Source of the DNA: a virus
Taxonomy: Duplodnaviria; Caudoviricetes
Length of the DNA: 64,000 nt
Virus record (IMG/VR): IMGVR_UViG_3300021399_000002
Coordinates: 1 to 64,000 of that record
Strand: one strand, 5' to 3'
Position 1 is the stretch's first letter. Every line of letters begins with the position of its first letter. Shown here in pieces: positions 1 to 64,000 of the stretch. Under the pieces are notes generated by a model. The model had not been told where the DNA came from, made no database searches, and worked only from the letters and a program-made list of their open reading frames with translations. The translations under genes were made by a program, and so were the position numbers.

Positions 1-1
1 T

Positions 2-139
2 GCTCCCGTGAGCGCACAGGAGATTGCGGACGAGACCGGGATTGCCCGTGGTAAGATTGTGTATGGTCTGACTAACTACTGGAAATCCGAAGTTGTTCGG
101 GATGATTCCGGTAAGACCGCCATCTACTCCCTCAAGTAA
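2..139 (+). CDS. Partial winged-helix-like protein (5' end outside window), paralog of 4123..4452
   Basis: Frame reads APVSAQEIADETGIARGKIVYGLTNYW..YSLK*, similar to PVTVADLF..KVQYALNNLW..TYRRA; terminator follows. Confidence 0.65.
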   Translation, partial: APVSAQEIADETGIARGKIVYGLTNYWKSEVVRDDSGKTAIYSLK

Positions 140-158
140 TCTTCCTTTCCTTTCCCCT

Positions 159-183
159 AACCGCCGTAAGGCGGTTTTCTTTT
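159..183 (+). terminator. Rho-independent terminator
   Basis: AACCGCC-GTAA-GGCGGTT followed by T-tract. Confidence 0.8.
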
Positions 184-191
184 ACTCAAAG

Positions 192-210
192 TTAGGTGTT
201 CAACACCTAA
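192..210. repeat. 19-bp palindrome copy 1
   Basis: TTAGGTGTTCAACACCTAA. Confidence 0.95.
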
Positions 211-231
211 AATTGTATCCAAAATACATTG

Positions 232-260
232 TTGACAAATATCAAATTTTATGATATAAT
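232..260 (+). promoter_or_regulatory. sigmaA/sigma70-type promoter with extended -10
   Basis: TTGACA-N17-TATAAT with TG at the extended position. Confidence 0.8.
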
Positions 261-309
261 TTTTCCAGAACAGGAGAAGGATACTCCCCAAACCAGAAAG
301 GATATGCGT

Positions 310-651
310 ATGGCAAGTAAGGCAAGTTTGGAAAATGCGCTTCGTACTGAAATTTTGGAAGTAATCACAGAAGCACTGTCTGAGCATTTTGATGTGGATA
401 TTATTACTGTTGGCAGCGGTGAAATTTCTTTGCCGATCACCGATGCCGAAGGAAATGAAAAGTATCCCAAGATTAAGGTTTCCATTCCTCGTGGTACTCG
501 CAACGGCGAAGGCGGCTATACTCCTTATGACGGATATAATGCCGCCGAAGAGTATAAACTTGAACAGGAAAGCAAGGCCCAGGAGCGTGCTGTTCGTAAG
601 GCTATGAGAGAAGCGGAAAAAGGAAAGAAGAAAGATGATTCCGAAGAGTAA
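310..651 (+). CDS. Hypothetical early protein with charged C-terminal tail; distant paralog of 1573..1917
   Basis: RBS GAAAGGA upstream; ITDAEGNEKY vs ITDLNGVQRY; the ORF-track start at 229 overlaps the promoter. Confidence 0.75.
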   Translation: MASKASLENALRTEILEVITEALSEHFDVDIITVGSGEISLPITDAEGNEKYPKIKVSIPRGTRNGEGGYTPYDGYNAAEEYKLEQESKAQERAVRKAMREAEKGKKKDDSEE

Positions 652-847
652 AGTATTCTATCATAAAGGACAGGCAAGAGAGTGCCGGGCGCTCTCTTGC
701 TATACCCTAAAACTTGAACTTCACGATGGAACCATTGTTGATGGCTATTACTATTGTGGACAATTCTATTCAGGCTTTGAAAAAATAACTGATAAAGTAA
801 ATCGGTGGATGATTCTACAAGAAGGAGAAAGCGTTAGACTTAACTAA
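635..847 (+). CDS. Hypothetical protein
   Basis: ORF overlapping the end of the upstream gene; ends TAA. Confidence 0.6.
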   Translation: MIPKSKVFYHKGQARECRALSCYTLKLELHDGTIVDGYYYCGQFYSGFEKITDKVNRWMILQEGESVRLN

Positions 848-859
848 CGCTTTAATAAC

Positions 860-878
860 TTAGGTGTTTAACACCTAA
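860..878. repeat. 19-bp palindrome copy 2
   Basis: TTAGGTGTTTAACACCTAA, then promoter TTGCTT..TGATATAAT. Confidence 0.95.
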
Positions 879-988
879 ATGTACCTCTTGCTTTTTTCCC
901 TCATTGTGATATAATACAATTGTTCCAAGGGAACGAAAGAAAATAACGAGAAGGACACTCGATAAAACCAGAAAGGAATTTTACGACT

Positions 989-1459
989 ATGAAGACTGTT
1001 CTGAATCTGACTGCTGATGAAGGTATGGAAATCGTTAAAGCTCTCCGCAATGTGGCTGTTGAAAACGGTTGGCATGAGGATGAACTGGAAGACTGCGGCG
1101 TTCTGATGGAGTACGGTGCCGCTATCGATGCCGCTCTGGCGGCTATGGGAATCTCTATCAACTTCGATGCCGATGAAGTTGAAGAAATGGTTTCCTCCGA
1201 TGAGTACGATGAGGACGAGGATGAGGATGAGGAAATTTCCCTTGAGGAAAAGTATCCCTCTCTGGCCGCTCTGGTTTATGACCTGCCGGATGGCCGCCGG
1301 GCTATTAAGGAAAGCGATGCCGATGAGTTTATCACTGAGTTGACCGAGCTTTTTGAGGATTGCGGTTTTGATGAAGAGGTAATAAAGTATATGCTCACGA
1401 TGGCTTGGACTACCTTCTGTAATGACTTCGGTATTGATGTGGTGGAGATGGACGAGTAA
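989..1459 (+). CDS. Highly acidic hypothetical protein
   Basis: RBS GAAAGGA; very D/E-rich. Confidence 0.8.
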   Translation: MKTVLNLTADEGMEIVKALRNVAVENGWHEDELEDCGVLMEYGAAIDAALAAMGISINFDADEVEEMVSSDEYDEDEDEDEEISLEEKYPSLAALVYDLPDGRRAIKESDADEFITELTELFEDCGFDEEVIKYMLTMAWTTFCNDFGIDVVEMDE

Positions 1460-1483
1460 TCGTCCATTTCCCCTTTCCTCCAA

Positions 1484-1502
1484 TTAGGTGTTTAACACCT
1501 AA
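1484..1502. repeat. 19-bp palindrome copy 3
   Basis: TTAGGTGTTTAACACCTAA, then TTGACT..TGATATAAT. Confidence 0.95.
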
Positions 1503-1572
1503 AATATTATCTTGACTTTTACTTTAGATATGATATAATGTGTATGAACCGAGAGAGAAAGGATGATGAAGA

Positions 1573-1917
1573 ATGGCGAAGATTACGAAGAATATTGTTG
1601 ACAAGGATTTGCGTGAGAATATCTTTAACGATATGTTCCGGAATGATTGTGATGGGTATGATTATGTAAAAATCAATGACCGTCAGTATGGTGTTCTCAT
1701 TACTGATTTGAATGGTGTTCAGCGTTATTGTCGTATTGGTGTTATCGTTGCCGAAGAGCGTGATGATATGACCGCCGAAGAACTGATGCGGTCTGAAATC
1801 AAGGCTTATCAGGCAAAGCAGGATGCTAAAACAGAAAAAGAAAAAGCCAAAGCGAAAAAGATTGCCAAGGATAAAGAGAAGCGTGAAAAGGAAAGGGCAA
1901 AGAAAGAAAATGAGTAA
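1573..1917 (+). CDS. Hypothetical protein with Lys/Glu-rich tail
   Basis: ORF downstream of promoter and RBS. Confidence 0.8.
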   Translation: MAKITKNIVDKDLRENIFNDMFRNDCDGYDYVKINDRQYGVLITDLNGVQRYCRIGVIVAEERDDMTAEELMRSEIKAYQAKQDAKTEKEKAKAKKIAKDKEKREKERAKKENE

Positions 1918-2083
1918 ATTTTGGATTGACTTTCAGGGCTATTGCTGTGTCGATGCTAATAGCAAAGAAGAAGCAGAAGAAATTTTCTGGGACAATATTA
2001 CCCCTCCAGTTAATCCTTTATATGATATCAATTATCAGGTTGATACTGTCGAAGAGGAGAAAAAGGGAAATGCTATTCAGTGA
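1910..2083 (+). CDS. Small hypothetical protein (MSKFWIDFQGYCCVDA..)
   Basis: ATG overlaps the upstream gene end. Confidence 0.6.
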   Translation: MSKFWIDFQGYCCVDANSKEEAEEIFWDNITPPVNPLYDINYQVDTVEEEKKGNAIQ

Positions 2084-2261
2084 AGAAAAATGTCCGAATT
2101 GTGGTAGCAGTGATTATGAAGTTGATATTTTCTGGGATGATTTTGATGAAGATGGCGGTAGAAGGGTATGGGAATGTGTTTGTTCATCTTGCTATACAAG
2201 ATTCAATATTATGTATGAATATAAATGTATCGGAACAACAGTTGAGGTTAGCGAAAGCTAA
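2070..2261 (+). CDS. Zn-ribbon small protein
   Basis: CPNC...CSSC motifs. Confidence 0.65.
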   Translation: MLFSEEKCPNCGSSDYEVDIFWDDFDEDGGRRVWECVCSSCYTRFNIMYEYKCIGTTVEVSES

Positions 2262-2277
2262 CTTCATTTTATTTTAA

Positions 2278-2296
2278 TTAGGTGTTTAACACCTAA
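2278..2296. repeat. 19-bp palindrome copy 4
   Basis: TTAGGTGTTTAACACCTAA. Confidence 0.95.
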
Positions 2297-2372
2297 ACTA
2301 CCCTCTTGCGATATCCTAATATTTATGGTATATTATGATTGTTCCAAGAGGAACGGAAAGGATGGATTGGAA

Positions 2373-2612
2373 ATGAAAATTTACTCCATTGAATGTATTA
2401 GTGGCGCAACAAAGGGGCCTTGCGGAATTTTTTCTACAATGAATCTTGCTCTCAGTATGATTATTTGTCGTAATAGTTTTCGTACTGATATGCCTTCCAT
2501 TTCAACGAATAATGATGAAGCATCAGTTATTTATGAGGGCAATGATGATTATAATTATGCAGAATATCACATTACAGAGCATGTTCTTGACAAATGGATA
2601 GGAGAAGTTTAA
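2373..2612 (+). CDS. Hypothetical protein
   Basis: ATG downstream of the promoter (MKIYSIEC..). Confidence 0.6.
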   Translation: MKIYSIECISGATKGPCGIFSTMNLALSMIICRNSFRTDMPSISTNNDEASVIYEGNDDYNYAEYHITEHVLDKWIGEV

Positions 2613-2816
2613 ATGAGTAATTATCTTAAAAGTTTTCAGTACACGAATAGTTTGGGCTATCAGAAAGAATTGGTCGTATATGAAAAAGTTGATGGAAAAT
2701 ATCCCGTCACGCTTTGGAGTTTGGATACTGGAGATTTCTGCGGCAACGGTAATATGACTACTCAGGAACTGAATGATTATTTAAAGCACTTCGGCATTGA
2801 AGAAAGGGTAGAATAA
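2613..2816 (+). CDS. Hypothetical protein
   Basis: RBS AGGAG; abuts the upstream stop. Confidence 0.7.
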   Translation: MSNYLKSFQYTNSLGYQKELVVYEKVDGKYPVTLWSLDTGDFCGNGNMTTQELNDYLKHFGIEERVE

Positions 2817-2817
2817 A

Positions 2818-3036
2818 ATGTATAAGATTGGACAAAAGGTTCAAATACTTGATACAATTATACCCACAATAGGATATATTATAAAAATGGAAATTGACCC
2901 TCTTGAAGAAATAGAAGTTGCTTCCGAATCTAAGGAATGGATTATATATACTATCAGAGTATATAAGCCCTTTTATATGAATGGCTATACTGACTATTCC
3001 CGTACAGAAAGAGAGATTAAAAAGACGGACGATTAA
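2818..3036 (+). CDS. Hypothetical protein
   Basis: Operon-like spacing; MYKIGQKV start typical of small SH3-like phage proteins. Confidence 0.6.
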   Translation: MYKIGQKVQILDTIIPTIGYIIKMEIDPLEEIEVASESKEWIIYTIRVYKPFYMNGYTDYSRTEREIKKTDD

Positions 3037-3477
3037 AAACTACCCTTGAAAGAAAAAGTAAGACTTCGTTAATAGAAGGTGGATGAAGTTAGAATGAGAA
3101 TCCATGAAATGACAATTTCAATGGTCGCAGACAATGGCCTAATGCCAGCTACCATCATACATAATTCTCCGAAACGGATTGTAAGTGGTATAAGGATGCG
3201 ACTGGGTTGGTTCTTCATACGGATTGGCGCCGGAATACTGTATGGAAAAGAATGGAAATATCTATCTGATTCATAACTTTTCTGATAATATTGAGAAAGT
3301 AGAGAAGAATAAAAATGCGTACACCACAGCAGAGAAAAGAACGAGCCGAACTGGTTAAGGAACTTAGTGATATTATTACTAACTGCGACAATGATACTGA
3401 TTTCTTTATTCGTCTTATCTGGGCGAATGAATGGATTAGTAATCAACTATTGAGATTTGAAAGCGAGGGACAGGAAA

Positions 3478-3735
3478 ATGCAGACGATTAAAAATTGGTT
3501 TGGTATTGAAACAGCTTACCGCTTTGAATGGAATGATGTTCGTTGCGGAATTACTATTCTTAATGTGGTTCTGATTATGCTCTTTGGCTTACAGGTTTCA
3601 TGGTTCGGCCTTGCAGTTGCGCTTTTCGGTGTATTCAAAGACCTTTCTCAGCATCGGCATATCAATGATGTTCTGATGCATTGTTCAAGTGTAGTTCTCA
3701 ATCTTTATTTCCTTTCCCTTCTCTATGGCGGTTAA
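3478..3735 (+). CDS. Membrane protein
   Basis: Hydrophobic segments; terminator-like hairpin follows. Confidence 0.7.
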   Translation: MQTIKNWFGIETAYRFEWNDVRCGITILNVVLIMLFGLQVSWFGLAVALFGVFKDLSQHRHINDVLMHCSSVVLNLYFLSLLYGG

Positions 3736-3750
3736 GCCGCCGCTTCATAC

Positions 3751-3769
3751 TTAGGTGTTTAACACTTAA
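3751..3769. repeat. 19-bp palindrome copy 5 (1 mismatch)
   Basis: TTAGGTGTTTAACACTTAA. Confidence 0.9.
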
Positions 3770-3909
3770 ATCAAACAATTGACTTTCTCTAAATTTGTGA
3801 TATACTATAATTGTTCCAAGGGGAACGAGAGGCACTCAGAAACAACCATGTGGAAACAGAAAACTCCTCAAACCTCTTGACAACAAGCAAATCCTGTGCT
3901 ATAATAAGG

Positions 3910-4020
3910 ATGTTCCCAGTAAGGGATGGACCTTCGGAGGTGAGAACTGACGGGTCGCCGTGAAATCTCCTGTAATCCCAAGGAGAGGAAGCGGACGGGT
4001 TTCCTCAACTTTCCCCGCTA
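3910..4020 (+). ncRNA. Candidate small structured RNA
   Basis: GC-rich stretch with no ORF, downstream of its own TTGACA..TGCTATAAT promoter and ending before the next promoter. Confidence 0.35.
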
Positions 4021-4122
4021 AGAAAAAAGTTGAGAAAAACACTTGACATCTTCCACGAAATGTGGTAAGATATATACGAAAACAGGGGAAGGAAAACCCC
4101 ACAAACCAGAAAGGTATTTATT

Positions 4123-4452
4123 ATGAAGAAAGCTACTCTGGAAGCCATTCGTACTACCATGCTCAACCTTGGTGTAGATGAAACCAATCCCCTGATTGTC
4201 GAACTGGATACCGAACTGAACAAGGGTGCCGCCGAGAAGGCCGCTCGTGCCGCTGAGTACGAAGCCATTCACGATCTGGTCGTGGATAACCTTACGGATA
4301 CTCCCGTGACGGTGGCCGACCTCTTTGCCGAGATTGAGGAAGAACTGCCCGAGGGCATGAATCGCCATAAGGTTCAGTACGCTCTGAACAATCTGTGGCA
4401 GGAAGAAATCGTCAAGATTGCCGGAAAGCCCAACACTTATCGTAGGGCGTAA
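4123..4452 (+). CDS. Putative winged-helix DNA-binding protein
   Basis: Promoter and RBS; C-terminal wHTH-like pattern. Confidence 0.75.
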   Translation: MKKATLEAIRTTMLNLGVDETNPLIVELDTELNKGAAEKAARAAEYEAIHDLVVDNLTDTPVTVADLFAEIEEELPEGMNRHKVQYALNNLWQEEIVKIAGKPNTYRRA

Positions 4453-4476
4453 GTATCCTTAAAAACCCTTTTACTA

Positions 4477-4758
4477 AACCGAGTGTCTGTGGGAGACCTA
4501 CACAGTCCCAGTCGAAACGCACAAAGGCTCGTGCCGAGTGTAGCGGTAGACAGTATATGTGGAGCTAAGGCGTAGAAGCATAACTGTGCAGAAGCGAGTC
4601 GCCGGGTTTACATACCTGCGGTTTACCGGTATTCATTGCGGTCTAAATTGGATGTGTCTCGACCCGAAAAACATGGAACATCCTCCGAGCCGTAGGAAGA
4701 ATTCGGTTATAGTCCGAGATGAAGCCGCCAGCGTGCCGATTTAAATCTCGGGCTTTTT
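4477..4758 (+). ncRNA. Candidate structured ncRNA (~230-280 nt)
   Basis: Closing stem AACCGAGT/ATTCGGTT, several internal helices, then CCGAGAT/ATCTCGG plus T-tract. Confidence 0.5.
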
Positions 4759-4771
4759 TATTATAATATAT

Positions 4772-4790
4772 TTAGGTGTTTAACACCTAA
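4772..4790. repeat. 19-bp palindrome copy 6 (between convergent units)
   Basis: TTAGGTGTTTAACACCTAA. Confidence 0.95.
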
Positions 4791-4806
4791 TAAAAAGTCC
4801 TGCGGA

Positions 4807-5133
4807 TTATATCCGCAGGATTCTTTTTATACTATCACAGAAGGTATCCCACCAAGTCTTTTCATACCGATAGAATGTGTCTACATAGATACGATAGATA
4901 GGATATTTTATTTCTGGATTATTCGGGTCAGGCTTCAAAAGCCAAAGTTCATCTTCCCATTTATCTCCCGGGCCTACCCAATTAGTAGAAAGCCATTTTG
5001 TTTTTCCCAATTCATGTACCGAATCAAGAATATTTTCATCCGTCAGATTCCCGTCATACTCTACCCCACCATAAACAATTTCAGACCCACCAAGTTTAGA
5101 ATACACAAGACGTTTAACTTTAATTATTTTCAT
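4807..5133 (-). CDS. Hypothetical protein
   Basis: ORF coupled to 5130..5495. Confidence 0.75.
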   Translation of the reverse strand: MKIIKVKRLVYSKLGGSEIVYGGVEYDGNLTDENILDSVHELGKTKWLSTNWVGPGDKWEDELWLLKPDPNNPEIKYPIYRIYVDTFYRYEKTWWDTFCDSIKRILRI

Positions 5134-5495
5134 TTTCCCAACACCTGCCTATATGCTATCTCCCAAGCCATATGCAATGCATCATGACTCGTCAACTGCT
5201 GAGTTTTCCCTGTATAGTGTCTCAGAAGAGTATTATTTATTTGCTTATATTGCCTTAAATCATCATCATATGCGGCAACAAGATTCAGAATATGTTTCTG
5301 ATAGGTTTCAATCTCTTGAAGTTCTATATTCTTATCTGGCCCATCAGGAAGCATTTCTGCACTTCCTTTACACAGAATAATCTTGCGGCAACAAGCTATC
5401 ATTGTTTGCCTATGCTCATATAGATTATCTAATAGTCCTTTCATATGAATATCTTCACTGCTCCAAGTATCAGACTCTTTTTTCCTTCCAAACAT
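5130..5495 (-). CDS. Hypothetical protein
   Basis: RBS AAAGGAG and minus-strand promoter TTGACT..TGATATAAT at ~5525-5553. Confidence 0.8.
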   Translation of the reverse strand: MFGRKKESDTWSSEDIHMKGLLDNLYEHRQTMIACCRKIILCKGSAEMLPDGPDKNIELQEIETYQKHILNLVAAYDDDLRQYKQINNTLLRHYTGKTQQLTSHDALHMAWEIAYRQVLGK

Positions 5496-5561
5496 ATCTT
5501 CATCTCCTTTCCGATTACATACATATTATATCAAATCTAAATAAATAGTCAATAGATTTAT

Positions 5562-5580
5562 TTAGGTGTTCAACACCTAA
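5562..5580. repeat. 19-bp palindrome copy 7
   Basis: TTAGGTGTTCAACACCTAA. Confidence 0.95.
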
Positions 5581-5722
5581 TTTAATAGGCTTTCGCCTAT
5601 TCTAACATGGAATCATTCTTTTATCAATTTTTCGGCCGCTTCATAGCACATACCCAAATAGAAAGCGCAACCATTTCTACAAGATATATCCAATACATTT
5701 AATTCTCCTTTGTTTAACAATA

Positions 5723-6139
5723 TTAAACCTCTCTGCTATAAAAGCACCAATTGCCAGCAAACTTATATTCTAATTTAAATCCCTCAGATTCTAATATATG
5801 TCTCATCGTATAGTTATCTTCCCATGGAGTCGCGCCAATTTTACAATCCCGCATAAGATTCACAAGTTCATGAATAATAAATCGGGCAATCCCTTTTCCG
5901 TAATTCTTTTTATTTAATATACATAAACGCTTAATCGCAATATAATCCCACGCATCTTCTTCCACTAATGAAAATGTAGCCAAAATTTTGTCGCCTTCGT
6001 ACACGCAATATAAACGACATATTAAATAATCATTCCGTGCTTGATTGGCAGTACAAAAAGAAATATCTTTATAGTGTAGAGCTTTACAAATCTTCGCACA
6101 ATCTTCTTTCGTTGCTACTCTAATCCTCATCTCTCTCAC
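5723..6139 (-). CDS. GNAT-family N-acetyltransferase
   Basis: MRIRVATKED start; NYGKGIA acetyl-CoA loop; N..MRHILESEGF C-terminal motif. Confidence 0.8.
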   Translation of the reverse strand: MREMRIRVATKEDCAKICKALHYKDISFCTANQARNDYLICRLYCVYEGDKILATFSLVEEDAWDYIAIKRLCILNKKNYGKGIARFIIHELVNLMRDCKIGATPWEDNYTMRHILESEGFKLEYKFAGNWCFYSREV

Positions 6140-6186
6140 CTCGGATAGAGTATATCATATTTTATACTAAAAGACAACTACCATAT

Positions 6187-6205
6187 TTAAGTGTTTAACA
6201 CCTAA
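6187..6205. repeat. 19-bp palindrome copy 8 (1 mismatch)
   Basis: TTAAGTGTTTAACACCTAA. Confidence 0.9.
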
Positions 6206-6209
6206 ATCA

Positions 6210-7100
6210 ACCACTTGACAAATTCCCTAAAATGTGCTTATCCCCTTGTATACAGTATACAGTATCCAGTATTTTTATGGCGCCCTTTCTGGCGCAAGCA
6301 TCTCGTAGCTGTCAAGTACTTGACAAGCCGCCGCATCAAGCTGCGCGAGCTGCGCCTATAAGCTGGACGCGCTATAAGCTGGAAAGCTGGAAAATTCCGC
6401 GGCAAATATTTGACATAAGCTGGAAAGCTGGACCGGAGAAGCTGCTGTCAAGTATGTATACTGTATACATATTTAAGCTGAAAAAAGCTGGAATTTAAAA
6501 ATTGTTTGGGACTTCCATACAGATAGGCGCTTCACTTATTCAGCGCGCACGAAAAATTCTATTGCGGAAAGCTGCATTATTCCCGATGCTATCGAGAGCT
6601 CAGAAGCTGAACGCAATATGATTTTTCGTAAATGCCATTTTGAAAGGGCATTCGCCCGCAAAATACGCACCCTTTTCAGGCGCATTTGATATTTTCTATT
6701 TTAGCTGGAAAAAGGGTACTACTTTCGCCGCGAAAATTTTCTCAGTAGAAGAAAAATTTTTAGCTTACTACTACTTTAATATTATATACATATATATGTA
6801 AGAAGGTGGGAGGGAAAATATATAAATATAAATAGTCAATAAATAATATCATTTATGTCTGTTTAGGGGGATCGCACGAAAAAATCTATTGCGCAAGGCC
6901 ATGAGTATAAGTTAAAATAAGCTGCGTATTCTAATGGATAGAGAAGTAAAAATTTATTGTCAGAAAATGTTGTCAAGTATTTGACAAAGTATTTTTTCTT
7001 ATGGTATAATAAAGAAAAAAATAAATATTTAAAATAATTTTATTTTTTAATTAATTTTTTGTTTGAAAAAAGTAAAAAATTGTGGCACATCCACCCAATT
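6210..7100. repeat. Repeat-rich non-coding region (origin/terminus candidate)
   Basis: About a dozen same-strand AAGCTG(G) copies; 15-bp IR 6247-6261/6455-6469; palindrome TGTCAAGTACTTGACA 6310-6325; AT tracts. Confidence 0.6.
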
Positions 7101-7267
7101 TCCCGCTTCATCAACCTCTATACCGATTGCTATCGAGAAGTACCAATATACACCTTCACATCGGAACCCCATTGCCCTATAATCAATTTATTTTCCCGCT
7201 TTCTTGCTTATTTATTGTAAGAGTAGTGAACCCCGACTTTACTATTAATTTTTGTAGGAGTTAAAAA

Positions 7268-7501
7268 ATGGCATTTATTATAAAAGAGTTTGATAAGTAT
7301 AGTAGGTGGGATAGAGAACATGCCACTTATACTTTTAGTATTAATGATAATATGTATGCGGTTATGAAGGTTAGAATGGAGTGGGGATTGCCGCAGGTGC
7401 CTATGCAAGTAGAATATGATGAGGATTTGGGGATATATTAGGTGTATGAGACGGAGGAGTAGGCAATGGAGTTTGTGCGTTTAGTACATTCGTTAAATTG
7501 A
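7268..7501 (+). CDS. Hypothetical protein (2 in-frame TAG)
   Basis: RBS AGGAG; open to TGA if TAG is read as sense. Confidence 0.7.
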
Positions 7502-7577
7502 CGGCGCGAACCATACATAATATGGGAGTACGCGCCTATTTTTTATGGCATCCTATACTATATTTAGAGGTGAGAAT

Positions 7578-9230
7578 ATGAGAGAGCATTAGGATGCGAA
7601 AGAATTTGCTATACATGATATTATTGAGTTAGTAAGAAAAACTAATTTATAGGATATGAATACTTTTTTGGTATTGAACGGCGGCACCGGTGTTGGTAAG
7701 ACAACTGCTATTATGGATAAGGTACTTTAGGTGTTAGATGAGAAGTGCCACGGGCCGCAAACTATGCTTGTTGTGGAGAGTAGGAGTATTACGGTGGAGT
7801 AGCTGCGGCATAAGTATGGGGAAACGGATGTTTGCCAGAGAATGGGATTTGCTAATATGATTTGCCGCGGTGCCGTAGACTATGATTGGGTTGTGATTGA
7901 TGAGTGTCATGGGTTATTTAGTGAGGCATCGTTCGCAGAAGATACAACTATTATTGGTGAATGGATTAGGAGCGGCCGCACTTACTAGCATGTAATATTT
8001 ATTACGGCGAATGATGAGTATTTTGAGGAATTGGCGAAATAGTTTTTCGCGGAAGAATGTAATTTTATTTATTTGTTTCCAGATTTTACTAAGTATGTTA
8101 GTAATACTTATGTGAAGGAGATATAGTTTATTAAGACTAGGAATACGAATGATACATTTAGTTATTTTATAGAGTAGGAAAAGAATAAGCGTGGTATTGT
8201 ATTTTTAAAGAGCGCGAGTAAGGTTAAGGATTGGTATTTTCGTCTTATAGATTAGAAGAAGTAGGTTGCTATGTTTGTTTCGCGCGCGAATTAGACATCG
8301 CTCGCGCTTAGTATTGAGTAGGCAAGTATTGCGGCAAATGATTTGATGTTGGATTTAAGCGGCGGCGAAAGCGGCCTGACTCTTGCGGACTTACAAATAA
8401 TGGCGGATAAGTAGAGAATTGCGGCAGGTAAGGAGTCATTGTTTGAGGCATTGGTTAATGAGCATTTGCCGGATGATATATAGATTTTGTTGGTGACGGA
8501 TACATTATAGGAAGGTATGAGTCTTACATTTCCTAAAATAGACTTCATGATTATTGAAGGGTATGGGGAAGTTGAGATTAGATAGAAGGTAGGTAGGTTT
8601 CGCGGCAATTTGGATTAGCTTTTTATTGTATTCAATCCTAATAATGCTATACGAGATTTTCAAATTCAATTTAATATGTTTACATACTATCGTAAGTTAT
8701 AGGATGAGGGGAATTAGATTGAGCTGGCGAAGTAGTATGGGATAATAAAAGGCGCGAAATTTAAAGTTAGATATATAGTAGAACGGCAATTTCAAAATGG
8801 AATTAAGTATTATGAGATAAATGAATAGGCTTACTTACATCTCCTAAAAGAGCACCAGGATTATTTAAGGCTAATTTCAAATTCAAACTTGGCGGTATAG
8901 GAGATGTACTCATATTTAGGCGCCAATCCCGTAATTATCCCCCCAAATGAAATTCGAATTTCATTTTAGAAAGAGAAATTAATAAAGATTGCGGATAAAT
9001 GGAGAAAAATTCCCTTAAAGGGCCCCGCATAGGAGGAACTTTTGGAAAACTTTGCGCGCGAAGGTATTAGAGATAGAAGCGGGAAAAAGGTTAATTCATT
9101 GCGCGCTTGTATTACATTGTTTACAAATGCGGAAATTTCAGTTGCGGAAAAATAGGCAACAGTTAAGGATGTAGAATAGTGGCCGCAATATCTTACTAAG
9201 GTGAGGGAAAAGTATAGGTATATTGTTTAA
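7578..9230 (+). CDS. SF2 DExH-box helicase, ~550 aa, TAG-recoded (absent from ORF track)
   Basis: Walker A NGGTGVGKT, DECH, FITAN, DTL*EG, R*KVGRFR (motif VI); roughly 25 in-frame TAG; ends TAA before a terminator. Confidence 0.9.
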
Positions 9231-9233
9231 TAT

Positions 9234-9261
9234 TAGGGAGCCGTAAGGCTCCTATTTTTTT
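9234..9261 (+). terminator. Rho-independent terminator
   Basis: GGAGCC-GTAA-GGCTCC plus T-tract. Confidence 0.8.
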
Positions 9262-9434
9262 ATTTGACAATGGAAAGAGATTGGGATATAATAAAAGAAA
9301 AAAAGGTATATGAAATTTATAGGATATGTATATCTTTTTCTTGTCTAATTTTATTTAAAATTTTTTATAACGAAAAAGAAAAAATGCCATGAATTCAATA
9401 TCCCGAAAATACTATTATTATGGAGGTGATGATA

Positions 9435-9635
9435 ATGGATGAAGTTATGAAACTAAAAGAACTAGCTAACTTTGGTATTCCTGTATTAGTTCTCGCGCGC
9501 GAATGTCATTGTTCTGTGACCAGCATACGCAATTACTTATCAGGTGCATCTATTCCAAATGGCGGCAAGGTAATAGCTATTCAAGACGGATTAAATAATC
9601 TAATCAACACTTTAACACAAATTGTCAAGGAGTGA
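9435..9635 (+). CDS. Cro/Xre-like HTH protein
   Basis: LARECHCSVTSIRNYLSG HTH pattern; GGAGG RBS. Confidence 0.75.
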   Translation: MDEVMKLKELANFGIPVLVLARECHCSVTSIRNYLSGASIPNGGKVIAIQDGLNNLINTLTQIVKE

Positions 9636-9640
9636 CCTTA

Positions 9641-9811
9641 ATGAACTTATTTCCTATTTTCTCGCGGCGCATTGCATATGAACTTGAGAAACAGGGATTC
9701 AATATTATACAAATTGCGCCAAATCGTAATAATCCTACTTTAAGTGTATATTACTTTGAAGAAACCGCAGAATTTCATAAAGCTGCCCAGGAGCTTATCC
9801 GTAAGGAATAA
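9641..9811 (+). CDS. Small DUF5659-like phage protein
   Basis: IFSRRIAYELEKQGF..PNRNNP..VYYFEET; RBS AAGGAG. Confidence 0.6.
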   Translation: MNLFPIFSRRIAYELEKQGFNIIQIAPNRNNPTLSVYYFEETAEFHKAAQELIRKE

Positions 9812-9853
9812 TCTTGGATTCTACTATATTCTAATTATTCGGAGTTGATTCTA

Positions 9854-10189
9854 ATGACAGAAACAAAAGCTATCGCTCTTAGAAGCGATATAGATAAATC
9901 TGATTTAAAAGATACGCAACAAACATGGATTATATATCCAGAATTATTTCGTAAAATAAATGAAAAAATTCCTAGTAAAAATAGTGTTTGCCGTGCTATT
10001 CTATTATATCTTATATTTCAAAAACAAAATGGAGATTTTGCACCTGCGGAAGAAACTATCCGTAAATACTGTAATATCAGCGCGCACTCATCATATGTTG
10101 ACGCACGAAAATGGCTTCATGATAATGGCTTTATTACTTATATACCTTATCGTGAAATTATAATCAATTATAAAAAAATAATGGAATGA
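9854..10189 (+). CDS. Winged-helix protein resembling a replication-initiator N-terminus
   Basis: ILLYL..FAPAEETIRKYCNIS..ARKWLHDNGFITY; directly upstream of the iteron-like array. Confidence 0.6.
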   Translation: MTETKAIALRSDIDKSDLKDTQQTWIIYPELFRKINEKIPSKNSVCRAILLYLIFQKQNGDFAPAEETIRKYCNISAHSSYVDARKWLHDNGFITYIPYREIIINYKKIME

Positions 10190-10380
10190 TGTGTCTGTTG
10201 AAACGACATGTGTCGTCTGAGACGACTAATTTTAATTAAAAAATTCATGTGTCGGTTGAGACGACACATGTCGTGTGAGTAATATTTTCATGTCGCCTGA
10301 GACGACACAATTTAATTAAAAATGTGTCGGTTGAGACTACACATAACAATATAATATAACAATATAATTAACAATATAAT
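10189..10380. repeat. Iteron-like array plus AT-rich 12-mer triplet
   Basis: Five (ATG)TGTCGnyTGAGACGACAC-type units, then TAACAATATAAT x3. Confidence 0.8.
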
Positions 10381-10490
10381 GGCGGAGCCTACCGCGCCTG
10401 GCGGCGCGGTTCCGCCATAGGGCTTCACCCGAATATTTGACAATCCCAAAATTTATGTTATAATAAAAGTAAGAAAGGAAGATGATAGAT

Positions 10491-10700
10491 ATGATTACAG
10501 CCGCGGAAGCTTATACTGCAACAATTAATAACCAAGAACTTAATTTAATTCGTAATTTGATTGCGGACGCTATTCGTAGCGGTAGTTTTGAATGTCATTA
10601 TATGCGCCGCACGCTCTCCAAAGAAACTCGTACCGCACTGCGGCGGCTCGGCTATAATGTATCCGGGCAGGCGCCATTTATTATTAGTTGGGAGAAGTAA
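10491..10700 (+). CDS. Small protein; paralog family with 12395..12649 and 12643..12933
   Basis: ITAAEA..I..AI..G..LRRLGY..ISW pattern. Confidence 0.7.
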   Translation: MITAAEAYTATINNQELNLIRNLIADAIRSGSFECHYMRRTLSKETRTALRRLGYNVSGQAPFIISWEK

Positions 10701-10701
10701 T

Positions 10702-11199
10702 ATGGATAGTGATATTGAATTTCTACAAGATTTTCTATTTTATGATAAGTGGCGTATTCGTGAATTACAATTTTCTTTGTATTCTGCTCTACAAAAGCTT
10801 GGCTCTCTCTTGCGTAATAAGGAATCAAGTATAACAATTGTTTATGAGTCAGAAGATACTCCAATGTATGAATTGGTTGAATTATTGGATGGCAATAATT
10901 TTCAAGTAAATTATGGTCTATCGGTGTTTGGCTGCGATGCGGCAAAGTTGATTCCAAATTATCCAGAAACGGCAGAAATAGTATATGTAGAAGAGCCATT
11001 CGAAGCACTTGCTGAAACTTATTATACAGCTACAGCTACAGCTACAGCTACAGCTACTGACACTTATTATACATCAGTATCTTATTCTTATCCTCCAGAC
11101 CACACCTATGGTTTGCCAGAAAAAAGAGAATCATTTCAGCATGAAATAGAATCTACGATAGATAAAGTACTAAAACCGCCTTGGCGTAGAAAGGAATAA
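10702..11199 (+). CDS. Hypothetical protein with (TA)5 peptide from (ACAGCT)5
   Basis: ATG after GGAG; tandem repeat at 11026-11055. Confidence 0.7.
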   Translation: MDSDIEFLQDFLFYDKWRIRELQFSLYSALQKLGSLLRNKESSITIVYESEDTPMYELVELLDGNNFQVNYGLSVFGCDAAKLIPNYPETAEIVYVEEPFEALAETYYTATATATATATDTYYTSVSYSYPPDHTYGLPEKRESFQHEIESTIDKVLKPPWRRKE

Positions 11200-11202
11200 G
11201 TA

Positions 11203-11433
11203 ATGGATATTAGAAATTGTGTTAGATTTTATGATGAAGATGATTTATATAAGTTAGAAACAGAATATCGGGCGACCGCAGTTTTCTTAGAAAGACTAGC
11301 TTCCTATAAAATCGATTCTTTTAAAGTGAATAGGGTAAACGACTTACTCGAATATGTAGATGGTAATGGTTTTTCCATTACTTATGATGACACAATAGGA
11401 AGATATATTGTGAAGAGGGGAAAAATAAAATGA
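11203..11433 (+). CDS. Hypothetical protein
   Basis: Operon spacing and RBS. Confidence 0.65.
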   Translation: MDIRNCVRFYDEDDLYKLETEYRATAVFLERLASYKIDSFKVNRVNDLLEYVDGNGFSITYDDTIGRYIVKRGKIK

Positions 11434-11963
11434 ACTATAACAATGTATGGCACTTTTCCTGCGGCAAGTGCTATTATTTAACGCATCCTTGGGAATGGGT
11501 AAAGGAAGCCGCATATAATATTCGCGCCGCGTGGCATCGTGCGACTCGCGGCTGGGATTATATGGATGTTTATAATATGGATACTTGGTTTCTCCATACT
11601 ATTCCTTCCATGCTTCGCTATTTGGCGGAAAACGGCCATGCATACCCGGGCGTTGAGCCATTTGAAAACCCACAGCGTTGGAAAGACTGGCTCCTTGAAA
11701 CCGCCAATCTACTTGATACTGGCCTTGAAGATTGGCAAAATGAACATAATGAGTACTACGATGAATATATGAAACATTTGATGGATAACTGGGAACCACC
11801 GACCAAAGATGAAAATGGTTTTCTTGTCCATAAGTCGCGCGAATTTACTGAGCTTGATAAGAAGTACTTTGCGCGCGCGAAGGAGCTAATGGAACAAGGC
11901 GAAAAGAATGTTCAGTTGGCTTTAAAGCGTATGAGTGAATAGTTTTATTCTCTATGGGATTAA
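11430..11963 (+). CDS. Hypothetical protein (1 TAG read-through, ends FYSLWD)
   Basis: ORF-track stop is TAG; frame continues to TAA at 11961-11963 next to the following RBS. Confidence 0.75.
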
Positions 11964-11975
11964 GGAGGGTGCGCG

Positions 11976-12182
11976 ATGACAGCTCTATTAAAGCGTAATG
12001 GGCCGAAGTTCCATTGCTCAAATTGTATGATGGAGGTTCGCCCGCAAGAGGGCGGAGACTTACCAATTGTTTGTTTCTTTTGCGGCAGTGTCTTCTCTAA
12101 TTGGGAAGAAATCGCAATTGAAGAATATAGAAAAGAATTAGAACACGCGCCGAATTACCTTAATTCGGCAGGAGGAAACTAA
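11976..12182 (+). CDS. Zn-ribbon protein
   Basis: CSNC..CFFC; AGGAGG RBS. Confidence 0.7.
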   Translation: MTALLKRNGPKFHCSNCMMEVRPQEGGDLPIVCFFCGSVFSNWEEIAIEEYRKELEHAPNYLNSAGGN

Positions 12183-12183
12183 T

Positions 12184-12402
12184 ATGAAAATTACTTACCT
12201 TGAAAGATATACTATTCTATCGCCGCTTATTCGTTCCCATTACTGCGCCTGCGGCAACCATTCACCCAGACTTGTAGAGCAACTTGAGCCATATACTGAA
12301 TATAAGTGGCGTGTAGAATGCCCAGAATGCGGCCGCGAAACGCCTATGTATCTTCTGGCTAAAAGCGCGAAGAAAGCTTGGAGTGAAGGCATCAATGATT
12401 AA
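12184..12402 (+). CDS. Lar-like Zn-finger protein
   Basis: CACG..VECPECG..AKKAWS pattern. Confidence 0.6.
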   Translation: MKITYLERYTILSPLIRSHYCACGNHSPRLVEQLEPYTEYKWRVECPECGRETPMYLLAKSAKKAWSEGIND

Positions 12403-12649
12403 AGCGTCTAAGGCCGTGCAAATTACAGAACAAGCTTATATAAAGGAACGCGATGATTTATATCAAAATATTAATGATGCGATTCTTAAGGCCGCTAACA
12501 AAGGTTTATCATCCTGTAATATATATGATTCAATATATTTTGATGATACAACTAAACATGCGCTTAGTATAGCTGGTTATCGTATCCATTATATAGAGAG
12601 TGATTGGGGTAATTTTTATAGAATAAGTTGGGGTGATAACAAATGTTAA
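12395..12649 (+). CDS. Small paralog-family protein
   Basis: IKASKA..INDAILKAA..ALSIAGY..ISW. Confidence 0.7.
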   Translation: MIKASKAVQITEQAYIKERDDLYQNINDAILKAANKGLSSCNIYDSIYFDDTTKHALSIAGYRIHYIESDWGNFYRISWGDNKC

Positions 12650-12933
12650 CAATGTTTACTGCACTTGAAGCGCGAGCAACAGCATATCTTGTATCACCAG
12701 AAGACTATTCATTATATCAGCATATTGAAATTCGTATTCTAGATAGTGTACAGCATGGAGGCACTCATATCCTTTATGCTGGTGAGATTACACCCGGAGT
12801 TATAGATGCCTTAAAAGCATTAGGATATGCTATTACTTATCTTGAATACGAAGGAAAAGAACAGATGATTCGTATAGATTGGACTAATGCTAATGCGCGA
12901 GGAATTCACAATGACGAAACAAGAAATGATTGA
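12643..12933 (+). CDS. Small paralog-family protein
   Basis: FTALEAR..ALKALGY..IDW. Confidence 0.7.
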   Translation: MLTMFTALEARATAYLVSPEDYSLYQHIEIRILDSVQHGGTHILYAGEITPGVIDALKALGYAITYLEYEGKEQMIRIDWTNANARGIHNDETRND

Positions 12934-12975
12934 AAATATGAATATTTATGCGGCGGCAATAGAGGAGGAAGAATA

Positions 12976-13176
12976 ATGCCAAAGACATTAGAAGAATTAG
13001 CCGTAATGCTGGCTAAACGCGATGCATCAACTTTTGAAGAAGAAATGACACTTATTCGTGATACCGCCGCGGAAATGGAATTTGCTTTTTATGAAGGCAA
13101 TTTAAATCTAGCAGAAACTATTCTTAGAGATAATCTTGGATTAGAGCCAGATTATTTAGACCTATTTATTTATTAA
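12976..13176 (+). CDS. Hypothetical protein
   Basis: GAGGAGG RBS; LGLEPDYL. Confidence 0.75.
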   Translation: MPKTLEELAVMLAKRDASTFEEEMTLIRDTAAEMEFAFYEGNLNLAETILRDNLGLEPDYLDLFIY

Positions 13177-13181
13177 AGTAT

Positions 13182-13427
13182 ATGAACGAATGTATTGAAA
13201 ATACAATTACAATTTATCCTAAGGGAAAAGCAACAATTATTTCATCAGCATTAATAGATGAATCTATAAATTTACCTATTGAGGAAATTGAGGAATTAAC
13301 TAAAAAAGAAATTCAAACTCAAATTTGTAATAATTTAATTGAGCACAATCGTATAAAAATTATAAAAGAATATGACCCTATGACTAATAAGAAATATTAT
13401 CGAGGAGAACTCACTATTGAGTATTAA
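13182..13427 (+). CDS. Hypothetical protein
   Basis: Operon spacing. Confidence 0.6.
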   Translation: MNECIENTITIYPKGKATIISSALIDESINLPIEEIEELTKKEIQTQICNNLIEHNRIKIIKEYDPMTNKKYYRGELTIEY

Positions 13428-13433
13428 AATAAA

Positions 13434-13733
13434 ATGCTAACGAGTATAAATACATTGGAATTCCAAACTATGCCAATTACAGTAGGTTTTAATCCCATTG
13501 ATAATGAGATTAAAGAATATACAGATAAAACCGATAGACATGTAGACCAACTTGAAGAAGACATTGAATTTTTAACAACAAAATATAAGGAATTACTGAT
13601 TATGTTAGATGAATATAAGCGTAAATGTGATGAATTAGAATGTAAATTAGAATGTCAATTAGATAATGAGGTTAATAGAGTTAATAATTTATATGCAAAT
13701 TTACTTGATAGAATTAATGAAACAAGGAGATAA
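13434..13733 (+). CDS. Coiled-coil hypothetical protein
   Basis: Operon spacing. Confidence 0.6.
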   Translation: MLTSINTLEFQTMPITVGFNPIDNEIKEYTDKTDRHVDQLEEDIEFLTTKYKELLIMLDEYKRKCDELECKLECQLDNEVNRVNNLYANLLDRINETRR

Positions 13734-13739
13734 TTAGAT

Positions 13740-14069
13740 ATGGAAATTTTTTATTATGAAACTTCTTATCCTTCAATCATGGCACTACCACTTGTATTTA
13801 TAATAGTAGGATTAGGTTTATTAGTAGTTGTTATAGCTCTACTGTTATGTGATGAGGAATGGGATACTCCCATGATAGTTAGCGTCATTTTAGGAGCTAT
13901 ACTACTAATTGGTGGTATTATTTGGAGCTGTAATATCGAGAAAGATATATATGTTTACGGCCGCGTTAAGGATAACCAATCATTTACTGAAATAAATGAT
14001 AGGTACGAATATATAGAAGATGTTGAAGGGGTTTATAAATTTAGAGTCAAGGAAAAGAATGATGACTGA
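13740..14069 (+). CDS. Membrane protein (2 TM)
   Basis: Two hydrophobic helices; RBS AAGGAG. Confidence 0.75.
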   Translation: MEIFYYETSYPSIMALPLVFIIVGLGLLVVVIALLLCDEEWDTPMIVSVILGAILLIGGIIWSCNIEKDIYVYGRVKDNQSFTEINDRYEYIEDVEGVYKFRVKEKNDD

Positions 14070-14235
14070 TAAGAAAAATACAGAAGCGGCGCCACGCAAG
14101 AATATAAAAGCTAATCGCGCAAAGTACACGCAACCAATTATGAGGAAGTTTCTTTGCGCGAAGTGCGGATATTTATTCTTTGGATTTGAAGATGAAACTA
14201 AAAAGTGCATTAATTGCGGGAATGATTTGCAATGA
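14062..14235 (+). CDS. Zn-ribbon small protein
   Basis: CAKC..CINC. Confidence 0.6.
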   Translation: MTDKKNTEAAPRKNIKANRAKYTQPIMRKFLCAKCGYLFFGFEDETKKCINCGNDLQ

Positions 14236-14404
14236 AAAAATATTTTTTATGTCATGTCTTAAATAAACATAAATGGAAATCATTAGGAGTTTCTATGAAT
14301 GGACAGTATAGAAGATATATATGTTTAAGATGTGGATTAGAACAATGGCGTAAAATTTTTAATTGACTTTTATTTAAAATTGTTCTATAATAATGGAGAA
14401 GAAG

Positions 14405-14599
14405 ATGATAGAAGATAAAATAGTAAATGGAGTTATTTTAGGAATCTTACTAACAATATTTTGTTTACGAATTTTTAATGTTATTACATGGCCTTGGGTA
14501 TGGATTCTCGCGCCATTATGGATCCCCTTGAGCTTAGGAATAATATTGGTTTTTATATTTATTATTATAATTTTATTAAGAGAGGTATTTATTAAATGA
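14405..14599 (+). CDS. Small membrane protein (WxWVWxLAPLW type)
   Basis: ITWPWVWILAPLWIP motif. Confidence 0.7.
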   Translation: MIEDKIVNGVILGILLTIFCLRIFNVITWPWVWILAPLWIPLSLGIILVFIFIIIILLREVFIK

Positions 14600-15057
14600 A
14601 AAAGCGGCCTAATATTGGAATTAAAGAAGCAGATTGCAAGTTTTACATAAATAGAGAAAAGCGAACAGTTATTTGTGTTATTCCAAAAACTGCTTTGCTT
14701 CTTGAAGATTTTATTGAAAATAATTTTAATTTCTCTGACATTAATATTATAGATGCTATAACATTCTCTAAAAACGGAGAAAAGGCTATGCGTATGCCTT
14801 CCTATTTTATGGGAAAAGCTAAATGCTCTAATGAAGATGAATGGGATGAAGAGCTTGGAAAGTTGATTGCTTTTTCTCGCGCAAAGGATAAGTGTTATAA
14901 AAGCTTTTTTAGGAGGGCAAATAATCTTGTGCAGGCTATTGATGCTCGTCTAACTAATATGATTGAAACTTTTAATTTATTCGGCCAGAAGCTAGATGAT
15001 AAGCATATTCAGTTAACAGATAAAATTGAATCAAGAATTCAAAATAAAGAAGAATAA
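14596..15057 (+). CDS. Hypothetical phage protein
   Basis: GKAKCSNEDEWDEELGKLIAFSRA motif. Confidence 0.75.
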   Translation: MKKRPNIGIKEADCKFYINREKRTVICVIPKTALLLEDFIENNFNFSDINIIDAITFSKNGEKAMRMPSYFMGKAKCSNEDEWDEELGKLIAFSRAKDKCYKSFFRRANNLVQAIDARLTNMIETFNLFGQKLDDKHIQLTDKIESRIQNKEE

Positions 15058-15116
15058 TTTTCTATTTGATATATTATAAAATTATGATATAATATATTTA
15101 TAGAAAGGAAAAATGA

Positions 15117-15437
15117 ATGGAATATAATAAGCTTGTAGATTTGTATAAAAGAGAAATGGTTGTTTTTACTGCGGAAATTTCAGGAGTACAACTTTTTATG
15201 CTATTACATGATAAGTTAATTAGCACAGTTAATTATCAAGGCAAATTATATAAAATGAGTTTTACTCCTGTTGAAAATTATATTGCTCCTTTAATTATAA
15301 TAAATGATGAAACATGTCCTGATTATCATGAAGGAATAGAAACAATATATAAAATCATGAAGCATTTGGATAAAGAACCTATTCATTATATACAAATAGA
15401 AGATGAAATATTCAAAATTGAATTTGAAGAGGAATAA
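15117..15437 (+). CDS. Hypothetical protein
   Basis: Promoter and RBS. Confidence 0.7.
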   Translation: MEYNKLVDLYKREMVVFTAEISGVQLFMLLHDKLISTVNYQGKLYKMSFTPVENYIAPLIIINDETCPDYHEGIETIYKIMKHLDKEPIHYIQIEDEIFKIEFEEE

Positions 15438-15859
15438 TGAAAGAAAGATATTTTAAATTTGCGCGAGAAGCCGCAAGATGGGCAGATTATCAAGGTACTC
15501 GTTCTGCACCATCAATCGGCGCGGTAGCTGTCTATAAAGGAAGTATCGTCGCAGAGGCATGGAATACTAATAAAACTTCTACTCTTCAAGCGCGCTATAA
15601 TGTATATCGTTATAAGCCGGCGAATACTCCTTGCAAGGCACACTGTGAAACACAATTGATTCAACGGCTACGATGGAAATTTGGAGACGGAATTAATTGG
15701 TCTAAGGTGCATATTTATTTATATCGAGAACATAAAGATGGAAAACTAGCTTCTTCGCGCCCGTGCCCTTCGTGCATGGCGCTATTGAAAGATTTTGGTA
15801 TCAAAAAAATTATGTATACAACTGAAGATGGGTATGCTGAAGAATATATAGGCAGTTAA
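15437..15859 (+). CDS. Zn-dependent cytidine/dCMP deaminase-family protein
   Basis: AHCE and SRPCPSC motifs. Confidence 0.85.
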   Translation: MKERYFKFAREAARWADYQGTRSAPSIGAVAVYKGSIVAEAWNTNKTSTLQARYNVYRYKPANTPCKAHCETQLIQRLRWKFGDGINWSKVHIYLYREHKDGKLASSRPCPSCMALLKDFGIKKIMYTTEDGYAEEYIGS

Positions 15860-15877
15860 AAAACTGCCTATTTTTTT
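15848..15877 (+). terminator. Rho-independent terminator
   Basis: ATAGGCAGTT/AACTGCCTAT plus T-tract. Confidence 0.8.
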
Positions 15878-15975
15878 ATTACTAAAAAAATAAAGCAATA
15901 TTTGCTGCTTCTAAAGGCACAAAAATATAGAGAAAAGTCTTGTACTTTTTAATTCGAGAGAAAGGAGGGAATGGT

Positions 15976-18900
15976 ATGGCATATGTACCCTATGAAAAAT
16001 AGTCTTGGAAAGTAGGCGATCCTATTACGCAAGAAAAAATGACACATATTGAAGATGGTATTCTTGCTGTGAATGATGTATCTACTACTGCATCGCAAGC
16101 ATTGCAAACGGCAACAAATGCCGCGTTTGAAGCAAGCGTAGCAAACCAAGCTATTTCAAGAATGGAAAACAATTCTACTGCTGGCGCAAAAGCATGGACT
16201 TAGATTCATGAATATCTAGGGAAACCAAGTAGCGTTGATGGAACAGAATTAAAGGCAAAAATACAAAGCGAACATAGCGCTCTTACAAGTAGTATTACGA
16301 CTAATACAGAAAGTATCTCAGCTAATACAGTTAAAATTAATGCTAATTCTAGTAGTATTGGACTAATTAATTCTTAGCTTATTGCCGCGGCGCAAGCAGC
16401 AAACCTGTTTAGCACTAATGTGGTTGGAGATAGTGTTGCTGCGCAAATTAGTGATTTGCATAATGCTATTGTCGTGGATAGAAGTCTTATTAGTACTCTT
16501 AATAATATAGTAATTCCAACATCTGGTTCTACTATAGTTGAAAGATTAAATCAATTAGAAGTAAGTTCTGAATAGCTTACTACTGAACTTACAAATGCTC
16601 GTGGTACTAATGCGGTAGGCGGTGCGAATGCGGACTTAGATACTCGTCTAGACGCTATTGATGGCGGAAGTAATCCAAGTAGAACTCTTCCAAATGTTAT
16701 CTAGGAAGTAGAAGGCGCGCGTGGCGGTTATGATAGTGTCAATGCGAGATTAGATAAGATTGATGCCGCAGGCTCTGCTGATAATAAGACTCATAATTAT
16801 CGTATTACAGCTATTGAAAGCGAGATAAATGCAGCTCGTAATGGTGAGGTTAACTTAGATACTAGATTGGACGCATTAGATACAACTGTTAATAATAAGG
16901 TCGCAAAGGATGATATTAAGAAAGTTTTAACTTATGATGTAGATGATGATACTGTTCTTCAAGCGCGTCAAGGTAAGATTTTAAATGATAATATCAATAC
17001 TGTGGCGGCAGAAGTAACTAATGCACGCACTTCTTCCGTAATTCGTACTCCAGGTGAAAACGAAGGAGACCCAGATACAGATACTACTTATAATTCTTTA
17101 GATGAGCGTTTAGAAGCAATTGAATCTAATGCTGCTACTACTGCAACTAATCTTCGTACCGATTTAAATACAATTGCTAATGAGCTAGCTATGCTAGACA
17201 ACGGTACAATTGTAGACACTAATACTAAAATTGATAACTTAGAAGCAGATGTACAAAGTTTTGCCGCAGAGTTGTCAATGACTCGTGATGAAGATACTGG
17301 GCGATTAATTGATACCAATACTAAAGTAGATGAATTAAATACTAGGATTGGTACTGCTGAAACAGATATTGATAATTTAGAAGCAGAATTAGATGCCGAT
17401 ACTACTGGTTTAAAAGATAGAATGACCGCAGCAGAAACCACAATTGGTAACTTATAGTCTGCTGATACGGAATTAGATAGGCGTTTAGATGCTATTGATG
17501 GCGGTTCAGCCTTAACTGGTGCGAATACATTAGCTAGTAGAGTTGCTACTGTTGAAAGTAACCTATCAACCGCAGAAGGTAAAATTACAACTTTAGAAGG
17601 AAAAGTAACAGCACTTGAAACTGCACCAAAATCTGCTACAGTAGTTATTGAAGAAAACAGAATTACTTATGATGAAACAACTGGTGCGCCAACTATCTAT
17701 ATTGATAGTACAAAGCAAACAGCGGATATTCCTTCCACTGATGTTGATTATTTACTATAGAATGGAGATAAGTACTATTATTGGAAATATATTAAAACTG
17801 GTTCTAATCCCGATACTTATGAATGGGCTTTAATCAGTAGTGGTAGTGGTTCTGGCAGCGGTAATACTACTGGCGTGGTTTACACTGCTGAAGAATATAG
17901 TGCTTTAGAAGATAGAGAAGAAAATACAGATTATTATGTATTAGAAAATGATGGTTATCATCATTATCGTTATGTAGGGGAAAATGAAATAGAAATTGGG
18001 GTATCTAAAAAGTATAATGCGTTTATAGAAACTATTGAAAATGAAGATACTATGGTTCATTATTTCAATTTATATGAATTTAATTACGATGAAGATGATA
18101 CTGTTAATGAAGATAATATAGAATCATTATATAATAGAGGAAAGCGCAAAGTTCATTTATTATTACCAGCAACGGGCGGTGGCGGTGGTACCGTTAATAA
18201 CATGAAAATTTTACCAGTCACACCTCGTAATACATCAATGGCATTTAACAGCTCTGTTCCAACTAAAATTAGATTCTTCTTTACTACAGGGGAAGCTAAT
18301 GAACCGGCGAGTTATAATTTTACTGTTGATGGAACTACTATTTTAAATTTACCACAAGCAATTACAAGTGGCGATCCAGTAAATAAATCATATTCTTGGC
18401 CCGTAGATGAAAATGAAGACGAATTATCTGATGCTGATGCTGCGGCGCTAGGTTTCTATTCAATAGATATTTCTAATTATTGCAACACAGTTGGAACACA
18501 TACAGTTCGTATTACAGTTGCTCTTGACTCCAATTCAGCGATTACAGTAGATTAGACTTGGACAGTTACCACATTTAATCTAGCAATCACTTCTAATTTT
18601 ACAAATAACCCTATATATACTCAAGGAGATAATGTAATATTTACATATATTCCAAGTGGTAATGTTGAAAAAGTTGCTCATTTTAAATTAGACAATACTG
18701 AAATTGGTACTGTTTCTTTAACTGCGAAAACTAATACAGAACAACGTTATACTATCACTTCTCCTTCTGCCGCTGGGGCGCATAAATTAGAGGTATATTT
18801 AACCGCGAATAATGGTGCAACGAAATCATCTAGTATATACCGTGATATTATCTGGTAGGCCGCGGATAATACTGATATCATTATTGCATCTCCTTATCGT

Positions 18901-21900
18901 GGAAATACTAATATTAGATTAACATAGTATGAATTATTAGCTATCCCATATACAATAGTTGGCGGCAATAATCGCTATACTGTAGAATATTATATAGATG
19001 ATATGGAGCATAGTGTTAATGAAGTATCATTAATTAATACTAATGCTGGACAGTGGAATTATAGAGCTGATGTCGATGGTGAACATACATTAATGGTTAA
19101 GTGCGGTGACGCTTTTATTACATTTAATGTTAATGTACAAGAATCATTGTATGATATTGCTCCAGTAAATTCTCCTGCTCCAATTATTGATTTTAATCCA
19201 TCTGGTATTACTAATACCTCTAGTAAACGTTTATGGACAAATGGTACTTATAGTTTATCGGTATCTGATAATTTTGACTGGTACAATGGCGGTTATGGCA
19301 CTGATGTAAATGGTGATTATTTCTTAGTTAAAGCCGGCACTAGAGCAGTATTTAATTATAAGATGTTTAAAGGATATTCTAAGACTGTAGATGAAGCCAT
19401 TACCACTGCGAGCACTGTATTTAGAGATGGGCAGGAAATGAAAATTATTTTCAAGACATCTGCAGTACGTAGCGCTGATGCAGTATGGTTTACTAATATG
19501 GCTCCTACAAATAATACTTCCGCGGCAAAAAATGTAGGTATTCAATTAAATGTACATAATGGTTGGTTAAAAACAGACTCCGCGCAAGAGTCTACTAAAT
19601 CCTATCTATACTTCCCATATTCAGAAGAAGATAGAATTGAATTAGATATTAATATTAATCCAGATACTGCACCAAATGCAGTTTATATTATGTCTTATGA
19701 AGATGGATGCCCAAGCCGCGCGTATCCTTATAAAACTACAGAAGCTTTATACCAGTATGCTGGTTCTGAAGCGCCAATCACTATCGGTTCAGATGACTGT
19801 GATGTATATATTTATAGATTACGCATCTATGATAGTGCATTAGATACAGAACAAGTATTACGTAACTTTATCGCAGACGGTAAAGATGTTACTGAAAAGC
19901 TTGAACGTTATACTCGTAATAGTATTTATTATGATACTCAAACAGAAGAATTTACTCCTTATACTGGACCAGATACTATTTTAGATCCAGAGCGCTTAGC
20001 ACAAAAAATTCCTGATGTAAAGATTTTAATGCTCGAAGCTCCACGCTTTACAACAGAAAAGAAAGACTTTGTAGCTAATTCAACCTTACGTTGTATCCAT
20101 GCTCTTGGCGGGAAAATCTACCCCAGCCGTGGAAAAGAAGATAACTGGTTCTTTGGAAATGGTTATCATTCTGGTCAAGGTACTACTTCAGATAAATATG
20201 GCGATGCAGGGCGTAATATTGACTTCTTATTTAATTGCGATGGTATTCATAATCCTTCTGATAAAGTTACTCCGGGAAAAGGATTTATTGAAGGATATAA
20301 ATCTTATGTAATTAAAGGTTATGGAACAGAAGAGGAAGAAGAACCAGAATATTGTTCTGATTGGAAAGGCGATGATTGTAAAGTTTCATTAACTTCTACT
20401 TCTATTCCAAATAATTTCTTTAATTTAAAAGTTAATATTGCCTCTTCTGAAAACGTTAATAATGCTTTATTCCAAAAAAGATTCAATGATTTCTTAAAAG
20501 ATATTTATGAGTCTCCTGCATATAAACGCGATAATAGAATTAAAAATGATATGGAATTTGTTCCTGCAATTCTATTCCTTCGTGAAACGGATACTACTCA
20601 TACAGAAGAAACCGTTGAAAATAAATAGGTAATTAATTATACAAATCATAAAGAATTTAATGATACTGAATGGCATTTCTATGCATTAGGAAATATTGGT
20701 GATAGTAAGAAAACTGACTACACACGTGCATATGATCCTACTGACATGAATGAATTCACTCTAGAAATTTCTGATAATAATACTAATAACTCTCAGTTCC
20801 AGACTGGTGTATATATGAAGAACGGAGTCCGCACAATTGAAGGATATACTGTTGAGCAGGATTACGATGAAGAAAAACAGAAATATAAAGATACATATAG
20901 CGCAGTTTCTTCTGAAAGTGATATTACAGTATTAACTACAGATTATTTATATCCAATTAATCGTGAGACAGAATGGGAAGCTGTAGATGAAAATGGCTAG
21001 CCTCTTAATATGAGATATTGGGGCTTAATGAATGAGAAATTTGATGGAGACCATTCATTTGAAATGCGTTATGCCTGTAAAGGTGATTATCGTGATGGTA
21101 AAATCGTTAATGATACAACTGGTCAGGCAAATTCATAGTTAGCATTAAATACTAAAGTATGGCAATCATTCTATACTTGGTTAGTAACTTCTACTGATAA
21201 ACAGTTTGTCGATGAATTAGACTTATGGTGTGTTAGACCGGCAGTAGCATATTTCTATGCGTTTACTCATTATTATACAATGATTGATAATCGTGCAAAA
21301 AATACTTTCTGGCACTTTGCTAAAACCGGTACTCGTCGAGCGGTTCCAATTGGTAGAGCTTTTGAAGGTTTAATGCATATTTATGAATAGGACGATGGAG
21401 AAGGCGGATATGAACCTGCGACCGCGCCATTCGATAATAAGAAACAGTATTATACACAATATGCATTTGATATGTGGGCATATGATATGGATACTGCGGC
21501 AGGTATTGATAATAATGGTGAACTTATTTTCCCATATGGTAAAGAAGACACTGATTATCGTGTAAAAGATGATCCAAGTTCTGGCCGCGTATATAATGGA
21601 GCAGGCTCTGTATTCTGGGCACGTTTACGTGAGAATTGTAATGATGCAATTACAGCAGCATTCACGGGCGTCAGTCAAGAATGCTTCAATGCTGATAATT
21701 TAATTGTAGAATTTGATAAAGTACAAAATTGTTATCCAGAAGCTATATGGCGGTTAGATGTTGAACGTAAATATATTCGTCCATTTACAGGCGATACTGA
21801 AGCGCCAGATGATAATCCATATCAAGCTATCGCTTTAACTCGTTAGAATAGCCGTTTCTTAGGCGATATGATGCAAGGACGTAAAAAATATCAACGTCGT

Positions 21901-24900
21901 CAATGGATTAAAAATCAAGATGTATACTTTGGTAGTAAATATATGCTAAGTAGTGTGTCTAGTAATCAATTTGATATGGTATGCTACACAATCGCAGATC
22001 AAAATGTTAAACCAAATTGGGATGTCACTATTACACCGTATTAGGATATGTATTTAAATGTTGACTATGGTGAAAATGCTATTCGTGGTAGACGCGCATA
22101 CGCGGGAGTACCTGTAGAAATTAAATGTCCATTTACTGAAATGAATGAAAGTAGATTGCGTATTTATGGCGCTGATTATATCCAAGCTTTGGCTGGAAAA
22201 GCAATTAGAGCGGATGAAAATGATCCTAATAGTGAGATTATTGGTGCGGAAAGCTTAGCTTCTCTTTATTTCAGAGGCAATGATTTTAGTCATGCTAATA
22301 AATTACGCGAATTAATTATTGGTTCTTCAGATCCAACATATAATAATAGTCAATTTACTACATTAAATATTAGTAATAAAAATCCAAACTTAGAATTATT
22401 AGATATTCAAAATTGTAGTGGATTGGGTGGTGCAATTGATTTAACACAATCGACCGCATTAAAAACTGTAAAAGCATAGGGTACTTCATTAACATAGATT
22501 AACCTACCAAGTAGTACTGGTATTGTTAATTTATATTTGCCAACTACTATTACTCGTTTAGCTTTAACTTCAGCTAAAAATTTAACTAATTTAACAATTA
22601 AAGCAAACACTGCAACATCTACCGATCCAAATACTCCGGTTGCATTAAGTGAATTAATTATAAATGATAGTGATTATTCTCCTAATATTAATTGGATATC
22701 AATAGCCGAAAGTGCTTTATCTCATTTAACCAATTTACAATTATTAAATTTAAATGGGTATTCTTCAATTCATGATATTAACGAAATGGAAATGTTCGTA
22801 GAACGAAAGAATGCCTTAGGAGTATTTGTAAATGAAAATGGAGATACTATTGCACGAATTAATTTAAATGGTGTTATTAATGTTACTGGTACTTGGTCTG
22901 AAATTGAAGCAAAACAATATGCTAATACTACAAATGTATAGACGTATGATAGCGAGACGGATACTTATAATACAACACAAATAATTACTAGCACCACTGG
23001 TGTATGGCCTGATTTAACCTTAAATGCTCGTGGTACTAAAACTACAAAATATGCTATTACTTATAAATATGATAGTTATGTAAATGATGAAGGCGATATA
23101 GTTGAAGGAGATGTTATTACTACTTTATATATTACAAGTGGTGTTCGTATTCCTGATATTTATAATACAGGTGTAATTGAGATGCCAACTCGTAATTCTA
23201 CTGTACGTAATAATTATACATTCGGCGAGCGTTCATTTGGTAATTACATTGTAAACTCTGGTTGGAAAGCAGAAAATTCTGATGCCGACTCTTATTTTAC
23301 TACTATGCCTCTAGCCACTAGTAATATGGTAATTGAAACACACTTCCGTAGTGAAGTACGCAGATATCCAGTTAAATGGTATATGCATCGCAATGATCCA
23401 GATTCCTTAGTAAAAACTAGTACAAGTAATGTAGAATATGGTAGCGGCGAAAATCTTGAAGCACCAACAATTCCTGAAATTCACGCGGCTGGTTAGGTTA
23501 CATATACAGTATCTATTGCAAATGATATTGCAACTTACTCTATCTTTACTGGTTGGGAAACCTTACCAATTAATATTCATCCAAGCGCTACAGACGATGC
23601 TTATAACATTTATGCTACTTGGGAAACTGCTCCTTCTATTTCTTTAGGTGATTTATTTGCTGATACATCTAATCTAACTCCAGAGCAGTTATTAGTTTAT
23701 TCTCATATGAATAGTACTTAGCGTAATAATTATGCTAATAGCACAAAGATTGGCGCGGGTCAAAGAATAACTTATACATTAGGTTAGGATAGTATTGAGA
23801 CAGGAACAACACTAGTAGATCCTAGCAATATATTACGTTTTGACTTAAATGCTAGTTTAGCACCAGTTAAAACTAATATATAGCCAATGACTAGTGCTAA
23901 TAATGAGTTCACTATTATGATTGACTATAGCTTTAATCCAGATGCTGTATATGAAAATACAGATAACGCGGGTGTCTTAATGAGTTGTTATTATTAGAAT
24001 TCTTCTACAAATGTTGTTAGTGGATTCGCGCTATATAATAATTTGAATTCTAATTTAGGCAGCCTTGGCCCAAGAGTTGGATTTGGCGATATGTTTAATA
24101 GTAGTGCTTATTCAGTATCTGTTGGCGCGAATGGTAATGGCAATTATAATACTCGTAATGTAGTTGTATTACGGCATCCTAAAGACAGTACAGTATTATA
24201 TGTTTATTCTGGTTTTAGTGGAAATAATCATATAAACTCTGCTGTAAATGTATAGACAATTACTTGGAATAATTCCACATCAAATGCTTATATTAACTTT
24301 GGGCAATTAACTGATGATACTAGTTCTGAATATGATAATTTAAAGGATGTAATCAAGAAAGCAAGCGGTACTATATATCAAGCTAAGTATTGGAATAAAG
24401 ACTTAGGTGTTGGTGAATGTAAGCGCCTTGCGGCATGGCCTCATGAATTAGTTACATTTGGTATTACCAATATAGCTAATACAGTAAGTACCGGCTCTCC
24501 TGCAGATACTAGTTCAGTACCTGCAGTTGGCTTAACAACCTTAACAACTTCTAATCACGGATTGTTTGCTGAAGACACCACTGCAGTTGGATGGGGAAGT
24601 TCTACATATAATACTATTGTAAATAATGGAGTTATATTAGGATTACCTACTAAGTTACAGGCTATTTTAAGTAAACCTGCTGTTAAATATCTTACTATTG
24701 TGTCATCAGAAAATAATGGAGTTACTATTAAAACATTATCAAATACAACTTCAAGTTAGAGAAATTATCTCTACTTCCCAAGTGTGGTTAATATTGACAG
24801 TAATACAAGTTCTAAATATGGCGCTGAAATAGTAAATGTTAATTATGAAACTGCTCCATTCTTATGGGTTAATGGTGGTAATGTTACTGTTTATGAATAT

Positions 24901-25392
24901 AATCCTACTGCTGATGGACATTGGAATCAAGTAAGTGATAGTAATGCTAGCCGTTATATGAACTTACGTTTCCCGATGAAACCTATTAACAATACAGTAC
25001 GAATATTCAGAGAAAGTAGCTCAACATTCTCTACTGGAAATAGTACTAATATTTATACTGAAATTATTGCTAAAGTTAATGAAATTAATACTGGTGATAT
25101 CTTTATTGACATTAATGGACATGCATATATGTATGTCTCTGATAATGATGTAATGACTCTTGGTGTACAAGTATAGACACCAACTGGTATATTTACTGCT
25201 CCCGCTGGTGGCTGGATGTCTTCAATAGGCTTCTGGACTCGTTCTATGATGGAAGCAGATGCTTATTCTAGTTACTCTAATGCAAATCATTTTGTATATT
25301 CTAGTTAGACTGGTGTGGTTGTTACAAGTTATTCTTCTAGTACAGCGGCGCCAAGTAGTGGCCTTGGCCTCAATTATTCTATTTCTATTTAA
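15976..25392 (+). CDS. Giant (~3138 aa) tail/virion protein: coiled coil, LamG-like, CotH-kinase-like and LRR-like regions; TAG-recoded
   Basis: ORF-track pieces 16867-25176 are all one frame and end in TAG; N-term [23 protein letters not shown]; GQGTTS, DNRAKN and [13 protein letters not shown] motifs. Confidence 0.85.
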
Positions 25393-25401
25393 TAAACATA
25401 A

Positions 25402-25431
25402 AGGAGACGGTTATACCGTCTCCTCTTTTTT
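25402..25431 (+). terminator. Rho-independent terminator
   Basis: AGGAGACGG/CCGTCTCCT plus T-tract. Confidence 0.7.
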
Positions 25432-25443
25432 GGAGGTATAAAA

Positions 25444-26163
25444 ATGAAATATTATAAATTAGTATTAGATAATACTATTATCGGGGCCGTTACTTCTTAT
25501 GATTTTATTCGTTATTCTCCTATTGCTCAATGCTATTTAAGCGCGGATGAAACTACCGGTGAATATGTAGGATTTGGCGGGAAATTATATAGAAGTACTT
25601 GGATGAGCCCTATCGTTCAATAGAAAGAATATACTTCAGTTCTTATTATTGAAATTGAAGAACAAGAATATTAGGTATATAAAGAAGCTATGGAGAAGAA
25701 TGAAGTTATTGCAGATGATACTAAGGAAGAAGAACCAGTATATATTGATCCGGTTGACACTGCTTCTATTGATTTCATTCGTTCTTCTAAACTTACAGAA
25801 ATGTCTTATGCTTGCCGCCAAGCAATAGAGGCAGGCTTTGACCTCACACTTCGCGGCGAAACTTATCATTTCTCATTAAGTACTCAAGATTAGCTTAATT
25901 TAATGAATCTAAGCAATATGGCTCAAACGCAAGAGCTAATTCCTTATCATGCTGATGGAAAATTATATACTTTCTATACCGCGACAGAGATAAATGAAAT
26001 TCTTGTGGCCGCAAATAATCATAAGATATATCATACAGCTTATTATAATTCACTTAAAGAATACATTAATGCTTTAGAAACTATTGAAGAAATTGCGGCA
26101 ATTACTTATGGAATTTCAATCCCGGATGAATATAAATCTGATGTATTAAAAATATTAGAATAA
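25444..26163 (+). CDS. DUF4376-like tail-associated protein, recoded
   Basis: GGAGG RBS; HFSLSTQD*LNL..PYHADG. Confidence 0.7.
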
Positions 26164-26227
26164 TAAAGTCTCTTTCATAGCATTATTGCTATGAAAGAGA
26201 TTATTTTATAAATGGAGGTTGAATACT

Positions 26228-26683
26228 ATGGAAAATAAATTCTTTCTTCATCGTATTCGTAAAGATAATAATAGCTATATTACAGGTATTGAAGTCCATG
26301 ATACACTTGATGCGGCCATTAAATCTTTTCATAGTCAGATGAAAATGGCTTATAATAATCCTAGTTATCCAAATACTACATATGTTTCCTGTATGGTAAC
26401 TGATGAGAATGATAATATTGTATCAGGCTATAATGAAACTTGGAATAAAGAGAAAGTGCGTGATTTCTTTGTTCATTCTATCCGCCATGATGGAGAAAAT
26501 TATGTAAAAGGAATTGAAGTATAGGCAAATTATGGAGACGCATGTCGCTCCTATCATACTCAAATGGAATATGGGTATAATAATAGTAAATTTCCAAATG
26601 TTACGTTAGTTTCTAGTAAAATTACAGATAGCAATGGTTTAATACATAAAAAGGAATTATGGAAAGTTGCTACTGAAGAATAA
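26228..26683 (+). CDS. Hypothetical protein with two-fold internal repeat, recoded
   Basis: FF(L/V)HxIR..GIEV..HxQM occurs twice; one TAG. Confidence 0.75.
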
Positions 26684-26703
26684 AAATAAATGGAGGCGAT
26701 ACT

Positions 26704-27045
26704 ATGGCAAGAAAAATTACGGCAGCCGCTCTATAGTATAGTAAATGGTTAAGTCGTTTTATTTGTTGGATTTGGGCACTATATCGCTTCACTGTTATAA
26801 TTCTTGCCGCAATTGTGCCTTCCACCGCTGAAGCCTTAGCTTCTACTATCCCTGGTATAGATACAATAATGCTAGTCAATGAAGGTACTTATCTTGTTAA
26901 TAGTTTAGGTGAAAAGCTTATCTATAGTGATAGATTTGTATTAAAATGGCTTGATAAAGGCGGCTTTAAAAACTTAATAGGGAATTTAATATCAAATTCT
27001 AATAAAGAGGATGGTGAAGAAAATGGCGATGATTAGAACGGATGA
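26704..27045 (+). CDS. Membrane protein, possible holin, recoded
   Basis: Hydrophobic segments; overlaps the endolysin start. Confidence 0.55.
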
Positions 27046-27811
27046 TTTAATTGCAAAATTTTAGTATGCTTTAGATAATAAATGGGGCTATATATTAAAT
27101 ACATGGCATACTCTATGGTCTGAATCATTATAGAGAGAAAAAATAAATTATATGATTAAAAATTTTGGTCCAGACTGGAAAAACAATGAAGCGGCAAAAA
27201 AGAATAGTTGCTATACTGCTGCATTATATGGAGAGTAGTGGGTAGGCCACTATGTCACCGACTGTTCTGGCCTATTTTATTGGGCTTTTAAAGAATTAGG
27301 CGGCTATATGTACCATGGCTCTAACACTATGTGGAATAAATATTGTACTTCTAAAGGAAAATTAAGTAAAGGAAAACGCACTGACGGCGAAGTTCTTAAA
27401 CCAGGTACAGCAGTATTTGTTCTCAAAGGAGAGACCGATCGTTCTCATGTTGGACTATATATTGGTAATGGTCTAGTAATTGAAGCCTCCGGAACAAAGG
27501 TAGGGGTAATTACAACTAAAATTACAAATTCTAAATGGGCAGAATGGGGAGAATTAAAAGGAATTGCTTATACTTCTTCTTCAGGAACTGCGAAAAAGGA
27601 GGAAAAGCCTGTGAGTGAAAATACTATTGGAAGTGCAATAGTAAATGCAGAACGAGTTGCATTACGAAAAGAGCCTTCAACCGCATCATCCGTACTTACT
27701 CGTGTAGATAAAGGTGAAAGAGTCCAGTTATTACCCAACCCAACAGAATGGTTACGAGTCTCATATTAGGGGAAAACTGGATATATGATGAAAAAATTTT
27801 TAGATGAGTAA
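27023..27811 (+). CDS. Endolysin/cell-wall hydrolase (NlpC/P60 plus SH3b), recoded
   Basis: DCSGLFYWAF, SHVGLYIG, C-terminal VALRKEPS..WLRVSY*GKTGY; TAGs upstream of the catalytic Cys. Confidence 0.85.
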
Positions 27812-27825
27812 GGAGGGAGATTATA

Positions 27826-29727
27826 ATGGATATAATTGATATTTTATTGGCTAAACGAATGACATCTTAGGGGCAAGTAGATGTATACGCCGCAAAAGCA
27901 AAAAATGCGGCGCAGTCCGCGCTAGAAGCAAGAGATGATGCCGATGCGGCTATTCAATCTGTTAATGACGCAGCGGATGAAATTCTCGCGGCAAAATCTG
28001 AAGCACAAGATTTGTTAGAGACAGCACAATAGACGCTTGAGACTGCTCAAGAGGCATAGATTAATACCCTTGATTTAGAAGATGTAGATAATGAAATTAA
28101 GCAATTAACCTTTGAAACTAATATGGCTAGCACAACTAATAATAATACAGTATAGTTAATTGCTACATATCCTGATGATACTTTACATACTGAAAACATT
28201 GTAAAAATGTATAAAAGTACAGGAGAAAATGAAGACGGCACTATGACTCAAAAAGCTATTTCAGCAGTTCTTGCTGAAAAGGCTAATAGTGCGGATGTTG
28301 CTACAAAAGCTTATGTAGACGCAGCGGTAGCTAATAGCGGCAGCGGCAGTAGCGGCGGTTCTACTAATCTTGGTACCGATAACGCAGGCAATATTGTAGT
28401 TATCGGTGAAGATGGTAATATCATAGCTAGTGATATTACAGAAGAATCTATCATTGAAGCATTGATTAAAACTGGAAATTATAATGTAGATAATGTATTA
28501 GGTATTGAAGTGGACTATGAGAATCGTTCTTGTAGTCGTACATAGGAAGCAGTCAATAAGCTTCCTGGTGTAAACTTTAATTCATATGTAATGTATGGCG
28601 GTCGTATGCGTTGTAATGTATCAGATGATGGCGCTATTACTGCATTCTATGGCGATAATAATTATAAAGATGACGGCTCTAATGGTCAGGTAATGATTTA
28701 TCAGCCTAAGTTCTATTATCAGAGAACCGCTATCAAGACCGGTACAACTGCGAATGGCAGAGCAATTTATAAAGAATCAATATTGATTTCTTCTATAAAA
28801 CAAACTGGATTTAAGTGCCATCCAATCTTTATGGATGGAGAACAGGAATTAGAATATGTACTCTTACCCGCTTATGAAGGTAGTTTAGATAGTAATGATA
28901 AGTTAAGTTCAATTGGTGGAGTAAAACCAGTATCTTCTCTATCTATTACAGAAGCCGAAGCCGCCGCGAGGGCGCGTGGGGCAGGTTGGCATATTACCAA
29001 TCTCGCCGCAGAATCTGCTAATCAGATGTTAGAGATAGTTGAATATGGTTCTATGAATTTACAGAAATCATTTGAATTAGGTATTACTTATATTACTACA
29101 ACTTCTGGTACTAATTGTGCCTCATTAACAGGTTCTACTGCATCATTAGGTAATACTACTGGGCACGCACTTAGTACTATAAATGAAATAAATGGTTCTA
29201 CTTCTAATTACAGTAGTGCAGGTTACCGCGCAATTAGTTATCGTGGTATGGAAAATCCATGGGGTAATCTATGGAAGTTTATTGGCGGATTAAATATTGA
29301 TCGTTCTTCTTCTGTTAATGGCGGTATACCTTATGTATGCACTGACTTTAATTATTCAGATACAATTGCTAATAATTATGAGCCAATAGGATTTGCTTTC
29401 CCAACATCGTGGGGTTGGATTTCTGCAATGGGCGAATGTGCTTCTGATTATGATTGGGTATTCTTACCTATTGAATGTAATGGAACAAGCGCCGTGCCAG
29501 TAGGTGATATGTTATATGTAAGTACCGGAGAAACTGGTGTTTCAATTGGGGTAATTGGTGGCGCTTGGAGCTTCCAAGAAAGAGCAGGCGCATTTGCTTA
29601 TGCTTGCGACCACTTAATTACTGATAGTGTACAATATGGCTATGGCGCGAAGTTAATGTTTAAACCAACTAAAAATACAATACATGACAATAATGTCACA
29701 AAATGGTTAGAAAAATTAGGGGGTTGA
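27826..29727 (+). CDS. Tail fibre/receptor-binding protein with FGE/C-type-lectin-like C-terminus, recoded
   Basis: STGENEDGTMTQKA repeat motif; YRGMENPWGNLWKF. Confidence 0.75.
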
Positions 29728-29731
29728 TTAT

Positions 29732-29977
29732 ATGGTAAACTATGGTAGAGTTTTAAGTAAAGATAGACCCCAAGAGGTTACAATTACCGATACTGCTGTA
29801 TTCGTTGCTAGCAATATTCAACCTTTCTCTGAAGAAATTGAAGGGTATCTTGAAACAGGATATAGCTACGATTGCGTTGAATATACTAAGAATGAATACT
29901 TAAAGTACTAGGATGAAAAAATGTCTTCTTTAGAAGAAGAACTCCGCGCGGCAAAAATCTTATTAGGAGTTGATTAA
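29732..29977 (+). CDS. Small tail-associated protein, recoded
   Basis: Open with one TAG; stop overlaps the next ATG. Confidence 0.65.
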
Positions 29978-30387
29978 TGATGACATTAGTTGAACTAGCA
30001 GAAAAATTACGCCCTTTTATAGAGAAAGCAGCCATCTCATTATCAGATGAAGATGCTCTAGAAGCAATTAATTTATTCCCTAATTGGGATATAAATAATG
30101 ATTATAAGAAAGATGATCGCGTGCGTTATGATGGTATTCTTTATAAATGTTTACAGCCGCATACATCATAGTTAAGTTGGAATCCAGCTGACGCACATAG
30201 CTTATGGGCTAAAGTATTAATTCCAGATCCAGATGTAATTCCTGAATGGGAGCAGCCGGATAGCACAAATGCTTATATGAAAGGTGATAAGGTTCAATTT
30301 GAAGGCAAAACCTATGAAAGTTTAATTGATAATAATGTCTGGAGTCCATCTGCGTTCCCAGGTGGATGGCAAGAAATAAATATTTGA
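29977..30387 (+). CDS. CBM5/12 (ChtBD3-like) carbohydrate-binding protein, recoded
   Basis: YKCLQPHTS*LSWNP and YMKGDKV..YESLIDNNVWSP. Confidence 0.8.
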
Positions 30388-30439
30388 CAACTTATTATTT
30401 AATATGTTATAATAAAAGAAAAAAGGAGGTAATATTGTA

Positions 30440-30778
30440 ATGAATATTACTCAAATTTTACTTGGAATTATTATTTTAATTGGTGGTATTATTGGTTTAT
30501 TTGTAGTTCCATATATTAAAACACACATTTCTGCAGAGCAACTTACGATTCTAAGTGGAATTGCTTAGACAGTAGTTTATGCCGCTGAGAAGATTTTTGG
30601 CGCGAAAATGGGACAAGATAAATTAGCATATGCTTTGGGATTAGCAAAGAAATTATTAGCTTCAAAGAATTTAACATTTGATGAAGATGTAATTCGTGCT
30701 GCGATTGAGTCTCAGGTGCAACAGTTAAGTATTGAAAAGACTACTGCTGATGCTTTATCAGCTCCTATGGAGAGGTAA
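30440..30778 (+). CDS. Phage holin, LL-H-like, recoded
   Basis: N-terminal TM; IA*TVVYAAEK..GQDKLAYA..IRAAIESQV. Confidence 0.75.
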
Positions 30779-30781
30779 GAT

Positions 30782-30961
30782 ATGGAAGAATTTGGGTGTC
30801 CTTATTGTTGGGACTCACGCAAACAAAAGGAGAAAAAAGTATTATGGTTTCTCGATGCCGCAAATAATTTAAGGGAATGTGAATATTGCCCTAAGTGCGG
30901 CAGAAAGTATGGGGAGGTGCCAATGAATGAACAGTTGGAATCAACCATCACCACAAAATAA
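30782..30961 (+). CDS. Zn-ribbon small protein
   Basis: CPYC..CPKCGR. Confidence 0.6.
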   Translation: MEEFGCPYCWDSRKQKEKKVLWFLDAANNLRECEYCPKCGRKYGEVPMNEQLESTITTK

Positions 30962-31358
30962 TATGGTAATGGGACAAGCATAGTTTAATCCTTATAGCTC
31001 TTGGAATGTTTAGCCAAGAACTTTTAATCAGCCTTTTCCAACCTATCGAGCAGATCCAATTCATGGAGAAAATGCTGCATGGCAATTTCCCATGGGGCCT
31101 AATAGTGAAATATATCTACCAGACAATGATAGAGATATTATTTGGTGGATAAAAACTGATTAGAATGGTAATAAACAAGTTATGCCTTTTGATGTAAAAC
31201 CTCATCAAGAAGCAGCGCCAGTAGATACTCAAGATTTAGCCGCAAGACTCGCGGCGGTGGAGGAATGGATAAATGCCAAGTCTAATAAGTCAACTACGAA
31301 ACGGAATTCCACAGTAGGCGCCGGCTCAGCAGCCACAACTGCCGATTCAGCAAGTTAA
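30927..31358 (+). CDS. Hypothetical Q/N/P-rich protein, recoded
   Basis: Open with TAG as sense; GGAGG RBS. Confidence 0.7.
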
Positions 31359-31554
31359 AGATATGATGCAATAGTTAAGAAATGCATCAAATCCTCAATA
31401 GACTTTAATGTCTATGATTCAATCAAATCCTAATTTTTCAAGAATTACTGAAATGATGAAAAGTTCACATAGTAATCTTGAAACTTTAGCGAAGTAGATG
31501 GCACAACAGCGTGGAATAGATTTGAATAATTTAATAAATGAGTTAATTAAATAA
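31273..31554 (+). CDS. Hypothetical Q/M-rich protein, recoded
   Basis: NPQ*TLMSMIQSNP..MAQQRGIDL; terminator at 31560-31588. Confidence 0.7.
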
Positions 31555-31606
31555 TTATAATAGGAAGCTTATAGCTTCCTATTTTTTTATTTTAGAGGTG
31601 ATTTAG

Positions 31607-31807
31607 ATGGCTAATATTATGACTAAAAATGGTAATTTAGATAATGTTGTCACATATGAGCATATATGTGATACCGAAGAAGATAAAAATAAAATTGACC
31701 CTAAATATATTACTCTTGGAACGACTTGTATTGTCTTAAATGGAGATGGCGGCGCCTTAGAGGTATATATGGCAGATAGCAATAAGTAGTGGCATTCTCT
31801 GCAATAA
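31607..31807 (+). CDS. Small hypothetical protein, recoded
   Basis: GAGGTG RBS; ends TAA. Confidence 0.65.
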
Positions 31808-31910
31808 AAACTTTATATCTTAAAAAAAATATATATGGGTTTTTATTTAGGCATCTTACAAAAATTTTAGAGGGCTTAGCCCAATTATAAATATAACGGG
31901 AGGAATTACC

Positions 31911-32546
31911 ATGGGAGAAAATGGTTTAAGTGCTTCTGATGTTGCTCTATTAAATGATGGCGGCGCCAACGGAGGTTGGGGTGGCATGATTTGGTTATTT
32001 GCAATCCTAGCTATGATGGGTGGTGGATTCGGTGGATGGAACCGTGGATATCAGCCACAGTATGCTACTCAGGATTTTGTTCAGAATGGCTTCAATTTTA
32101 ATGACCTTCAGAACCAGAATAGAGACATTATGCAGGCTATTAATTATGGTGCTTCTCAGTCTATTGCTACTACTAATCAGGTATATCATGATTTAATGAA
32201 TGGTTTATCTGATAAGTATAATGAATTACAGCGCGATATCGCTGGCTTAGCAATAGGACAGGCAAATCAGCTTGCGCGTATTAACGAATGCTGTTGTAAT
32301 ACACAGGCCGCAATTGCCCAGGCTAATTATGAAGCTGCCATGCGTGATGCTGCAACTAATGCTAATTTTACCGCTCAGATTCAAGGTCTAAAAGACATGA
32401 TTAAAGATGATAAGATTGATGCAATGCAGAATCGTATTAATCAGCTTGAACTTCAAAATCAATTACAAGGTGTTGTAAGATATCCAAATGGATGGACTTA
32501 TAATGCTGGTAGTTCTCCTTTCTGCGGTGGATGCGGAAATATGTAA
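31911..32546 (+). CDS. Gly/Asn/Gln-rich protein with CCC motif
   Basis: GGAGG RBS; INECCCNTQ; terminator at 32587-32620. Confidence 0.85.
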   Translation: MGENGLSASDVALLNDGGANGGWGGMIWLFAILAMMGGGFGGWNRGYQPQYATQDFVQNGFNFNDLQNQNRDIMQAINYGASQSIATTNQVYHDLMNGLSDKYNELQRDIAGLAIGQANQLARINECCCNTQAAIAQANYEAAMRDAATNANFTAQIQGLKDMIKDDKIDAMQNRINQLELQNQLQGVVRYPNGWTYNAGSSPFCGGCGNM

Positions 32547-32643
32547 TGAGTGTATTTAGTACACCTTGTTGTAATTAAGATATATTAGGCGTACTATATA
32601 TTAGTACGCCTTATTTTTTTATATATGATAAGGAGGTTATATT

Positions 32644-33057
32644 ATGTTACAAGCTTATTCTAGTAATTTAGCAGTTGAAGCAAATACCCCTTTTACTTTT
32701 AATAGCGTATATATGGACAAGGGATGTGGCGAACGCTTAGTAGGTACATCAACTATTGCTTTAGAAAAACGCGGCGTTTATTTAGTTGAAGTTGATGGTT
32801 TTGCCACTCCTGATGCCGCAACAGAAGTAAGCGTACAATTATACTTAAACAATGTTCCACAGCCACAAGCTATTTCTACTTTCGTCCCTGCCGCAGTGAC
32901 TGATACTAGAACATTTGGTTTTAAAACTTTTGTTCGTGTATTAGAAAATAATTGTAATTGTAATTGTTTAACTAGTCCAACACTTTTACAATTTATGAAT
33001 GGCGATACCGCACTTAGCGATGCGCATATTAATGTTGTCATTACATTACTCAAATAA
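32644..33057 (+). CDS. Beta-sandwich (BclA-C/C1q-like) hypothetical protein
   Basis: GVYLVEV..VQLYLNNVPQP..CNCNC. Confidence 0.7.
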   Translation: MLQAYSSNLAVEANTPFTFNSVYMDKGCGERLVGTSTIALEKRGVYLVEVDGFATPDAATEVSVQLYLNNVPQPQAISTFVPAAVTDTRTFGFKTFVRVLENNCNCNCLTSPTLLQFMNGDTALSDAHINVVITLLK

Positions 33058-33071
33058 ACGGAGGAATTAAT

Positions 33072-33623
33072 ATGACAATTGATGAAATTTTCAGTAAGCT
33101 TGCAACGCATATGGTTGAAGGTATTATGATTCATGATGAAATGGCAAACGCATATGACTTTTTGGGCTTACGCGGCTTCGCAAAATGCCAAGATTTTCAT
33201 CATATTGAAGAAACGAATAACTATCGTTGCTTAGTACATTATTATTCTACTCATTATCACAAGTTAGTTTAGTTGGGTGATATACCAAAGCCGCAAATCA
33301 TTCCTAGTACTTGGAATAAATATACTACCATGGCAGTTGATGCTGGCACTAAAAGAAATGCGGTTAAAGATATGATGACTAAATGGGTAGAATGGGAACG
33401 CGATACTAAGAAATTATATTAGGAAATGCGGCAAGAGCTTTGCGCTTTAGGTGAAGTTGCCGCCGCACTAGAAATTGACTGCTTCATCTGTGATGTTGAT
33501 AAAGAATTAGTACACGCAGAAAAGAAGCTTATTAAATTAGAAACATTGGGATATGATATTGGTACAATTATAAGTTGGTAGGAGCCAATATATAATAAAT
33601 ATAAAAAGAAAATCGGGTGGTGA
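33072..33623 (+). CDS. Ferritin-like protein, recoded
   Basis: His/Glu-rich helical pattern; LGLRGFAK..HHIEE, WVEWERDTKKLY. Confidence 0.6.
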
Positions 33624-33628
33624 TATTT

Positions 33629-34174
33629 ATGATAAGGTTAGTACAGAGGAAATTGATAATTCCTCGCGGCGATACGGGGAGCTTTACAATTCCTGCACTA
33701 ATTAATGCCGCCCAAGGGGATGTCTTAGTTTTTTCTATATTAGACCCTTTGAAGCACGCGAAATTATTTGATAAAATCGTGGAAGCTACTGATGGGACTA
33801 TTACGATTGAATTTACACACAGTGAAACAGTTAATTTAACGCCAGGTAAGTATGTATGGGATATTAAATATTATTAGGATCCGGTTATCTCAGATGAAGG
33901 AAAACTAATTAACGGTACTGAGGTAGATTCATACTATGCTGCGTTTAAATTACCAGAATGTGAAATTAGGGAAACCGGGGATGAGATGCTAATGTCTAGC
34001 GATGCGCCGACCGGTGCTCTATCTCCGGCATAGATTGATTTAGTGAATGCCGCGCTATCGGTTATGAAAAATTATATAGATGAGTTTAATAGTACAATAA
34101 CCTAGTATGTGCGGCATGATGAACTATAGGCTTTAAGTGATGAGGAAATAGATGAAATAATAGGAGGTATCTGA
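33629..34174 (+). CDS. BppU-like baseplate/tail protein, recoded
   Basis: RGDTGSF..GKYVWDIKY. Confidence 0.6.
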
Positions 34175-34175
34175 T

Positions 34176-34970
34176 ATGGCGAATGCTAAAAAGTTTTTAG
34201 ACAGTGCTGGCACTAGTCATCTATGGAATAAAATAGTCGCTGAATTAAATAAGAAAGCCGCTATAGCAGATTTAGCGGCGGTAGCTTCCTCCGGCGCAGC
34301 AGGAGATATTAGTTTAGTAGATACTGGAAATTACTATACTGGTACTTCTGTTGAAGCCGCATTATAGGAAATAGGTAATTCCCTAGAAACTGTAGGTACA
34401 GTTAGTATTAGTGAAACCGAAGGTTCCGGTAATGTGCTAAAAGTATACACTTTAACACAGCGTGGGAATACTATTGGGACTATTAATATTCCAAAGGATT
34501 TAGTTGCCACCTCTGGTACTATTGTAAATGAAGATGGAAATGGAGACGCAGGAACCTTCCTGCGTCTCGTTATTGCAAATAGCGACCCTATTTATATTAA
34601 TGTTGCAAGCTTAGTAGAATATAATGGGGTTGCTGATAGTGAGGAAATTGCATTTACTGATGTTAATCATTAGATTAGCGGCAGTATTAAGGTAGGAAGT
34701 ATTAGTAAGAATAAGTTAGATAGTGCTGTATAGGCTTCTTTGGGACTAGCGGATAGTGCATTACAGCCTGGCGATATAGTAGAAGGAAGTGCTAATGGTA
34801 CTATTGCGGTGAATGGTGTGGATATTGCAGTCCATGGACTAGGTACTGCCGCTTATACTAATACTACTGCTTATGATGCCGCGGGTGAAGCGCAAGCATC
34901 ATATGATGCAATACTCGCGCTAACTCCTACTGAAATCAATAATGCTATCGCCGCGGCTCAAGGAGAGTGA
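34176..34970 (+). CDS. Tail structural protein, recoded
   Basis: Three same-frame fragments joined by TAG. Confidence 0.75.
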
Positions 34971-34975
34971 TGGTA

Positions 34976-36874
34976 ATGGCATTTTAGGATAAGAAATTTT
35001 TAGATGCAGAAGGGATTACTCATCTAGTAAGATTGCTAGATGAGTATCCTAATAATTAGGTTTTAGGAAGCGTAATTGATGCGATTGAAGGGGAATTGGA
35101 TTAGAAAGCGGAGAAGAGTGAGATACCGGAAGTACCGGTGTAGGATGTATAGGCCAATGGATAGAGTATTCTGAATCAAAATGGTATAGCAAATGTACCT
35201 TTAGGAACTAATGCTGTACTGGGTATTGTAAAAGGCGGATCTAGAGGAGTTACAATTGCTAGTGATGGAACTATTTCAATTGATCCTGCAGTTTCTGCGC
35301 TTATAAAAACTGGATCGAATGGCAAAAATCCGATCGTTCCAGGTCGTCAACATGAATCCACATTCTATGGCCTAGCAAAAGCAGCCGGAGCAGATGAAAA
35401 AAATAGCGAACTCCCAGTAGGGCAATACACGGATAGCGCCAAAACCGCTATCCAACAAATGCTCGATGTCCCTTCCACTTCTGCCGTAACAAGTGAAATT
35501 GCAACTGCAATCGGCAACATCAATTCCTTCGATATGGCGGTTGTTTAGGCTCTACCAACTGAAGATATTAGCACGCACACAATATACTTAGTTCCTAAAA
35601 CTGGAGAAACTAATGATGTGTATGATGAATATGTGTATATTAACAATAATTGGGAAATGGTTGGCAATACGTAGATTGATTTGAGTGATTATGCAACAAA
35701 AGATGAATTGCCTGATGTGCCAGTGCAGGATGTACAAGTTAATGGAACTAGTATTGTTAATAACAATATAGCAAATATTCCTATTGCATCAGGCTCTAAT
35801 CTTGGTGTAATAAAAATTAGTGGTACTAATGGAATAGGATTATATTGTAACCCAAGTACTGGTGCATTACAAATAGCAGGCGGTTCTAAGGCACAATATA
35901 AGGCTGGATTAAGTAGTTCAATTCCTGTTACAGCTAATTTTCAGCATGAAGCAACTTTCTATGGTCTTGCAAAGGCGGCCGGTCATGATGAGAAAGACAG
36001 TACATTCCCATTGGGTCAATACACCCCTGAAGCTCAATCCGCTATTCGCTCTATGATCGGAGCAGCGAATGCAGATGACATTGTAGCAGTCTAGGATACT
36101 TAGCCGACCTCTGAAGATAACAAGATCTGGTTACCAGAGACGACTCCTGAAGGAGTAGAAATACCAACTGTTGTAGAGATGAACGCTGCGCTGACTGAAA
36201 AGATTGATGATGTACAGATTAACAGTCAGAGTATTGTTCAAAATGGTGTGGCGAATATACCAGTCGCATCCCGAGATAATTTTGGAGTAGTAAAAGGATA
36301 TAACATAAGAGGCGTTGGAGTTGATAGTGCTGGTAATATACGTGTACTACCAGCAGAAAATGCTAGTATAAAGCAAGGTAGTAGTACATATGAAGTCATT
36401 ACTGCTGCAAATAATTACGTCGCATCTTTCTACGGCTTAGCAAAAGCCGCCGGAGATACTACGCAATCTCAATCTTCAAACGCAGTCGGTACCTACACTT
36501 CTGAAGCTAAGGCGGCTATCAAAACGATGCTCGGTATCGAAGAAAATAGCTCCAGCGGAGAGGTCGTTACACCTATTGATGACACAGCCGGGGTTGGAGA
36601 TACAGCAAAAGTTTGGTCAGCCGACAAAACTTCAACCGAAATCAATAACATCATCGACACAGCTCCGACCGAAGAACTCGCGACAGAGCTTCTTATACAA
36701 GAAGAAACCAACACTTATTTAAACGAAAGATTCTTAAGTTCAATTCATAATATGTTTGAAAGTCTGCCCCAGGATGAAATACTGTCCGAGATTCTAAACG
36801 GAATCATAGATGGAAATAGCTTATTACGTCAGCTTTACCGTGAATTAGAAGCTCGTAAGCTGGCGGCAGAGTGA
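34976..36874 (+). CDS. Tail fibre protein with three internal repeats, recoded
   Basis: DVQxNxxSIxxNxxAN..FYGLAKAAG three times. Confidence 0.8.
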
Positions 36875-36887
36875 AGGGGGGATTTAA

Positions 36888-37922
36888 ATGGCACTTATAA
36901 CAAATACTACTTTAGGTAAAATACGAGATTAGATTGTTGAAAGAAATATCTTGCTGAGAAACTTTGTATCCTTATATGCTACTTCTACGTGGGACGCTAT
37001 TCAACTAGATGCAAAGACAATGACTCTTGAAGAATTAGCAGTAAAGTATCCAATAGGAACTATTTTTAATTCAACATATACTTATAACGGTACTGAATAT
37101 GATATGCCGTGGAGAGTTGTTGCACATCGAAAAGTCACCAAACAAGATGGATATAAACATAATGCGATTTTAATTCAAAGCAAGTATGCAACAATAGAAG
37201 ACATACAAATAGATGAAACAGAAGGTATTATTACGGACGATGTTACGGCTCAAGATGGATATTATTATTGCGGTAAGTCTGGAGATACTTTTACAATGCT
37301 GGCAGTTTCGGCGGGGGATACGATTCCCTATTCTGATTATGATTCTGTATTAAAAGGCATTATTAACGACTCACGTGCATATAAGGATGGTTATAACCGT
37401 TATAAGATTAGTGCAGCTAGACAATGGCTTAACTCAAGTGCAAGATCTGGAGAATGGTGGACAAGTCAACATTATGGTAACAATGCTCCATCGCAATTAA
37501 CTAAAATTAAAGGTTTTATGGCTGGTTTAACAAGCGATTTTCTTGCAGTTATTGATCCTATTCTCATTAAAACAGTCGCTAATAATGTAACAGATGGCAG
37601 AGTCATAGATGAGACATATGATCGGTTCTTTATCCCCAGCGTTGAAGAGATGTATGGCATATCGCAAGTGCCAGGTGAAGAAGGATCATACTTTCCGTAT
37701 TGGAAAGACGCTATGGGTTTAAGCGAACCGATTAATGGTGCGAGCGATGCGCGGTTAATCAAAAAGATCAATGCTCCAGACGGAGATCCTGTAACTGTAT
37801 GGTTAAGATCTGCAAGTCAGAATGACTTCCAAAATTGGTATGTACATCGTCAAGGTACCCTTGGTTACTTTTACAGACCTGCTGTTAACTGCCCTGTCCA
37901 GCCGGTCGCAGCCATTTCGTAA
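36888..37922 (+). CDS. DUF6273-like receptor-binding/lectin-fold protein
   Basis: NRYKISAARQWLNS, FFIPSVEEM, WLRSA..VQP; one TAG. Confidence 0.7.
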
Positions 37923-37946
37923 CTTTGTCGAAGGGAGATGATAATA

Positions 37947-38825
37947 ATGCCTATAACGATAAAACCAACTATTTTTAAGTATAAAGATCGTAACGGACAG
38001 TATTAGAGCATAAACGCAATTAAAGGAGAACCCGCGGCAAAGAAACCGATTGATTTATTTATTGACAATGTGGATGTTGATTACAAATTCGATGAATCCA
38101 CAAATGCAAATTACACTGTAATCCGTGTATATAAAGATACTATATAGGGAACTAAACAATTTCCGTTCGTATTTGCGCCAAATGGCGCAGAACCCTCAAC
38201 TGGGTCAAATAAATCCACATATACAATGACCACTGAATATGGTTTTGTAATGGCTTTGAATGCAGGAATATTTAATACAAGTAATGGATATGCTGATGGT
38301 ATGCTAATAATGAATGGTACTGTTTATCAGGACTCACCATCTACAACACATTCTAACTGTAAGCCATTATGGATTGACCAAAATGGAGATTTACATAGTG
38401 CAGACTATAATGTAACGGCATCTGAATTACTTTCGCAAGGATGTGTTTCTGCTGTCTGCGGTTTTATGCCGATTATTGTTGATTATGTTCCTGTTCCAAG
38501 CTCTGAATGGAATAATGTATCTCATTATAATGATAACGCACAAAGACAAATTATAGGCCAATTTGGAAATGGTGATTATGCTATTGTAACGTGCGAGGGA
38601 AGAAGTTATCAAAATTCCGATGGATGGACGATTGCAGAAGCGCAAAAAATCTGTCAGGAAATAGGACTTAAATTTGCGTATAATTTGGATGGTGGAGGAA
38701 GTACTGAAACAATGATAGGTTTGAAGCATATCAATACCATTTATGATGGTACATATGGGCGCCAAGTTCCTACATTTATAGTTTTTAATGGAACTGCAAT
38801 TCCTCCGGAAAATCCTGTTATATAA
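37947..38825 (+). CDS. Phosphodiester glycosidase (NAGPA/DUF2233) family protein, recoded
   Basis: LNAGIF, QRQIIGQ, AYNLDGGGST. Confidence 0.85.
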
Positions 38826-38839
38826 GGAAGTGATCCCAG

Positions 38840-39322
38840 ATGAACAAGCTTGATTGGCGTTCAGCGCGCCATCGGACACGTGATCGCCTCCTTGAATATG
38901 ATTATCATATAATGCCAGCAGCTCCTCATACAGCGGGATTAGCGACAACCTTTCCTTGGGGTTCGGTCTACTTAGAGAATTACGATGATACCCTAATTCC
39001 TCTAGACCCACATATTACCACATTAAAAATGGTATACCCATGGGAAAATACTTCTCTTAATATTCTAAATCATTAGTTATTTCTTATTGCACGCGCAAAT
39101 GGCTTTGAAGGCGATGAAGACGATTTTAAGCTTCTCTTCTCCTCATATGTAGGCCCGCGCAGCATAATGTTTGCAACTTATGACGCTTTCCCAGAGACAG
39201 GAATAAAAGATAAACTCTATTTTGATTTAGAAGAAAAAATTCTTTATTACTGGGATTAGGAATACATTCCAGTTAATGCAATGCTTATAGCAGACACTAC
39301 TTTGGATGGAGGCGAAGCATAA
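38840..39322 (+). CDS. Hypothetical tail-region protein, recoded
   Basis: FPETGIKDKLYFD motif; stop overlaps the next ATG. Confidence 0.7.
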
Positions 39323-40014
39323 TGGCTGCAAATACAGTTAAAGTAACCTTATAGATACGCCATGACACAGCAGAAAATTGGACTACAAGAAATCCAGTTC
39401 TGGCCCAAGGTGAATTTGCATTAGAAACTGATACTTATTTAATGAAAATAGGCGATGGTGTCCGTACTTGGATTAATTTACCTTACTTAAATAAGCTTAA
39501 TGCAACATATTTTAAACAAAATAACGATGGCACATTAACATTTAGTGATTCGTTTTTAAATAAAATTGCAGCATTAGAAGCCGCGGCTGGAGAAGCGATT
39601 ACTAGCTTAGAAATTATCAATGACCCAGTTTAGCCAACAGATGCAGTTAACTTGCGCTATTTACAGCAAGCAATAAGTGAAGCCGGGCATTTAAAGCGGC
39701 AAGTAGTAGAGACACTACCAAATGTAGAAGACGCAGATGAAAATATATTATATATGATGTGGCAAACCGACCATTATGAAGAATACATGGTTATCAATGG
39801 TATTTGGGATATGGTTGGAACCACTGGAGATAGTACTGCTGAATACGAATTATTAGTAGCAACTAACGCTCGTTTGGGTGGAGTCAAGGCTTCTACATCC
39901 GCGGATTAGATTAATGTTACGCAAGAAGGATTTATGACATTAAACCAAGTTTCAACCTCCTTATTATATGTACCTACTGGTGATACATTAGTTATTTATG
40001 GAGGTACTGCTTAA
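39322..40014 (+). CDS. Tail fibre protein with Mtd-N/hyaluronidase-N-like domain, recoded
   Basis: RHDTAENWTTRNPVLAQGE..KIGDG..LPY. Confidence 0.75.
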
Positions 40015-40030
40015 TAGGAGGTGAAAGGTA

Positions 40031-41782
40031 ATGGCGGAAAATATTCTTGAAACACGAATATTATTACGTTATGGAACATATTCTTAGTGGATGAATAGTA
40101 ATGTAATCCTAAAATTAGGAGAGGCCGCCGTTTGCGCCTTTCCTAATAATCGTTCTATTGTTGCTTCCAATATAACTCCAGAGAATACTCCACCCGCGAT
40201 AGGCATTAAAATTGGTGATGGTGTTCATTATTTTTATGAATTACCTTGGGTACAGGCAGTTGCCGCGGATGTATTTAATTGGGCGAAAACAGCAACTAAA
40301 CCAACATATACTGCTTCGGAAATTTAGGGACTAAAAACATTTATTGAAGAAAATATTTCTAGTGATTAGGAATTTTCAATTGCTCCTCGTCTGTACCAAT
40401 TAATATAGGGTACTGATGATAATATCAATAAATATTATTTATAGTATAAAGAAAATACAGATGATAATTGGACAATTGATGTTAATCATTATATAGATTT
40501 AAGTGATTTATATAACCTAATTACTTGGATTAAACCTGAAAATATTTCTAATTATCCCAATCTTACCACATTAACAGGACTATAGACCTTAAACTTCATT
40601 AACGGACTTGCTCATAGTGAAGAACCAGTTGATAATATGTTTGTAACCGCGGTTAATGAAACTGCAGGTGTAGTAAGTACCACAAAGGCACGGCCAACAT
40701 TTGCTAATATTGCTGGCACGGCAACTGTAGAACAAGGTGGCACTGGTAGAACATCTTTTAACGGAAATGAAGTTTTAATTGGCGCGGAAACGGGAGCGAT
40801 TCAAACTCGGCCTATAGCCACAGAAATTGCTTCTAATACTGACTTAGTTCCTAACTACTTAATTAAAAATTATGTTGATAATGCCGTAGAGGGGCTAACG
40901 GGAGCGATGCATTTCGTTGGAGAAGCAACTGTTACTATTACTCCAAATACAAATGTAGACCCACGTATTGGTGGTTATACTTTTTCTGAAGCACAACCAG
41001 GTGATGTTATACTTTCTGAATCGAAAGAGTTTGTATGGACTGGTGGCGCATGGAGGTTACTTGGTGACGAAGGAAGTTATGCGGTTAAAGGCAGTATTAA
41101 AGATGTTGATATCGCCCCGGACGCCGCAATATCTATTACCAAGATTTCTGGTATCAATAATTTATTAGAAAGAAAAGTAGATAAAGTAGAAGGAAAAGGA
41201 CTTTCTACTAACGACTATACTAATGAAGATAAAGGTAAATTAGATAGTATTGATACTGGAGCATAGCGCAATGTCATAGAACATGTTTTTCTCAATGATA
41301 CAGAAATTACACCAGCTACAGTTAACTCATTAGACAAATCTATTGATTTACAGATAAATGAATTTGATGCCGAATCGCAAGCTAAATTAGCATCAGTTGA
41401 TAATGGTGCTTAGGTTAACACTATTGAACATATTTACTACGATGGCGTTGAATTAACTCCAGATGATAGTAAAACAATTACTATTACATCAAACCCTCAT
41501 ACAGAACATGAAAATAAAATCGAGTCTATATCTATTAACGGCACATTATATAGACCAAATAATGACAAATAGGTAAATATTATAATAGACCAAGCCGCAC
41601 TTAATTTAAACGTATTAGAAGGTGCGCAAATACCTAATGGAAACTCTTCTGAAGAGGTTACTTAGGTGGGCAAAAAATTATAGCTCGCGCGCATTGCAGT
41701 AACAGGTAATGTAAAAGATTTATTACAGACAAATGATGAATATATCACTTTGTCCTGCGGGAGCAGTACAGAGGTAGTTTAA
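40031..41782 (+). CDS. Tail fibre protein, recoded
   Basis: KIGDG..LPW; KVDKVEGKGLSTNDYT; GAMHF..ELLGDE-type module. Confidence 0.8.
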
Positions 41783-41814
41783 CTTGGCTGAAATGATGCC
41801 AAGGAGGCGTTTTT

Positions 41815-42351
41815 ATGGCAACGAATACAAATACTATAAAAACGAGAATTCAGTTGAAAAGTGATACTGAAGCAAATTGGAATAAAGCAGGGCCTAAAGA
41901 AAATTCTAATGGCTTCATACCACTTAACGGTGAGCTCATCATCTATTCAGCTGATGAAGCTCACCCTTTTTCTCGTTTAAAGATAGGAGATGGAAAAACA
42001 AATGTTGTAAATCTACCATTCGTAGATGCGGGAACTTTAAATGGGAATGAAACTGAAATTGTTAAAAAAGATAAATTTTCAGATTTTCCATCTCCAGGTT
42101 CAGAAGATAAATTATATGTAGACTTATCTACAAAAGCAATATATCATTATGCAGCGAGTAGTGGATATACTCAGCTTTCGCATTTTAGTTTTGATGTAAC
42201 TAAAACAACTATTAAAAATATTATTGATTATATACCGGGGCGCCCTACCTATGCATTAGTTGAAGATAATATTTTTAAAGTATTAAATGGTACTTATGGA
42301 ATGCTTGATACAGCGCCACTATCAGTGGTTACTGATGTTAAGGAGGTATAA
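41815..42351 (+). CDS. Tail fibre protein (Mtd-N-like)
   Basis: RIQLKSDTEANW..GELIIY..KIGDG..LPF. Confidence 0.75.
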   Translation: MATNTNTIKTRIQLKSDTEANWNKAGPKENSNGFIPLNGELIIYSADEAHPFSRLKIGDGKTNVVNLPFVDAGTLNGNETEIVKKDKFSDFPSPGSEDKLYVDLSTKAIYHYAASSGYTQLSHFSFDVTKTTIKNIIDYIPGRPTYALVEDNIFKVLNGTYGMLDTAPLSVVTDVKEV

Positions 42352-42354
42352 TAA

Positions 42355-43494
42355 ATGGCAAGTTATATCGGAAAAGTTCAAATAACTGGTAGTGACCCAG
42401 TGTTGGTAGGTTCTACATTATATGGAATCTGCACTACTCCTGCCAGCACCGCCGCAAAAACTGTTGGAACAACAGATGATAATAGCGGTAATTATATTAA
42501 TAATAACTATGATAATTTAATACGAGGCACAACAATTCACGTAAAATTCACACAAGGTAATACTATTACAAGTGGTGTAACTTTAGCAGTAGGCTCTACT
42601 TTAGCTAAAAACGTAATTGGTATTCATCCATGTAATGCAGGGACTATTTTAAGTTTTACTTTAGATGAATCAGAGAATTGGGTTGCAAACGATAATGTTG
42701 ATACAAATACTGAATATGTATTCAAAAGCACTTATAATGCTAGTACAAATCGTGTATTGGGTGAAGCTGATGTAGGCGATGCCGCGGAAAAAGGCGTAAT
42801 TACAGATATTACCAACAATACTACAAGCGCAGATTTACCTACCACTTCTGCAGTAGTATCATATGTATAGTCTATGACCGGAGGTCTCGCGGGATTAACA
42901 GGCGCAATGCATTTTCGTGGTATAGCAACCGTTGCAGTTACTGATGGTGGTACCGAAAATCCAACTATTGCTAATTATGATTTTGGTACTAATGGAGTGA
43001 ATGCTGTAGCAGGTGATGTAGTACTTTGGCAACAAAAAGAATATGTTTGGACCGGTAATAGTTGGGAACTTTTAGGTGATGAAGGAAGTTATGCTCTTAA
43101 ATCTAATACTGATACTATTACAGAAGTTAGTAATTTTACTTCTAATACATTACCATCATTAGATGTTACTCCAACGGATGTCTCTAAAGTAACTGTAACG
43201 CCAGGTTCAGCCGCGAGTTTAACTACAAATAATGTAAATATTCCAAATGTAACTAATGCTGGCACACCGACAGAAGCATCTGTTACTAGAGGAATATTAA
43301 CAATATCTATTGGTAGTGCGCCAACTATTGCAGAATCACCTATTGTAGTTAAAGAAGTAGGAACATTTACAGAAAATACACCAACTGCCGTCGCAGCAAC
43401 AACTGTTTCTGTAGGCTCTGCAGCGAATTGGGATGCTGGTACACAAGCTACATTAAATACAAATAATACTATTGTTGTTGTGCCGGGAACGTGA
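42355..43494 (+). CDS. Tail fibre protein, recoded (1 TAG)
   Basis: Two same-frame fragments; YGICTTPASTAAK, GAMHF..WELLGDE. Confidence 0.8.
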
Positions 43495-43504
43495 GGTGAT
43501 ATAA

Positions 43505-45556
43505 ATGGCAAATTTAATTGAACAAATAAAAATTGGTGGCACTACATATAATATTGCTTCTACCGCATATGCTATCTGTGACAGTAATGCCGATGCAACA
43601 GCAAAAGTAGCAGATATTACAGGTTTCGTATTAAAAGAAGGCGTAACCATTCATGTAAAATTTACTAATGGTAATACTGCTGATACTCCTACATTAAATG
43701 TTAATAGCACAGGAGCAATTCCAATTACTATATATGGTTCTGTTGCTTCTGATACAGCTGGAGATTTAGCTTTACCTGCGAATGCTGTAGTTAGTTTAAC
43801 TTATGTTACAGATACTGCAAATTATTGGGTAATGAATTCTGGGCATCAAGTAAATACTACATACACATTTGCTGGTGGTACTAATAAATTTACAGTTACT
43901 CCTTCAGGAGGAACAGCATAGGAAGTTACTGTTACTCCTTCTATTGCAAATAATATTACTGGTAGTGGTACAAGAACTAATAATTATTTAGTAAAATTTA
44001 GTGGACAAAATACAATTACTAATTTAGTAGCAATTAGTAATGCTATTAGCTCTCAAACTACTTCTACTAAGTTTTTACGTGAAGATGGTACATGGGCTAC
44101 TCCCTCTTATACAGAACAATCTCATTATACTGCCACTTTAATTAATGGTAATGCCGCAACTGATTAGTCAAATGAAGCAGTAACTGCTTCTGCTAATGGT
44201 ATTTATTTAAACTTAGTAGAAAATGGCGCGGTTACTAGCTCGCATCAGTTAGCTGGCGCTGGCGGTATTACAATTGGTTCCGCAGCAGATGGAAAAATTA
44301 CTTTTACAGGCAAGGCGGGTACTGTAACAAAAATTATTCCCGGCAATGGTTTAATTAATGGTACTTCTGGTACTAGTCAAACTGGTATTACTGGTGAGGG
44401 TACTATTAGTATTAAAGAAGGCGGCGTTACTAATAGTATGTTAGCCGGTTCTATTAGTAATGATAAACTTTCTAATGACTGGATTAAAATTGGAAATGTA
44501 ACAAAGCATTTGGGTGAAACTTTTGAATTATCTGATTTAGGTGTAGCTCGTGCAATGAACTTTATTGGTATTACTTCAACTACATTAACAGATGGTGCGA
44601 CCACTGCCACTCTTACTGCTAAAACTACAGGTAGTTTAAGTAAAACAACTGGCTTCGTATTAGGAGATGTTGTTTTATATGGTGATGCTGAGTTTGTATG
44701 GACGGGTTCTGCTTGGGAATTATTAGGCGATGAAACTGCTTACGCATTAAAATCTGATGCGGTTACAAACGTAGCATATGCAAGTAAAAAATTTACAAAA
44801 ACAATCAATGGTTCAACAACAGATATTGTTACTATTAGTACAATTAAAACTGATTTAGCATTAGTAAAAAGCGATGTCGGATTAGATAATGTTACAAATC
44901 ATTAGCAAGTACATGAAGTATCTTGGGATGCTACTAATTTAAAAATTACTCGTTCTAAAAATGGTACTGCTGGTGATGTTGTAAAATTTGTAAATGGTAC
45001 AAATGTAACATTAAGTGGGAATACTGCAGGACAATTAAGTATTTCCGCGGCAGACCCAACCGTTACTCAAAATATATTAGGTACTAGTGATACTAATAAT
45101 TATCCATTATTAGTTTCAAAATATAAAACTACAGAAAATACAACCACAGCTTCTACTGCTAATCGTGTAGCAGCTATTTATGTATAGCCTTCAACCGGCA
45201 CACTAACCGCAACAAAATTTGCTGGTGATGGCTCTGGTTTGACAGCTTTATCTGCAACAGCAGTTAAATCTGCATTAGGCACAGACTCATCTACAACAGC
45301 TACCTTCTTGCGTAAAGATGGTACTTGGAAAACTATTAGTGTTAAAGTTACTGCAAATGCTAGTGGTTCTGTTGTTACTGGAGTTACATTAAATGCTGGT
45401 ACTTAGCCATCATTCACATAGGGTACTTTAGCTTCTGCAACGGTTAATGAAGCAGTATTAGAGTTAGTAAGTCAAACTGCAGACACCTTCAATAAAGGAA
45501 CTTATCCAACTCTTGGTACTATATCTAAAGCTAATTTATCTATTGATATGCAATAA
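43505..45556 (+). CDS. Tail fibre protein, recoded
   Basis: IHVKFTNGN..PTLNVNSTGAIPI; Thr/Ser-rich. Confidence 0.8.
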
Positions 45557-45568
45557 GGCGGTGATTAA

Positions 45569-48500
45569 ATGGCAAGTAAAGTAAGCGGCATTATTGAAAA
45601 AATATAGACTGGAAGCGGTACTCATGCAATCGCGGCAACCGCTTATGGATATTGCGAAACAGCCGCCAATGAGCCAGCTAAAATTGTAGACATGAGTGGT
45701 TTTAAACTTAATGAAGGAGTTACTATTCATGTTAAATTTAAGAATTCAAATAGCGCAAGTAATCCTACACTTAACGTGTAGGATACTGGCGCGAAGCCAA
45801 TTATTTATGGAACTACTATTAAAGATAATACTGATAATATATATGGCTGGAATGCAAATGATATTTTAATATTAACATATGATGGAACAAATTGGGTAAT
45901 TAGTAATAGTGCTTATGCAACAAGTGCAGGCTCCGTTTCTTCTGGAAATATAAGACCTATAAAAAGTAAAACTTTCATTACTAAATTATATAATTCGCCA
46001 TCATCGGGTGATAATTTTTATCAAACAGTTTTTAATGTTATACCAGACACTTATGATGCTATTTGGAAAATAAGATATAGATTAACTTTTACAGTTTCTG
46101 GGCACAATGATTATAACGCAATATATGATTGTGATATGAGTGGCAGGAGTTAGAATCTTTATAGTTATCATTGTTATAATAGTTTAGTTACATATCCTAT
46201 TTATTATCATGTATTATTTCGTGGTTCAAGTTTAAGTTATCCACATGAAGTTGGTTTTAGAATTGCAAGTTCATCTGGTGATACAACAATTTAGAAAACT
46301 GTTAAAGTAGATATTATTGAAGCGATAAATTGTACAATTTCTTTATTTGATGAAATAAAATCTTATAAAAATGTAACTGTTACAGGATACGCTAGAACTG
46401 ATATCACTGCTACTAGTAATGGATTATAGGAGACCGGTGATTCAGATTCATATGCTTATTATGTCTATAGTAATGGTTTTCGCATGACTGCTGGCGCGAA
46501 TAAAGTACTTAGATACACTTTTTTTGGAAGACTTGCAGATGGAACATATGAATCTTTTACAATAACTAGTAATACTACTAATACTTCTAAAATTAAAAAC
46601 CCAAATGGGTTTTTACCTGATGGGAAAATTTATTATAACTCAAATGGGTCAGATTATGTAGGAATTACTGGAGTAACTATATATGAACAATATCATAGTA
46701 TAGATTATAGATATACATTTAATATTAGTACTACTGATATTCCAGCAAGTTCTTAGACATATATTGTATTTACATATAATACATCGGATGGTTTACTTTA
46801 TCTTGATGACACTTGGTTTACAACTACGCCTAATCAAATAGGAAAGATATATTAGCGTATAGGCAATAACTATTATAATTAGGATGATTATAGAGGATCT
46901 CTATTATTAAATAATCCATATTATATTTATGATGGAGAAGATTTACAAGTATGGTAGCCTTATGCTGAAAAAGCAAATACTGTTCTATTGTCAGGGGTAT
47001 CTAATGCAGATAATCTTAAAGCCATTGAAGCAATATCAGGCACAAGTGGTCTATTAAAGAAAACTGCGGCGAATACATGGACATTGGATACTAATAACTA
47101 TGTAACTAGTTCTGGCATTACATCAGTCACAATTGGTGCTACTTCGCCAGTATAGTCGAGTACTTCAACAGCTCAAACTGGATCTAGTGCAAGTACTACA
47201 ATTTCACTTAAAGATGCATATGGCGATACTAAAAATCCTTATGGGGCAAAAGCAAAGAATCTTATTCTTGCGGGGCCTTCTAGTGGAAGTAATGCGGTAC
47301 CAAGTTTTAGAGCATTAGTCGCAGCTGACATTCCTACATTAGCATATGTTCCTGCTACTTCTGGAGCCAATGATGTAAATACATTAGTTAATACTGGTAT
47401 ATATAATATTACTTCTGGTTAGGCTACAAATACTCCTAAAGGATATGGATTTGGTCAGTTATTAGTAATGTCATATCGTAAACATACAGGTAATACTACA
47501 ACAGATTGGGCAAGTTAGATTTATTTACATAATGGAGTTGGAACTGAAACTGGAAATGCCACCGGCCCTGGTAATGTATTATATTATAGAACTAGTAGTA
47601 CATCATCTTCTAATAGTTGGTTTTCTTGGCAAAAAGCTGTTCATACAGCTGCTGCGTATACAAAAGTTGGTAATACTGATTAGCCAGTATACATTGCAGA
47701 AGATGGCAGTGCAACTGCTATAACTGCTGTTGGCGCCGCGTATGGTGGCACTGGTAAAACAACATTAAAAGATAGTGCTAATACATTAATAAATGCTTTA
47801 GATACTGGCAATTCTGATTTAACTGCGAATGACTATGTTATTACATAGTATGTTGGTGGTGGAACTACTACTACATCTTATCATAGACGTCCTGCTTCTA
47901 AAGTAATAAATACTACTTTAGTTAAAGCGGCATTAGGTACTGATTCTTCTACTACAAATTAGTGGCTAAATAAAAAAGGATTATGGAGTACACCGACTGC
48001 AGCGGAAGTTGGGGCCATTACTAAATTAAATAATTCTACTGATAATGCGATAGTAAAATTTGATGGAACTGCTGGCGCGATATAGAATAGTGGAGTTATT
48101 ATTGATGATAATAATAATATATCTGTATCATCTATTTTATCAAATTTATATTCTGGCTATAATTTATGTAAACTACAAACTTCGGCATCTGGTACTGAAA
48201 TAGTCATAAAAACAAGATTTAAATTTATTAATTCATCGACTATGCCATCTATTCGTATTCATGGTTATTCATATGGAAAAGGCGCTCCATTAGATTTAAC
48301 TATAGTATATTATATTTATAGCAATGAATTTTATACTCCAAAAGTTATTTCTACTGGCGGTATATCTCCAGATATATATTTATTTACATATACAGAAAAT
48401 AGTATCAAATATGTAGCAGTTGGGATTAAATCTTCACTTGGCTATCTTGGTTTTACAGTCGATGCTAATGGCGGAGCACTAGGCGAATTAAATATGAATC

Positions 48501-50878
48501 CAGAAAGTACTTTATGCACTACTGGATGGACTATTGAACATAATGGTTCCGATACTTCAAATACTTTAATTCCAGTAGTAAATACTGATAATTGTAAATT
48601 AGTCCCGTATTTAGCATTATCTACTACTGTTGAAAAAACAATATCAGCAAATCTTACTTCTACTACTAATGCAGTTGCATATTATACAAACACTACTGGT
48701 AAATTTGGTAGTAAAGCAAGCGCGAATGGCGCCCTATATGCCACAAGTGCAAATGGTGCATTACAATGGGGTACTTTGCCTATAGCATAGGGTGGTACAG
48801 GGAAAACAAATGCCGCTGATGCGTGGACCGCATTAGGCGGTGGAGCGTCAGGTAAACATGCTGATTCATATTTCGCTTTAGCATCGCATAATCATGCAGC
48901 ATCAAATATTACTTCTGGTACTTTTGATGTTGCAAGAATTCCAGATTTAAGTTGGAGCAAAATTACTTCTGATAAACCCACAACATTAAGTGGTTATGGA
49001 ATTACAGATGCTAAAATTGCTTCTGGTGTAATTACACTAGGTTCTAATACAATTACTCCAATTACTAGTATTGCTGAATTAACTAATAGTACTATTACTG
49101 CAGCCGATCTTCGTACAAATTTAGGACTGTCCGCAGCCTTACGCTTTGTTGGTAAGGCAACTACCGATATGAGCGAAAGTACTACTACCGCGCCGACTGT
49201 AACAGGAGTAACTAATTATATTCCAGAAGTTGGAGATGTTGTATTAGATAAAAATAGCGATGCAGAATATGTATGTATTGCTAAAAGTGGTTCAACGTAT
49301 ACTTGGGAACTATTAGGACGTAGTGGTTCGTGGGCAATAAGTACTCACACACACGGAAATATAACTAATGGTGGGTTACTTGATGCAGCGAATATGGCAG
49401 TAGTTACTGATGGTAGTAAGAAAATTACAACTGCTGATTTATCTGTTAGTGATTCTAATGCTAGTACAAATGCAACAACTACTTTTGTACAAGCAGTAAC
49501 TTAGAATGCTCAAGGGAAAATTACGGTTACAAAAGCATCTTTAAATACAAGTGGCACATGGAGTGGTAATGCTACTACAGCAACAACTGCAACAAATCTA
49601 GCGAATAATCCTTCTATTTAGACCGCAAGCAATAGTAATCAAGTTACAATTACAGCTGGTGGAAAAACAAGCAGCGCTTATACTATACCTTACGCGACGT
49701 ATGCCGAGAGTGCAACAAGCGCTACTACCGCGACATATATAAAATGTACTGATACACGCAATACTGCACTAAATCCTGCAGATTTAACCGCGGCGCAGGG
49801 AGTACGATTTGATTTTAAAGCAAAAGAGACTATTGATTTAACAGCAACTGATAATTATGCTGGAGTAATGAGTTTTAGGCCTATAGATTGGAGTAGTGGT
49901 AAGGCACATCAGCTTGCTTTTAATAGTCAAGGGCTACATTGGCGTAATGGAAGTTCTTCATGGGGAAATTGGTATCAAATATTAGATAGTAATAATACTG
50001 CCGCTGGTACTAATAATGCCGCAACTCTTGCATGGAATACTACTTATACAATTGCAAAAATTAATGGTACCGATATTAAGTTTACTACAATGGCTAAGCC
50101 ATCATATGCTTTCACAGACTTAACAGTACATCCGACTACATTAAGTGGCTATGGAATTACAGATGCCGCGGCAAATAATCATTCTCATACACTAAAAATT
50201 GGTAATAAATCTTTAAGTGTTAGTACGAGTGAATAGGAATGGAATTTACATGATATTTTAAAATCATCTACAGATATTGGTGTAGATACTACATGGGATT
50301 AGTATGACCCAGGAGTTTATTATGTTGCATCAAGTACGACTTTTACAGGAACAAATAATCCTGAAAATGACAACACAAATAACGGCATAGCGCCATATCG
50401 TTATGGTTAGTTAATTGTAAGTCGTGCTGGTAATGGAGGAATGGCAGAATTTTATATTTCTCATAATGATTCTAATAATGCTGGTTATGGAATACATTAT
50501 AGAACGGGTTGGAATAATACATATGTAGCTAAATGGAGTGTATTAATAGATAGTTATAATTATACTCAATATACTGTAAAAAAAGATGGCACCGGTGCAT
50601 CAGGTTCTTGGGGAATTTCTATTACTGGTAATGCTGCAACCGCTTCTAAAATCTCTGCTAAACTCGCTACAACCACTAAAACTTACTTACTCGGCACTAC
50701 AACCGCAATAACCGCAACTGCCGCGAATGTAGATATAACTGGTGATACTGGCGTTTATTTAACTACAACAGCAGGCGAATTAAGTGCAGTTCGTCATTCT
50801 TATAATGTTAATGGTACAGAAAAAGCATATACTTGCTATAATACAACCGATAATTCAATTGATTTCATCTTCATTTAA
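45569..50878 (+). CDS. Long tail fibre protein (~1769 aa), recoded
   Basis: Same-frame fragments joined by TAG; PTTLSGYGITDA and GGTG repeats. Confidence 0.8.
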
Positions 50879-50963
50879 TATTTGACAACTTTAAATCAGC
50901 TATGATATAATAAATTATAGGAGGGAATCCTTTCCCTCCTATACCTTCTCGGAGGTTAATTAT

Positions 50964-51311
50964 ATGTATAAATTGGAACTTGCCAATGGCACTATTATTG
51001 AAAATATAGATAGATTAAATCCAAGTACTTTCTAGTTTAGAAGCGATAATCCGAATTATTACTGGATTTTATCACCAAGTAACTTAGCATTTGCTGCTTT
51101 ATATAAAGATGATGAATTAGAAGATATATTTATTGACTATATGAGAACTTCCTATTTATTTTCTAATGGTTGGGTTAGATTTAGAATTATTCCAGTTAAA
51201 GAAGTAGAAGCATAGGAAGAAAGAGCTAAATTAAGAGAAGAAAAGAAACATAGAAAGTATGCGTAGAAAGGAGAAAGGATTTATGAGTTTAAAAATATGG
51301 CTTCCTCTTAA
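50964..51311 (+). CDS. Hypothetical protein, recoded
   Basis: Own promoter and GGAGG RBS; end depends on TAG read-through. Confidence 0.6.
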
Positions 51312-52710
51312 TGGAGATTTGCATAATCAAGACACTAGTGCCTATAATATTACTGCAATTGAAACTACTCCAACTTTTACAGCAGGGAAAATTGGATAGT
51401 GTTATCAGCGAGCAAACACTAATTCATAGATAACAAATGGATTAAAAATCGAAGATAATTTATTAGGATTATTAGGAAGTACAGCAAGCGTTGCAGTATG
51501 GGTTAAACCATTAGGTACGCATACTCATTATAATGGAACAATTCTTAGTTCAGGCAATTGGAATGGTAAACGCTGGGCTTTTGGAGTGAGTTAGGATAAT
51601 AGTAAAGTTGATGTACTATGCGGCGGCTATAATAATTATATTTCATGCTCAGTTCCAGTTAACGAATGGACACATTTAGTATCTACATATGATAATGGAA
51701 TATGCACATTATATAAAAATGGAATTTATGTAGGACGAATTACTGGATAGGCTGCTTTTAATAGCAATGCAGATTGGACTGGTATATGTCGAGAAACTTA
51801 TGCAGGTGGATATTTTGGTTTTAATGGCTGTATTAATGATTTAAGAATATACGACCATGTGCTATCCGCGGCCGAAGTTAAGGAAATTAGTTAGGGATTG
51901 GTATTACATTATAAGTTGGATAATTCGAATGGAGTTGAGGATAGTAGTGGTTATAACCACAATGCCGTATCCAATGGTTCTGCCGCGGTAGCTTTAGATT
52001 CCGATACTCCCAAATATTCTGCTTCCGCAAAATTTATATCTGGTTCTAGAATAGCAATGCCTGTTGCTTCATCTACATGCCTACCAACAGATGCTATAAC
52101 AGTTAGTATATGGTATAAATCATCTGCTGGCACTGCTCGCTTCTTATCGTGCACAGAAAGTGGCGGTTGGAACTTTGAAGTCAATTCTTCTAAAGCTTCA
52201 TTTCCATTTTATATAAAAGGAAAAGGTTATGGTCGCGTTATTGCCACATAGAATTTCTATTCAGATAATGTATGGCATATGATAACAGCATCATATGATG
52301 GAATAAGCACTGCTAAAATTTATTTAGATGGCTAGTTAAATAATACTGCTACTATAACTAGCGGATGGGAAAATATACCACTTGCTTATAATGCTTCTAC
52401 TCCATTAACTCTCGGGGCAGAAGCTTAGACAATTGCATCTCCAATTGCGGGAACTTATGTAGGTAATTTAAGCGATTTAAGAATATATTGTACCGCATTA
52501 AGTGATGATGCAGTTCTCGAACTTTATCATACCAGCGCAAAAATTGATAACAACCATAATTTCCATACTTTTGAATTAGTAGAAGATTAGAATAAAATTT
52601 CTATCAACAAGCGCGGGCAAACTCTATGCGAAGAAATCATTGAGGATACTACTACTAAGTTCTATAAAAATACAAAAATAATTGAAACTAAACAATTAAT
52701 AGAAATTTAA
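51283..52710 (+). CDS. Tandem LamG/ConA-like lectin-domain protein, recoded
   Basis: NEWTHLVSTYD..FNGCINDLRIYDHVLS and a second such repeat. Confidence 0.85.
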
Positions 52711-52843
52711 TATTTGACATATACATAATAAATATGATATAATATAAATAGTAAATAGATGCTGCTTCGCGCCGTTTATTTGCTAACCTAATAGGGTCTC
52801 TGCGGTGCAGGGCCCTGTTATTCTGGCGCGGGAGGGATGACTT

Positions 52844-54673
52844 ATCGCACAATTAAAAGATACAACTGTATCAGGCAATTTATCAGTAAGTAATAATTTA
52901 TATACTGCTGAATTAACATAGACAAAAAATTTAAATTTAACCAGTGCTACCGCTTTAAAGGGAGTGTTTACAGATAGCAATAAAAATTTAACAACTACTG
53001 GAACACTTTCTATTGCTCAGGGGGGTACTGGAGCAACTTCATTAACTGATAATAGATTATTATATCCTTCTAGTTCTATTTTAACTTCTGGTGGACATTA
53101 TATTAATAGTACTAAATTAGCAATTAATAGTACTGATGAACCAACTGATGAATTATATGTGAATGGTTCAATTACATTAACTGGCACATTGAGTCAGGGA
53201 CGTACAAGCGGGTCAACAATAGGAAGAAATAGTTTTGCTTTCGGTTACAATGTGACAGCCTCCGGCAATTATTCTCATGCGGAAGGGCATAGTACAGTAG
53301 CTTCTAATTCTTAGGCTCATGCAGAAGGAGCTAATACGACAGCTTCTGGTATGTATTCTCATGCAGAGGGATATGGTACAACAGCTTCTGGTTCTCTCTC
53401 TCATGCGGAAGGATCAAATACAACAGCTTCTGGTTATTATTCCCACGCGGAAGGAAACTATACAACAGCTTCTGGTTATTATTCTCATGCAGAAGGCCAA
53501 TATACAACAGCAAATCATGAAAGCCAACATGTATTTGGTGAATACAATATTTTAGATGCGTCTTCAGCCACTACTAATCAGAGAGGTACTTATGTTGAAA
53601 TTGTTGGCAATGGAACTTCTACTACACGCTCTAATGCCAGAACTCTAGACTGGGGCGGTAATGAAGAGTTGGCAGGCGGATTAACAATTGGACAAACATT
53701 AAGTCGGGGACGCACAAGTGGATCAACCGTAGGAACTGGGAGCTTTGCATTTGGCGCAAATACAACCGCTTCCGGTATTTATAGTCATGCAGAGGGACAG
53801 AATACAATTGCGTCTGGGCGAGCTTCACATGCAGAAGGAGAAAGTACTATTGCTAATTCAAATTTGCTTCATGTTTCTGGTGCATACAATATTGAATCAA
53901 CATTATATCCAACATGGAGCAGTGGTGTTTATTATAATGTTGGAGATAAAGTAAGAGATTGGGAAAGTGTATATGGATATCAATGTATTGTTGGTCATGC
54001 AAATCAACGACCGCCTAATAGTAGTTATTGGATTGAACTGCCTTTTATTAGTGATGATTTATTTATAGTTGGTAATGGTACTAATGGAAATAATCGTTCT
54101 AATGCTATGACATTAACAAATCAAGGTAATGTTACTTTTAGTGGAGATATTCATAATAGTGGTATAATTTCTTCTTCTTCTGATATATAGGCGAGAATGA
54201 ATGTTGTTGCAGGATATGATCCTGCTAATAATTTTGCTTGGCCTACAGCAGATGGTATGCCACTATCGTATTTAATAGATATTACAGATAAAATAACATT
54301 AAATACTACTGATTATACTTTTGGTTCGATTGTTGCCAATAAAGCTTATCTTTGGGGACCAATGTGTTTTCTAACTTTAGGGTGCTCAATTACTAGAAAA
54401 AGTGGCACTTTTAGCAATACAGCGTTTACTAGATTAGATGATGTTATGACAATCAATGATTCCAATTTTTATCCACCAGACGGCTATTGGCATAATTCTA
54501 CAAGAGCTTATGCTGGTAATGCTAATAATTCAGATTTTTGTACTACATGGTTCTAGTCAACTGGCGGATTAACTATAATGGTTGGTCCAAGATGTTTTTC
54601 TAATAGTACAACAACAATGGTATATGTTCGTGGAATTGTTATGTGGCCAATTACTTATGGGCCTTTAACTTAA
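52844..54673 (+). CDS. Tail fibre/adhesin with YadA-like SHAEG repeats and CBM5/12-like module; probable ATC start; recoded
   Basis: 14-aa ASGxxSHAEG repeats; frame begins ATC GCA CAA TTA AAA GAT 8 nt after GGAGG, with an in-frame TGA just upstream. Confidence 0.75.
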
Positions 54674-54778
54674 TATTTGACTTTTTTCAAATTTCATGAT
54701 ATAATATTTACAGAAAGTGAGGAAAGGAACTCACCTTCTAAAAATAATTTTTTTCATTACATAAGGAGGTAATGAAGT

Positions 54779-55123
54779 ATGGCTATTAAGGTATATAGCG
54801 ATAAGACACAGAAGTTCTATAACACTGTGGAAGAAGCTAATCGGGCAGAATTTGAACTAAAGGAACAGGAAAATCGTGAAAAGATTCGCAAAGAGCGGGA
54901 AGCCGCAGAAGCGAAGGCTAAGAAGGAGCAGGAAGCCGTAGAACGCAAGGCCGCCGCAGAGAAGGTTGAAGCCGCACGCAAGGCTATGGTTGCTGCGCAG
55001 AGAAATTATCGAGATGAACTCAATAATTTTATCAAGGCATATGGCACCTATCATTTCTCTTCTAATAATGTTGATGATTTTCCACATTTGTTTGATGTGC
55101 TAAATTATGCTTTTAACTGGTAA
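54779..55123 (+). CDS. Coiled-coil hypothetical protein
   Basis: Promoter and AGGAGG RBS. Confidence 0.8.
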   Translation: MAIKVYSDKTQKFYNTVEEANRAEFELKEQENREKIRKEREAAEAKAKKEQEAVERKAAAEKVEAARKAMVAAQRNYRDELNNFIKAYGTYHFSSNNVDDFPHLFDVLNYAFNW

Positions 55124-55156
55124 TGGCTCGGGCTGAGCCAAAATCAGCCCTTTCGA

Positions 55157-55242
55157 TGCCCGTAGGTGTGCGGCTGCACGGGCGGTCTCTAAAACCGCGG
55201 CCTCTGAAGCAAACGGACTGGGTTCGACTCCCAGGCGGGCAG
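55157..55242 (+). tRNA. Amber suppressor tRNA (anticodon CUA), probably Gln-accepting
   Basis: Acceptor TGCCCGT/GCGGGCA, G73; arm GCGGT-CTCTAAA-ACCGC; T-arm CTGGG-TTCGACT-CCCAG. Confidence 0.85.
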
Positions 55243-55676
55243 GTAAGTTAAAAATATATATGTAACATGCGAGAAAATAGTTCAATTCTATTTTATCGCT
55301 TTTCTAGTTATCTCTCTTACTAGGCGCGAAAAATAGAGAGAAGGTATGTAAGTAGCCTTTATATAAATACTACCAGGAGTCATAACCCTGTTAGCTTATC
55401 CTAGGCAGGCAGAGTTGGATACCAATGCTAGGCATCTAAAATATATAGCATCAAGTCAGCTACCTTGTCAAAGTTAGCACCATTCCTTGAGGTAAAAAGA
55501 GGCGTAAGGCGACACGACATATCGCCTGTACAAATAGGAGTTGCGAACCTACGCGTACGATTCCGTAGTTCGAACCACTAACGCAATTAGTGCTTAAAAT
55601 TACGGAATTTTTTATTTGACTTTTAATAAAAATTCTGATATAATTTATTTGTAAGAAAGAGATAAGGAGAATAAAA

Positions 55677-55856
55677 ATGGAAAAAATTGTATTGAAGTAT
55701 GAAGCCGATGATGCTGGTAATAATGATACAATTACAATGGAATTTAGTTCGGAAGAAATGACTATCTGGGAACTTGCAGACCGGCTGCAGCAATTTTGTA
55801 TAGCTATTGGATATTCTCCTACTATGTTAAATACAGTATTTAAAGATTATAATTAA
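55677..55856 (+). CDS. Small hypothetical protein
   Basis: Promoter and AAGGAG RBS; F..AIGY motif. Confidence 0.65.
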   Translation: MEKIVLKYEADDAGNNDTITMEFSSEEMTIWELADRLQQFCIAIGYSPTMLNTVFKDYN

Positions 55857-55907
55857 TATTTGACTTTTAACATAATTTAAGATATAATAATTATGTTGAA
55901 AGGATAT

Positions 55908-55980
55908 GCTCCAGAAGCTCAATTGGTTGAGCACCCGGCTTATATCCGGTTGGTTCAGGGTTCGAGTCCCTGGTGGAGTA
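55908..55980 (+). tRNA. tRNA-Ile(UAU)
   Basis: Loop CT-TAT-AT; cloverleaf. Confidence 0.75.
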
Positions 55981-56025
55981 CACCGACAAACTAGGGCAAT
56001 GTCGTTAAAAAATAGTTTAAGCCTA

Positions 56026-56140
56026 TAGGCATATACAGCAATGTAAGATGAAAATCAACATGTTACAAGTTCGACTCTTGTTAGTACCAATAGGTATTAT
56101 AGCTCAATTGGTAGAGCGTTTGACTTAAAAGATATGTCTA
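56026..56140 (+). ncRNA. Circularly permuted tRNA-like RNA (YrlA-type topology) 1
   Basis: T-arm and 3' acceptor precede 5' acceptor and D-arm; enclosed by AGGCATAT/ATATGTCT. Confidence 0.7.
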
Positions 56141-56204
56141 GTATCTCGGAGAGACCCGAGTATAAATAATGCGAGCCCATTCTATGAAATGGTAATTGCT
56201 CGAA

Positions 56205-56279
56205 TCCCGTAGGGAGGAATGGATTTCCTCGGCGGCCAGTAAACTGCAACAGATGGTTCGATTCCATATGCGGCGTACC
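56205..56279 (+). pseudogene. Degenerate tRNA-like element (possibly Thr AGU)
   Basis: D-arm GAGG/CCTC and T-loop TTCGATT, but poor anticodon and acceptor stems. Confidence 0.35.
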
Positions 56280-56450
56280 GATATGAAGTTCGGAGTAGAG
56301 TAAAATTAGGGTCGATAATATAGAAAGCCGGCATTCAATGATTGTTATCGGCAGTAAAACCACTTAATACTCGTAAAGAGTGCCCTAACGATTAGTAGCA
56401 TAAATATAAATGTGTCGGGTGCGAATAGGGGTGGAGAATCCTATAATTTA

Positions 56451-56566
56451 AGACACGTCAGCATTTCTTCTTTGCTTGAGGAGCCCGTCAAGTGTTGGTT
56501 CAACTCCAACCCTTCCAATTAATGGAAGGTCGCTCAATTGGCAGAAGCGCGGTTATAAACGTGTCT
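56451..56566 (+). ncRNA. Circularly permuted tRNA-like RNA 2
   Basis: GTTGG-TTCAACT-CCAAC-CCTTCCA..GGAAGG-TCGCTCAATTGGCAGAAGC inside AGACACG/CGTGTCT. Confidence 0.65.
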
Positions 56567-56574
56567 AGTTTTAT

Positions 56575-56650
56575 CGCGGGATAGTGCAGAGGTCTAGCAC
56601 GGTTGGCTCATACCCAACAAGCATGGGTTCAAATCCCATTCCCGCCACCA
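56575..56650 (+). tRNA. tRNA-Met(CAU), initiator-like
   Basis: CGCGGG start with a 1:72 mismatch; CT-CAT-AC; CCA encoded. Confidence 0.85.
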
Positions 56651-56689
56651 ACTCAGAGCAAATGTGTGGCTAGCAACCTACTGCTATAT

Positions 56690-56760
56690 GGCCTCTTAGC
56701 TCAGTGGTAGAGCGGGCGGCTGTTAACCGCTTGATGGGAGTCCGATTCTCTCAGAGGCCG
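56690..56760 (+). tRNA. tRNA-Asn(GUU)
   Basis: Loop CT-GTT-AA. Confidence 0.85.
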
Positions 56761-56949
56761 CTCGTGCTTTGATGACCAAATGTAGCTTGGCAGTAAATAA
56801 ATATTAATGCAGATGTGGGGTTATGATGTAAGCCTTTACCTTAAAAGACGAATTTCCACAGATACAGACCTGTGGCATAAGGCTATTGACCTGAAATGAA
56901 AGGTGTCGCCCTGGCAGATGGCAAGTTCGAAATAGTCTGCCGATTTTAT

Positions 56950-57026
56950 GCCCTATTGGTGTAATTGGTTAGCACAGTACCCTTTCAAGGTGCAGACGTG
57001 GAGTTCAAATCTCCCATAGGGTACCA
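56950..57026 (+). tRNA. tRNA-Glu(UUC)
   Basis: Loop CT-TTC-AA; CCA. Confidence 0.8.
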
Positions 57027-57182
57027 ATGTAGAGCTGACTACATAGCATTGGGTCCGGAACTGATGCATCAGCCCGAAAAACCTGATAACTAGTGTCATG
57101 GTTAGACACGGCGTGTGTTAGGTATGGTTATGAAAGCACGCAACAAATCCTAGAAATAGGTCGGGGTAGCTCCCCGTTTTAT

Positions 57183-57254
57183 ACCTGGTTCGGCTAACGG
57201 TCAGGCCACTTGTCTCTCAAGCAAGAAATATGGGTTCAATTCCCGTACTAGGTA
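57183..57254 (+). tRNA. tRNA-Glu(CUC)
   Basis: Loop CT-CTC-AA. Confidence 0.8.
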
Positions 57255-57474
57255 TGACGTATGTAGCAAAACGCCTCCGGCTCAGCCGAAAAGCGCGCTA
57301 CGCAGCGAGAAAAACGTGCGCTCGCAACCGTTAACACGGATTTAGCACTTAAACTACCACCGGCACGATTGGGAGGAGTGTTTATGAATGAACTTTCTAA
57401 ACGATACTCCATAATCAAACGTGATATGTGGCTTAGCGACAAACGGTATAAAAGAAGCGAAGTAAAGTGCAAAT

Positions 57475-57534
57475 TAGGCGCGAACAGCAAACTTTTATAA
57501 GAACATTTTTGCTTAAAAATATTTTATGCGCCTA
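57475..57534 (+). ncRNA. Minimal member of the CAGCA-stem RNA family (3)
   Basis: TAGGCGCGAACAGCAA..TGCGCCTA. Confidence 0.5.
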
Positions 57535-57544
57535 GAAGTTTTGG

Positions 57545-58310
57545 TAGTATGCGCCGTTGTACCGCTCAGAGCTTGCTCTGGTCGAGGTATTCTACCATAT
57601 GAAACGGACGTCGCGCGATTGCTGACGACTGAGACGCGCGCGTAATAAATGTCGGAACAAGTCGTAAATACTACTTTTGTAATCGGCTTACATGGCTAGA
57701 TTACGCCAAGCATCGAAAGGTTTGGAAATCCAAGGCGGAAATAACACACCGTGCATCGAAAATAGTCGAGAAATACGAATGATACGATGGTATGCCTTTG
57801 CCTTGACTGCAAAGGTGGGAAGGGACTCCAAGTGGAAGGTAACGACTTCAGGACGCTTCCTAGTAAAAAGACCGTGAAACTCGGTAGATGGATTTTAAGT
57901 AGTTTAAATGGCGCGTGCTTAATGAGTACACGCTTTGCATGAGGTAAATGCCAGTGTCGAGAATGGCGCTGAATACTAGTTGCATTTTCCTTGGTAATCT
58001 CCAGTATGAGAAAAAACTATCGTTTGGGCTGGCTGTAAGGCCCTTGGTCCACCCCTACGCCGGACACCGTTGAGATGTGCAGCAATCGCGCCGTTGAGAC
58101 GTGCAGTAACCGCGCCGTAGATGAGTTTCTCTTGACTCTGGGCGGTTCCCCTAAATAAGATTACTTCCCAATACAGAAAAACCGGGCGTTTCTAGAGCGC
58201 AATGATAGTGCGGTAAGGGTTGCATACTATCAGATTTACAGGAGTGATGAGAAGCTACTTCACTTAATACTCTGCTTGGCCATGGACGCATGGCGAACAA
58301 ATCCTGTATT
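57545..58310 (+). ncRNA. Candidate large structured ncRNA (GOLLD/ROOL-like context)
   Basis: ~760 nt, GC-elevated, no credible ORF, many hairpins, lies between tRNAs. Confidence 0.4.
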
Positions 58311-58314
58311 TTAT

Positions 58315-58399
58315 GCCCGAGTGGTGGAATAGGCAGACACACCGCACTTAAAATGCGGAGCTGTATAGCGTGCCGGTTCAAGTCCGGCCCCGGGCACCA
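58315..58399 (+). tRNA. tRNA-Leu(UAA)
   Basis: CT-TAA-AA; long variable arm; CCA. Confidence 0.9.
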
Positions 58400-58804
58400 A
58401 ATTTACGCCAAAAGGCGTTATTTTTATATAGGAGAAAATTAAAATGAAATTAAAAATATTAGTTTTCTTTATTATATTATTATTCATATTATTTTATCCT
58501 TCTATCGCTTATTAAGGAGTAATACAATGGAAGCAATTATCTCTACTTTTTTTGAAACTACAGATTTAGGAATAATTTTATTTGGTAGTATATTATTCAT
58601 TATTGTAATAATTGAATTTTTTAATCATAAGCCAAAATTTTAATATTTGACTTATAATAAAAATTTTGTTATAATAATTATGTACCAAGGGGAGAGATCC
58701 CGAGAAAGAAGAAACTTTCTTGTACGCCGCCAATGAGTGTCATTTTTAGGCGGGATATAAATTGAACTCCAGGGAGTATTAGGAATGACTAACTTCTCCC
58801 ATTT

Positions 58805-58879
58805 GCCTCCATCGTACAACGGCAAGTACGCTACATTCGTAATGTAGCTATGGCGGTCCGAATCCGTCTGGAGGCTCCA
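58805..58879 (+). tRNA. tRNA-Thr(CGU)
   Basis: TT-CGT-AA; CCA. Confidence 0.8.
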
Positions 58880-58903
58880 TTAAAAAAATCTGAAAGGAAA
58901 ATT

Positions 58904-59125
58904 ATGAAAAAGATTTATGTAGTTTTTATTGAGCGATATACTGATTGTGAATGTAGAAATTGGCGTATAGAAAGAGAATATGTAAAAACGGATAATATCG
59001 CAACATATATTGAATTGAAGAAATCTCAGATTGAATCTCGTAGCTATTGGTGGATGGATTATTGTAAGGGCGCGGATGACCGGCCCGATGTTAAAGCAGA
59101 AGAGCTTGAGATTAAAGTATTTTAA
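58904..59125 (+). CDS. Hypothetical protein
   Basis: GAAAGGA RBS; MKKIYVVFI. Confidence 0.7.
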   Translation: MKKIYVVFIERYTDCECRNWRIEREYVKTDNIATYIELKKSQIESRSYWWMDYCKGADDRPDVKAEELEIKVF

Positions 59126-59318
59126 TATACCAACGGACAAGGCTTAGGCGCATGACAATATCAGCGAAGAGGAAGAGGAAGCGTAAGCGTTATTAACCTA
59201 TAAGTGATATTGAACAGAGCGGTGGGACGCGAGTGGTTGGTAATTATATGGAACTAATCTATCCAGAGTTCCTGCGGTTCAAGGATAGGGTTTTGCGGCA
59301 CCTTAGACCGCATAATAT

Positions 59319-59425
59319 GGGATGTGATGCCAGTTCAGGGTACTGGATGAGGTAAACCGCAAGGTGATCACATAAGGGTAATGCAAAAACCGCCCGCTGG
59401 AGTTCAAATCTCCCACATTCCACCA
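59319..59425 (+). ncRNA. Aberrant tRNA-like RNA with 8-bp acceptor and 4-bp T-stem
   Basis: GGGATGTG/CACATTCC-ACCA; D-stem CCAGT/ACTGG; GGAG-TTCAAAT-CTCC. Confidence 0.55.
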
Positions 59426-59432
59426 TTAATAT

Positions 59433-59518
59433 GCGTCGGTAGTCCGTAGAAGGTAGCGGGTGGGTCTGTAAAACCCATGTCAATGACTCGGATGGTTCGA
59501 TCCCATCCCGGCGCACCA
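59433..59518 (+). tRNA. tRNA-Tyr(GUA)
   Basis: CT-GTA-AA; variable arm; CCA. Confidence 0.85.
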
Positions 59519-59598
59519 AATTGTTGTTCAGCTGACAACCCAGTGGATGGATTTGACGCATTCCGTGCTACTACTGCGAGAGGGTTCGCGCACCACGA

Positions 59599-59704
59599 GC
59601 CCATGAAGGTAGCACATTATCTCATGTACCAAGTGTACAAGGAGTTTTCGGGTGCGCGAAAGCGCATCTTGTGTCCAAATTAAGTTCGAATCTTAATATG
59701 GGCC
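59599..59704 (+). ncRNA. Aberrant tRNA-like RNA with oversized variable arm
   Basis: GCCCATG/TATGGGC; T-arm TTAAG-TTCGAAT-CTTAA; GGGTGCGC-GAAA-GCGCATCT. Confidence 0.5.
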
Positions 59705-59788
59705 CTTTACTTCGCAACCAGAAACGTACTGGCCAATTCCACAAATATTGCGGCAAGTTTTCGGGTTCTTGTTAAAAATCCCGTCCAT

Positions 59789-59862
59789 GCCTCCCTAATC
59801 CAAATGGCAGAGATAGCGCGCTAAGAACGCGTCCAGTGTGAGTTCGAATCTCACGAGAGGTA
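59789..59862 (+). tRNA. tRNA-Leu(AAG), short variable loop
   Basis: GCGCG-CT-AAG-AA-CGCGT. Confidence 0.75.
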
Positions 59863-59996
59863 CTTACGCCAGACCAAGGCCGTTCAAGAGGAAACAAGGA
59901 ACCCAGTTTCCATGGTCTATGCCTATGGTAAACGCATTAATTACGTAATAGGCGTCTTGCTCTGAGTAGCTATTACCAAAAGAGACATAGGGACAT

Positions 59997-60068
59997 CTCC
60001 GGCTAGTCTAAGGGATAGGACACATGGCTACGGACTATGGAATCGGCGTTCAAATCGTCGGCTGGAGA
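59997..60068 (+). tRNA. tRNA-Arg(ACG)
   Basis: CT-ACG-GA. Confidence 0.8.
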
Positions 60069-60111
60069 CTTCACGCGAAAAGCGCTAATTCATTTTGGAG
60101 GTATCTATAAT

Positions 60112-60651
60112 ATGAATGAACCAAGACTAAAGATTCTACCACCATGGACTATTACAATTCGTAAGTTTGAAGCCCTATTTGACGGTGATCCGCAGATTGC
60201 ATGTAATTGTAATTTTGGTGGTGCTACTCCTTCCATTGTGCTAGCTTGTAATGATGGCGATAAGGTTGCCGCTCTTCTACAAATTCTACCTGAAGAAGTA
60301 GATTTTGGTAATGTCAAGCTAAAGGTAATGGTTGATGGAACACCTAGCAACCGCGTCTTTAAGAGTAAGACTGACCTATTTGATACTGCTTTTGCTAAGA
60401 ATCCTGCCTATGCGTATTCTGTTTGTCCTGCTGAGAAAGGTTATCAGTGGATTGGCACTACATATGTTGTATTTAACAACTGTGTTGTACAGTTCGCGGC
60501 CGATAATCTAAATGACTGCCACGGTATCATTAGTACTCTGTATGAAACAATTGCTGGTGAACTTCTAACTGGCCCTGCTACTGAAGGTGTATTTTTTAAT
60601 ACCAATGTTGAGCGTGCTGGTCTGGGAATGCCGCTTGGAGAGTGGCCGTAA
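60112..60651 (+). CDS. Hypothetical phage protein
   Basis: GGAGG RBS before ATG 60112; the longer ORF-track start lies inside a tRNA. Confidence 0.8.
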   Translation: MNEPRLKILPPWTITIRKFEALFDGDPQIACNCNFGGATPSIVLACNDGDKVAALLQILPEEVDFGNVKLKVMVDGTPSNRVFKSKTDLFDTAFAKNPAYAYSVCPAEKGYQWIGTTYVVFNNCVVQFAADNLNDCHGIISTLYETIAGELLTGPATEGVFFNTNVERAGLGMPLGEWP

Positions 60652-60671
60652 TTAACAATTAGGAGAACTAA

Positions 60672-60833
60672 ATGATAGTTGAATTAACAAATCATTGGGT
60701 TGAAACGAGTGGTCAATATGAAATTGAAGGAGTAGAAGAATATAATGATTATTTTCGATTCTACTTCGGCAAGGGTAAATGGTCAAAAAAATATCACATA
60801 CCAACGTATACTTATAGAATTATACAAAAGTGA
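60672..60833 (+). CDS. Small hypothetical protein
   Basis: AGGAG RBS. Confidence 0.55.
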   Translation: MIVELTNHWVETSGQYEIEGVEEYNDYFRFYFGKGKWSKKYHIPTYTYRIIQK

Positions 60834-60932
60834 ATAATTAACAACTAATTGGGAACAAGTTACCGTAGAAGACTTGCGCGATAGCGGACCTGTAACGGGG
60901 AGAGGAGGTCGTAAATATCCACTTTCCGCCAT

Positions 60933-61004
60933 GCCCAGGTAGCCAAATGGAAAGGCTGGAGACTGAAAATCTCCCATGCGGTGGTCCGATTCCACCCCTG
61001 GGCA
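60933..61004 (+). tRNA. tRNA-Phe(GAA)
   Basis: CT-GAA-AA. Confidence 0.85.
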
Positions 61005-61115
61005 CTAAATCCTATAATAGCCAGTGATAGTATGGACACTATGGACGCCCTTTAAAGTTGTTCGCGGTAGTGAGAATAACCTTCGCCGTGGCGAAGTAAA
61101 AGAACCACGGAATAT

Positions 61116-61187
61116 ATCTCTCTGGCGTAATGGTAGCGTAGCAGACTCTTAATCTGTCAGGTAAGGGTTCGAGTCCCTTGGGAGGTA
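61116..61187 (+). tRNA. tRNA-Lys(CUU)
   Basis: CT-CTT-AA. Confidence 0.85.
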
Positions 61188-61191
61188 CTTC

Positions 61192-61263
61192 GCTCGTGTA
61201 GCCAACCGGTAAGGCACTAGACTTTTAATCTAGGTACAGTGGGTTCAATTCCCACCACGGGCA
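61192..61263 (+). tRNA. tRNA-Lys(UUU)
   Basis: CT-TTT-AA. Confidence 0.85.
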
Positions 61264-61282
61264 CAATAAAGGAGGAATTAGT

Positions 61283-61468
61283 ATGGAAGAATTATCTATT
61301 TCTTGGAAGGAATTTATTCATCCAGATATGAATGCAATAAGGCGCAGAGATGAATTTCTTAATTCTAATATATGTGAAAATATTGAATTTATAGATGGAG
61401 AAATTCATGCTGATATAACATATACTCCATTAGTTCAGAGGATAGAACAATCGCCTTCTAAGCGATAA
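61283..61468 (+). CDS. Small hypothetical protein running into tRNA-Arg
   Basis: AGGAGG RBS; last codons overlap the tRNA. Confidence 0.55.
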   Translation: MEELSISWKEFIHPDMNAIRRRDEFLNSNICENIEFIDGEIHADITYTPLVQRIEQSPSKR

Positions 61469-61499
61469 ATCATAGGTTCAAGTCCTATATGGAGTACCA
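61424..61499 (+). tRNA. tRNA-Arg(UCU)
   Basis: ATCGC-CT-TCT-AA-GCGAT; CCA. Confidence 0.85.
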
Positions 61500-61688
61500 T
61501 GCCGCTGTTGTATAAGCATTCTGAGAAAGCAGAGGATGCTAGCCGGTGGCACCAACTTCCCAACATACTGTCATGCGTGGGTGAAATAAGATGAGACAGG
61601 CGTTTCACGATGTCGGCATAAATCGTATATTTGACTTTTTATAAAATTATGTTATAATTATTATAGTAACAGGAAAGGAAGCAAGATT

Positions 61689-61919
61689 ATGAGAAATCCA
61701 AATCGTATTGATAGGTTTTGTGATGAACTTAAAGCAATTTGGCACCAGGTGCCAGATTGGCGCTTTGGGCAACTGATGGAAAATATGCTTGGTGCAAGAC
61801 TTCAGGCAGTATCAAATTCTAATGATTTCTTTTATACTGAGGATGAAGAATTGTTTGCTTTCTTTAAAAATTATATGAATGAGATTATAAAAGAAGGCAG
61901 ACAAAATAAAGATTGGTAA
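61689..61919 (+). CDS. Conserved-looking small phage protein
   Basis: MRNPNRI..W..PDWRFGQL..FYTED; promoter and RBS. Confidence 0.8.
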   Translation: MRNPNRIDRFCDELKAIWHQVPDWRFGQLMENMLGARLQAVSNSNDFFYTEDEELFAFFKNYMNEIIKEGRQNKDW

Positions 61920-62126
61920 TTACGCAATCCACTTGATATGGCTGTGACTACAAGGCGCGGAAAAGTGGCGGTAATCTCTTGCCCAAGTAAGTTGAAACGA
62001 TATATACCCTTGGGATGAAAAGCTTTAATGATGCGAAGATAGAGATATAACGTGAGTTTAGATATGTGTGTGTGTAGTCGGTCTCCCTGTGGCCCGTTAC
62101 GTATGAGTTGACACAGGGGAAGCTTC

Positions 62127-62200
62127 CGAGCATTGGCACAAGAGGTTAGCGCACAGAGCTGATAACTCTGAGGTTCCTAGTTCGATTCTAGGATGCTCGA
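62127..62200 (+). tRNA. tRNA-Ile(GAU)
   Basis: CT-GAT-AA. Confidence 0.85.
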
Positions 62201-62306
62201 CTACTAACGTAAATTCCGTATACGTCCGAATTACTACACAAAACGATGTAGTTGATACGGTAGAGAAAACTACGGCGCTATGCTAAGTAACAACGAAACT
62301 TGGTGA

Positions 62307-62377
62307 AGGAGTGTAAGATAATGGTAGTCGCGCGGTCTCCAAAACCGCTCGTGTTGGTTCGAATCCAGCCGCTCCTG
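62307..62377 (+). tRNA. tRNA-Trp(CCA)
   Basis: GCGGT-CT-CCA-AA-ACCGC. Confidence 0.85.
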
Positions 62378-62381
62378 CTTA

Positions 62382-62445
62382 AAGACTCGTCAGCAACATT
62401 TTTCAAGCATCTGACTGTTAATCTGATTAGCTATAAACGAGTCTT
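62382..62445 (+). ncRNA. Minimal member of the CAGCA-stem RNA family (4) carrying an Asn-like anticodon hairpin
   Basis: AAGACTCGTCAGCAA..ATCTGA-CTGTTAA-TCTGAT..AAACGAGTCTT. Confidence 0.55.
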
Positions 62446-62453
62446 GTTTTTAT

Positions 62454-62527
62454 GCCCTACTACCCCAACTGGCAGAGGGAACTGACTCAAAATCAGTAAA
62501 GTCTCGGTCCGAATCCGAGGTAGGGTA
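62454..62527 (+). tRNA. tRNA-Leu(CAA), short variable loop
   Basis: CT-CAA-AA. Confidence 0.8.
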
Positions 62528-62794
62528 CTTATGTTTATCTTAAATAGGCCCAGTGCGCTAAAGCGATATAATGTTCATGGGTTTCGCGTAATAAGATAAG
62601 CATTGCGCCAAAAAATACAAAGCATTAAGGCGCAATGAGTAAGCTCCTGCTCGTATTATTAAACAATTTATTTATTGGAGCATATTAGTAATTAGAGTGC
62701 GATCGGTAACACTGTAAATAATTCCGAGAAATATAGGAAATGGTTTGATAGCCGGAATTCTGTAATTGGGGTGAGATACCATCCAGTCCTATAT

Positions 62795-62871
62795 GCCAGA
62801 GTAGCAGAAATGGAATATGCTGTTGGCTTAGAACCAGCGTAATTTTGTGGGTTCGACTCCCACCCCTGGTA
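62795..62871 (+). tRNA. tRNA-Leu(UAG), reduced variable region
   Basis: CT-TAG-AA. Confidence 0.8.
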
Positions 62872-62878
62872 CTTTTAT

Positions 62879-62950
62879 GGGGTCGTAGTTTAAAGGTTAG
62901 AATATTCGGTTTGCACCCGTTTGATGTGGTTTCGACTACCACCGGCTCCA
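62879..62950 (+). tRNA. tRNA-Ala(UGC)
   Basis: G3:U70 pair; TT-TGC-AC. Confidence 0.75.
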
Positions 62951-62974
62951 GTATATTATATTTAGGAGAAGAAA

Positions 62975-63151
62975 ATGACTGTTAAAGAATTAATTGATGA
63001 ACTTAATAAATTTGAACCAGAACGCCGTGTATTTTTATATAATCATGGCTCATATGATGAATCTCCAGAAATTTTAGGCTGTTATGATTCTGCATTATAT
63101 GATGAAGATGATAACGAAATAGAAAAAATTGTAGAGTTATATGAATATTAA
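62975..63151 (+). CDS. Small hypothetical protein (MTVKELIDELNKF..)
   Basis: AGGAG RBS; common phage N-terminus. Confidence 0.65.
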   Translation: MTVKELIDELNKFEPERRVFLYNHGSYDESPEILGCYDSALYDEDDNEIEKIVELYEY

Positions 63152-63155
63152 TATA

Positions 63156-63227
63156 GGTTCCAACGCTCGTCGGCCGGGTACGGGTCTGCAAAATCCGCGT
63201 TAGTGAGTTCAACTCTTACTGGAACCT
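63156..63227 (+). tRNA. tRNA-Cys(GCA)
   Basis: CT-GCA-AA; U73. Confidence 0.8.
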
Positions 63228-63249
63228 CAAATTTGTAAAAGAGGTCATT

Positions 63250-63519
63250 ATGAGAATAATTAAAGCTGCAAAAAAGACTGATGAATATATTACAACTTGT
63301 AATAATTGCGGTTCAATATTAGGTATAAAGCGTAATGATTTATCAAATAATGCTATGATAGACGATAATCAGTGTACTGAATGGACTTATTATTGTGGAG
63401 TGTGTCAATGCTGCAATCATTTAAAAGGCTCATTCCGCAAATTATTTCCATGGATAATGGAGGAAGAAAATGATAGGAAATTACAAAGTGATAACTCTGT
63501 GCGGGTCAACACGCTTTAA
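63250..63519 (+). CDS. Zn-ribbon hypothetical protein
   Basis: CNNC..CGVC. Confidence 0.65.
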   Translation: MRIIKAAKKTDEYITTCNNCGSILGIKRNDLSNNAMIDDNQCTEWTYYCGVCQCCNHLKGSFRKLFPWIMEEENDRKLQSDNSVRVNTL

Positions 63520-63778
63520 GGAAGATTTTGAACGCATTAATAAAGAACTTACTTTAGCAGGTAATATTGTTATAAGTGTAGGATGTTTTGGTCATGCTGG
63601 TGATGTATTTACAGATGAAGAAAAAGTAATGTTAGATGATATTCACAAGCGCAAGATTGATATGGCTGATGCTATTTATGTAATCAATAAAGATGGATAT
63701 ATTGGTGAAAGTACAAAAAGTGAAATAAAATATGCTCTTGAGCATAATAAACCGGTACTGTTTATGGAGGCTCCATAA
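63470..63778 (+). CDS. Nucleoside 2-deoxyribosyltransferase-like (DUF4406-like) protein
   Basis: ITLCGSTRF..HKRKIDMADAIYVIN..GYIGEST..EI.YA. Confidence 0.7.
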   Translation: MIGNYKVITLCGSTRFKEDFERINKELTLAGNIVISVGCFGHAGDVFTDEEKVMLDDIHKRKIDMADAIYVINKDGYIGESTKSEIKYALEHNKPVLFMEAP

Positions 63779-63779
63779 T

Positions 63780-64000
63780 ATGAGAAAAGGGCGCGGTATC
63801 GATCACACCTGGGAGATAAGGAAATATTTAGGTGATATAGCTTTATATGCTCATTGTAAATGTGGATTTAATTATGCTTGTTCTTCAAGTAAAAGAAAAT
63901 CAGATGGAAGTTTTAGTTTAGAACAAGAAATAACTAAATTATATCATTATTGTCCATATTGTGGAGCGCATAAAAAATGGTATAATGATATTCCTAGAAA
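63780..64000 (+). CDS. Partial Zn-ribbon protein (runs off the window)
   Basis: GGAGG RBS; HCKC..YCPYCG. Confidence 0.6.
   Translation, partial: MRKGRGIDHTWEIRKYLGDIALYAHCKCGFNYACSSSKRKSDGSFSLEQEITKLYHYCPYCGAHKKWYNDIPR

Follow-up and report, generated by a model that had tools for sequence, protein, structure and literature searches.

A 19-bp palindrome repeated upstream of early promoters in a 183-kb gut phage, a probable operator and cassette crossover site

Introduction

Dyad sites that lie upstream of the promoter and allow contact with RNA polymerase are known from several systems, among them the CRP class I promoters (-61.5, -72.5 and -82.5), the P2 Ogr and P4 Delta sites at approximately -55, and the phi29 p4 sites upstream of A2c/A3. 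The p4 contact acts in both directions, as activation at a weak promoter and as repression at a strong one. Upstream A-rich or UP elements are found in the host-takeover module of the Bacillus phage SPO1 and at the early promoters of T4, and the tox gene of corynephage beta is tied to the metal status of its host.

The closest described early regions are the promoter-early stem-loop (PeSL) cassettes of T4-type phages (Arbiol et al. 2010, PMC2839356; Comeau et al. 2014, PMC4122927). The array described here resembles them in its repeated composite intergenic units with a strong sigma-70-type early promoter and a putative counterpart of the stem-loop, in the small orphan genes that the repeats flank within a hyperplastic early region, and in the gene gain, loss and replacement between relatives that are located at the repeats; the PeSL comparison drawn in an earlier note on this DNA is apt (PMC2839356). 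A 19-bp operator is also known for the DtxR-type repressors, which have the consensus TTAGGTTAGCCTAACCTAA and work by covering the core promoter (PMC7762939).

Results

Palindrome copies and their distribution

The genome is a record of 182,655 bp from an uncultured 183-kb gut phage that reads TAG as a sense codon. The ends of the record overlap exactly over 127 bp, and the map is consequently circular (182.5 kb). Scanning the window, i.e. the whole 64,000-nt stretch analysed, for TTAGGTGTTNAACACCTAA with up to two mismatches returned eight matches (Table 1), six of them perfect and two with one mismatch, and 100 dinucleotide-preserving shuffles of the window returned none. All eight are intergenic and no further copy occurs elsewhere in the window, exactly as the earlier note had reported. 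The window begins inside the array: in the whole genome 37 copies were found, confined to 167944..182256 and 192..6205 (~21 kb), and the remaining 160 kb holds zero copies. The array hence spans the junction of the circular map, the eight copies of the window being its right-hand end. The dyad has a 9-1-9 layout with conserved half-sites, in which the six genomes compared all have T1, T2, T6 and G7 and a purine at each of positions 3-5. Among 185,579 species genomes the exact motif gave only four single matches, approximately the number expected by chance, with no genome enriched; judged by this survey, the palindrome is not a host motif.

Table 1. Features of the array segment at 192-6205 of the window
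Position	Strand	Feature	Basis
2..139	+	wHTH paralogue 1, 3' part (gene start at genome 182347)	
192..210	.	Palindrome copy 1, perfect, centre C; 21 nt before the -35 box	motif scan
232..260	+	Promoter TTGACA-17-TATAAT with TG extension; for genes 310-651 and 635-847	
860..878	.	Palindrome copy 2, perfect	motif scan
888..915	+	Promoter TTGCTT-16-TATAAT, 9 nt past palindrome, then 5' hairpin TTGTTCC/GGAACG; for 989-1459	
1484..1502	.	Palindrome copy 3, perfect	motif scan
1512..1539	+	Promoter TTGACT-16-TATAAT, 9 nt past palindrome; for 1573-1917, 1910-2083 and 2070-2261	
2278..2296	.	Palindrome copy 4, perfect	motif scan
2306..2334	+	Promoter TTGCGA-17-TATATT, 9 nt past palindrome, 5' hairpin; for multi-gene cassette 2373-3735	
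3751..3769	.	Palindrome copy 5, one right-arm mismatch	motif scan
3779..3806	+	Promoter TTGACT-16-TATACT, 9 nt past palindrome, 5' hairpin	
3877..3905	+	Consensus promoter TTGACA-17-TATAAT without palindrome, before ~110-nt non-coding stretch; kept in all clades	
4043..4071	+	Promoter TTGACA-17-TAAGAT without palindrome, upstream A-tract; for wHTH gene	
4123..4452	+	wHTH paralogue 2, 109 aa: long helix and winged helix, model pLDDT 94	
4772..4790	.	Palindrome copy 6, perfect; orphan between convergent terminators, read as convergent junction of an inversion	
4807..5495	-	Two leftward genes in one cassette, 5130-5495 (121 aa) and 4807-5133 (108 aa)	
5525..5552	-	Promoter TTGACT-16-TATAAT, 9 nt from palindrome 7	
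5562..5580	.	Palindrome copy 7, perfect; serves - strand promoter	
5723..6139	-	138-aa gene of a leftward cassette; weak match to GNAT acetyltransferases, below cut-off	
6149..6177	-	Promoter TTGTCT-17-TATACT, 9 nt from palindrome 8	
6187..6205	.	Palindrome copy 8, one mismatch; read as divergent junction of an inversion	

The promoter unit

Near-consensus TTGACW-16/17-TGnTATAAT promoters follow 35 of the 37 copies at a distance of 8-9 nt; of the other two, one lies 21 nt upstream of its promoter and one (4772) is promoter-less. On the plus strand the TTG of the -35 box follows 8-9 nt downstream in 33/37 copies, and on the minus strand it is found at 9 nt in two more. Within the window the spacing is exactly 9 nt for palindromes 860, 1484, 2278 and 3751 on the plus strand and 5562 and 6187 on the minus strand. 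The earlier placement ~10-22 nt upstream of a -35 box is refined to 9 nt for these six copies and 21 nt for that at 192. The 9-nt spacers are constant in length and differ in sequence. The unit reads: terminator of the previous cassette, palindrome (~-63 to -45), 9 nt, -35 box TTGACW, 16-17 nt including the TG, and -10 box TATAAT. Upstream of most palindromes there is a GC hairpin with a T-run, separate from the palindrome, which itself lacks a T-run, and 22 of the 36 promoters are followed by a 5'-terminal hairpin in the transcript.

Across four genomes that carry the 19-bp form, palindrome and -35 box are 9 nt apart in ~90% of cases, and rarely 20/21 or 31-34 nt. The relative G009, which carries a 20-bp form, displays distances clustered at 7-9, 17-19, 28-33 and 36-39 nt. 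The spacing accordingly has a period of ~10.5 nt (9, 20, 31; in one relative 8, 18, 29, 39), and this helical period suggests contact with RNA polymerase. Single palindromes are also common to a divergent pair of full promoters, with distances of 9 and 10 nt in G007 and of 29 and 30 nt in G009. Such a constant 9-nt distance, together with the helical period, favours an operator linked to the promoter over a simple boundary mark.

Two other promoter-type readings were rejected. In an N4-type hairpin promoter the hairpin is itself the promoter, transcription starts ~11 nt from the loop and sigma-70 boxes are lacking; here a full -35 and an extended -10 box follow each palindrome, the inferred start lies ~55 nt from the dyad centre, and a non-exhaustive search of the large ORFs in the window revealed no RNA polymerase domain. 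Nor is the palindrome an UP element (AAAWWTWTTTTNNNAAA, an A/T tract at -40 to -60), as it is not an A/T tract; such tracts are present at the UP position in the relatives G006, L060 and L076.

Variation among relatives

Relatives at 65-85% nucleotide identity each retain 20-40 copies, and the 19 bp are unchanged in relatives while their surroundings diverge to 65-75% identity. In relatives the corresponding promoter position is occupied either by a form of the palindrome particular to the clade or by a different upstream element, consensus UP elements among them. The sister-phage forms are TTAGATGTA, TTGGATGTA and TTAGGTGGT. Some relatives show matching changes in both arms (TTAGGTGTT to TTAGATGTT; in G006, GTTAGA/TCTAAC to GTTAAA/TTTAAC), and the centre comprises 1, 2 or 4 nt. 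Half-changed copies display no strand bias, with 6 vs 4 in this genome and 6 vs 3 in G002. The related 16-bp inverted repeat kept by G006, GTTARA-N4-TYTAAC, has a different arm spacing and matches a simple dimer-site model poorly.

Shuffling and inversion of cassettes

Comparison of relatives revealed cassettes that were reordered, gained, lost and inverted, with palindromes at the junctions, in support of the promoter-gene-terminator cassette array, shuffled or inverted at its symmetric boundaries, that the earlier note had envisaged. The check it had put forward, whether breakpoints fall on palindromes, gave a corresponding result: gene adjacency was retained in 40/61 (66%) of pairs within a cassette vs 66/186 (35%) of pairs spanning a palindrome (odds ratio 3.5, p = 5e-5, the pairs not being independent). 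Gene changes within cassettes occur too, and the palindrome is not the sole breakpoint. As to excised mini-circles arising by recombination between motifs, the joints between units in contigs of public runs had sides of 20-38 nt and are repeat artefacts.

With a symmetric sequence at every cassette boundary, any two copies are both direct and inverted repeats, and crossovers between them can therefore delete, insert, reorder or flip cassettes. After a flip, one palindrome would be orphaned between convergent terminators, as at 4772, and another would serve divergent promoters in common, as at 6187. The copy at 4772 does lie between convergent 3' ends without a promoter, as noted earlier, and is flanked by two convergent terminators; at 6187 the promoter stands on the minus side, and on the plus side a TTGACA is found exactly 9 nt away with a decayed -10 box. 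Pairs of orphan and shared palindromes were found in the window (4772/6187), in G007 (104472/104991) and in G009 (106945/106309). In G008 the cassette that the G009 pair bounds runs in the same direction as its neighbours. The layout of 4772 and 6187 is that expected after a crossover inside two palindromes, and two relatives show it independently. The earlier objection that an operator alone does not explain 4772 is answered by inversion, and an operator combined with palindrome-mediated inversion would cover all eight copies.

Candidate binding proteins

A basic protein of 110 aa (family A2; genome 175052-175384, outside the window) is encoded inside the array behind its own palindrome promoter. 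It is present in every record with the 19-bp palindrome whose array was covered (31 loci, ~25 contigs; G000, G001, G007, G008, G010 and G016-G019 among them). It is absent from the 11 records without the 19-bp palindrome (G006, complete; G011-G015; G020-G024) and from G009, which has a closely related palindrome of the 20-bp form; these 12 absences rest on 10 fragments and two complete genomes. The other candidates from the co-occurrence screen (102, 96 and 266 aa) were rejected, as they were found in a palindrome-less record. On the tree of the wHTH genes the palindrome trait changes at least five times on well-supported branches (10 times on the best tree), and the gene for the 110-aa protein follows the trait at every change. 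Searches against Pfam and PHROG assigned the protein to no family, and a structural comparison gave no convincing relative (best Z 3.9) and no recognisable DNA-binding fold; its faint look-alikes are RNase or toxin folds, not DNA binders. Its sequence is constant across the G/A arm variants, and covariation is consequently uninformative on its specificity. From its distribution the 110-aa protein is the best candidate binder of the palindrome, ahead of the winged-helix proteins. Alternatively, the gene could simply travel with palindrome-type arrays, though the wHTH genes there do not.

Both paralogues within the array have a winged-helix fold, and every related array holds two to four such paralogues. 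Their recognition helices are nearly unchanged in relatives with other palindrome variants or no 19-bp palindrome; thus L080, with 36 palindromes, and L082, with none, have near-identical wHTH sets. The earlier nomination of these paralogues as specific binders is not borne out, since the helices do not track the motif.

Discussion

The palindrome is probably the upstream operator half of a stereotyped early-promoter unit used ~35 times and, in addition, a crossover site for cassettes; as an operator it most likely serves as a common switch for a phage protein. This protein, as a symmetric dimer, would bind the dyad on the helix face from which it can contact the host RNA polymerase, and such binding would set the whole early regulon at once. 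Feedback shut-off of early transcription appears somewhat more likely than activation, because the promoters are already near-consensus and strong, and near-consensus promoters require no activator. A precedent for shut-off is phi29 p4 at promoter A2c.

That the palindrome is only a recombination seam of the PeSL kind, kept by copy-and-paste and gene conversion with no reader protein controlling transcription, is unlikely. Cassette order does vary among relatives, adjacency is lost about twice as frequently between genes on either side of a palindrome as between genes of one cassette, the inversion junctions fall inside palindromes, and PeSLs provide a proven precedent for promoter-linked repeats as crossover sites (PMC2839356). 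However, a seam leaves unexplained why spacers of variable sequence have a fixed length, why the rarer spacings lie one, two and three helical turns further out, and why 19 bp remain identical amid flanks at 65-75% identity, and gene changes also fall within cassettes. The least probable reading, to which we give very little weight, takes the palindrome as a hairpin or cruciform rather than a duplex dimer site, either extruded by supercoiling close to highly active promoters or read as an RNA hairpin in read-through transcripts, e.g. by an RNase-like 110-aa protein. It would accommodate the co-varying arms, the variable centre and the faint RNase/toxin-like look-alikes of that protein. Still, G-U pairing in RNA predicts a strand bias that the half-changed copies lack, and the palindrome is rarely transcribed, because it is placed after a terminator and before a promoter. 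An RNA role also leaves the fixed helical phase to the -35 box unexplained, and the adjoining promoters are of the ordinary sigma-70 type, unlike the hairpin promoters of N4.

Two further alternatives retain an operator and change its reader. Binding by a winged-helix protein, either an array paralogue (2..139 or 4123..4452) or a 124-aa HTH_24 protein (genome 107520-107894), is distinctly improbable. All candidates are real winged-helix proteins, related arrays carry several paralogues each, and the 4123 gene owns a palindrome-less promoter, as an upstream master regulator might. Conversely, the recognition helices stay almost constant across clades with different palindromes or none, the palindrome trait switches 5-10 times on the wHTH tree, and the HTH_24 protein is found at 65% identity also in the palindrome-less G006. 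It is very unlikely that the site is an operator for a host metal-dependent repressor (DtxR, IdeR or MntR), which would tie early transcription to host metal status. The DtxR/IdeR iron box has the same length and 9-1-9 symmetry and identical outer hexamers, so that 12 of 18 specified positions match the DtxR consensus, but the inner six positions differ (GTT/AAC vs TAG/CTA), the sister forms are further from the iron box, and no species genome is enriched for the exact motif. The position relative to the promoter differs as well, as the palindrome ends 9 nt upstream of the -35 box and does not lie over the core promoter. The best phage match to PF01325 scores 19.3 bits vs a cut-off of 26 and is a generic 124-aa wHTH protein present also in palindrome-less relatives, and a host regulator would leave the strict co-occurrence with a phage gene unexplained.

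The proposed operator for a phage protein shares with the CRP class I, Ogr/Delta and p4 sites a dyad upstream of the -35 box on one helix face, where one site can serve divergent promoters. It differs from them in its ~35 copies, which putatively control almost the whole early regulon, in the near-consensus promoters that it accompanies, and in a best candidate binder without a known DNA-binding fold. As in SPO1 and T4, small early genes are densely packed, each has a terminator and a very strong host-type promoter to itself, and the -40 to -60 region probably serves to boost or tune the promoters. The palindrome-less relatives have consensus-like UP elements at this position, whereas in this phage it is taken by a GC-containing palindrome that is not an alpha-CTD site. 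Compared with the PeSL, a loosely conserved ~100-bp motif with a variably placed GC stem-loop, the present array, found in an unrelated 183-kb gut phage reading TAG as sense, has as its core an exact dyad of 19 bp, in constant helical phase ahead of the -35 box and apart from the terminator. The symmetry of this dyad makes inversion possible as well, recognisable by orphan and shared palindromes.

Extent of the array and anatomy of the promoter units

The pattern TTAGGTGTTNAACACCTAA was found eight times in the 64-kb window, at 192, 860, 1484, 2278, 3751, 4772, 5562 and 6187, confirming the positions claimed in an earlier note made from the sequence alone. All lie between genes, six as perfect copies and two with one mismatch, and no match to the pattern was obtained across 100 dinucleotide-preserving shuffles. 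The complete record comprises 182,655 bp with an exact 127-bp repeat at both ends, which implies that the map is circular. Across the record 37 copies are present at ≤2 mismatches (allowing 3 mismatches adds none), all confined to 167944-182256 or 192-6205. Thus, the arbitrary start of the record splits a single ~21-kb array, of which the earlier note saw only the right-hand third. Among 50,697 deposited phage records none matched window 1-7000 in a similarity search, and Rfam on window 1-9000 returned nothing close to any gathering score.

Nearly all copies are part of a promoter unit with one set order: a T-run GC hairpin closing the preceding cassette, a few nucleotides, the palindrome, an AT-rich 9-nt spacer of variable sequence, TTGACW, 16-17 nt with TG at their end, and a TATAAT-like element. 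On the + strand, 33 copies have their -35 box 8-9 nt from the palindrome (copy 173548 fell below the score cut-off of the script and has, by eye, TTGCTT at 9 nt), and the - strand copies 5562 and 6187 have theirs at 9 nt; copy 192 has its -35 box at 21 nt, and copy 4772 is without a promoter. In standard numbering the dyad spans about -63 to -45, the zone of UP elements and class I activator sites. Of 36 units, 22 have a 5' hairpin of 6-7 bp at the predicted start of the transcript (e.g. window 920-937, 2340-2357 and 3811-3829), and its stems vary with compensating changes (TTGTTCC/GGAACA, TTGTCC/GGACAA, TGTACC/GGTACA, ACTCC/GGAGT); its probable role is that of a 5' stabiliser or of a target for an RNA-binding regulator.

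The cassettes contain one to five small ORFs each, nearly all without family assignment. Pfam and PHROGs searches with 20 array proteins returned no curated family, the winged-helix (wHTH) paralogues at window 2..139 and 4123..4452 giving only sub-threshold winged-helix matches. No in-frame TAG occurs in the array ORFs, while the large late ORFs of the window contain 5-28 and need TAG to be read as sense; eleven long ORFs at window 7545-54673 are open only with this reading (1-28 TAG each), and a tRNA with anticodon CTA is present (see table). The pattern fits an early region read by unmodified host machinery, with stop-codon recoding limited to later genes. One ORF of 3150 aa with 28 in-frame TAG codons (window 15940-25392) encodes a giant protein of the structural region with no Pfam domain above the cut-off.

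Directly past the last palindrome lies a non-coding, repeat-dense stretch of ~1 kb (window 6206-7260), in which ATAAGCTGGAAAGCTGGA occurs twice along with shorter copies and CGCACGAAAAATTCTATTGCG three times. The 17-bp palindromes TGTCAAGTAYTTGACAA are found at 6310 and 6971 and the inverted pair TGTATACAGTATACA at 6247/6455; positions 6780-6860 form an AT-rich core. The stretch looks like a replication origin or regulatory hub, and its TGTATACAGTAT motif also stands upstream of -35 boxes in the relatives L058, L059, L071 and L073. Consensus promoters without a palindrome are located at window 3877-3905, ahead of ~110 nt of non-coding sequence, possibly a small RNA, and at 4043-4071, driving the wHTH gene; both are kept in relatives with and without the palindrome. 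At window 3877-4071 the word depth of run X1 reaches 8-12x baseline, indicating a segment common to many co-occurring relatives. The ~300 nt 3' of the wHTH gene (window 4453-4770) are non-coding, with G+C above the surroundings and a terminator at the end; no Rfam family matched this stretch, which is a candidate structured RNA.

Relatives and the position ahead of the promoter

An exact-pattern scan of IMG/VR gave 42 loci on about 17 contigs and a winged-helix family profile search 38 loci, many on contigs other than those of the pattern scan; six more complete or nearly complete genomes were also compared. The array is clustered, one per genome, in the forms and copy numbers listed in the table, and further contigs have TTAGGTGGT or TTAGGTGTA as the arm. 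When all palindrome variants are compared, T1, T2, T6 and G7 are invariant and positions 3-5 are purine.

Some relatives are without the 19-bp form. In genome G006 and in L081, L085 and L086 a 16-bp inverted repeat, GTTARA-N4-TYTAAC, is present in 25-30 copies, often two per intergenic region, followed by a near-consensus UP element and then TTGACA. In G006 (L091-L099, about 41-57 kb) 25 copies are found, usually paired around a GCCGGCG element; the 19-bp form is absent from this genome, but because of these related repeats it serves only in part as a palindrome-less control. Its upstream architecture differs at orthologous cassettes (cf. L080 vs L082). Upstream of the promoters in L058, L059, L063, L068, L071 and L073 there is a mixture of TTGTATACAGTAT, TTTAAYANNTTGTAACAA and A/T tracts, and in L060, L075 and L076 mostly A/T tracts. 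With several alternative elements at one promoter position, this slot is thus modular in the phage group, and the 19-bp palindrome is one filling of it.

Spacing between palindrome and promoter is periodic. In four genomes with the 19-bp form it is 9 nt in ~90% of copies, the exceptions being 20-21 and 31-34 nt, and in G009, which has the 20-bp form, the distances fall at 7-9 (11 copies), 17-19 (20), 28-33 (6) and 36-39 nt (3). The period of ~10.5 nt implies that, with respect to RNA polymerase, the site has to lie on a given face of the helix; duplication fails as an explanation because the spacer sequences differ. Such phasing is a hallmark of proteins contacting polymerase from upstream. 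In G007 and G009, one palindrome serves two divergent full promoters (see table), an arrangement that fits a candidate symmetric binder.

Palindrome forms of the relatives, and coordinates of the orphan/shared palindrome pairs and the tRNA gene
Feature	Genome	Position	Copies, form or remarks
Array	G001		~22 copies, TTAGGTGTT-N
Array	G007		36 copies, TTAGATGTT-N
Array	G008		32 copies, TTAGATGTA-N
Array	G010		38 copies, TTRGATGTA-N
Array	G009		39 copies, 20-bp form, TTAGATGTT-NN
Orphan/shared pair	window	4772 (orphan), 6187	6187: - strand promoter at 9 nt; + side TTGACA at exactly 9 nt, decayed -10
Orphan/shared pair	G007	104472, 104991	104991: two divergent full promoters, at 9 and 10 nt
Orphan/shared pair	G009	106945, 106309	106309: two divergent full promoters, at 29 and 30 nt; flanked 169-aa cassette co-oriented with neighbour in G008
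tRNA, anticodon CTA	window	55157-55242	

Cassette order and inversion

Cassette order varies among genomes, families f2, f5, f11, f12 and f32 being permuted between this genome (G000) and G007. For neighbours in one genome that are both present in another, adjacency was preserved in 40 of 61 pairs lying in one cassette versus 66 of 186 with an intervening palindrome (odds ratio 3.5, Fisher p = 5e-5, on pairs that are non-independent). Genes change within cassettes also, which makes the palindrome a favoured breakpoint among others.

If a cassette flipped as a unit, moving with its own palindrome, two palindromes would be expected back to back and none between converging terminators. Observed instead is one orphan palindrome between convergent terminators together with one palindrome common to two divergent promoters, the expected product of crossovers inside palindromes, which are possible since every copy is its own inverted repeat. 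Three such pairs, in the window, G007 and G009, support the suggestion that symmetric boundaries permit inversion, and G007 and G009 are independent cases. The promoterless copy at 4772, previously an anomaly, is accounted for in the same way, as the convergent junction of a flip. A recent inversion of 4791-6186 was not seen; all close relatives have the same orientation, and the flip in the window is therefore old. Logan contigs contain many promoter-unit joints, but these are short-sided, derive from repeats or co-occurring relatives and are not usable for inversion or excision isoforms; likewise, the uncovered parts of 4447-7000 in run X1 are uninformative.

A small protein that accompanies the palindrome

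A screen of all ORFs of the genome sought those that occur in genomes with the 19-bp form but neither in G006 nor in palindrome-less loci. The sole array gene surviving the screen and subsequent checks encodes a net-basic protein of 110 aa (genome 175052-175384) and has its own palindrome copy, 174969, at its promoter. Its family (A2) is found in every 19-bp-form record with the array covered (31 loci on about 25 contigs, among them G016-G019, for which the entire record was searched). None of the 11 records that lack the 19-bp palindrome has it (G006, which is complete, G011-G015 and G020-G024), nor has G009 with its 20-bp variant; ten of these twelve records are fragments. When mapped on a wHTH gene tree, the palindrome trait switches at least 5 times if well-supported branches are counted and 10 times on the best tree, and the 110-aa gene tracks the trait at each change (sign test p = 0.06 with 5 pairs, the minimum attainable); with so short a marker, taken from a mosaic region, the result is indicative only. 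No covariation of the protein with arm variants was observed, the proteins of G010 (TTRGATGTA) and G000 (TTAGGTGTT) being 91% identical.

Public metagenomes contain 705 members of the family, none of them named or with a Pfam domain. The predicted model (pLDDT 86) consists of a helix, four strands and two helices. Foldseek against PDB gave nothing at E ≤ 0.001, a wide VIA-align search no convincing structural relative (best Z 3.9), and the ESM Atlas only the family's own viral clusters and weak RelE/DUF4258-like leads below 0.85. A homodimer prediction scored 0.00 but was run without controls and counts neither way on dimerisation. From co-occurrence alone we infer a function for the 110-aa protein: it could be the putative binder of the dyad, an assignment we regard as possible but somewhat improbable.

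Other proteins were considered and dropped. Those of 102 aa (170075-170383), 96 aa (a zinc-ribbon protein, 64163-64447) and 266 aa (27011-27811) occur in palindrome-less G014, and that of 79 aa (172994-173233) is missing from many palindrome loci.

Discussion

On balance, we favour a reading in which the palindrome is a phased operator where a putative phage-encoded symmetric binder would co-ordinate the early regulon. Recombination would be a by-product, following from the symmetry and copy number of the operator. An early-made protein might hold polymerase at strong promoters, leading to a timed shut-off; phi29 p4 holds polymerase at strong promoters. The promoters of the array are near-consensus and would not need help, whereas the UP elements in the same slot of sister phages would argue for a boosting role.

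The earlier proposal that the wHTH paralogues bind the palindrome stood as far as their kinship and fold are concerned: they are truly paralogous (33% identity, E = 7e-14), and the model of 4123-4452 (pLDDT 94) shows a long helix followed by a winged helix, with generic structural matches (Z-alpha, Fur, ArsR, forkhead). However, in a 108-member alignment the recognition helices are nearly constant across clades with different palindromes or none, and L080 (36 palindromes) and L082 (none) have near-identical wHTH sets. As the recognition helices do not covary with the palindrome, the paralogues were rejected as binders, and we consider a winged-helix binder quite unlikely. A 124-aa protein above the Pfam HTH_24 cut-off (genome 107520-107894; L054:1438-1812) is also an unlikely specific binder, since it occurs in palindrome-less G006 as well; its gene is flanked by gyrase-like and SSB-like genes and conserved in 6 of 6 complete relatives, and it is probably a middle-gene regulator.

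That the palindrome is purely a recombination seam seems unlikely, though less so than a winged-helix binder; breakpoints are preferred at these sites, and the sites also keep their helical phase to the promoter. A host DtxR-like repressor site, which has in its favour a 12/18 match to the iron box (PMC7762939), is very improbable. The idea of a host regulon was rejected, the exact-motif scan of 185,579 bacterial and archaeal species genomes yielding 4 single matches, about chance level, with enrichment in none. A hairpin or cruciform element is marginally less probable again.

The phased-operator reading may be taken further, although only tentatively. The 110-aa protein would then be the first of an undescribed class of small DNA-binding regulators; it would bind the dyad, touch the host polymerase from phased sites and switch ~35 early promoters. 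In related phages this module of operator and regulator would have been swapped at least 5 times for UP elements or other motifs, and the dyads would act as built-in crossover sites for excising, inserting and flipping single cassettes. If true, the arrangement would be like an integron without integrase, specialised for host-takeover genes, and the 110-aa protein, if it binds, would represent a new DNA-binding fold, perhaps of use as a compact means of controlling promoters together.

In large phage genomes no part changes faster or is less well understood than the early host-takeover genes. One short exact tag on the whole early regulon provides a direct finder of every early promoter in this uncultured rumen/gut phage family, and a single site with a single small candidate protein offers a handle on regulon-wide control. 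The replacement of the tag by UP elements or other motifs in close relatives constitutes a natural experiment. The orphan and shared palindromes point to a symmetric regulatory site doubling as a recombination point, with cassettes reordered and flipped while expression stays intact.

No paper on such an arrangement was found in a limited literature search, and the closest described system is that of the PeSL (promoter-early stem-loop) cassettes of T4-type phages (PMC2839356). Both have repeated promoter and stem-loop units around orphan early genes, with a role in modular shuffling. Unlike in PeSL, the element here is a symmetric 19-mer, exact in sequence and constant in its helical phase, relatives can have UP elements in its place, and the array carries an inversion signature and is tied to one small protein. 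The PeSL idea is thereby extended beyond T4-type phages, with inversion added.

Follow-up and report, generated by a model that had tools for sequence, protein, structure and literature searches.

The gene under study encodes a superfamily 2 (SF2) helicase in which 26 of the 35 glutamine codons are written as TAG. On balance, this protein is probably an accessory SF2 enzyme that belongs to a TAG-permissive gene class, is made after the code switch of the infection, and is likely to serve late DNA processing. The window analyzed here comprises the first 64 kb (64,000 nucleotides) of a rumen-type phage genome of 182,655 bp, which is circular and complete because its ends overlap by 127 bp.

The genome bears the marks of code-15-type recoding, namely TAG at conserved Gln sites, a gain in coding density, and a tRNA(CUA) of its own. 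Across the whole genome, coding density rises from 0.66 under translation table 11 to 0.91 with TAG as a sense codon. The phage carries 24 tRNA genes, including tRNA(CUA), which is the sole TAG decoder found in the genome, and tRNA-Gln(UUG). U1-A72, G2-C71, and G73 of tRNA(CUA) all match the phage tRNA-Gln(UUG), and its variable arm is atypically long. Charging with glutamine is suggested by the alignments of TAG with Gln codons. Neither a release-factor gene nor a GlnRS gene was found in the phage genome. Early and replication genes follow the standard code, and late genes are recoded. Exceptions include TAG-free late structural genes, among them the gene for the probable major capsid protein, and TAG-rich islands in the early and middle regions. 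Suppression late in infection must be near complete, since one 5012-aa ORF of this phage holds 167 TAG codons and an efficiency of 0.99 per codon would already reduce its yield to 0.99^167 = 0.19. Gene calls throughout are simple longest-ORF calls, of which a few small ones are possibly spurious.

With TAG as Gln, the helicase gene forms a single frame of 550 codons on the plus strand, from an ATG start to a TAA end and without internal TAA or TGA. A Shine-Dalgarno site, GAGGTGAG, lies at 7567-7574, ahead of the start at 7578 (Table 1). A first-pass annotation, made from the sequence without database searches, had described an SF2 helicase gene hidden from the standard-code ORF track, in which roughly 25 of 550 codons are TAG, beginning with codon 5. 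This description holds well. The frame is open only when TAG is decoded as Gln, the count is 26, and the first TAGs fall at codons 5, 25, 51, and 75. The claim that helicase synthesis requires amber suppression likewise stands, with 26 in-frame TAGs that are untranslatable without a suppressor.

Table 1. Features of the helicase region and of the suppressor tRNA region (positions in the window)
Feature	Position	Strand	Details
Sigma-70-type promoter, 12/12 matches (TTGACA, 18 nt, TATAAT, with TG)	6981-7010	+	Predicted
p77, small conserved gene, 77 aa, 2 TAG near 3' end	7268-7501	+	AGGAG before ATG
Hairpin followed by T-run, p77/helicase gap	7503-7546	+	-19.6 kcal/mol, z = -2.2
SF2 (DExH) helicase, 550 aa	7578-9230	+	RecA-like domains ~1-350, C-terminal domain 350-550
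Intrinsic terminator	9236-9262	+	GC-rich 7-bp stem, GTAA loop, T7 run; 6 nt past stop
Sigma-70-type promoter, 12/12 matches	9264-9292	+	Heads next, TAG-free, gene unit
Sigma-70-type promoter, 11/12 matches	54677-54705	+	Precedes TAG-free 114-aa ORF and suppressor tRNA
TAG-free 114-aa ORF	54779-55123	+	Between promoter 54677-54705 and suppressor tRNA
Amber suppressor tRNA, anticodon CUA	55157-55242	+	First of 24 phage tRNA genes

The helicase has more than 269 homologues in the database, nearly all of 550 aa, and scans of IMG/VR and metagenome contigs yielded 55 distinct full-length orthologue genes. Where this gene has its 26 TAGs, the other 54 orthologues show CAA or CAG 586 times and TAG 266 times, and the next residue is Glu (108 times). 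Alignment columns 75, 248, and 336 contain exclusively Gln codons or TAG. Column 336 corresponds to the Gln of motif VI, which is written as TAG here and in 20 other orthologues and as CAA or CAG in the remaining 34; a residue of the catalytic core is therefore encoded by TAG. Within the TAG-dense clade, dN/dS lies between 0.03 and 0.12. The reading of TAG as Gln, and of the product as a functional helicase protein, is well supported by these alignments. An artefact or a decaying gene, whether a pseudogene or a stretch enriched in TAG by local G/T-rich mutation bias, is hardly credible, since its appeal is limited to the raw stop count under table 11. The pseudogene reading is ruled out by the conserved 550-aa length, the low dN/dS, and the presence of TAG at conserved Gln columns, including that of a catalytic motif; the 550 codons free of TAA and TGA also speak against it.

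Mutation bias, which the first-pass annotation had offered as its own alternative, can also be rejected. Per position, out-of-frame TAG has a frequency of 0.0218 in both the helicase gene and its right-hand neighbours, compared with 0.0211 genome-wide. In-frame TAG is distributed quite differently. The ORFs to the left (1-6498) contain 7 TAG versus 59 CAA and CAG codons, and those to the right (9420-15859) contain 3 versus 40, with some of these few TAGs falling in doubtful minus-strand ORFs; the early neighbours had been described as having essentially no TAG, which is about right. Because out-of-frame TAG is equal, the contrast reflects selection against in-frame TAG in the neighbours, not mutation in the helicase gene.

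Besides its TAGs, the gene uses 7 CAA and 2 CAG codons. TAG density reaches 4.7% of codons, the top value among the 100 genome ORFs with 150 aa or more (followed by 3.6% and 3.3%), and it results from a Gln-rich protein (6.4% of codons versus a mean of 3.8%) combined with saturated TAG use. In a per-gene comparison, TAG makes up 0.74 of the Gln codons. This exceeds both the pooled share of 39 other TAG-using genes, 0.48 (binomial P = 0.0014), and the 0.55 predicted from the base composition of the gene (P = 0.014); these P values (0.001-0.014) are uncorrected for the roughly 40 genes. Relative to a neutral expectation of about 0.5, the excess is modest. Other late genes reach shares of 0.67-0.71, so that the helicase tops the range and does not lie outside it. 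The remaining codons of the gene look early-like to a codon-usage classifier (log-likelihood ratio -5.3), whose accuracy is only 64-77%.

These figures bear on a rival account based on neutral drift. Here, the suppressor would be at hand almost as soon as infection begins, the helicase would be a low-abundance protein, and its load would have no selected effect on timing. TAG would accumulate through the C-to-T-favoured change of CAG to TAG under weak selection on translation efficiency. We regard this account as possible but rather unlikely. Base composition alone already predicts a TAG share of 0.45-0.55. TAGs show no significant clustering toward the 5' end of the gene (median permutation P of 0.52 for the first TAG and 0.21 for the mean position), and adaptive gating is therefore not demonstrated. 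The +4 context of sense TAG does not differ from background. In addition, highly expressed late structural genes avoid TAG, which indicates that avoidance tracks the required yield besides timing. Drift alone fits poorly, however, with the almost absolute exclusion of TAG from the early neighbours and the replisome. Such exclusion implies a phase in which TAG is unreadable, and a gene with 26 TAGs would then be silent, selected or not. In a low-TAG helicase clade, the TAG that recurs at codon 17 goes back to a single event.

The SF2 identity proposed at first sight is borne out by motifs I, II, and VI and by a predicted fold with two RecA-like domains. Motif I (GTGVGKT) occupies residues 36-42 and motif II (DECH) residues 108-111, both invariant among 21 aligned homologues; motif VI (QKVGRFRG, residues 336-343) lies in the second RecA-like domain. 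Pfam scores fall just below cut-off, at 25.7 bits for DEAD (cut-off 26) and 17.6 for Helicase_C (cut-off 23.5), and a precomputed table lists PF00270 for most homologues. The AlphaFold model (pLDDT 74) displays two RecA-like domains. RecQ/BLM cores align with it at VIA-align Z values of 14-15 over 313-332 residues (PDB 7aud, 4q48, 1oyw, and 7pmq are among the RecQ/DEAD-box examples), tied with the values of 13-14 for DEAD-box proteins. These cores have in common with the helicase the two RecA-like domains and motifs I, II (DECH), and VI, at an identity of 10-15%. No RecQ-C, HRDC, or zinc domain was detected. Given the tied Z values, the protein is assigned to SF2 only, without a subfamily.

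When the C-terminal region of approximately 200 residues was folded alone (pLDDT 88), the best fold match was a helical hairpin at Z 6.3, and the fold search returned no recognizable DNA-binding fold. PHROGs contains no family for the helicase, tblastn against GenBank phages gave no match, and a sequence-profile search of the PDB gave a single spurious P-loop match (E = 0.07). Overall, motifs, predicted fold, and substitution pattern identify the protein as a genuine SF2 enzyme under strong purifying selection.

The helicase appears to have its own expression unit, consisting of a predicted promoter, the small gene p77, the helicase gene, and a strong terminator followed immediately by the next promoter. 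The promoter at 6981-7010 is the closest strong predicted one upstream of the p77-helicase pair, and its -35 box sits in an 18-bp palindrome; its match to the consensus suggests that it is functional. Sigma-70-type sites with at least 11/12 matches number 60 genome-wide, versus 9-19 in shuffled sequences. They are found among early and middle genes and some late ones, and promoter type therefore cannot date the helicase. Together with the Shine-Dalgarno sites, the promoters suggest that the host belongs to the Bacillota. In 22 other relatives, p77 homologues with 36-71% identity lie upstream of the helicase, and a Pfam comparison of p77 yielded no convincing family. The p77 stop is separated from the helicase ATG by 1 nt in L022 and by 11 nt in L002. 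The hairpin between the two genes is a possible weak terminator or attenuator. Such a function is doubtful, because L002 and L022 lack the element altogether and L018 and L019 preserve its outer stem only in part.

The suppressor tRNA likewise lies behind a host-type promoter, which would drive it if the prediction at 54677-54705 is correct. The delay before suppression could therefore be short, a point that also favours neutral drift.

The replication module lies at 101-124 kb and encodes GyrB, GyrA, an AAA_24 ATPase, a DnaB_C-family helicase, RecJ, DnaE, and NrdD. DNA ligase is encoded at about 86.5 kb. Each of these genes contains 0 or 1 TAG, and the module is regarded as TAG-free. The DnaB_C protein, encoded at genome positions 110555-111769, has no TAG in its gene and matches its family at E = 4.6e-9. 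No DnaB_C match was found by Pfam in the SF2 helicase. Among 79 IMG/VR orthologues of the DnaB-like gene, 5 TAG codons stand against 909 CAA and CAG, and the replisome is thus translatable in the standard code. A role of the SF2 protein as the replicative helicase was also considered and rejected, as a separate TAG-free set of DnaB_C helicase, DnaE, GyrA/B, RecJ, NrdD, ligase, and AAA_24 ATPase is present.

TAG-rich islands occur in or beside the module. These include a RuvC-like resolvase gene with 8 TAG, a GIY-YIG nuclease gene with 9, and a PhoH-PIN gene with 6; a further island is formed by the gene for a 974-aa protein with 30 TAG. The SF2 helicase groups with these islands, not with the replisome. 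The start of the RuvC-like gene overlaps the stop of a TAG-free gene.

The first-pass annotation had gone further and proposed that replication from flanking origin-like regions would depend on prior expression of the suppressor tRNA. Under this model, the protein would be an origin-opening or initiator helicase, and its TAG load would make the start of replication wait for the suppressor. We consider it improbable. The gene does lie in the early region beside repeat-rich, AT-rich intergenic stretches, the herpes origin-binding family (PF02399) is found on 19% of the members of one feature-based look-alike cluster, and two giant-virus "origin binding" helicases occur far down the viral fold list. 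However, the replisome, with its DnaB-family helicase, is TAG-free, a state that is conserved, and it would be odd if these genes could be read early and initiation alone had to wait. No origin-like turn in GC skew occurs beside the helicase gene, where the cumulative skew climbs steadily from 6 to 129 kb. PF02399 (Herpes_ori_bp) is absent among the Pfam matches of the helicase at E up to 1. The helicase was found on only 9 IMG/VR contigs, versus at least 80 for the DnaB-like gene, and may therefore be missing from many members of the wider phage family. Orthologues with 0-3 TAG in recoded relatives, described below, also speak against the model, and the idea that replication hinges on this helicase is not supported.

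Comparison across relatives reveals how variable the load is. Over the 55 orthologues, TAG counts range from 0 to 28 and TAG shares from 0 to 0.80. In the protein tree, the helicase belongs to a five-member clade with 19-28 TAG, whose sister sequences have 0-6. High loads arose separately in L016 (21), L045 (18), and the L051-L054 clade (17-23). Conversely, L004, L001, and L024 retain 0, 1, and 3 TAG. When TAG is read as Gln, the coding density of their flanks rises by 0.15-0.23, and long neighbouring genes reach TAG shares of up to 0.69; these are therefore equally recoded phages. It follows that the gate is dispensable and is not conserved in the replication control of the family. Helicase TAG share does not correlate with TAG use in the 10-kb flanks (rho 0.18 and -0.04). 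The RuvC-like gene shows a spread similar to that of the SF2 helicase, with shares of 0-0.76 in 27 orthologues. Two gene classes are thus observed, one that never takes up TAG (the DnaB-like gene) and one that is tolerant and drifts between none and saturation.

The continuous range of loads, the several independent rises, and the parallel variation of the RuvC-like gene speak for neutral drift. The five-member clade points the other way, since all its members hold shares of 0.65-0.80, above the pooled 0.48, at dS of about 0.5-1.4. Helicase pairs that are close at the protein level are saturated at synonymous sites (dS 0.4-1.6), and TAG loads change slowly relative to other silent sites because the path between TAG and CAA passes only through the rare CAG. 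A clade can therefore hold its level for long.

Gene context suggests a further possibility. In the main clade, the median TAG share is 0.17 (n = 16) for helicase genes whose start overlaps a conserved upstream small gene, here called geneX. Where a gap and an own ribosome-binding site are found instead, the median is 0.58 (n = 16; Mann-Whitney P = 1.7e-5). GeneX is absent from this genome. TAG share also falls as the distance from p77 to the helicase grows (Spearman rho -0.82, n = 23). With only 3-5 independent transitions, the association between context and TAG is not significant in phylogenetic sign tests. TAG load could act as a dial that is tuned cistron by cistron in response to operon context; we put this forward tentatively and hold it to be unlikely.

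Taken together, the preferred reading of an accessory helicase made after the code switch can be outlined as follows. TAG is read as glutamine through the phage tRNA(CUA). Selection would keep TAG out of genes that are needed before this tRNA works, or needed in bulk; this TAG-free group includes the replisome, the small early genes, and the gene for the probable major capsid protein. Genes able to wait would exchange Gln codons for TAG by drift, up to a level of about half or higher, and the Gln-rich helicase gene has reached saturation. Transcription would proceed from a host-type promoter, as for the early neighbours, and the protein would be delayed at translation until the code switch. 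The yield of full-length helicase would vary with approximately the 26th power of suppression efficiency, with virtually none before the switch and near-normal amounts after it (0.5^26 is about 1e-8, and 0.9^26 = 0.065). Once made, the helicase would most likely have as substrates structures that DNA or RNA adopts late in infection, for example R-loops, branches, or recombination intermediates. We infer the timing from codons alone; the late role and any adaptive value of the load are likewise inferred.

Comparable arrangements have been described in other phages. Yutin et al. 2021 (PMC7886860) and Borges et al. (bioRxiv 10.1101/2021.08.26.457843) reported partial recoding of TAG to Gln in phages of the gut and rumen, whose early genes keep the standard code and whose late genes are recoded. 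Yutin et al. cite Ivanova et al. 2014 for the same partial recoding and also describe genomes in which TAG is accumulating, and Borges et al. found the use of the alternative code to be variable in the replication machinery. The present phage shares several features with these systems: its own tRNA(CUA), TAG where Gln is expected, early and replication genes free of TAG, and structural and lysis genes rich in it. Recoding has been proposed in print to hold back translation until the suppressor has been produced, and this proposal applies here as well. Unlike that pattern, the densest TAG gene is a lone accessory helicase in the early region, not a structural or lytic gene. A second difference lies in the orthologues with 0-28 TAG in equally recoded relatives and in the DnaB-like control that is never recoded.

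Phage T4 offers an analogy of logic, not membership. Its UvsW protein is an SF2 helicase made from a late promoter, which unwinds origin R-loops and whose appearance shuts off origin R-loop replication, and endonuclease VII resolves branches at packaging (PMC3016281). As in T4, an SF2 helicase would exist apart from the replicative hexameric helicase and would be paired with a resolvase, here the RuvC-like gene. The delay is transcriptional in T4, whereas in this phage it would be translational, by way of TAG. UvsW is absent from both the PDB sequence matches and the listed fold matches of the helicase.

The TAG-dense helicase does not reveal a new mechanism of replication control. Instead, it represents a clear case of the published code-switch idea, not a switch on replication itself. 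If the tuning of TAG load is real, recoded stops would be selected gene by gene and would re-time proteins after changes in transcriptional or translational context, and the graded loads of this helicase family would lend themselves naturally to measuring such tuning. For annotation, the gene is a warning that real early-region enzymes can drop out of standard-code gene calls. With 26 TAGs, one of them in a catalytic motif, the helicase protein would be an all-or-none reporter of suppression. For the code-switch model, this phage family provides a clean internal contrast, between a DnaB-like gene that never takes up TAG and an SF2 helicase gene that carries from 0 to 28.

Avoidance of TAG is not simply a matter of early versus late expression, since four late structural genes contain no TAG at all; highly expressed late genes also avoid the codon. 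These four comprise a virion protein, a gene at the major-capsid position and scaffold-like genes, and they favor CAG among their glutamine codons (for example, 15 CAG versus 1 CAA). Elsewhere in the genome, a 5012-aa ORF carries 167 in-frame TAGs, and its product can only be made if suppression is near-complete late in infection. Despite this load, neither a release-factor gene nor a GlnRS gene was found in the genome. At its acceptor end (U1-A72, G73) the suppressor tRNA(CUA) resembles a glutamine tRNA, but its 86-nt body combines a long variable arm with a short D-arm, which is unusual in a glutamine acceptor.

Features discussed, with positions in the window, in the phage genome or in stretches of it beyond the window (L011, L012)
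Feature	Location	Strand	In-frame TAG
5012-aa ORF	L011, genome 136717-151755	-	167
Four late structural genes	L012:966-1970, 5709-6830, 6830-7459, 7473-8777 (genome 152765-160576)	-	0
436-aa ORF, putative sigma factor (PHROG match)	L012:13028-14338 (genome 164827-166137), outside window	-	7
Suppressor tRNA(CUA)	window 55157-55242	+	
18-bp palindrome TTGTCAAGTATTTGACAA	window 6970-6987 and 6310-6326		
Quasi-palindromic unit, 4-5 copies, core TGTGTCG..TGAGACGACACA	window 10176-10344		
geneX, conserved, ~60-160 aa	directly upstream of helicase start in relatives' loci L003, L004, L014, L024-L028, L031, L038, L040, L041		

Scans of IMG/VR matched the SF2 helicase in 9 contigs, against 32 for the RuvC-like resolvase and at least 80 for the DnaB-like helicase. 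The SF2 helicase may therefore be limited to a sub-branch of the large rumen phage family, or may have diverged beyond detection elsewhere. In low-TAG relatives, the small gene geneX runs 4-22 nt past the helicase start. It is absent from the genome studied here, where p77 lies directly ahead of the helicase.

The 18-bp palindrome places one -35 box on either strand, yielding back-to-back predicted promoters at the border of the palindrome-tagged early region. The quasi-palindromic copies are separated by AT-rich tracts, and the array sits between two gene units. The copies could represent stacked terminators, operators or iterons.

The 436-aa ORF matched the PHROG 'sigma factor' family phrog_5767 (E=1.4e-19), and no Pfam family was found for it. 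TAG accounts for 7 of its 20 glutamine codons. The minus-strand terminase/portal/head operon begins with this ORF, which is preceded by a sigma-70-like promoter. Should its product act as a late sigma factor, even the transcription of late genes would have to wait for the suppressor.

What the first reader, a model, noticed from the sequence alone, without database searches (positions are those of the whole stretch)
56026..62445. Family of four RNAs with a shared terminal stem and CAGCA motif carrying permuted tRNAs or bare anticodon-like hairpins
Seen: elements at 56026-56140, 56451-56566, 57475-57534 and 62382-62445 all start AG(A/G)C...CAGCA and end with the complement of the 5' stem, with compensatory changes (AGGCATAT/ATATGTCT, AGACACG/CGTGTCT, AGGCGC/GCGCCT, AGACTCG/CGAGTCT). 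Two hold a tRNA in 3'-half-first order with a loop-closed acceptor stem. In element 1, GGTATTA/TAGTACC pairs fully, and joining the halves gives a CT-GAA-AA Phe loop. Element 4 carries only an Asn-like CTGTTAA stem-loop. Established: YrlA Y RNAs (Ro60/Rsr partners) have this T-before-D tRNA-mimic topology; true permuted tRNA genes are known from algae and archaea. Inference: a modular scaffold displaying tRNA parts, acting as Ro60-tethered Y RNAs, decoys for anticodon nucleases, or ligase-matured permuted tRNAs. No Ro60 or RtcB gene is visible in this window. This is my strongest candidate for an undescribed system.
Basis: partly seen in the sequence, partly recalled or inferred. Interest (0 to 1): 0.9.

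Follow-up and report, generated by a model that had tools for sequence, protein, structure and literature searches.

The report
Partner RNAs of phage Ro60-like protein
The four elements are real members of a six-copy small-RNA family in this rumen phage: each has the same conserved "handle" carrying tRNA look-alike parts, and the handle almost always co-occurs, in phages and bacteria, with a gene for a Ro60-shaped protein of unknown function, so they are most likely that protein's Y-RNA-like partners.

Summary
The phage genome (182,655 bp) holds exactly six such elements, four in the window, all on the tRNA strand.

The shared handle is 5' WW-AGRC-N4-(N)CAGCAA ... N4-GYCU-W-G 3'. The stem covaries. 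Two flanking positions that I never selected for are also conserved.

The cargo is tRNA-derived: closed-acceptor tRNA bodies (elements 1 and 2), a bare anticodon-like hairpin (element 4), or an AT-rich hairpin (element 3).

Rfam has no family for the handle. YrlA matches only the tRNA-like part of element 1, below threshold.

There is no Pfam TROVE or RtcB gene. However, 8.3 kb past the window the phage encodes a DUF2828/DUF7788 protein inside an RNA-repair cluster. Its AlphaFold model matches Ro60 structures over its full length.

In 160 diverse DUF2828 loci from viruses and bacteria, the handle lies on the gene's strand 283 times against 5, mostly just upstream. Starting instead from the RNA pattern alone, 66 of 78 viral records encode DUF2828.

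Binding, expression and function remain inferred. The handle also resembles the published Dictyostelium Class I RNA motif.

This scan had already noted the same RNA-protein pairing on other genomes. I found no paper describing it.

The parts
56025..56141 (+). Element 1. Handle stem 56027-56034 / 56132-56139, plus flanking pair 56026:56140 and G at 56141. CAGCAA at 56036-56041. The cargo is a tRNA body with closed acceptor: T arm 56065-56081; acceptor 56082-56088 / 56093-56099 capped by AATA; D arm 56102-56117; anticodon-stem strands TTTGA 56119-56123 and TCAAC 56055-56059. The handle enters inside the would-be anticodon loop (CT | GAAAA).
   Evidence: YrlA RF02553 scores 33.9 bits on 56045-56143 (T arm, acceptor and D arm only). 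RNAfold z = -2.39.
56449..56568 (+). Element 2. Handle stem 56451-56457 / 56560-56566, with G at 56568. CAGCAT at 56459-56464. The cargo is a tRNA body with closed acceptor: T arm 56494-56510; acceptor 56511-56517 / 56523-56529 capped by ATTAA; D arm 56532-56548. The anticodon stem is split by the handle: CGG (56550-56552) plus GC (56474-56475) pair with GCCCG (56483-56487), around loop TTGAGGA.
   Evidence: (z = -3.74). In orthologues the split stem covaries across the break: CGG+GC/GCCCG, CGT+GC/GCACG, CCG+GC/GCCGG (sequences).
57474..57535 (+). Element 3, a minimal member. Handle stem 57476-57482 / 57527-57533, flanking pair 57475:57534, G at 57535. CAGCAA at 57485-57490. The cargo is only an AT-rich hairpin (GCAAA...TTTGC, 57487-57512), with no tRNA part.
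   Evidence: Best match of covariance model R1 in the genome: 46.8 bits, E 1.5e-7.
62381..62446 (+). Element 4. Handle stem 62383-62389 / 62438-62444, flanking pair 62382:62445, G at 62446. CAGCAA at 62391-62396. The cargo is an anticodon-arm mimic, TCTGA-CTGTTAA-TCTGA (62410-62426), with an Asn-like GUU loop and one U-U mismatch. It lies between tRNA-Trp and tRNA-Leu.
   Evidence: (34.2 bits). Orthologues keep the handle but change the loop triplet: GTT, TTT, GAT.

Best explanation
These are stable small non-coding RNAs built like Y RNAs.

The handle is a conserved terminal helix: W:W, A-U, G-C, R-Y, C-G, then about four covarying pairs. It is followed by single-stranded (A/U)CAGCAA on the 5' side, and by a 3' W-G(U) tail. 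I take it to be the binding site for the phage's Ro60-shaped DUF2828/DUF7788 protein (genome 72343-73884).

The variable cargo (whole tRNA bodies with a capped acceptor, an anticodon arm plus T arm, or a bare anticodon-like hairpin) presents tRNA shapes to proteins that recognise tRNA.

The protein gene sits in an RNA-repair cluster (methyltransferase, P-loop kinase, metallophosphoesterase, RlaP nucleotidyltransferase, RNA ligase). I therefore propose that the particle works in the contest over tRNA cleavage. It would either tether the Ro-like ring to tRNA-handling enzymes for repair or disposal of damaged tRNAs, or bait host anticodon nucleases.

Shown: the family, its covarying handle, the tRNA-like cargo, the Ro60 fold of the protein, and the two-way genomic linkage.

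Inferred: expression as discrete RNAs, direct binding, and the biochemical role.
For: 1. Family and handle.
- Six copies in the genome, all on the tRNA strand.
- 389 unique members pooled from phages and bacteria.
- Stem covariation.
- Flanks I never selected for are conserved: G at +2 in 379 of 389, and the -1/+1 pair switches A:U (217) to U:A (120).

2. Cargo.
- The Rfam tRNA and YrlA models align to it.
- 165 of 389 hold a 7-nt-loop anticodon-like hairpin, against 64 in shuffles; 140 hold a T arm.

3. Protein.
- PF11443 and PF25043 hits.
- AlphaFold model from a 112-sequence alignment: pLDDT 92.4, pTM 0.92.
- The top 12 Foldseek PDB hits are all Ro60/TROVE structures over the full length: 1yvr E 1.2e-8 with TM 0.55, plus 2nvo, 9nen, 9kop, 9l5y.
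- An invariant D-x-S-x-S (MIDAS) motif.

4. Linkage, protein to RNA.
- In 80 diverse viral DUF2828 loci: 169 handles on the gene strand against 3; 60 of 80 loci have at least one. Density is 1.14 per kb in the 500 nt upstream, and zero beyond 2 kb downstream.
- In 80 bacterial or MAG loci: 114 against 2; 65 of 80 loci.
- Phages whose protein is only 33-40% identical carry the handle directly beside the gene.

5. Linkage, RNA to protein.
- A 20-base handle pattern searched blind in IMG/VR gave at least 112 stretches.
- 42 of 80 fetched pieces contain DUF2828, always on the same strand.
- Of the other records, 24 of 36 have it elsewhere, including 11 of 12 near-complete ones.

6. Context.
- RNA-repair genes flank the protein in this phage.
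- In bacteria the order is WYL/WCX regulators, handle RNA, RtcB, DUF2828. This mirrors the Salmonella rsr-yrlBA-rtcBA operon (PMC7790460).
Against: - There is no direct evidence of transcription, RNA ends or binding.
- In this phage the six RNAs lie 7.4 to 16.3 kb upstream of the protein gene, not beside it.
- The handle has none of the features of the canonical Ro60 site: no CGAA bulge, and no match to the YrlA stem.
- 20 of 80 viral and 15 of 80 bacterial DUF2828 loci show no strict handle within the flanks.
- One complete 75-kb record with the RNA pattern shows no DUF2828.
- A neighbouring gene is not proof of a partner. The handle could instead be bound by another conserved neighbour, or act on its own.
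Confidence: 0.62

Rival explanations
1. Stand-alone decoys. The RNAs act without the Ro60-like protein, as competitive baits for host anticodon nucleases or tRNA-modifying enzymes. The handle only gives stability or defines the processing ends.
For: Anticodon-like loops are enriched. CU-NNN-AA is the commonest loop form (88). The top triplets are UUU 22, GUU 18 and GUA 12. From my own knowledge, these are the Lys, Asn and Tyr species that known anticodon nucleases cut. In this phage the cargo triplets (GAA, GUU, GUA twice) duplicate ordinary phage tRNAs. Orthologues of element 4 swap the triplet while keeping the handle. A decoy role has been suggested for YrlA itself (PMC7790460).
Against: This does not explain why a sequence-specific handle, including an unpaired CAGCAA and a 3' G, is conserved from phages to bacteria and tracks one protein family in both directions. 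Many members, such as element 3, have no tRNA-like cargo.
Confidence: 0.14
2. Permuted or split tRNA genes. Elements 1 and 2 are matured into working tRNAs: RNase P and RNase Z open the acceptor cap, and the phage ligase or the handle helix holds the halves together.
For: Elements 1 and 2 and several relatives hold every tRNA arm. The phage has an RNA ligase, a kinase and a phosphatase. Circular permutations exist: tRNA-like genes with an open acceptor, some with encoded CCA, and the handle closed by a loop. [quoted passage not shown]
Against: More than half of the 389 members have no T arm, and many are about 60 nt with no tRNA body. The cap loops are 4-5 nt with no CCA. The handle would stay as a fifth arm inside the anticodon stem or loop. 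Element 2's relatives conserve an odd NNNRGGA loop, and in several of them U33 is missing. The phage already has regular tRNAs for Phe, Asn and Tyr.
Confidence: 0.07
3. A signal acting in cis. The handle is a processing or termination element of the tRNA operon, or an autoregulatory operator in the leader of the DUF2828 mRNA.
For: The density peak is in the 500 nt just upstream of the gene. A few copies touch the start codon, for example L110 (4 nt before it) and L145. The handle is often followed by a T-rich run.
Against: There are multiple tandem copies with different elaborate cargos. In this phage they sit 7-16 kb from the gene, among tRNAs. Some copies stand behind their own promoter-like -35/-10, with the start near the first A of AGAC (L068). 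An operator role would in any case require the protein to bind the handle.
Confidence: 0.1
4. Small mobile DNA elements (MITE-like, or tied to IS605/TnpB) with terminal inverted repeats that happen to carry tRNA fragments.
For: Terminal inverted repeats are present. Copy number varies between related phages. One tRNA with a handle insert shows a TCAGA duplication (L140). TnpB genes lie next to two handle-tRNA clusters.
Against: Strand bias relative to neighbouring genes is extreme: 169:3 and 114:2. The inner stem changes by compensation, while only the outer 4 bp and an unpaired motif are fixed. The open form shows no target-site duplications.
Confidence: 0.03

Closest known systems
Bacterial and phage Y RNAs (YrlA/YrlB, Rfam RF02553; D. 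radiodurans Yrn1; Thermus phage phiLo Yrl1/Yrl2) with Ro60/Rsr
   Same: - Length of about 60-130 nt.
- The 5' and 3' ends form the stem taken to be the protein site.
- Modular, with a tRNA-like domain. In YrlA the order is T arm, closed acceptor, D arm, as in elements 1 and 2. In Yrn1 the order is D, anticodon-like arm, T, as in many bacterial members.
- Several copies are encoded next to a ring-plus-vWA protein and an RNA ligase (PMC4201824, PMC7790460, PMC12135203).
   Different: - The stem sequence is unrelated. There is no CGAA bulge, and the YrlA model does not align to it.
- The candidate partner is DUF2828/DUF7788, which the Pfam TROVE model does not detect. It resembles Ro60 only at the fold level, at 10-15% identity.
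- The cargo is far more varied, including true anticodon-arm mimics with changing triplets. The attachment point on the tRNA body also varies.
- Up to 8 copies occur per locus.
- Binding is untested.
Class I RNAs of dictyostelid social amoebae (Aspegren 2004; Kjellin 2021, PMC7919456; search pattern in PMC5054030)
   Same: - 42-65 nt.
- A short covarying stem joins the 5' and 3' ends.
- A conserved unpaired motif ending in ACAGCAA sits directly after the 5' strand.
- A GRC/GYC pairing in the stem 3-4 nt before that motif.
- A conserved G(U) in the 3' tail.
- The rest of the RNA is variable.
- Many gene copies.
- The published pattern is GTTGRCCTTACAGCAA ... GTCAACTG.
   Different: - They are eukaryotic, with their own upstream promoter element, and are reported as unique to Dictyostelia.
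- The stem extends outward from GRC rather than inward.
- No tRNA-like cargo has been described.
- The known binder is the RRM protein Rnp1A.
- I did not test whether amoebae encode DUF2828.
- The resemblance rests on the motif only. No model-based test was run.
Permuted tRNA genes of red algae and split tRNAs of archaea (from my own knowledge)
   Same: In elements 1 and 2 the 3' half comes before the 5' half, with the acceptor strands joined by a short linker.
   Different: Those genes yield ordinary tRNAs through a bulge-helix-bulge splicing endonuclease and a ligase. Here there is no such motif. The conserved handle stays attached, and most family members have no tRNA body.

Membership tests
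YrlA / Y RNA (Rfam RF02553) | Score at or above the family's gathering threshold on the curated covariance model | tested here: not met
   Element 1 scores 33.9 bits and element 2 scores 17.5 bits, against a gathering score of 69. Elements 3 and 4 have no hit even at E <= 10.
YrlA / Y RNA (Rfam RF02553) | tRNA-like domain with T arm, loop-closed acceptor-like stem and D arm | tested here: met
   Met for elements 1 and 2 (alignments). Not present in elements 3 and 4.
YrlA / Y RNA (Rfam RF02553) | Terminal stem carrying the canonical Ro60 site (conserved helix with a bulge, CGAA motif) | tested here: not met
   The YrlA stem columns are gapped or mismatched. The handle reads AGRC-N4-(N)CAGCAA / N4-GYCU-WG. 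The CGAA criterion comes from PMC12135203.
YrlA / Y RNA (Rfam RF02553) | Encoded beside a Ro60 (TROVE) orthologue and bound by it | tested here: inconclusive
   No Pfam TROVE hit in the genome. A Ro60-fold DUF2828 protein is present and linked to the handle across 160 loci. Binding cannot be tested with these tools.
Ro60 / TROVE protein family (for the candidate partner) | HEAT-repeat ring plus vWA domain with a MIDAS motif | tested here: met
   AlphaFold pLDDT 92.4. Full-length Foldseek matches to 1yvr, 2i91, 2nvo, 9nen, 9kop and 9l5y with probability 1.00 and TM 0.40-0.55. D314-x-S316-x-S318 is invariant.
Ro60 / TROVE protein family (for the candidate partner) | Sequence match to Pfam TROVE (PF05731) or to solved Ro60 chains | tested here: not met
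   No PF05731 match. phmmer against PDB sequences finds no Ro60.
Dictyostelid Class I RNA | 5'/3' stem plus the 11-nt motif (CCUUACAGCAA) directly after the 5' strand, with a conserved 3' tail | tested here: inconclusive
   ACAGCAA, the GRC/GYC pairs and the 3' G are shared with the published pattern. The first four motif letters and the stem register differ. The published covariance model was not available to run.
Permuted tRNA gene | All tRNA arms present and joinable into a canonical cloverleaf with a 7-nt anticodon loop | tested here: inconclusive
   The arms are present in elements 1 and 2. The loop is interrupted by the handle in element 1, and the anticodon stem is interrupted in element 2. 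Maturation cannot be tested here.

The most novel reading that the evidence does not exclude
The handle RNAs, together with DUF2828/DUF7788 proteins, form a third, very large and so far undescribed branch of Ro60/Y-RNA particles. It spans tailed phages, giant viruses, Bacillota and possibly eukaryotes, and the long-unexplained Class I RNAs of social amoebae are its eukaryotic members. Within it, the exchangeable anticodon-arm cargo serves as bait or adaptor in the tRNA-cleavage arms race between phages and hosts.
Probability: 0.3. Interest if true: 0.92.

Novelty: new variant of a known kind. Interest (0 to 1): 0.85.

Why it matters
- DUF2828/DUF7788 is a very large family with no known function: more than 6,300 clusters at 50% identity match at E <= 0.001. 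A conserved RNA partner and a Ro60 fold would give it a testable role.
- It would extend the Ro60/Y-RNA idea to a second protein lineage, with a different RNA recognition code.
- It shows that phage tRNA arrays hide non-tRNA genes that tRNA finders and Rfam miss.
- The varied anticodon-arm cargos offer a direct experimental handle on how phages answer host tRNA-cutting defences.
- If the likeness to dictyostelid Class I RNAs reflects common descent, it would overturn the view that those RNAs are unique to social amoebae, and it would suggest a partner protein for them.

Tried and rejected
- Rfam at gathering score and at E <= 10. There is no family for the handle. Only a weak YrlA hit and tRNA hits on the cargo.
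- Pfam TROVE and RtcB searches of the phage genome. Both negative, which at first seemed to argue against a Ro-type system.
- AlphaFold on the single sequence of the protein gave an unusable model, pLDDT 44. Repeated with an alignment.
- phmmer of the protein against PDB sequences: nothing relevant.
- Covariance model R1, built from short members, finds only the three short elements in the genome. Long cargos are penalised, so I used pattern-plus-pairing scans for the counts.
- I looked for a conserved second helix between the U-rich stretch after CAGCAA and the A-rich stretch before the 3' strand. By eye there are only scattered 2-3 bp matches, so I make no claim.
- CAGCAA pairing with a downstream TTGCT occurs in some members (element 3, relatives of element 2) but not generally. 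I rejected it as a family feature.
A smaller alignment, A3, worked.
- Paper searches for DUF2828, DUF7788, PF11443 and Ro60-like found no description of an RNA partner.
- The ESM Atlas look-up only confirmed the DUF2828 clusters, mostly viral. It gave no information on amoebae.

Full report
**What the window is.** The window is the first 64 kb of a complete 182,655-bp IMG/VR virus record with direct terminal repeats. From about 55.1 to 66.1 kb it carries a tRNA array: 24 ARAGORN calls, including a CUA suppressor tRNA. Open reading frames of 100 aa or more nearly double in total length when TAG is read through, so the phage probably recodes TAG. Rfam also finds cow-rumen-3 and cow-rumen-4 RNAs in the array.

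**Checking the observation.**
- A strict scan asked for AGRC, 2-8 nt, CAGCA, then GYCT closing at least 6 bp. In the whole genome, on both strands, it finds only these four plus two more just past the window end (genome 64725-64814 and 64826-64930). All six are on the tRNA strand.
- I fetched 55 related rumen-phage loci through a 179-aa ORF of the array. They hold 144 such elements on the tRNA strand against 3 on the other, giving 135 unique sequences.
- Without asking for any closure, the 5' motif occurs 162 times against 8. Of the 162, 93% close with at least 6 bp, compared with 16% of control AGRC sites.
- On a 45-sequence alignment from very different phages, 99% of cells pair. Stem positions 3, 5, 6 and 7 change on both sides in 77 cells, against 23.5 in shuffles. 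Slid registers collapse.

- I pooled 389 unique elements and looked at flanks that no filter had touched.
- The base two positions after GYCT is G in 379 of 389.
- The bases just outside the stem pair as A:U (217), U:A (120) or G:C (7).
- The handle is therefore 5' WW-AGRC-N4-(N)CAGCAA ... N4-GYCU-W-G(U) 3'.
- The base after CAGCA is A in 123 of the 135 unique sequences from this phage's relatives. Element 2 is one of the exceptions (CAGCAT).

**Cargo of elements 1 and 2.**
- Element 1 holds a T arm, an acceptor stem closed by AATA, and a D arm. The Rfam YrlA and tRNA models align to exactly these parts.
- Element 2 is also a closed-acceptor tRNA body. Its anticodon stem is split by the handle: CGG after the D arm, plus GC after the U-rich linker, pair with GCCCG around the loop TTGAGGA.
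- In orthologues this split stem covaries across the break (CGT+GC/GCACG, CCG+GC/GCCGG; sequences). The tRNA-like fold therefore forms with the handle as an extra branch.

**Cargo of the other elements.**
- Element 3 has only an AT-rich hairpin.
- Element 4 has an anticodon-arm mimic with loop CTGTTAA and one U-U mismatch. Its orthologues keep the handle but read GTT, TTT or GAT in the loop.
- The two copies outside the window carry Tyr-like loops. One has an anticodon arm plus T arm. The other is a near-complete tRNA body with a 6-nt loop, which ARAGORN calls tRNA-???.
- Across the 389 members, 165 have an anticodon-like hairpin with a 7-nt loop (shuffles give 64) and 140 have a T arm. The commonest loop triplets are UUU 22, GUU 18 and GUA 12.

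**The handle attaches at different points.** Attachment sites on the tRNA body include the D/anticodon junction, inside the anticodon stem, the anticodon loop, the T/acceptor junction, and, in many bacterial members, the place of the acceptor stem itself.

**A circularly permuted form also exists.** Some tRNA-like genes have an open acceptor, a few with encoded CCA, and the handle closed by a short loop. The letters of that loop match the flanks of the open form (Rfam reads these as tRNAs with an insert of about 45 nt). The handle is thus a portable module.

**Not YrlA, and not in Rfam.**
- YrlA scores 33.9 bits on element 1 and 17.5 on element 2, against a gathering score of 69, and only on the tRNA-like part.
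- Elements 3 and 4 match nothing at E <= 10.
- Eleven further loci give only tRNA hits on the cargo.

**The protein.**
- The genome has no Pfam TROVE or RtcB match.
- PF11443 and PF25043 hit a 513-aa frame at genome 72343-73884.
- Its neighbours are a methyltransferase, an AAA_33 kinase, a metallophosphoesterase, an RlaP nucleotidyltransferase and an RNA ligase. This is an RNA-repair set as described for jumbo phages (PMC7824862).
- A single-sequence fold failed. With 112 diverse homologues the model reached pLDDT 92.4 and pTM 0.92.
- The top twelve Foldseek matches in the PDB are all Ro60/TROVE structures aligned over the full length: frog, human, Deinococcus Rsr and Thermus phage phiLo. Isolated vWA/MIDAS domains follow.
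- D-x-S-x-S is invariant.
- So the phage has a Ro60-shaped protein that sequence models of TROVE miss.

**Linkage, starting from the protein.**
- In phages whose protein is only 33-40% identical to this one, the handle lies right beside the gene. In L068 there are three copies in the 750 nt upstream and one 78 nt downstream. L071 and L072 are similar.
- In 80 diverse viral DUF2828 loci the strict motif occurs 169 times on the gene strand against 3, in 60 of the 80 loci.
- Density is 1.14 per kb in the 500 nt upstream of the gene, 0.03-0.43 per kb further upstream, about 0.1 per kb in the first 2 kb downstream, and zero beyond.
- In 80 bacterial or MAG loci, mostly Clostridia, the count is 114 against 2, in 65 loci.
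- Three of these bacterial loci read WYL and WCX regulators, handle RNA, RtcB, DUF2828. This is the layout of the Salmonella rsr-yrlBA-rtcBA operon (PMC7790460).

**Linkage, starting from the RNA.**
My rough estimate of the chance expectation is a handful.
- 42 of the 80 fetched pieces contain a DUF2828 gene, always on the RNA's strand. About twenty of these lie 20-160 nt downstream of the RNA.
- Of the other records, 24 of 36 have the gene elsewhere, including 11 of 12 that are at least 90% complete.
- In total, 66 of 78 records encode DUF2828.

**Interpretation.**
- The simplest reading is a Y-RNA-like particle: the handle binds the Ro60-like protein, and the tRNA-shaped cargo engages tRNA-recognising proteins.
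- The repair-gene context and the Lys/Asn/Tyr-type loops point to the conflict over tRNA cleavage.
- Whether the particle repairs, degrades, senses or decoys is open. A decoy role has been suggested for YrlA, and PNPase tethering is shown for canonical Ro60.
- Against permuted tRNAs: most members lack a tRNA body, the caps lack CCA, and the phage already has regular tRNAs for the cargo anticodons.
- Against mobile DNA: the strand bias and the compensatory changes.
- Not shown here: expression, RNA ends, binding.

**Comparison with known systems.**
- The closest by function is Ro60 with YrlA, Yrn1 or Yrl RNAs. Membership fails on the model score and on the Ro site.
- The closest by sequence motif is the dictyostelid Class I RNA family. 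It has a 5'/3' stem and an 11-nt motif ending in ACAGCAA directly after the 5' strand. The published pattern is GTTGRCCTTACAGCAA ... GTCAACTG, with a conserved 3' tail and a variable rest (PMC7919456, PMC5054030).
I did not test whether amoebae encode DUF2828.

**Prior art and status.**
- Paper searches found no description of an RNA partner for DUF2828/DUF7788.
- The scan itself has noted the same pairing on many other genomes. I re-derived the evidence independently here.

**Verdict.** This is a real, widespread RNA family absent from Rfam and from the papers I searched. It is best filed as a new variant of the Ro60/Y-RNA kind, with binding and function still to be shown.

Noticed in passing
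window 57910-58053, 54710-54775, 57675-57786: Rfam cow-rumen-3 (121 bits) and cow-rumen-4 (61 bits) RNAs lie inside the tRNA array. There is also a sub-threshold RAGATH-33 match (42 bits, gathering score 120).
   Followed up: no
window 55157-55242: A tRNA with anticodon CUA (ARAGORN calls it Pyl; Rfam gives a weak tRNA-Sec match). Total length of ORFs of 100 aa or more rises from 33,073 to 62,327 aa when TAG is read through. The phage therefore probably reads TAG as an amino acid.
   Followed up: partly
L128:2756-3131, L068:9349-9465, L140:3846-3966, L123:5340-5700, L129:7930-8740: A circularly permuted form of the family. These are tRNA-like genes with an open acceptor, some with encoded CCA, in which the handle is closed by a 3-8 nt loop and sits in the anticodon loop, in the anticodon stem or after the D arm. 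In L140 the anticodon loop reads CUA and TCAGA is duplicated on both sides of the insert.
   Followed up: partly
L172:1294-6503, L178:1154-6497, L215:599-4417: Bacterial (Clostridia) loci with the order WYL regulator, WCX-domain protein, handle RNA carrying a D-anticodon-T cargo, RtcB (in L172, and by its matching layout L178), DUF2828. This is a chromosomal counterpart of the Salmonella rsr-yrlBA-rtcBA operon.
   Followed up: partly
L128:3355-4485, L140:4067-5176: IS605 OrfB/TnpB genes lie directly next to clusters of handle-bearing tRNA-like genes. Whether this is a coincidence was not examined.
   Followed up: no
window 56142-56448: A 307-nt non-coding gap between elements 1 and 2 contains a T-loop-like GGTTCGATTCC at 56255-56265. 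No tRNA or Rfam call covers it. Similar unexplained gaps lie at 56762-56949, 57027-57181 and 59126-59432.
   Followed up: no
window 55616-55652, 55861-55895, 58637-58678, 61631-61668: Near-identical strong promoter-like sites (TTGACTT..., 17-nt spacer, TATAAT) precede the small ORFs that are scattered through the tRNA array.
   Followed up: no
L110:4499-4561, L145:5961-6003: In some phages a handle ends 4 nt before the DUF2828 start codon, or overlaps it. This hints at autoregulation of the protein's own mRNA.
   Followed up: no
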